Positions 1-64,000 of a stretch of 64,000 nucleotides of DNA are shown piece by piece (within the stretch, counting starts at the first letter, position 1; each line of letters opens with the position of its first letter). Source of the stretch: Orbicella franksi (Eukaryota); NCBI GenBank assembly GCA_964199315.1, contig OZ116699.1, positions 37,386,001 through 37,450,000 on the forward strand. The letters run 5' to 3'. The notes beneath the pieces are model-generated. The model had not been told where the DNA came from. It saw nothing but the letters and a program-made list of their open reading frames with translations, and searched no databases. The translations under genes were made by a program, and so were the position numbers.

Positions 1-250
1 GAACTAAGCTGTTAAACTAGGTTCCTAAAGTAGAAATACCATGGGATAGTCGCACTAACGTTTTTTGGTACTTCTTCTACTCTATAGAGTGTAGTTTGGT
101 AATAAAACATCATGACAATTTCAGTAAAATGGGGTGCATTTGTGGTTTGGGTTGGTTCCAAACATTTCCAACTCCCTACATGACCATCCTCTTTTCCCAC
201 CCCAAATCCATGACACCAAGGCCACTTAATCCAAGTAGCGCGGATATGAA

Positions 251-2245
251 GTGATTTTTGGTTATGTTTTAGGTCACCTCAAAAGTTATGACCCACTGTA
301 CAAAAGAAATGGATTGCATTCTCCAATAGTGAGGAATCTCTATCAACGTCATTATAGCCCAATTGGAGCCAGGACTCTGTCACAGATCGAATATGAGCTA
401 CAACAAATTGAGAACAGGATGGATGAAGAAGAGGAAGAAGAAAGCACTGGGGGATCTGCAGCAGTGGAAGAGGAAGAAGGAGAGGAGGAAGAAGGAGAGA
501 AGGAGGAGGAAGAGGAGGAAGAGGCAGGAGAAGAGGAAGAAGAAGAGGAGGAAGAGGAAGGAGAGAAAGAGGAAGAAGAANNNNNNNNNNNNNNNNNNNN
601 NNNNNNNNNNNNNNNNNNNNNNNNNNNNNNNNNNNNNNNNNNNNNNNNNNNNNNNNNNNNNNNNNNNNNNNNNNNNNNNNNNNNNNNNNNNNNNNNNNNN
701 NNNNNNNNNNNNNNNNNNNNNNNNNNNNNNNNNNNNNNNNNNNNNNNNNNNNNNNNNNNNNNNNNGGAAGAGTGGGAACAAGAAAAAGGTGAAGAAGAGG
801 AAGAAGAGGAAGAGGAACAAGGTGAAGAAGAAGAAGAGGAAGAAGAAGAGGAAGGAGAGGAGGAAGAGAAAGAAGAAGAGATGGAAGGCGAGGAGGTGGA
901 AGAAGAGGAAGAAGAAACAGGAGAAGAGGAGGAGGAAGAGGAAGAGGAAGCTGGTGAAGAGGAAGAGGAGGAAGAAGAAGCAGCTGGTGAAGAAGAAGAA
1001 GAGGAGGAGGAAAATGAGGGTGAAAAAGTAGAGGAGCAAGAGGAAGAGGAGGGTGAAAAAGAAGAGGAGGAAGAGGAAGAGGAAGGCGAGAAGGCAGAAG
1101 AAGAGGAAGAAGAAATGGGAGAATGGATGGAGGAAGAAGAAGAAGAAAAGGGAGAAAAAAATGAGGAAGAGGAGGAGGAGGAGGGTGAAAAAGAAGAAGA
1201 AGCCGAAATTGAAGAGGGAGACAAAGAGGAAGAGGAGGAAATAGAACAAGGCAAAAAAGAAGAAGAGGAAGAAATAGAGGAAGGCAAGAAAATAGAAGAA
1301 GAGGAGATTGAGCAAGGTGAAAAGGAAGAGGAAAAGGAAATAGAAGAAGGCAAAACTGAAGAAGAGGAGGAGATTGAAGAAGGTGAAGAGGAAGAAGAAG
1401 AGAAAATTGAGGAGGGTGAAAAAGAGGAGGAAAAAGAAGAAGAGGAAGGTGAAAAGGAAGAGGAGGAGGAAGCTGAGACAGGTGAATACGAAGAAGAGGA
1501 AGAAGAAGAAGAAGGTGAAAAAGAGGCAGAAGAGGAAGAGGAACAGGGAGAGAAGGAAGAGGAGAAGGAGGAAGAAGAAGGAAAAGAGGAAGAGGAGGAG
1601 GAAGAAGAGAAGGGTGAGGAACAGGAGGAAGAGGAGGAAGAGGCTGGTGAAAAGGAGGAGGAAGAGGAGGAGGAAGAGGGTGAGAAAGAAGAGGAGGAGG
1701 NNNNNNNNNNNNNNNNNNNNNNNNNNNNNNNNNNNNNNNNNNNNNNNNNNNNNNNNNNNNNNNNNNNNNNNNNNNNNNNNNNNNNNNNNNNNNNNNNNNN
1801 NNNNNNNNNNNNNNNNNNNNNNNNNNNNNNNNNNNNNNNNNNNNNNNNNNNNNNNNNNAAAGAGGAGGAGGAGGGAGGTGAGAAAGAAGAAGAGGAGGAA
1901 GAAGAGGAGGGAGAAGAAGAACAGGAGGAGGAGGAAGAAGAAGGTGAAAAGGAGGAAGAAGAGGNNNNNNNNNNNNNNNNNNNNNNNNNNNNNNNNNNNN
2001 NNNNNNNNNNNNNNNNNNNNNNNNNNNNNNNNNNNNNNNNNNNNNNNNNNNNNNNNNNNNNNNNNNNNNNNNNNNNNNNNNNNNNNNNNNNNNNNNNNNN
2101 NNNNNNNNNNNNNNNNNNNNNNNNNNNNNNNNNNNNNNNNNNNNNNNNNNNNNNNAAAGGAGACAAACAAGGACTTACAAAAGAAAGACGTACTAACCTA
2201 CTGAAACTTCTAAAAAAGATGAAACTGGAGTTGGACAGTGCTTAA
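251..2245 (+). CDS. Glu-rich low-complexity protein; probably the large terminal exon of a gene starting left of the window
   Basis: One open frame from 251 (GTG) to TAA at 2243-2245. A good acceptor (tttttggttatgttttag|G) lies at 272/273. A unique segment GHLKSYDPLY...QQIENRM is followed by about 1.7 kb of G-E-K-E(4-8) repeats and a basic tail KGDKQGLTKERRTNLLKLLKKMKLELDSA*. The Glu frame is identical on both sides of all three N-runs. Confidence 0.6.
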   Translation: MIFGYVLGHLKSYDPLYKRNGLHSPIVRNLYQRHYSPIGARTLSQIEYELQQIENRMDEEEEEESTGGSAAVEEEEGEEEEGEKEEEEEEEAGEEEEEEEEEEGEKEEEEXXXXXXXXXXXXXXXXXXXXXXXXXXXXXXXXXXXXXXXXXXXXXXXXXXXXXXXXXXXXXXEEWEQEKGEEEEEEEEEQGEEEEEEEEEEGEEEEKEEEMEGEEVEEEEEETGEEEEEEEEEAGEEEEEEEEAAGEEEEEEEENEGEKVEEQEEEEGEKEEEEEEEEGEKAEEEEEEMGEWMEEEEEEKGEKNEEEEEEEGEKEEEAEIEEGDKEEEEEIEQGKKEEEEEIEEGKKIEEEEIEQGEKEEEKEIEEGKTEEEEEIEEGEEEEEEKIEEGEKEEEKEEEEGEKEEEEEAETGEYEEEEEEEEGEKEAEEEEEQGEKEEEKEEEEGKEEEEEEEEKGEEQEEEEEEAGEKEEEEEEEEGEKEEEEXXXXXXXXXXXXXXXXXXXXXXXXXXXXXXXXXXXXXXXXXXXXXXXXXXXXXKEEEEGGEKEEEEEEEEGEEEQEEEEEEGEKEEEEXXXXXXXXXXXXXXXXXXXXXXXXXXXXXXXXXXXXXXXXXXXXXXXXXXXXXXXXXXXXXXXXKGDKQGLTKERRTNLLKLLKKMKLELDSA

Positions 2246-2402
2246 AATATACAAAGGTTTGGGCAATACCAATCACAATGACTCTGTGATCATTTTAGGG
2301 GATAGAGGAATACAAAAAACAAACTTGCCAAGACCTGTGTCACTGACATTAAATCACACACAATCTCAAGGAAAATTGGCATGCCATCAAGAGGTCACTT
2401 AA

Positions 2403-3050
2403 GGTGGCTCAAAACAGTTTCCAGCACTTAGATTTTGATTAGTCATTATAACCACTCTTTATCACTTGATGCTACAATCACGGTATCAAAACACTGCCCA
2501 ATCATTGGTGAACATGTTGTTATCATTTTTGTGACACAATAGGTTACTCTAGCAAAAGTATGACCTGCTAAAACACCCTTAATTACAGCTATAAGGGCTT
2601 ATAATTCAAAGCGGCATGGTGAATATTTTTAATATTATCAAATTTTGATAAGCATGATGAGATGCAACTTTTGGCAAAGTTTCAAAACATTCTGTACATA
2701 GGGTTCAGAGCCACCTTAAAATTTCAAAACTTTAAGGTGGCTCTGAACCCTATGCACAGAATTTTTTAAAACTTTGCCAAAAGTTGCATCTTATCATGCT
2801 TATCAAAATTTGGTAATAATAAAAAATTTAACCATGCCAGTTTTGAATTATAAGCCCCTAAAGCTATAATTAAGGGTGTCTTTAGCAGATAATACTAATG
2901 CTATGATAGCCTATTATGTCACGAAAATAATAACAACCTGTTCACCAATAAATGGGCATTTTTTTGATACCATGATTGAAGCATCAAGTGATAAAGAATG
3001 GTTATAATGACCAATCAAAGTCTAAGTGCTGGAAACTGTTTTGACCCACC
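2403..3050. mobile_element. Inverted dimer of a ~313-bp TTAA-flanked MITE (Kolobok-type ends)
   Basis: TTAA|GGTGGCTC...GAGCCACC|TTAA at 2403-2715, a 12-bp spacer, then TTAA|GGTGGCTC...CCCACC|TTAA at 2736-3050. The second unit is the reverse complement of the first. A TTAA TSD with purine-purine termini is the Kolobok signature. Confidence 0.75.
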
Positions 3051-3273
3051 TTAAAGCAAAGCACTTGCAAATATTAACTTCAATTTTTATGTGAAAAGCA
3101 ACAAAAAAATGCAATCTTGTAAAAAGGATCTTTCTATTTCATTCAAAAAGAGCTCTGTCACAAGACAGTTCATCCTAAAACACATGCCCGTAATGTTTGC
3201 AGCTGTTTGTGATCTGCCTTAATCTTCTTTGGGCTATTATATATTAAATTTTTTTGTTGTTTTTCTACCTTAA

Positions 3274-3470
3274 AGGACCCTAGTCAGCCTCTGCCATTTT
3301 CCATGCCATTAAAATTATTGTTATTGCATGGTGAAGTAAAATCTTATTGCTTCACTGTAAATTGTGTTTCTGAGAGTATGTTTAATTATCTGTAGTAGCT
3401 TCACAGTGACTTCCTTTGTTTTGACATGGTCCAAATAAAATACAATAGCCAAACTCCTGCATGTAAACAC

Positions 3471-3498
<28 letters not shown>
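3274..3498. mobile_element. 225-bp non-autonomous DNA transposon, Kolobok-type
   Basis: TTAA|AGGACCCTAGTCAGCC ... GGCTGACTAGGGCCCT|TTAA: 16-bp TIR with one mismatch and a TTAA TSD. Confidence 0.75.
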
Positions 3499-3502
<4 letters not shown>

Positions 3503-4299
3503 AAAAACACTATTACTGACAATTTATTTCAAATATGAGGTTTCTTTCAGTATGAAATGACTTAAAACTTTGCAGCAATTAGCTCTTTTAATAAATAATG
3601 TTTGCAACAGGAATATCATGAAATTGAACCACAAGCGTTTTTTTCAACAAGCATCTTCAGACTTTAATGTAAGCTTTTTAATGTGTAAATGATTAAATAG
3701 CATTTTAAAAGAGAAACAAACTTTGGTCTTCTTTTTTAGACTACAAGTGAGCAGATCGATATGAGTCCAGATTTCTTGTCAGTCAACTAGTTGAAAACAT
3801 AATTGGAACTGACATTGTCCTATGTTAGGAGGCCCTTTTTTTCAGGAAACACGTAAAAAAACATCAGAAACAACAGTATTTGAGAGTGAATCCTAATTAA
3901 TTTGAAGTTGATTTATGGGAGTATAATTTTCTCACAACTCTCAATTGTCAATCAAAACCGCCAGGAGATATTAACATATAATTTATAAAATTTATGAACA
4001 ACATTTATCTTGACATTTTCTGTCCAGCTGACAAGAATCAAGTCTTGGTGCATTTTTATCAAAATGTGGCAATTACCTAATGGTGGTGTGGACAGAGGAT
4101 TTTAGAGAGGGGGATTTGAGATATCCACTAGGGGGAACCGGGTGAATCCTATCCTGGAAAATTTTTTAAATTGAGGTCCTTGCAAATGGGATTTCTGGCA
4201 TTCTGAGGCCAAGTCAGCAAGTTATAATTTGTTTAATTTAGGGGTTGAAGATCGAAGCACAGCCAGGATGAGACATAATCAAAATTACAATAAAAACAT

Positions 4300-5483
4300 T
4301 CGCTGTCTAAAAATTTTCAAAAAAGAACATGAGCTTTCGGCTGTTGTTCTACAGCCTTCAACAGATCAAAAATGGAATGCAAAATAATAAAATATATCCA
4401 AGAAAAGGCGAGATAAAAATAATAAAAAGGACAAAAGCAAAGTAAAAATGTGTAAATTAGGTGACTATTGTTTAAAAAGAATACTAAACTTGATTGGAAT
4501 CAGCTTAGAATTATTGTCAGCATGCTTGGTCACAAAGGTGTGCCAAGCTTCCAAAGTTTTTCTAATGCGAAAGGAGCCTTTTCAATGATGCTAGAATTGC
4601 CAAAATCTATGCGATAGTTGAATGACCATGCATGGTTCGCAATGTTTGATCCATTAGCACATGTTTTGACATTCCTGATATGTTCTTTCTTACGAGTTTC
4701 AAAACACCGCCCAATTTCGCCTACATAACACAATCGGCACAGGGTGTTTTATAAATCACTTTCGGTTAATGTTCAATAGCTGGTCTGAATTTGGGAGAAG
4801 GAAATTCTTGTTGCAAAGTCTTGAAGGGCTTATTTACAACTTGAATGTCGTACCTTCAAAGAATTCTAGTCAGTGGTTGTGTGACACCATTGATGAAGGG
4901 AAGGACAGCAAAACTGTTAGGATTCTCTTGAGGCACAGCCCATTTAAAAAACATTCAAACAAATTCTTCAGGTGTGGGGATGGCATGGGGATGGCATATT
5001 GATTGTGTTGGAAATAACATAGGAGAGACAGTTGTTGGCTCGTAGAGAATCAGTGACGTGGTTGATTTCGGTATTTTCCCTTGTGATGTACCAGGGAGTT
5101 TAATTGCACAGTGTAAGAGGGTCTCAGCTGTGCTAATCTTGTGGTGTTTGTCATGGTGAGAAGAAAAGTCTAAATATCTGTCCGTGCGGGTTGCTTTGCA
5201 ATATACACCAATATTGACTGTGTTATCCTCGTAGGAAACCAAAGTATCTAAGAAAGAAATATGTTGGTCAGATTCCTCCTCAATAGTGAATAAGATGTGT
5301 GGATCAATGGAATTAAGTGTAGCATGAAAGGAGTTGACAGCATTCCTTTTGATGATACAAAAACTGTCATCCACATAGCGTTTCCATACTTTAGGTTGTA
5401 CTTCAGACGTGTTGATGGCCACTTCTTTGATCGCTTCCATGCACGAGTCGCCACCACAGGGCTGACAGGGCTACCCATCATGT
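4300..5483 (-). mobile_element. Decayed, 5'-truncated Penelope-like retroelement (RT plus GIY-YIG endonuclease)
   Basis: Frameshifted RT segments MGSPVSPVVA / WKRYVDDSFCII...FTIEEE...FLD...TDRYLDFSSHH, a GIY-YIG segment YVGEIGRCFETRKKEH...IANHAW, and a PLE-like 3' end (ctgttgaaggctgtagaacaacagccgaaagctc on the minus strand). Multiple frameshifts and stops. Confidence 0.85.
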
Positions 5484-6367
5484 TCTTTTTTGAAAATTTT
5501 TAGCCAATGAATGTTTTTATTGTAATTTTGATTAATTCAGGGGGTTTAACCCCTAATCCCCCCCCCCCCCCCCCCAGAGCAGCCCCAGCTATGAAGCTCA
5601 GAAATCAACTTTGTTTGTCATTGCTGCTGGAGTTTCTTTGTCAATACTTTAGACCGTGAAATAATTGTAAGGAAAGAGTCACAAAAGGGAGCATTAGTAA
5701 CCCCCTGTCAGATTTAAACTTTTGGGGCAGCCTTAAATATTGACCACGGACCAAGTTGACTATCAATCATTGACCAAATGATCACTTAACCACTCCCATA
5801 TAGGCATATTTTAAATAACGTTTTTATATGAACATCAAAGTCATGACACACACTGGACAACTTAATGTATCCACTTGTAACCTCCTTAGGCCAAGATTTA
5901 CATCGTACATACACTTATAGAATGTAGCATTCACATTTTATCTTTTTCTTAATTCCAGTTTTTGTTATATTTATTATTATAAAACATTTTTTTTATAAAT
6001 TAACAAGATTTAAATTTGCATGCACTTTTCTCACCATTTCCTACTCAACAAACCTGGATCTGACTTATTGATAGTTTTGCTCATGGAAATATAATTATTA
6101 TCAAATGAAGCAAAGCTTCACATAATGAGCAAAGTATACTGAGTTTGAAGTCTATTGTTTCAAAAATTGACATGACCATAGCTGTCCCACTTAGTTCCAA
6201 CACTTAAATAATAAATAAGCTAGTCACCATGCATATTATTGCCATGCAGTTATAGTATTTGGAAACAGTACTGTAAACTTGAGAAAATGTCATTCAAGAT
6301 TGACAATGATTAATCACAAGCTAAGAGCCTCAAGCTAGAATGTGAATGATCCAGATCATAAGGTAAA

Positions 6368-9099
6368 TCACTTTTCTTCTGACCTTAATTGTGGTAGACA
6401 GAAGTTATAGAAAGAATCTGACTTGAAAACTTCCTCCAAGTGCTTCCACTTAACCCAGCCATCATTTTGAAGGAGTGTTTTGTCAGCTTTTCCATAAAAA
6501 TGTGGATCCTACAGAGAAGAGAATTTATTTTTATTTTTGATTTATTGAGCAAGAATTCAGTATCTGGCTGACCTTTTGCCATGGTCACATAAGCATGTTG
6601 CAACAGATAATTATATAACAGGTGAAGAATAAAGAAGTCCCCCATGAATATTGACCAGGAATACAAATCCTCAACTTTAAAATAGCTTTTGTTGCAGTTC
6701 TCAGCAGATTGACATAAAAATGAGGTGATTTAAAATGAGGTCATTCATATTTTGTTGGCTGATTTGCTTTAGAACCAATTTGCCCTCCTTGTGTGTGAAC
6801 TTGATATTGCAGGCTCACCTGCGGCAACACCTACTGAAGTTGTAACAGAGTACTGAGTACAGTGAACGTACAGGAGATAGTGTGGGTTACTCATCCACAA
6901 TCCTTTTTTAATTATTTCTTTACCAAAAACATAGGCAGTATTTCCATGCTAGATAGAGTTTCTATTGTCTAGTATCACAATATAAACTGACACCTAGGTA
7001 TCAAATGGGTCTTACTGCAATCAAGAAGTGAAAACCTCTGTTTGTCCTGCAAACACCAACTAATGTCTTGGAAGAAGCATCCATATCTCCACCTTATAAG
7101 TAGAACATAAAATTGAAAAAACAGTTTCATTTAATCACCACTCCATAGAAATTTACTTATTGACACAGCATCTTATTCCAGGTCAGCAATTCAAAACAAT
7201 GTGGTTCAATTTCAAGCTTGTGCAGTCTCCTAATCCAGTAGCATTATATACTGAAAATTGTCTCCAGGGCCGGCTTGTTCGAAAGCCAGTTAACGCTAAC
7301 CCAGGATTAAAAGTTAATCAAAGTAACCATTTTTCTTGTATAAAAATGTTTTTCATGCTTATGTTTTGTGTAGTTTGAGATTTTTCAAACTCAAACCTGA
7401 AGGACAAACAATATAAACAGAAAACAGCACCCAAAGTTACAAAACTGAAATCAAAATTCTCACTAATTTTGGGTTATCTTGATCAGGCTTTGAGAAACCC
7501 AGCCCAGGTACATAATAGGATACAGGCAGAACTTCCTTCACTCTTGGCCATATTATACCCTGGGGTAATGGGCCAGACATAGGTGAAATATATTGCTCAA
7601 AACAAGTTACCTATCATGACTGGTGAGCCAAAGTGTTTAAAATGTTCCAGGAGAACTAATGTCACTTCTTGTTCAGCACAGTCCCCTCTTGCGACATGGA
7701 CAATTTTGCTACAAACCTGAAAAAAAATATTTACTCTGACATTACAGTCATGCACCATTTTTAACAGCACACACACAGACAATGTTTCAGTTCAATACAA
7801 TATGAAGTTCTTTGCTATATAGAGGGATCTCTTGTGTACAATTTTTAATAACTGTACTTAAAAGCAAAAACAAATGCTTGCAAGAGTATAAAATGTACTT
7901 ATTGAAAGGGTTGTCACAAAGTTTTAAGGTAGCTTTGCTCGTTGGAGTTGCTGGCTGAATTTGCAATCTTTTCAAAAGAACTGGAAGACTAAGCCAGCAG
8001 GGTTGCTAGCTGAGATGGTGAATTTTGCCAGCAGCCTGCTATACTTTTGACAACCCTTTTATCAGGTCCAGTCAAACCTACTCCAAACGTTTCATCCATA
8101 TAAAGACAAGCTTCCACAGAACCAATCCATTCCCTTGAGCCAATGAAAGAGCTTGGCTTGTCACCGATATCCACCAAAGTCTGCTGTATCTCACGAAGAC
8201 TTGGTACCAGTGGAACCTCTCTTTTACTTTTCAAGACATGACGTACCCATGAACAAATGGTCTGAAGTGTCCTGTAGCCACAACCCCAACCCTTCAATAA
8301 AAAATGTGCAGTATGATAAATTAATTTTGTATTAAATCAAATTTAAATTTTCTTTTTTTAACACTACACATTAACAGAGGATAATTTCAGTGTGATAAAG
8401 CAGTGATTACAACCCATATCTGGCCATTAGCAAAGTCCCCAGACTGGAGCAGATCTAGGGTTTGGTGAAGGGCCCTTCTAGGGGGGTCTGTGGGAATGGG
8501 ATCAATGAGTAACATTCTCCGAGGTTGTTGAAGTCAAATTTGGCGGCTACAGAATCAAGAATTTGTTTAACCTAGCATGCATGCAATCTTCTCCTAGTGC
8601 CTTAAGGCTTCAAATATTTGAAAGTAGACTGTCCAAGTGCTTCCCTCTACTTCAACAGACTGTCCAAGTGTGTCATTTCTTCTTCAGGGAAAAGTGTTCT
8701 TGCACGCCTTGCGTGCCTATGTTCATGTTTTCTGGCCGGGAAAAAAAAAATATTACGAATAAATGAATGAATGAAAACTTTATTAACGTGTCGGTGTATT
8801 TACTAAGTCGTGTCAGTGTTATCACTAAGTCTTCTTCTGGCTTTTTGATCTACTAACATTTTCTGAGTCAGATTCCATCTTGCCACAGGATTTCTAGATC
8901 AAAATTTGATAACAAGGAGTCGAAAAGCTAAAAAACAGCCTTTGAGCTTCACTGCTTAATTGTCCTACACTCACCTATGACTCACCCTGTCATCTATTCC
9001 ATCCACATTGTAATGGTAGAACTCATATTTGCCCCGGACAATAGCAGACTCAACGACTTCCGAAGGTAAATCCAGGCCCTCGTGTACATCACCCAACAT
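6368..9099 (-). CDS. UFSP1: Ufm1-specific protease 1 (short UFSP, peptidase C78), 215 aa
   Basis: Exons 9099-8986, 8291-8082, 7716-7611, 7092-7016, 6508-6368; all GT-AG and phase-consistent. The protein MLGDVHEGL...[14 protein letters not shown]|[11 protein letters not shown]...EWIGSVE...GGDMDASSK...DPH...FYNFCLPQ contains the catalytic Cys box and Asp-Pro-His box and lacks the long N-terminal domain of UFSP2. Confidence 0.92.
7262..7510. repeat. Short MITE-like interspersed repeat in UFSP1 intron 3
   Basis: Imperfect inverted ends (cagggccggcttgttcgaaagc...taacccagg ... gggttatcttgatcaggctttgagaaacccagcccag). Boundaries approximate. Confidence 0.5.
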
Positions 9100-9539
9100 A
9101 TCGATCACTCCACATTTCACGATCACAACACTATGACGCCCGCGAAATACTGGTCAGACACTAAAAGTAAAAGATATGCGCGTTGCTAAATCAGGGGGAA
9201 CTTCTACAACATTCTCTGGGGAGGAGATAAATTCAGCAAAAGCGTTAATTTACATTTTGACTCACGTTACAACAAGTATATTGTTCGAATGATCAGCAAG
9301 TTCTCATTTTAATGTCAATTACTAAGAAGGAAGTTGAATCTTACAAGATTATAACAAACAGAAGTTCCTGTCTTTAACTACGATATCACCCTCCCCCACT
9401 GGGTGACAATAGCTCTTGGCACATTTCGCGATTATTCTGCTGTTCGAACTTTCACTTCCTTGGTGAGTTTGTTGGCAAGTTGTCTTTCTGCTAACGAAAA
9501 TAACCATCAGATTTCTCTTGAGGATCTCTGTGACCAGGA
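9100..9539. promoter_or_regulatory. Putative bidirectional promoter shared by UFSP1 and USP47
   Basis: The divergent start codons at 9099 (minus) and 9540 (plus) are 440 bp apart. This interval must hold both 5' UTRs and both promoters unless non-coding first exons lie elsewhere. Confidence 0.6.
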
Positions 9540-33641
<24,102 letters not shown>

Positions 33642-46564: not shown

Positions 46565-49500
46565 TTACTCCCCAAGTCCTTCAGGACCGAGAGCTAAATA
46601 TCCTCCATCGACCGCCAATTCTGCACCAGTTATTGCTGAAGCATCTTTGCTGCACAAGAAGGCAATGGTTGCTGCTACCTCTGCAGGCTCACAGAACCGA
46701 CGGTTCATCTGTCGCTTGGCAACGGCTGGCTCAATGTTCTTCCTCTCACCGAAAACTGATTCTGCCTGCAAAGACATTTTTCAAGATTATTTCCGGAATG
46801 CAAATCAGAAATTAAACATCTCAAATACTGGAAACTTAGGGCCATGAGAAATGGAGAATTTACCAAATGATAAAAGCCCGGGATAAGCCAAAACTCACAG
46901 AGACACCGAGGTCCTCGTTTCAAAATCCGAGAAACACACGAAAACGAAACTTCGCGACTCATCAGGATTGCGAGATCATATCAAAAGTCCCCGAGACCCA
47001 CGATTTCAAAGCATGATTCAAAACTGTGGATAAGACCCTGGGGACGAGGTTGATGTTGCTCAGGGAAAATAGGGAAGAAGAATGGCCCTGGGAACAAAAG
47101 TGTTGTCGACTTGCAGCCCGGATGAAGGCTGCTTTGGAAAATGATTAACCATTTGTCGCGAGAGCCCTTTGACGATGAGTCTTCCATTCCGTGGTTCAAA
47201 GTCTCTCCACGTGTGACTCCACAACAAGAAATACATTAAGTAAAAACTGCACGATTGTGTCAGTTAAGTATAAATAGGGCCGGTTAACTTACTTAATAGT
47301 TTATTTTGATAAATGTCCTTACAAAAAACATTACATTCCCCGACGAAAGGGAATTAACGAACAAGGAACAAACTAGGAAAGAAAGAACCAACCAACTAAG
47401 GAACGAAAGAACGAATAAAGGAACGACTGAATGACTTGATGGCAGACCTCGGTCACAGTTTAACAAAATTACAAGCAATAAATGAAGTATTACATGTTCA
47501 GTCCAGATATATCCGGGACAAATAGAGTTTACTCTGATTCCATGAGCGGACAAATCCAGGGCCATACACTTGGTCATTGTTGTTACAGCGGCTTTGCTTG
47601 CCTGATATGTCCAGCCGGAATGGTAAGGCATAACATGGTGGGCCTGGACACTACTTATGTTCACCACAGCACAGTCCCAGGCGTCTGCTATGGAATCAAA
47701 ACAAACAATAAAATTTACAGTAAAGAACTTCATGAATGTTGAACAGCTTGACGCTTTGAAAAGCGACACAGACGCTTGTATGTTGCGAGCCAACAATTAA
47801 CCAAACTACAATGAATGTATCTCACTATCTGAATGTCGCAGCTTTTGAACGCATCGCCCGGAGCACGTTTCGACCCATTTTTTTTTTTTTTTTTACGAAT
47901 TTGGCTACAACTCTGCATACTTTTCTTCCAATTTCTTCACCTACTTATATTTGTTCTTTTATACATCGCATGCATTTCTTGAAAAGATATGTCAAGGAAG
48001 ACGCCAGAAAAATTAAGCTCTTCCGTACGTGTAGAAATACAGCTAGCCTCAAATTTTTAGTGAGCTGAAAAAGGGCACTCTGCTCTTGCTTTTGTTACAT
48101 CTTTCTTTTGATAATGGCATTTCTGAGATGAAAAATAGTAACGGTTTTTCATGATTGAAAAACGTTACTCTGGTTTAAAAATGTAAAAATGTTAGTAAAA
48201 ATTCTTTTTGTAAAAGTCCCAACGTTTCGGCTAAAACTTCAGCCTTCATCAGGGGAAAGTGACAAGGAATTTGTTGAAAAGGTACGTTCTTATACTATGC
48301 AAATCGGCAAATCGGCAAATCGGCAAATCGGAGCTAATTATGTTCTGTCCCATAGGGCTAAATTTAAAAATTCGTGCGGCAAGTGCATACCATCATCACG
48401 GTTCAGCGGATTCCTACAAGTGTTAATTTCCCATGCTTCCAAAATACGTTTGTTGCGCCAATTTGTGCTTGTACGTAAGATCTTTGAAGATACCCAGGAG
48501 ATGGTGTGGCCAGAGTGTAAACAATGTTCCGCTAAAGCTGACTTGTGCGAGTATTTGTTTACAACCGCTTTTTGATGTTCTTTGAGCCAGGTGGAAAATT
48601 TTCGTTTCGTTCCTCCGATGTAGCTTTTGTCACAACCTTGACAGGGAATTGAATAAATTGCGCCACGAGTCTGATCTTTCGGGACTGGGTCTTTTGGTTT
48701 GGGAAATAAATTGCCGATGGTATGGTGTGGTTTTAAAGCAACTTTGATATTGTAATTGCTTAGGATTCGCTTAATCGGTTCCGTAGTGCCCTTGACATAC
48801 GGTAAAATGCAGAAACCTTTTTTGTCATCCGGTGGAGTAGCAGGCGTTTGTTAAGAAGGCCGTTCCGGTTTACTTGCATGAATAACAAAGCGTTTCGGGT
48901 AGCCATTCGCCCTGAGTGCCGCGATCACATGTTTCATTTCCTTTGATTGTTGGTCAACAGAAGACGGGATAGCTCTTTTGTTGTTGTTGTTGTTGTTTTT
49001 TCACAATTGCTATTAACATTCTCTTTTACTGTAAATCCCGGCTTTCGTTTTTCCATAACTAGACTTGGCCGCCGGCATCTCTTACATTACCACCAATCCG
49101 ATGACATTATTTCATGACCTGACTGTGTGGCAAACTGTAACATGAAATGCAATACAAGAAAGCTGCAAAGAGTGAGAATGATCAAAATTTCAGAAGACTG
49201 AAACGGAATTCGAAAAGAATGACTTGATTTGCGCAAGTGACGCGTCAAAAACAGAGATGGAGCAAAAAAATCGCGGGAGGGGGGTGGGGGAACTTATAAA
49301 ACGCCGGGAGTATCCCTTGATTACCGACTATACCTTTAGTCATATATGGATAACAGGCTTGCACCATGTTGGAATAGCCAATCACATTTATTCCCAAAAC
49401 TCTATCCCAGTCCTCTTTTGTAGAATCCAGACCTGTGAAGAGAATACCATAACAAATTGGTTAGAACTGTCAGAACTAGTGTTCGGAACATGAATAAGTC

Positions 49501-50787
49501 TGCGAATATATCCCAATCGATATGTTAGCTAAGTGATATGTGTTAACTAATATGCTAAAGTTTTATTAATTATATTACATCACCCATTACAGCCAACCGT
49601 AGAATAGGATGGAATTTTTGTACAGCGGCCACTCCCACTTTCTTTTGCTGACCCGCCCACATTCCTTCGTGTTGTGGTGAGTTGACTGTTAGCAAATTAG
49701 AATGTGAACAGGCTCCGGCTGGAAGGGTCTGACCGCAGCTGGAAGGGCCAAAAAGGAACTGACTGAGAGTGAAGCGGCCGAGGGGGGATGACCTCTTTCC
49801 CCTTCTCTCCCTTCTCTCCTCATTCTTCCCGCACTCCCTTCCAGTTCGCCCCATCCTCGACTAAAGAGCCTGTTCAGAGGCTATCAGCGAATTGAAGCAA
49901 TGGGTCGAGATACGAATAGACCTTATCACGGTTTTCGACGCCATCTTGACGGGTAGGCAAAGCGGTCGGAAATTACAATAGAGGTAAAGAAACTTGACCT
50001 TGCCTCACTTCGCTTACAGTCAACTCACGGGTAGTCTCGTCTCACTACGAAAGAAAGTGGGAGTGGACGCTGTACAGAAATTCGAGCCGTTGATTCTAGC
50101 CTGAAATGTCAGTCATCTCCCGCCCTCATCGAGATTTCTCCTCTCGCCCGGAGATAAGGCTGATAGCGGGAGATCCTGACATTTCAGCCTAGTGATTTCG
50201 TTAGTGTTGACATCATTGCGTGACCTAACGTGACGTTTTGATACATTCTTGAAAACACTTCCCGGCTGCCTGGTATCTAGACACAAAATACGTGGCACAA
50301 TTGCACTGAGGAAATATGAAATAATTGACTATTGTTGAAAATGGGCCAGTTTAGTTATGCAAATCTTCAGTAACAAGGCAACTTTTTATCAATGAAAAAG
50401 TTTCTTCAGTCGACTGACGACTGGGTTGCTGCTTTCTATCCCAAACTTACCCTTACGAGGCGCGCCAATGCCTGCGTTGTTCACCAGAAAATGAATTTTT
50501 CCTTCATGTTCTTCAGCAACTTTCTTCACTCCTTCTACGCACTGCTCTTTATCTGCTACATCCACTTTATAAAACTTGACATCGTATCCAGCGGCCGTAA
50601 GTTCACGCTGTAGATGTTCACCAGCAGGTTCGTTGATATCAAACGCGGCTACTGAAGCTCCATCGTTGACAAATCGGTTCACAGTGGCTCTCCCGATCCC
50701 CGAAGCTCCACCAGTTATGATACACACCTTATTAGCAAATCGACCTTTTGTGTGCTGCGAGTCAAGCGGAGGGTTTGATTGCGCCAT
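46565..50787 (-). CDS. Classical short-chain dehydrogenase/reductase, paralogue A, 276 aa
   Basis: Exons 50787-50451, 49432-49334, 47687-47494, 46765-46565 (831 nt, GT-AG). Motifs: TGGASGIG, an acidic residue at the end of beta2 (AAFD, NAD(H) type), NNAG, NISS, YQASK (YxxxK), GIRVNSICPG, VDGG. Confidence 0.92.
48190..48985 (-). mobile_element. 5'-truncated Penelope-like fragment (GIY-YIG end) in SDR-A intron 2
   Basis: Minus-strand translation PYVKGTTEPIKRIL...KPKDPVPKDQTRGAIYSIPCQGCDKSYIGGTKR...KEHQKA...SALAEH...RILEAWEI...LNRDDG, followed by a PLE-like 3' end ctgatgaaggctgaagttttagccgaaacgttgg. Confidence 0.85.
50097..50191. repeat. 95-bp miniature inverted-repeat element
   Basis: CTAGCCTGAAATGTCAG ... 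CTGACATTTCAGCCTAG. Confidence 0.55.
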
Positions 50788-52569
50788 CTCTGACTGAGTG
50801 CACTACAACTTTGGTTTATGTAACGCGAGTGACACTCCTAATATGGCGTAACGCGTGACTTGAAGTGCGAGCTTTCCATTCGACCTAAATTCCGGTGTGA
50901 ATTTCTGGAAATTTTCCGGTTGACTGCACCAGAGTGGAAACGATAAGCCGCACTTTTGTTCGCTTCGAATTTTTCGATGGCTTCAAGGTTTAAATCGCAA
51001 ATATAGAAGCAAACAGAACACTGATAAGTCGACATTGTGACTTTTTTTGACCACGACATACAAATAACAACGGCAGCGAAAACGTCGCAAAACAAAGGGT
51101 TTAAAGTAGTACAATGGCTTTGCACGCGTTATAAATCTTTGCACATTTCGTAGCCAGTCTATGCATATTTTTTCATTGGAATTAAACTCTTTCTTGACGA
51201 ATTCAGCTGTGGCTATTATTTATCGACATACAAGTGGCAAGATTCTAAAGCTGAAATATTGATCTATTTTTGAATACGCGTCGCCGTCAGTCCTTGGGTG
51301 AGATGTTCCAACTCGCTAGGATCGCGGCCAAAAGACCTAGCGCTGAAAGGAAAATTACAAATTTACATAATTTCAGAAAAATAGGACAACCTCCTGAGGT
51401 ACACCCAAATTTTCGAAAACATTTCATCCCGGAATATCCGGAATTTTGGGTTGAATGGTTCGCTTTTCGGAAATTCAACAAATTCCAGATTTTCTGCAAC
51501 TTTCCCCAGGAAATGTCCGTACCATTCAATCCCGTTTCGAAAATTTCGGAATTTTTGGTCGAATGGAAAGCGCCCTGTAGTCTTATCTATGTCGCGCATC
51601 GCAGAGCAGAAACGCAGAAGAGCTCACCCCGGCGCGGTCCTCCACATGGAATATAGTGTGTGAACAAGCTTCTCCACTTGAGAATTAGACTGGGGAGAGG
51701 GAAAGAGGAAAACGACCCCATATCGCCATAAGACCTGAGCTGGAGCTATAGAGGTATCCGTGGATAGCCTTGCATACGGCTGGCGCGACTAAATTGAATT
51801 GACCAATCAGGATTCAGCAGGCGAGAAAAACTAACAGGAAAGGCATTGAAATCGGGCAACTTTTCTCGCTGGAGATGGCTTTAAATATTCACGAAAAGTG
51901 TCACTGACTCCAGGCGCGATTACCGCAAGTTCAGAATTAAAGAATTAAGGACGTCGAAGCCCTGATCAAGAGCACTGGACCTCAAGTTGCTTTCCACTAA
52001 TTGATCTTATTTTAAATTTTATTGCGGCACAGTTTACAAGCACGGGTGACTTTGTTGGCCATCGGCACGACTTACGAACGACCTTTACATGAGAACAGCC
52101 AGATCGTAGGCCAGTACGTCATCATTAGAAACAAATAATTAACGTGTAGCCACTCATAGTTCAATCCGGGAGTGGGGGACTTCCATGTGCGAGGGGATGC
52201 TAGTTGGAAAATTTGAATTTAAAGGAGCCCATCTGGTATGGCTACAGTTTTATTTGGTTCCTAAAAGGTACGACTTTAAGAAACACATGACAACGCTTTT
52301 TATTACTTTTTCGAGTGAAATCAAAAAGATATCTTGACGGCTTAAAATAGTGGCGTTTGACCATGGAGCCTAAGTGAGATTGAAATCCGTGATTTCCACC
52401 CCTAAGCGAGTCGACAAGCATCCCCACCTTTTCACATGGGAGTCTCCCCCGCCCCAAGAATTTAAATCTTGTTTCTAATCCACCAAAGACCTGTACACCC
52501 CTAATCTCTTATTTTTCAGTCCGTTTCGAAGGATTCCCGCGGCCATTTAGTTTTACGTGAATTCGACGG

Positions 52570-55500
52570 CTACTCTCCAAGTCCTTCAGGGCCTAGAGCT
52601 AAATATCCTCCATCGACCGCCAAATCTGCACCAGTTATAGCTGAAGCATCTTTGCTGCACAGGAAGGCAATGGTTGCTGCTACCTCTGCAGGCTCACAGA
52701 ACCGCCGGTTCATCTGTAGCTTGGCAACGGTTGGCTCAATGTTCTTCCTCTCACCCACAATTGATTCTGCCTGCAAAGACATTTTTCAAGATTATTATAA
52801 TGCAGATCAGAAATTAAACATCTCAAATACTGGAGAGTTGGCTATGCTACTCATAGTTAAGTAATATATCAAACACGAAGACAGTGTTTGACCACATTTC
52901 CACCCCGCGGACAGAGTTGAAAATACTTCGCGGAGTGGTGGAGTGTTTTGGACGAATTTCGAAGTGTTTGGAAATGTGGGTAAACACTGTTATGAGAGTT
53001 TGACATATGCTGCGGCGAAATATTTTATGGTTTTCGCATTTCCTTTCTAGCTTTTAGAAATTTCTTTGTATTGTTATTTTGCGTGCTTTGTGGTCAGTCC
53101 TATAAGGCTGTACTTACCCACCTACGACGTTTGGAACAAAGAAAGCTATTATCCCATTGCTTTCTCTGAGAGACGGGAGGGAAGGGCGGACGAAAGAACG
53201 AATAAACGAACGAGAAAGGAAGGAAGGAATGAACGAACGAACGAGAGTGAGCGAATGAGTGAGTGATTGAGTGATTGGGTGATTGAGTGACTAATAATGA
53301 TAGCAATAGTATACAAAGAGTTGGAAGACTGCCACAGTTTAACATAAAGACAAGTAACACGTGAAGCGTCACCATTGCAGTCCAGGTATATCCGGGAGAA
53401 ATAGAGTTTACTCTGATTCCATGAGGGGATAAATCCAGAGCCATCCTCCTGCTCATTGCTGTTACAGCACCTTTACTTGTCGCGTATGTCCAGCCCATAT
53501 CGACAGCTTGAGCACGGTGGGACTGGACACTACTAATGTTCACCACAGCACAGTCCCAGGCCTCTGCTATAGAATCAAATCAAAGAGTTATTTGAGCAAA
53601 CCTGTGAATTCCCCAGTGAATGATGATTGAAATGAGCTAACCTTTACGTAATAAGAATTTACCTTTTCAATAAAAAAACACACTCATGCTTTAAAGCGGA
53701 AATTTTACAATAAGCAATAGCCTAAACCTCAAAACTGAAAATGATGATTCTGACGGTAAAATTGTATAAAGACCTTTTCTCCGAACTTCATGACCACAGC
53801 AGAAAGGTCATTTGAAAGCTGTTCACCAACGCTGTAACACATCGTTGACAGGTTTTTGCCAACCTTTTCGTGACCTTTTCCTAATCTCCTTCGCAACATC
53901 TGCGTCGCCGTTGCGTGACTTAGGCCAGAGCAACTGAGATTAACACCTTCCCCGACCAACAAATGAACCGGCAATTTGAACACACATGGAAAAACAAGCT
54001 TCCGTCTACGTTTCCCGTGATCAACAGTTCTAACAACAATTTAATTGTTGCAACTGGCGAAATAACACGTTGACTATTGAATAATTTGACGCTTTGCACA
54101 GCGTCGAATTCACAGACGCTTGTATGGCTGTAAGACAACCGCATATAGTTGAACCTCTCCATAACAACCATCTTAGGGACGTTGCTGCAGAGGGGTGGCC
54201 GTTATGGGGAGGTAGGGGTGTAATATGATACCTTTCTTCGGACTGTACAACATTTCATTTGTAAAAGTTCGTATTGTAGCCTATATATTCGACGTAACAC
54301 AATGGAAAATAGACCAATTATATAAAAACCAAACCAAAGCAAAGAACAAAGACGCGCGCCACGTGGTGAAGTTTCGTCACTTTTTTTTGATAAAAAATGG
54401 GGTCTTGCACACTACGTTCGTCAGTTGTTGAGTAATTGACCGTTGTCAAGAGGTAATATTTGGCTTTTGGGATTCGCTTTAGGGGCTGCTTCCGTAATAG
54501 AGAGGTTGTTGTTTTCGAGAGGTCAAAATAAGAGAGAATGCATGGACCGTCTGCCGGAACGAAAAAAAGTGCCGGGCCGAGGTAGAGAGGTGGCTGTTGT
54601 AGAAAGGTGGCCGAACAGTGGATGTACATATCTAAATGTTGCTTTTTCTAACGCATCGTCCGAAGCACATTTCGACTCGTGTTGTTGCGAGTTTGGCCAC
54701 AAATGCTGCATGCTTTTTTCCAATTACTTGACCTATAATTAATATTTGATCTTTTATACATTGCACACATTTCCTCAAACGATATATCAAGGATGACTTC
54801 CAGGTACCATTTGCCGACAAGCTAAGGTCTTCCGTGTAATAAATAAAACTAGCCTCATGCATAATTCCGCCAGAGAAAAAAGTATCCTGGTGTTGCTTTT
54901 TGTTTTCAAAATGACATTAACGAGAAGAAAAGCAGTCAATTTTTTTTCATTAATGTCAATTACAGGCAACTCAGAGTTTTCTCTTTTACAGCAAATCCAG
55001 TTTCGTTTTCTCATATCTAGACTTTGCCGCCGGCATCTCTCACATTGCAACTTGCCAAAGACGTTTTCGACGTCAAAATCTTTAAAGTTCAGTATACCAG
55101 AAAGCCTAAAGGAAGCCAGTCTCCATTATTGTATGAGGTGGCTGTGTGGCAAACTGGAACCTTTACAGAATAGCAGAAATGAAATAAGAGAAAGCTGCAA
55201 AGAGTTAACCTGCGTCGAGGGCGCTACCTACCGCGGGTTATTTACGAGTAAATTTCCGTCTGCGAAGCAGGCTACAAAAAGTAAGAATTATCAAACTTTG
55301 AGGATATTGAAACGGAAATTCATTTGCAAGCTAAAAAAAGTAGAGAGAAAAGTGACGGGAACTTATACAAAGCGTCTAGGGTCACGTGATTACCGACTAT
55401 ACCTTCAGTCATAAATGGAAAACAGGCTTGCACCATGTTGGAATAGCCAATGACATTTATTCCCAAAATTCTCTCCCAGTCCTCTTTTGAAGAATCCAGA

Positions 55501-56208
55501 CCTGTGAAGAGAATACCATAACAAATTTCAGATCTCAGTGTTAGGATCACAAATACAACATGGTTATGACTATGCTAGCTGAGTAATATATGTAAAGGTT
55601 TTATGGCTTCAGAGGTTTCATATATTACCAAGCTAGCATCCAATTAGCATATATTGACCATTTGAAGTAAAAAAAAAAGGAAAAAAAAGAAACTTATAAA
55701 AGTCGTGCAACGAAACACTACCCTCCAATTCAATCCCTCACAAGTTCAGTTGTCTGACATTGACGAGACTCTCCCCTGTCAGGTAATGCGATCGAGTGTG
55801 ACTTTCACCGCACAGAATTACGCATCACGCATAATGCTAATAACTCATTGTTTACCCCCATCTCTAAGTCCATTTGCTTGTAAACTTTATAACGCTGAGT
55901 GTTTTAATGTAGACGGAATTTTAGTTCTTTTCTTTGATTCTTTGTAGGCGAGAGCATCCCACCCTCTCTCCCGGGTTTTGAGGTGCTACTAGTTTCGTAG
56001 CTTTGCAATAAATGATAAAGATGAGTTCGTCTCCTAATTGCGTGACTTCACGCGACGATTTAAAAATGGTAAACAGTTTGCTGCTTCGCTTCGCTGCGCA
56101 GCAATATTAAACGAGTAGCAAAACAACATAGGTATTGAGAGTGAAGAATGATCATCGCAGTTAATTTTCCAATTTAAGCAATTGGAAAGAAGAAGCCTGA
56201 AAAAATCA

Positions 56209-56242
<34 letters not shown>

Positions 56243-57182
56243 GATACCGGTGCGATGCTCTACCAACTGAGCTATGAAGCCACACATTGGGAGCGAGGTC
56301 AATTAATTGAGTTCATATCTTCCCGTGAGGAGTGAAATGATGTGAAGTTTATATGAAATAATTCATATATGAACTGCGGTTGTAGATGAGAGTGAAGAAT
56401 GATCATTCTACAACCGCAGTTCATATATGAATTATTTCATATAAACTTCACATCATTTCACTCCTCACGGGAAGATATGAACTCAATTAATTGACCTCGC
56501 TCCCAATGTGTGGCTTCATAGCTCAGTTGGTAGAGCATCGCACCGGCATCGCGGAGGTCACGGGTTCGAATCCCGTTGAAACCCTGATTTTTTCAGGCTT
56601 CTTCTTTCCAATTGCTTAAATTGGAAAATTAACTGCGATGATCATTCTTCACTCTCATCTACAACCGCAGTTCATATATGAATTATTTCATATAAACTTC
56701 ACATCAACATAGGTATTGTGGTAATTGTGGAAAATTGGCCAGTTTAAAATCAAGCAAATGTTCAGTTAAGTAAAAATGCAATTTTATGTCAATGCAAAAT
56801 TTTCGTCAGTTGACTCGGCAGGCTTTCTGTCTGTCGCAAACTTACCACTACGAGTCGGAGCAACGCCTGCGTTGTTCACCAGAAAATGAATTTTTCCTTC
56901 GTATTGTTCCGCGACTTTCTTCACTCCTTCTACACACTGCTCTTTATCTGCTACATTCACTTTATAAAACTTGGCATCGTATCCAGCGGCCGTAAGTTCA
57001 TCCTGCAAATGTTTACCAGCAGGTTCGTTGACATCAAACGCGGCTACTGAAGCTCCATCGTTGGCAAATCGGTTCACAGTGGCTCTCCCGATCCCCGATG
57101 CTCCACCAGTTATGATACACACCTTATTAGCAAATCGACCTTTTGTGTGCTGCGAATCAAGGGGAGGGTTTGATTGCGCCAT
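52570..57182 (-). CDS. Classical short-chain dehydrogenase/reductase, paralogue B, 276 aa
   Basis: Exons 57182-56846, 55501-55403, 53566-53373, 52770-52570. Exon sizes and phases are the same as paralogue A. Motifs TGGASGIG, NNAG, NISS, YATSK, VDGG. An in-frame upstream ATG at 57203 is possible. Confidence 0.92.
56209..56281 (-). pseudogene. tRNA-like cloverleaf (anticodon position GGT), head of the repeat unit
   Basis: 73 nt. Acceptor stem GGCTTCA/TGAAGCC, D-arm GCTC-AGTTGGTA-GAGC, T-arm ACGGG-TTCGAAT-CCCGT. The anticodon stem is imperfect and position 33 is C rather than U. Confidence 0.6.
56512..56584 (+). pseudogene. tRNA-like cloverleaf, second copy (anticodon position GGC)
   Basis: ggcttcatagctcagttggtagagcatcgcaccggcatcgcggaggtcacgggttcgaatcccgttgaaaccc. 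Intact A and B boxes; one acceptor-stem mismatch. Confidence 0.6.
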
Positions 57183-57469
57183 CACTGGCTGCGTTAAGTC
57201 CAACGTTTGATTCTCAGATCGCCCTTTCGTGTTCGCGTGACTATTAAACCGCAGCTTAAGTGAAGGTCACGCACGGCGGAACCTGTTTATATGCAGCGTG
57301 TACCTTTGCATGTACCTTACCTTGGATCATGATACCAGATTCTAGGTATCATGATCTGATTGGTTAAATCGCCCATTTTTGACAGCTTTGAGATAAAGAT
57401 TTGACAGATCTTGACAACAGCGTGTAAATTTGCATAATTTTCCGAGACCTAGGAAGATTGCGTTTAATG

Positions 57470-57700
57470 CACAGTTCACAAACGTGGAATTCGAGGCAGC
57501 CTTGAGAAATTCTTCCCACCGTTTTATTCATATCTCTGGTTTGAAATATGAGCAGAAGCTATGCCTGGAAAGACGAAACTGTGGTTCAGAAGCGCGTTGT
57601 TTTTGACATTCTACCGACTGAGGAACATGATTGTGTTTTAGTTGTAACGCCTTTGGTATGGATAATGAAAGACCCGGTTGAGGAGTTAACGCCTTTAGAG
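57470..57700 (+). pseudogene. Decayed RecQ-like helicase N-terminal fragment, probably transposon-borne
   Basis: Frameshifted EAALRNSS...ISGLKYEQKLCLE / TVVQKRVVFDILPT ... VLVVTPLVWIMKDPV resembles the RecQ Q-motif, motif I (DVFAxLPTG) and motif Ia (VVxPLxSLMxDQV). Confidence 0.5.
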
Positions 57701-59806
57701 AGCGTTATGAGAATGTTATCAAAAGCCGATGCATCAGCGCGGGGAAAAATATCAATTTTGACAGGTGTAATAACCTTTCTGACTGATTTGTAACAGGCTA
57801 ATCACCAAGGGCGGAACGTCTAGAGGCTCTCTAGGTTCGATTACTAGCCGCTGTTCGGGTAAAGAGTCCGTGGACGGGGAGGAACGCAGAACGGACTAAA
57901 GAGCGGGAGAAAACGAGCCTAGAGGCCCTAGGCCGCTCTCCCGCTCCGCTCTTGTCGGTTCGCTTCACTTGCAGAATTTTTTTTCCGCCCTCGCCGGGAC
58001 CCTATATTCGAAGGCTATGATCCCGCACTCACCTGCCTATACAGTATCCCCATCCTATCCCCTAGCGGAAAGCCTATTCGTACGCTCGAGGACCTCATAG
58101 ATGGTTGACGATTCTACGGAGTTGATTCGATGGCGTTCAAACAGTAAAGTAACTTATGCAAGAGAAAATAAATGTGCAGAGGTCTATGGCTGAAGCCTAA
58201 ATTTGAGTTTAACTTTGTGCACCGTGCTGTGTACACGCATTTTTTCTTAACAAAGGGTGCCAATTCGAGCTACCGAAAAAGTACACTTGATGTATGATTA
58301 GCACGAATTCTCATTTCCTAGATTCGATTTATTCCTTAGATCGATTATCCCATCGACGTGAGAAAAGGTCTGAGAATAGCCTGACCTTACGCGAAGACGT
58401 CTTCGTGACGACTCAAACACATGTTTCAAGGAGAGCCGTTTTGAGAATGAAGCAAAAAGGGATGTGGCGTGTGAACAGTCTCCCGGCGACTGCGATAAAA
58501 CATTCGCCTCGCTCTGCTCGCCCTAGCCCACGCTCGGTTAGCTTCGCTCGTAGGTTAGCCTGCAAAGGGCGGAAAAAATCCGGCGAGCGAAGTGAGCCTT
58601 TTAGCGCGAAATAACGAATTCCGCTCCCCCTCGTCTCGGCTAGCCCCGCTCGCCCTAGACCACACCCTGCTAGCTCGCACTAAACCCAACCGGGAGCCTG
58701 TTCGCAGGCTAGGAGCATGTTCATAGACTAAAAAGGATGGGGTGTGGGAAATATTTACACTGACGAGTTCGCATCTAAAACTTCAGTAGCTGTTAACAAC
58801 TATACAACACAACAACTGAACTTATTTCACCGCATTCTCTGTGCCATAATTCTTTACTTTGCCAGACCGTTTTTCAGCCGGATTGTTCTCATTTGTAAGA
58901 TTAATTCTAAAAATATATATATTTCTTTTCTAACAACAAACTAGGATATAATATTAAATAGTTTGCTCGCTTGATTTCAACCTAAGAAAATCAAAATCTA
59001 GCAAATAATAAATAACAGACAATAATTCGTCAAAGTTAAAATAAACGCGTATAAATCTGCTCGAGTTTATCATTTACATTCTTTTCAAAATAGACTATTT
59101 CTCTTAACGTAATCATTTGCAAGGTTTGTCAAGTTTCTTGAGCGATTCATTCATTTGCAACCCTCGCAAAAATTATCTGATTTATTTTCTTACATCTTGT
59201 GGCAATCCTTGAAAGGTCGAAACATTCAGGCATTCATAGGTCTCTCTTTCAAAAGTACAAAACTGCTGCATCGAAAGCATTTAACAGTTATTTTACAAAG
59301 TTTACAAAGATTACTTAGAAACATGCATTTATACAAAGGATTGCCGGATTTACAGAGATCATCCCTAAAAAAAGTTCTATATAATGTGAAAATTCTATTC
59401 CTCCCTTTAAATAACTAGAACATCACTGAAATAAATACTCTTACTAGAAAAATTGCCGTAAGGGAACGTTTAATCGCAGATAACCTTACTAACTTGAGTG
59501 ACTTCCCTCTTGTCTCACGAAACGTAATCGTTTTGTTGCCTTTGACGTAGGAACAGATTCATGTAGTCCATAACCTCCTCAACATAGTCTTTGGAATGTA
59601 AAGACCCAGAGGAACTGAGCACGAATTTGCTGTGTACTGCTCAGTTGAAACGAATGATCCTAGTTCAATCCAAAGTGATTTCCAAATGCTACAGCAACTT
59701 CGCAATCTGAGTTTACGATTTTTCCCACTTTGGGATGCAGGGCGTTGAAAATTTCATTCCTCCAGCGTGAATTCTTAAAGCATGAACGCCGAAGGCTTGC
59801 TATTTC

Positions 59807-62800
59807 TTATGAAGGCGGTTTAGGCGGGGCTGGTTTTCTCCTAGGCGATCCAAAACCCTTCTTTTTCTTGTTGAAACCGATCGGTACTTCCCATACCTTT
59901 CTTGGTATGTGCGTATAGTATGTAAATACAAAGGCTCGGGTAATGTGTTGACCACAACGCGTGTGCTTGAGGCTCTGCATTCTTTCCATGTTATCTTCCC
60001 TTCGTTTCAACAATGACGCCTTCCTCCTGGCAGCCGCTTGAGCAGAGCGCATGCGTGCTAAAGCTTCCAGCCGGTGTGCCATTTCAATGCGTCTCTGTTC
60101 CTCGCGGAGCCGCTCTTGCTCAGCTTCTTCCCGCTTACGCTTTTCTTCTTCAGCCCGTTGTTGTTCTTCTTCCTCCCTCCTCAGCCTTTCCTCTTCTTCC
60201 TGCCTCAACTTAGCTTCCTGCATTTCAGCGATCCGCCTCATCTGCTCGCGATACTCTCGCTCCTCTTTTATCCTCTGAAGCTCTTCCTCTGCTTCGCGTA
60301 TCTTCTCCTCTTCTAAACGCCGTTCTTCTTCCTCCATCTGAAGCGCCATGAGCCGTTCTTCCTCGCGTCTTTGCTCTTGTTCCAAGCGTTCCAGTTCTTC
60401 TTTCCGCTGCCTCGCCTCGTCAATTTCTGCCATTCTTTTCTCGCGATTCATTCGCTGTTGTTCAAGTTCTTTCTCTCGCTCTCTTAACTCTTCTTCTCGT
60501 TTCTTCTTCTCTTCACGCTTCTTCTGTACTTCCAGCCTTCTTCGTTCTGCCTCAGCCGCCCTTCTCGACTCTCGCTCTTCGCGCGCCTTTTTCTTCGCTT
60601 CCTTCAGTTTCTCCAACGCTTCCTGTTCCTGTCGTTTCGCCTCTTCCTCCTCCTCCATCCTTTTCATCTTTTCTTCTTCAATATTTTTCTGCTTCTCTTC
60701 TGCCTCAGCCTTGGCTCTGACTGCCTCTTCTTCTCGCTCTTTTAACAAGCGCATTTCCTCTTCTTTCAATCTCTTTTCCTCCTCTTTCCTCTTCCTTTCT
60801 TCTTTTCTTTGATCTGCTCTCAGTTTAGCCAGCTCCTTCTTGGACATTTTCTTGGGTAGAGAAGGTGCATATGCATCTCTTTTCTCTGGTGAAACTTCCG
60901 GGGCCACCTGAGGCATTTGCATGGTCTGTACAGACTCGCGTCTTTTGACTGGTTCATTAACAACAGCACCGCCACAGGCCTGATTGACAGCAGCTATAGT
61001 CATGTCACTTTTACTTTGCTCTTGAATGAACTGACGTAGTTCATCGTCCATTCCATCTAACATTTCCGGTGTGTTGAATGCATCAAAATCGATATTTTCA
61101 GGGTCTATAGTGGACTCCTGCTCGCTTTTCTTCCTCGCAGATTTGGACTGTTTCCCGGGTTTCTTTTTGGAATCGCTTTTCTGCAATAATAGAAATACAA
61201 TTGATCAATTAATCCATAGTTCCTTAACTTATTACCAATGTTTATGAGTTCACAACAGCACCTTCAATAATAATTATACGACGCTCTTTCGATTCCCTCC
61301 TTTTGTAGCAGCTTTGGCCCCAAATTTGACCCCATAAATTCCTTGTAGCAACGCTCTCTAGCATTGTTGATCTACCTCTTCACGGGAAAGCTTCAACCTT
61401 GCTGCCAATGAAGTCAAAATTTCAACTTAACACGAGGAAAGTTATTTTTACTAAACTAACCCTGGTAGGCTACTTGATCTTCATTATCATCATACTCCTT
61501 CATTCTCTAGTATGGGCGAGATTTAGGCCCCGCCTACATTACGCCGGAAGGATTTGAAAACTCAGCTTTATTTCTACGGTTAGGCCTACCGTCCACACTA
61601 ATCCGTCAAGAAAACGCTCTTCGAACCAGAAGAATTTGAAAACACCGGCTTTTCGTTTTCGTTTGGACAGAAAACCTTTTAAAAATGGATCTTTGTGAAA
61701 ACGATGGTAAAGGTAAAGTCTGCATACGAGCCAAGTGGCCCATCAGGCCGGAGCTTATCCCGGTTTCTGTAGCATGAAGCGACTAGGAGTATTTCTACTC
61801 CTCCCTGGATGGGATGCTAGTCCATCGCAGGGTTACCCCCAGCATTAAGTTCGCCGGTACCCATTTATACACCTGGGTGGAGAGAGGCACTGTGAGAGTA
61901 AAGTGTCTTGCCCAAGAACACAACACAATGGCCCCGGCCAGGGCTCGAACCCGGACCACTCGATCCGGAGACGAGCGCACTAACCATGAGGCCACGATGA
62001 CCTCACGATAATCATGTGATTTCCGTGTACGAGTTTTCATCAAACACAAATCCAAAATGACCAGTGATTGTTGCGTTTTTAAATTCCTCCAGCGTAGCGT
62101 GGACGGAAAACATTTGATGTGTTTTCAGAGTGAAACATCCGTTTTCAACTTACTCCGGCGTACTGCGGACAGGGCCTTGTTACCTATATATCTATACAAA
62201 AGCAAATTGTCAAATACTTGTGAAATGTTCGTGGCTAGTCTGACGCGGCGTTTCGTCTCGGCCAAGAGACTCTTCAGAGACCTTTAGAATTCAAAGGCAA
62301 ACTCGTTGAGCGTCACGCCCAAAGTCCCGTTCGCAAATTCGTACGGTTGGGAATCCTTCTGCGATAGAGGGCCAGACTGTCAACATCAAGAATTTGCGAA
62401 CGGGACTTTGGGCGTGATGCTCAACGAGTTTGCCTTTGAATTCTAAAGGTCTCTGAAGAGTCTCTTGGCCGAGACGAAACGCCGCGTCAGACTAGCCACG
62501 AACATTTCACAAGTACCTATAAATCGTTTTCTATTCTTCTCATACTACCAAGAGAGACTTACGTGCGTACCTTATCCTTAGGTTTACTTGGCGTCTTGTT
62601 CTTAGACACCAGCGCCGCTAGATCCGATAAGTCATTCTTTTTCTCGGCTGTCGTCGGACTTGTTCTAGTGACCAGTCCCCCTGACGTTAAATCGCCTTCT
62701 TCACCTTCTTTACCAATCCCCTCCAGCTCCAGTTTGCCGTCTTTCGGCGCATCACGTTTGGAAAGTAAATCGCTGACCATCTGTCGGCGGGCCTCCCTTT

Positions 62801-64000
62801 CTTCAACCGTCGGTTCTTTCACCTCTTTGTTCATCTCGTTGTTCTTTGCTAAGCTCAATCCTGGGAGATCAGGTTTCGATTCAGCTTTGCTTTTACCATC
62901 TTTGGGCTTTTCGCTAAGGCTTGAAGGCGCAGGTTTAGGCTGTTTGTTAATCGTAGTTTTAACAGCTTCTGGTTTGGGACGGATTCTCGGCTCCCCTTCC
63001 ATACTTGAGTTGCTTGACTTTTCAGCAGCTTTCCTGTCAGTGTCCTTTTCCTGGATACAAGTCCCTGAACCGCGCCGGGTTCGGGCGGATCTATCACGAA
63101 CTTGAGGCTCCTGCCCAGACTCAATGTAGTTCCGCACGGTCTCTCCGATACTCAAGGGTACATTTCTCTGTTCTTCGTTCACTGGGGATGATGGCCGCGA
63201 CTTCTCAATATCAATCATCTCCTTGTAAGGTGAAGTAGGTCGATGATCGTCTACCTTTAATGGAACAAAAACATGGAAATGAGTGACAACAGAATAAAAT
63301 TATTTCCAAGACAAAATTGACAGACAACGATTGTAAAAAAAGTGGTTTAAATTTTCCTCTTTAAAGAACTTCAATCTTCTAATCATGAACTACAGTACAA
63401 AACAATGAAAACTACAAGATAAAACGTCAAATTTACTTAATCACTTCTGAAAATGCTTTTAGATAAAGTTTTCAATACGTACAAGATTGCCTATGGGGCC
63501 ATGCGAGCGTGTCACCTAGGCAAGCATCTCAGTTAAAAATAAGTTAATTTCCAAATAATTTCTGATGATCTCTAATATTTGAAGCTGTTTTATTAGAAGT
63601 AAGCACGATAAAACTCTGTCAGGATTACTTATTTTTCTCTCGAAAACGAATACAGGCATATCAACCTGGGTTCGGGTTTCGTTCATTCCCACGATCGAAC
63701 TGGCAGCCAACAAATATTAACCGACATTAACAAAACAAAGCTGCAACCATCTGCCAAATATAGTCACCAAAGGTAAAGCTATATACCTCGTCCATCATCG
63801 TTAACATACAATCAGCTCGTAAAAGAAAAGAAAATGTTATTGCCATAATCTTACCTTTCCTTTAATTTCCAATCCTGTTTCCGCCAAAAGTTTTTTGTGA
63901 AGTATTTGATCAGCTTTGATTGGCGCGGGAGAACTGGCACGAGAGACCTCTGCTGCTTTGCGCGCAGGTTCCTCTGGTGTTATCAGAGTGGAATCCTTCG
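59807..64000 (-). CDS. 3' part of a large E/R/K-rich coiled-coil protein; C-terminus tentatively KIAA2012/DUF4670-like
   Basis: Exons >64000-63855, 63254-62571, 61180-59807, all phase 0 and GT-AG (AAG|gtaag, taaag|GTAGAC, AAG|gtacg, ttgcag|AAAAGC). A long EEEKRRREEE tract ends in QHITRAFVFTYY...PPKPPS*. The family assignment comes from memory of a Q-x-I-(S/T)-R-x-(W/F)-V-(Y/F)-(S/T)-Y motif and is uncertain. Confidence 0.8.
61525..62177. mobile_element. MITE with AGGCCC...GGGCCT ends, interrupted by a SINE
   Basis: aggccccgcctacattacgccgga ... tccggcgtactgcggacagggcct; imperfect TIRs. Confidence 0.6.
61707..61995 (-). mobile_element. Full-length tRNA-headed SINE
   Basis: The minus strand starts gtggcctcatggttagtgcg (A box) ... 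gggttcgagccc (B box) and ends in a (ACCTTT)n-like tail. ACGATG is duplicated at 61701-61706 and 61994-61999. Confidence 0.8.
62215..62515. repeat. Near-perfect palindrome, 126-bp arms and 49-nt loop, intronic
   Basis: 62215-62340 is the reverse complement of 62390-62515, with a single mismatch (gagcgtcacg versus gagcatcacg). Confidence 0.9.

Follow-up and report, generated by a model that had tools for sequence, protein, structure and literature searches.

A tandem pair of classical SDR genes in the coral Orbicella franksi: a conserved copy and a copy accelerated in its substrate-loop and helix alphaF region

The gene pair and its transcripts

The window considered here, a stretch of 64,000 nucleotides of Orbicella franksi DNA (assembly GCA_964199315.1, contig OZ116699.1, positions 37,386,001 to 37,450,000), carries two neighbouring minus-strand SDR genes, A and B, in a tandem of about 10 kb (Table 1). 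As modelled from the sequence, each has four exons of 337, 99, 194 and 201 nt, introns that are all GT-AG, and a stop-free product of 276 amino acids. Every exon of B aligns with L013, a JGI transcript contig of 1452 nt, at 99-100% identity, in full agreement with the B model, and the join of exons 1 and 2 of A is present in JGI contig P0115. RNA-seq junction reads likewise support intron 3 of B and intron 1 of A. The gene models bear out the first-pass annotation of the window, which had described two intact genes of equal exon sizes and 276 aa. A and B are the only close copies in the 497-Mb genome. A neutral copy that had received equal substitutions would keep its frame open with a probability of 0.11-0.23, so the intact frame alone is weak evidence.

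Spliced reads of both genes occur in polyA RNA, where B lies 7- to 60-fold above A. Two libraries of one study gave 21 and 120 junction reads for B vs 3 and 2 for A; the B intron 3 junction (52769>53372) is crossed by 141 reads, with a depth of 20-180 on exon 4 and the 3' UTR, and the A intron 1 junction (49430>50449) by 5. In two libraries of a second study, reads of neither gene were found. A is weakly expressed; in the adult polyA libraries examined, B supplies most of the pair's transcripts. Silence of one copy had been named in the first-pass annotation as an observation that would tell against its reading; both copies have junction reads, and L013 is a spliced B transcript.

Table 1. Features of the SDR pair, in positions of the window
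Feature	Position	Strand	Basis or remark
Gene A, conserved copy	46565..50787	-	model, GT-AG introns; Pfam; rate; junction reads; JGI contig
Gene A coding exons	50451-50787, 49334-49432, 47494-47687, 46565-46765 (stop included)	-	276 aa classical SDR
Gene B, fast-evolving, higher-expressed copy	52030..57263	-	model; L013 transcript; RNA-seq
Gene B coding exons	56846-57182, 55403-55501, 53373-53566, 52570-52770	-	model and L013
Gene B UTRs	5' UTR to at least 57263; 3' UTR to 52030	-	L013
L013 spliced blocks on B	57263-56844, 55502-55403, 53568-53372, 52771-52030		
Segment 1, A (codons 107-112, IGAPRK, loop after NNAG)	50452..50469	-	position 107 aligns with His93 of human 17beta-HSD14
Segment 1, B (VAPTRS)	56847..56864	-	5 of 6 residues differ from A
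Segment 2, A (codons 159-187, beta5-alphaF loop and first half of helix alphaF, including Y173 and K177)	47563..47649	-	
Segment 2, B	53442..53528	-	15 of 29 residues differ from A
Segment 3, A (codons 203-210, PGYIWTEH, exon 3; AESVF, exon 4)	47494..47517; 46751-46765	-	
Segment 3, B (PGYTWTAM, exon 3; AESIV, exon 4)	53373..53396; 52756-52770	-	position 214 aligns with Leu195 of 17beta-HSD14
Interspersed repeat of about 830 nt, A intron 2	48148..48977		at least 57 genomic copies, 90-96% identity

Family membership and related enzymes

Pfam places the pair among the classical SDRs (PF00106 / PF13561), with 215.6 bits for adh_short_C2 (cut-off 27) and 177.8 for adh_short (cut-off 26.6); the adh_short_C2 E-value for A is 9.5e-64. 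The motifs TGGASGIG (25-32), NNAG (103-106), S158, Y173, K177 and PG (203-204) are the same in A and B, just as the first-pass annotation had stated for TGxxxGIG, N, S, Y and K, and N128 and N134 are conserved in the family comparison. Asp50, at the end of beta2, is invariant in 32 of 32 family members and matches the Asp present there in NAD-dependent 17beta-HSD14, and the Gly motif lacks a basic residue. By this sequence proxy, A and B probably prefer NAD(H) as cofactor, and the invariant Asp50 lends support to their earlier description as NAD(H)-dependent enzymes. An AlphaFold2 model, made for the B-like protein only, has a single-domain Rossmann fold with the SDR order of strands and helices (pLDDT 91.2, pTM 0.91), and Foldseek matches it at TM 0.83-0.87 to many NAD-dependent classical SDR structures.

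The best structural match is human 17beta-HSD14 (HSD17B14 / retSDR3; PDB 5ics, 1yde, 5hs6; Foldseek E 1.8e-25, TM 0.83-0.89), which is also among the best sequence matches in solved structures (E 2e-35). It shares the classical SDR fold, the Asp at the beta2 end that is a NAD-type feature, and the Ser/Tyr/Lys register, but identity is only about 33% and the coral Ser-to-Tyr loop is 2 residues longer. Estrone in the human enzyme is contacted by His93, Gln148, Trp192 and Leu195 (PMC8787064). These residues align with coral positions 107, 165, 211 and 214, which read I/M/A/V in A and V/Q/A/I in B, so that three of the four differ between the copies and only the Gln is retained, in B and not in A. 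With the contacts not conserved and identity so low, orthology to HSD17B14 was rejected, and steroid activity is not implied. The top sequence match among solved structures is an Acinetobacter baumannii SDR (8eh2, E 3.7e-40), and Chloroflexota proteins annotated as "glucose 1-dehydrogenase" are 52-54% identical to the coral SDR; 8eh2 and the bacterial "glucose 1-dehydrogenase" / BudC-like SDRs have in common with it a GPEGLG-type C-terminus and the PGxxWT motif. The named bacterial equivalogs, which include glucose 1-dehydrogenase, BudC and FabG (NCBIfam PRK08265, PRK07231 and MBtsdlDhBudC), score at best 207.6 (cut-off 294), 201.3 (215) and 189.7 (270), and since all NCBIfam scores lie under the curated cut-offs, no functional name can be transferred.

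Where the two proteins differ

Between the two proteins there are 45 differences in 276 residues, 8 of them within residues 1-106. The first-pass annotation had quoted that count, the residues of the three segments listed in Table 1, and the 15 differences among the 29 residues of segment 2, all correctly, and its claim that the changes concentrate there is upheld: the segments (47 codons) hold 25 amino-acid differences vs 20 in the other 229 codons (Fisher p 3e-11). Codons with synonymous-only differences are not enriched (2 of 47 vs 17 of 229, p 0.75). K112S, in segment 1, occurs only in B among all homologues compared. Within segment 2, where 6 codons differ by 2-3 nucleotides, A161S, P166A, S169M, A175T, K185R and C186R are unique to B at sites otherwise invariant among the coral homologues compared, and Q174A replaces a residue that is Q in every other compared copy except Dp4 (H). 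Two of B's changes, T184S and C186R, fall at positions nearly invariant across the 32 family members, from bacteria to animals. Model confidence is also lowest in segment 2 of B (pLDDT about 71).

Subunit contacts in classical SDRs are made chiefly through helices alphaE and alphaF, and alphaF belongs mainly to this interface and not to the pocket lining. Of the 15 middle-segment changes, about 8 are on alphaF (171-194 in the model). The earlier statement that the segments line the substrate pocket therefore holds in part: it fits the differences at the aligned estrone-contact positions, but not the changes on alphaF. Taken together, the pocket and subunit-contact residues of B appear to have changed at about ten times the family norm.

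Asymmetric rates of change

The acceleration is confined to one copy and one region. Copy-unique nonsynonymous changes number 31 in B vs 11 in A, with 8 vs 10 synonymous changes (p 0.003); the middle part of B has 24 nonsynonymous vs 2 synonymous unique changes, and B-unique residue changes are distributed as 6 N-terminal, 17 middle and 0 C-terminal (p 0.0016). Elevated dS in the segments, which the first-pass annotation had listed as evidence against its reading, is not found: A-B dS is nearly flat along the gene (0.134, 0.151 and 0.147 for codons 1-106, 107-215 and 216-276), and dN differs 5- to 9-fold. The codon-model code reproduced the M0 lnL of IQ-TREE, which validates the rate calculations. 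Whole-gene omega on the B stem is 1.2-1.4 vs a background of 0.34 (p 4e-5 / 3e-4), and on the A branch it equals background (0.26-0.30). Across codons 107-215, all settings give an omega_B of 2.6-2.8, vs a background of 0.22-0.25 (p 2e-7 to 3e-6); in the remaining codons it is 0.31-0.37, again at background (p 0.76). The pair combines an asymmetric rate with an equal neutral rate and expression of both copies.

Whether the regional omega exceeds 1 is less firm, with p 0.04-0.10 against omega = 1. The branch-site test gives 2dlnL of 17.9 / 9.4 under the standard model, and of 4.05 (p 0.022, tree T1) and 1.81 (p 0.089, tree T2) with multi-nucleotide terms, which fit much better (2dlnL 37.6). Site models (M2a vs M1a) give p 0.06, and p 0.50 when B is left out. 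The case illustrates how standard branch-site tests exaggerate positive selection where codons differ at several nucleotides. The dN/dS test for selection proposed at the outset thus returns a high regional omega_B but not a robust omega above 1. With A at the family background rate and B alone accelerated, the result points to one derived enzyme and not to two selected enzymes, so that of the earlier proposal that both copies were selected for different substrates at most the part concerning B is retained.

Gene conversion and related arrays

The exons support different trees. Exon 1 favours (A,B), with dlnL 7.0 alone and 11.9 with exon 4, and exon 3 favours A with L014, the transcript of a related coral, and rejects (A,B) (dlnL 11.3; AU 0.018 under a codon model, 0.056 under a DNA model). 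This mosaic draws on a single related transcript and few sites; the exon 3 signal comes from nonsynonymous sites only, which leaves parallel change in A and L014 as another explanation, and for exons 1 and 4 tree T2 is not formally rejected (AU 0.085-0.13). At position 165, B keeps the outgroup codon CAA, and A and L014 share ATG. Alignable intron patches of A and B are 72-86% identical (K about 0.29), vs an exon dS of 0.12-0.14, about half as much; from this difference and the conflicting trees, the flanking exons were probably homogenised by conversion. The repeat in A intron 2 is absent from B and makes up much of the unalignable part of that intron, the only one checked; the interiors of introns 1 and 3 are also unalignable. 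About half of B intron 2 consists of older repeat families.

Tandem SDR arrays that are 78-88% identical occur in Desmophyllum pertusum (MU825896.1, at least 5 copies) and Oculina patagonica (CM126636.1), again with four exons of 337, 99, 194 and 201 nt (197 and 204 in Oculina for the last two). Their copies vary in the same three segments as A and B, but by smaller differences (dN 0.03-0.045), and none has B's set of unique changes; in Oculina, one member of a convergent gene pair has no exon 3. Exon 1 of the Desmophyllum array is visibly homogenised, with dS of 0.04-0.07, up to 5-fold below the middle region. Positions variable among the Desmophyllum copies overlap those of A and B at 14 of 34 (p 2e-4), an overlap that could merely reflect weakly constrained positions. 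Among duplicated enzymes with conversion-resistant specificity regions, flanking exons are sister within a species and the specificity exon keeps an older, divergent history. A and B have the same pattern, but their mosaic comprises few sites, all nonsynonymous in exon 3, and one transcript, L014.

Weighing the explanations

At roughly even chances, the pattern reflects asymmetric neofunctionalisation or specialisation of B beside a conserved A, with a different small substrate likely and the contrast sharpened by conversion. On this reading, A and B are cytosolic-type classical SDR oxidoreductases, probably dependent on NAD(H), in a tandem restricted to their lineage, and A has retained the usual sequence and rate of the family. 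In B, normal purifying selection has continued on the Rossmann/cofactor part, on the catalytic residues N, S, Y and K and on the C-terminal third, and some 17-24 residues have been replaced in codons 107-215, where they fall in helix alphaF and in the loops after NNAG, between beta5 and alphaF, and between beta6 and alphaG (the substrate loop). Most likely, B would now take a different small alcohol or ketone substrate, and its subunit interface may be altered as well. None of the present results speaks for steroids, oxylipins or symbiont metabolites, which the first-pass annotation had suggested as substrates. Neofunctionalisation of B, called likely in the first-pass annotation, is a plausible reading of the asymmetry, the regional rate shift and the transcription of both copies, though it cannot lean on omega above 1.

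Because the branch-site signal drops once multi-nucleotide changes are modelled, some weight goes to a relaxation of constraint limited to this region, in which B, once duplicated, was freed from precise recognition of the ancestral substrate and its loops and alphaF drifted almost neutrally, with fold, cofactor binding and catalysis still selected, as in a broad-specificity carbonyl reductase with no new specific function. That account, which we consider rather unlikely, agrees with the weak rejection of omega_B = 1, with a branch-site null that fits nearly as well as the alternative when multi-nucleotide terms are present, with the site models' loss of significance, and with the low model confidence of the most altered loop; it sits poorly with an omega_B estimate that holds whatever the setting, with the excess of nonsynonymous unique changes in the middle of B, with changes at positions conserved from bacteria to animals, and with B being the higher-expressed copy. 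Interface divergence, for its part, would make substrate choice secondary: changes in alphaE and alphaF of B (Y140F, K145E, Q174A, A175T, K185R, C186R) would block co-assembly of A with B and release the copies from paralogue interference. The share of middle-segment changes on the modelled helix, the family role of alphaE and alphaF, and the replacement by Arg of C186, at least 90% conserved in the family, speak for it, but more than half of all changes are those in the loops at 107-112, 161-169 and 206-215, which lie outside the interface elements, and the idea is improbable.

It is unlikely, too, that the contrast is mostly an artefact of conversion, by which the duplication would be older than exon dS suggests, with exons 1, 2 and 4 homogenised and exon 3 carrying ordinary paralogue divergence. 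The exon trees, the codons at position 165, the intron divergence and the Desmophyllum exon 1 are all as this would predict. Conversion cannot, however, yield unequal nonsynonymous with equal synonymous counts, or an omega of 2.7, and dS is nearly flat beside uneven dN; the exon 3 signal may be parallel change, the trees of exons 1 and 4 are not formally decided, and in intron 2, the one intron checked, the unalignable part is largely later repeat insertion. The first-pass annotation had named patchy conversion as a rival explanation of the contrast, and it proves to be a partial one, in that it probably sharpened the difference but does not account for the omega pattern. Under asymmetric neofunctionalisation or specialisation of B, conversion between the copies would have homogenised exons 1 and 4, and probably exon 2, and spared exon 3, so that the A/B contrast would be exaggerated.

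Significance

Tandem SDR duplicates with divergent substrate loops are in themselves common and expected. The A/B pair places probable exon-scale gene conversion and divergence side by side in a 10-kb tandem, and if B has a new substrate, it would be a compact natural experiment in which about 20 changes in three loops and one helix switch SDR specificity. To our knowledge, the enzymes of steroid, oxylipin and xenobiotic metabolism in stony corals are almost uncharacterised. As a tentative and somewhat doubtful extension, the robust-clade stony corals might have a lineage-restricted SDR tandem array that evolves in modules, with conversion keeping the cofactor (and C-terminal) exon uniform within each species, and the specificity exon escaping it and being re-tuned time and again, at shared pocket positions, in separate lineages (copy B and the Desmophyllum copies). 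If true, this modular reading would equip these corals with a few evolvable oxidoreductases that act on small molecules particular to each lineage.

Distribution of the differences between the two SDR genes

Alignment of the proteins of A and B, two tandem minus-strand SDR genes, shows 45 differing positions. Eight of these lie in residues 1-106, and these eight, together with the three divergent segments quoted in the first-pass annotation (codons 107-112, 159-187 and 203-215, here segments 1 to 3), are reproduced exactly by protein comparison. Of the 47 codons that make up these segments, 25 carry an amino-acid difference, versus 20 of 229 elsewhere (p 3e-11); codons with synonymous differences only are not enriched in the segments (2/47 vs 17/229). 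By the Nei-Gojobori method, A-B dS in codons 1-106, 107-215 (the "middle") and 216-276 is 0.134, 0.151 and 0.147, dN is 0.038, 0.192 and 0.022, and pairwise omega is 0.28, 1.27 and 0.15. Higher dS (0.27) is found only in the 29-codon core 159-187, where it is based on about five synonymous differences. Since dS is nearly even by region, the equally elevated dS that would speak against the annotation's reading of the divergent segments is absent at the region scale. Paired compensating frameshifts were rejected as the source of the changed runs at 107-110 and 163-169, where the differences are scattered point changes and a gapped alignment is no better. The pattern of A/B differences noted in the annotation is correct and non-random.

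Gene structures and window features

All six introns of A and B are bounded by GT..AG, and the annotation was right that identical exon sizes (337, 99, 194 and 201 nt) and a 276-aa product are common to both genes, as seen in the models of each and, for B, in a transcript. The transcript, L013 (protein P0001), is a 1452-nt contig obtained from a JGI coral sample and represents a fully spliced B mRNA; its exon-wise match confirms the B model, with a 5' UTR of 81 nt and a 3' UTR of 540 nt. At codon 70 (window 56973-56975) L013 encodes Val, as does A, and at codon 65 Thr; the B of the window has Ala at both codons. Of the eight N-terminal A/B differences, one is therefore polymorphic or strain-specific. 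Nearly all RNA reads carry a synonymous C>T at 52702 (R233).

An assembly artefact or collapsed alleles can be set aside: the introns of A and B are wholly different, B is matched by a separate genomic contig (L020, 98.8%) as well as by the L013 transcript, and both loci occur in sequencing runs under several organism labels, those of congeners (X15-X20, X32) included.

Coordinates of genes A and B and of other features in the window
Feature	Positions	Strand	Basis or identity
Gene A, exons 1-4	50787-50451, 49432-49334, 47687-47494, 46765-46565	-	ORF pieces and splice sites
Gene B, exons 1-4	57182-56846, 55501-55403, 53566-53373, 52770-52570	-	ORF pieces and splice sites
Match of transcript L013 to B	57263-56844, 55502-55403, 53568-53372, 52771-52030		99-100%
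tRNA-like pair, B intron 1	56209-56281; 56512-56584	-; +	ARAGORN
Inverted repeats flanking the tRNA-like pair	56338-56455; 56638-56706		perfect over 49-69 nt
Interspersed young repeat, A intron 2	48148-48977		90-96%
Two older repeat families, B intron 2	53577-54046; 54143-54613		69-78%
Short RNA-read matches, B intron 3 and intergenic	52864-52902; 51126-51155		
Element copies just 3' of A	45659-45970; 46000-46275		94-95%
Distant relative of that element, just 3' of the B coding region	52163-52455		68%

Intron 1 of A lacks the inverted tRNA-like pair (Thr-GGT and Ala-GGC), which is thus probably a pair of tRNA-derived SINEs acquired since the duplication. The young repeat of about 830 nt has at least 57 genomic copies, with adjacent inverted partial copies at several loci, as expected of a MITE-like or foldback element of recent origin; its other copies are the probable source of the RNA reads at 48494-48893. 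The two older families make up about half of B intron 2, with dozens of scored copies and 589 first-look candidates. The B intron 3 and intergenic stretches attract up to 105 and 77 RNA reads of run X24, each read matching over 30-40 nt only with unrelated sequence on both sides, and are apparently fragments common to an abundant transcript or repeat elsewhere. The element 3' of A, of about 125-180 nt, occurs there in direct and inverted copies.

Relatives of A and B

Both proteins belong to the Pfam family adh_short_C2 / adh_short, and a search of the 497-Mb genome, in which the window occupies C2:37386001-37450000, found no further A/B paralogue above 30% identity. Their nearest proteins are those of other stony corals. 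The spliced transcript L014 (here Ax), from a second JGI coral sample, shares 88% identity with A; the coral transcript L018 matches A at 78% and B at 70.5%. At least five copies lie in tandem in Desmophyllum pertusum, four of which were modelled (Dp1-4), each with exons of 337, 99, 194 and 201 nt; Oculina patagonica has one copy (Op1, 278 aa) and an inverted copy lacking exon 3. Public annotation of the Desmophyllum locus (MU825896.1, 1561-8729) fuses two tandem copies, 1561-4731 and 5344-8729, of the at least five in a row into one 276-aa model. In Oculina (CM126636.1, 35.15-35.20 Mb) a segment of about 27 kb is present twice and nearly identical, either as a segmental duplication or as an assembly duplicate; each carries an SDR gene, a 3'-5' exonuclease gene and an inverted SDR copy lacking exon 3, with products of 211-314 aa.

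Outside corals, identity is about 50% to animal proteins (chiton, sponges, Lingula and a Nematostella "cyclopentanol dehydrogenase") and 52-54% to Chloroflexota "glucose 1-dehydrogenase" proteins. The top sequence match among solved structures is the uncharacterised Acinetobacter SDR 8eh2, and by fold human 17beta-HSD14 and a number of bacterial NAD-dependent SDRs match best (identity about 33%, TM 0.83-0.87). A and B form a classical SDR pair, probably NAD(H)-dependent. With relatives this distant, and with no NCBIfam model reaching its own cut-off, their substrate cannot be inferred. A literature search on coral SDR tandem duplication or coral "cyclopentanol dehydrogenase" found nothing.

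One-sided divergence of B

Pairwise dN is 0.058 for A-Ax, 0.092 for A-B and 0.112 for B-Ax. Marginal-likelihood branch models in a purpose-written codon-likelihood program (M0 lnL -2997.776 vs -2997.773 with IQ-TREE GY+F3X4) put omega on the B stem at 1.39 with one tree and 1.21 with the other, where the background is 0.34 (p 4e-5 / 3e-4); on the A branch omega is 0.26-0.30. Within codons 107-215 omega_B is 2.6-2.8 vs 0.22-0.25 (p 2e-7 to 3e-6); outside them, at 0.31-0.37, it equals the background (p 0.76). A plain outgroup comparison, in which a change is copy-unique when one copy alone departs from at least 5/6 outgroup sequences, assigned 31 nonsynonymous changes to B and 11 to A (p 0.003), with 8 and 10 synonymous changes, respectively. 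The middle of B accounts for 24 nonsynonymous and 2 synonymous unique changes, and B-unique residue changes number 6, 17 and 0 in the N-terminal, middle and C-terminal parts (p 0.0016). Among the corals compared, B replaces nine invariant residues (K112S, Y140F, K145E, A161S, P166A, S169M, A175T, K185R and C186R) and also carries Q174A, a position at which only Dp4 (H) otherwise deviates; T184 and C186, both replaced in B, reach 90% conservation or more across a family alignment of 32 members. Decay of B into a pseudogene was rejected, given the background-level omega outside the middle, the higher expression of B and the lack of any B change across the last 61 codons.

The standard branch-site test on the B stem yields 2dlnL of 17.9 and 9.4 on the two alternative trees T1 and T2 and assigns omega 9-13 to 13-15% of sites. 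Many B-unique codons are multi-nucleotide replacements (169 TCC>ATG, 174 CAG>GCG, 186 TGT>AGG and a cluster at 108-110), and a model that also allows double and triple changes fits far better (2dlnL 37.6). Under that model the branch-site statistic is down to 4.05 on T1 (p 0.022) and 1.81 on T2 (p 0.089), and site models behave likewise once multi-nucleotide changes are allowed. The A branch gave no positive-selection signal. The regional excess of omega in B stands and the branch-site support is much reduced: acceleration of B is large and region-specific, with a point estimate above 1, and positive selection is not robustly proven.

Location of the changes in the protein

An AlphaFold model of a B-like protein (pLDDT 91, with least confidence at 161-170) places beta4 at 100-103, alphaE at 118-143, beta5 at 151-156, alphaF at 171-194, beta6 at 196-203 and short helices at 209-226. 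In this model segment 1 is the loop following NNAG, segment 2 lies half in the beta5-alphaF loop and half in helix alphaF, and segment 3 is the beta6-alphaG substrate loop. The alphaF changes at 174, 175, 178, 182 and 184-186 are, on general SDR grounds, presumably more likely to concern the subunit interface. Changed positions are variable among the Desmophyllum copies too (overlap 14/34, p 2e-4), which fits either recurrent tuning or weak constraint. In human 17beta-HSD14, the closest solved animal SDR, estrone is contacted by His93, Gln148, Trp192 and Leu195 (PMC8787064), which align to positions 107 (I/V), 165 (M/Q), 211 (A/A) and 214 (V/I) of A/B; three of the four contact-homologous positions therefore differ.

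Expression

In two polyA RNA-seq runs under the species label, X23 and X24, junction reads number 21 and 120 for B intron 3 and 3 and 2 for A intron 1, and read depth over B exon 4 and the 3' UTR is 20-180. Neither gene was seen in two runs from another study; sequence words from each of the two loci are present in RNA data of 12-14 studies. A JGI contig (P0115) has A exon 1 spliced to exon 2 and then reads through into intron 2. X24 reads placed on exon 3 of A and on the 5' half of its exon 1 were excluded from the A count as mostly cross-mapped B, for they carry B letters at 47643, 47656, 50637, 50669, 50704, 50761 and 50767; an apparent joint that "goes back 5857" is the same artefact. Spliced reads for each gene show that neither copy is silent; both are transcribed, and the derived copy, B, is the major one. 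Homology between A and B ends 29 nt upstream of the ATG, so that their promoters are unrelated.

Possible gene conversion, relaxation and changed specificity

The whole gene does not separate ((A,B),Ax) from ((A,Ax),B) (AU 0.49-0.63) and so gives no date for the duplication relative to the L014 species. The exons disagree. Informative sites favour (A,B) by 5:1:1 in exon 1 and 4:0:0 in exon 4, and (A,Ax) by 1:4:1 in exon 3. When each partition was given its own free parameters, exon 3 favoured (A,Ax) by 11.3 lnL units and rejected (A,B) (AU 0.018 with the codon model, 0.056 with the DNA model), and exons 1 and 4 together prefer (A,B) by 11.9 lnL units (alternative AU 0.085-0.13). On a conversion reading, exons 1 and 4 and probably exon 2 would have been made uniform and exon 3 spared. 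The exon 3 grouping draws on a single related transcript, L014, and its signal is wholly nonsynonymous, so parallel change is possible. At codon 165 B retains the outgroup CAA, and A and Ax have ATG in common. In Desmophyllum, dS is 0.04-0.07 in exon 1 and up to 0.31 in the middle. The few alignable A/B intron patches are 72-86% identical, with K about 0.29, or some twice the exon dS. All of these results together point to a duplication of somewhat greater age than exon dS would indicate. Introns were dropped as a neutral yardstick because they are mostly unalignable; in intron 2, the sole intron examined for repeats, the unalignable interior is largely later repeat insertion, by the young repeat in A and by older repeats in B. 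That conversion mainly made the A/B contrast would suit both the exon-wise conflict and the gap between intron K and exon dS, and conversion probably sharpens that contrast; it cannot produce the replacement-to-silent ratio of B or the asymmetry between the copies, and we regard it as improbable as the main cause.

Relaxation of B limited to the middle region is less improbable, if still unlikely: codons 107-215 differ from omega = 1 only at p 0.04-0.10, and the multi-nucleotide terms weaken the branch-site result. Divergence at the subunit interface may contribute. Changed specificity of B is the most likely explanation, to which we give an even chance. The neofunctionalisation proposed in the annotation is half right, in that B has been remodelled around the substrate site; the acceleration is one-sided, and the proof of selection is not robust. 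B is a highly expressed copy, remodelled in and around its substrate site and constrained elsewhere. Events of this kind are already well known.
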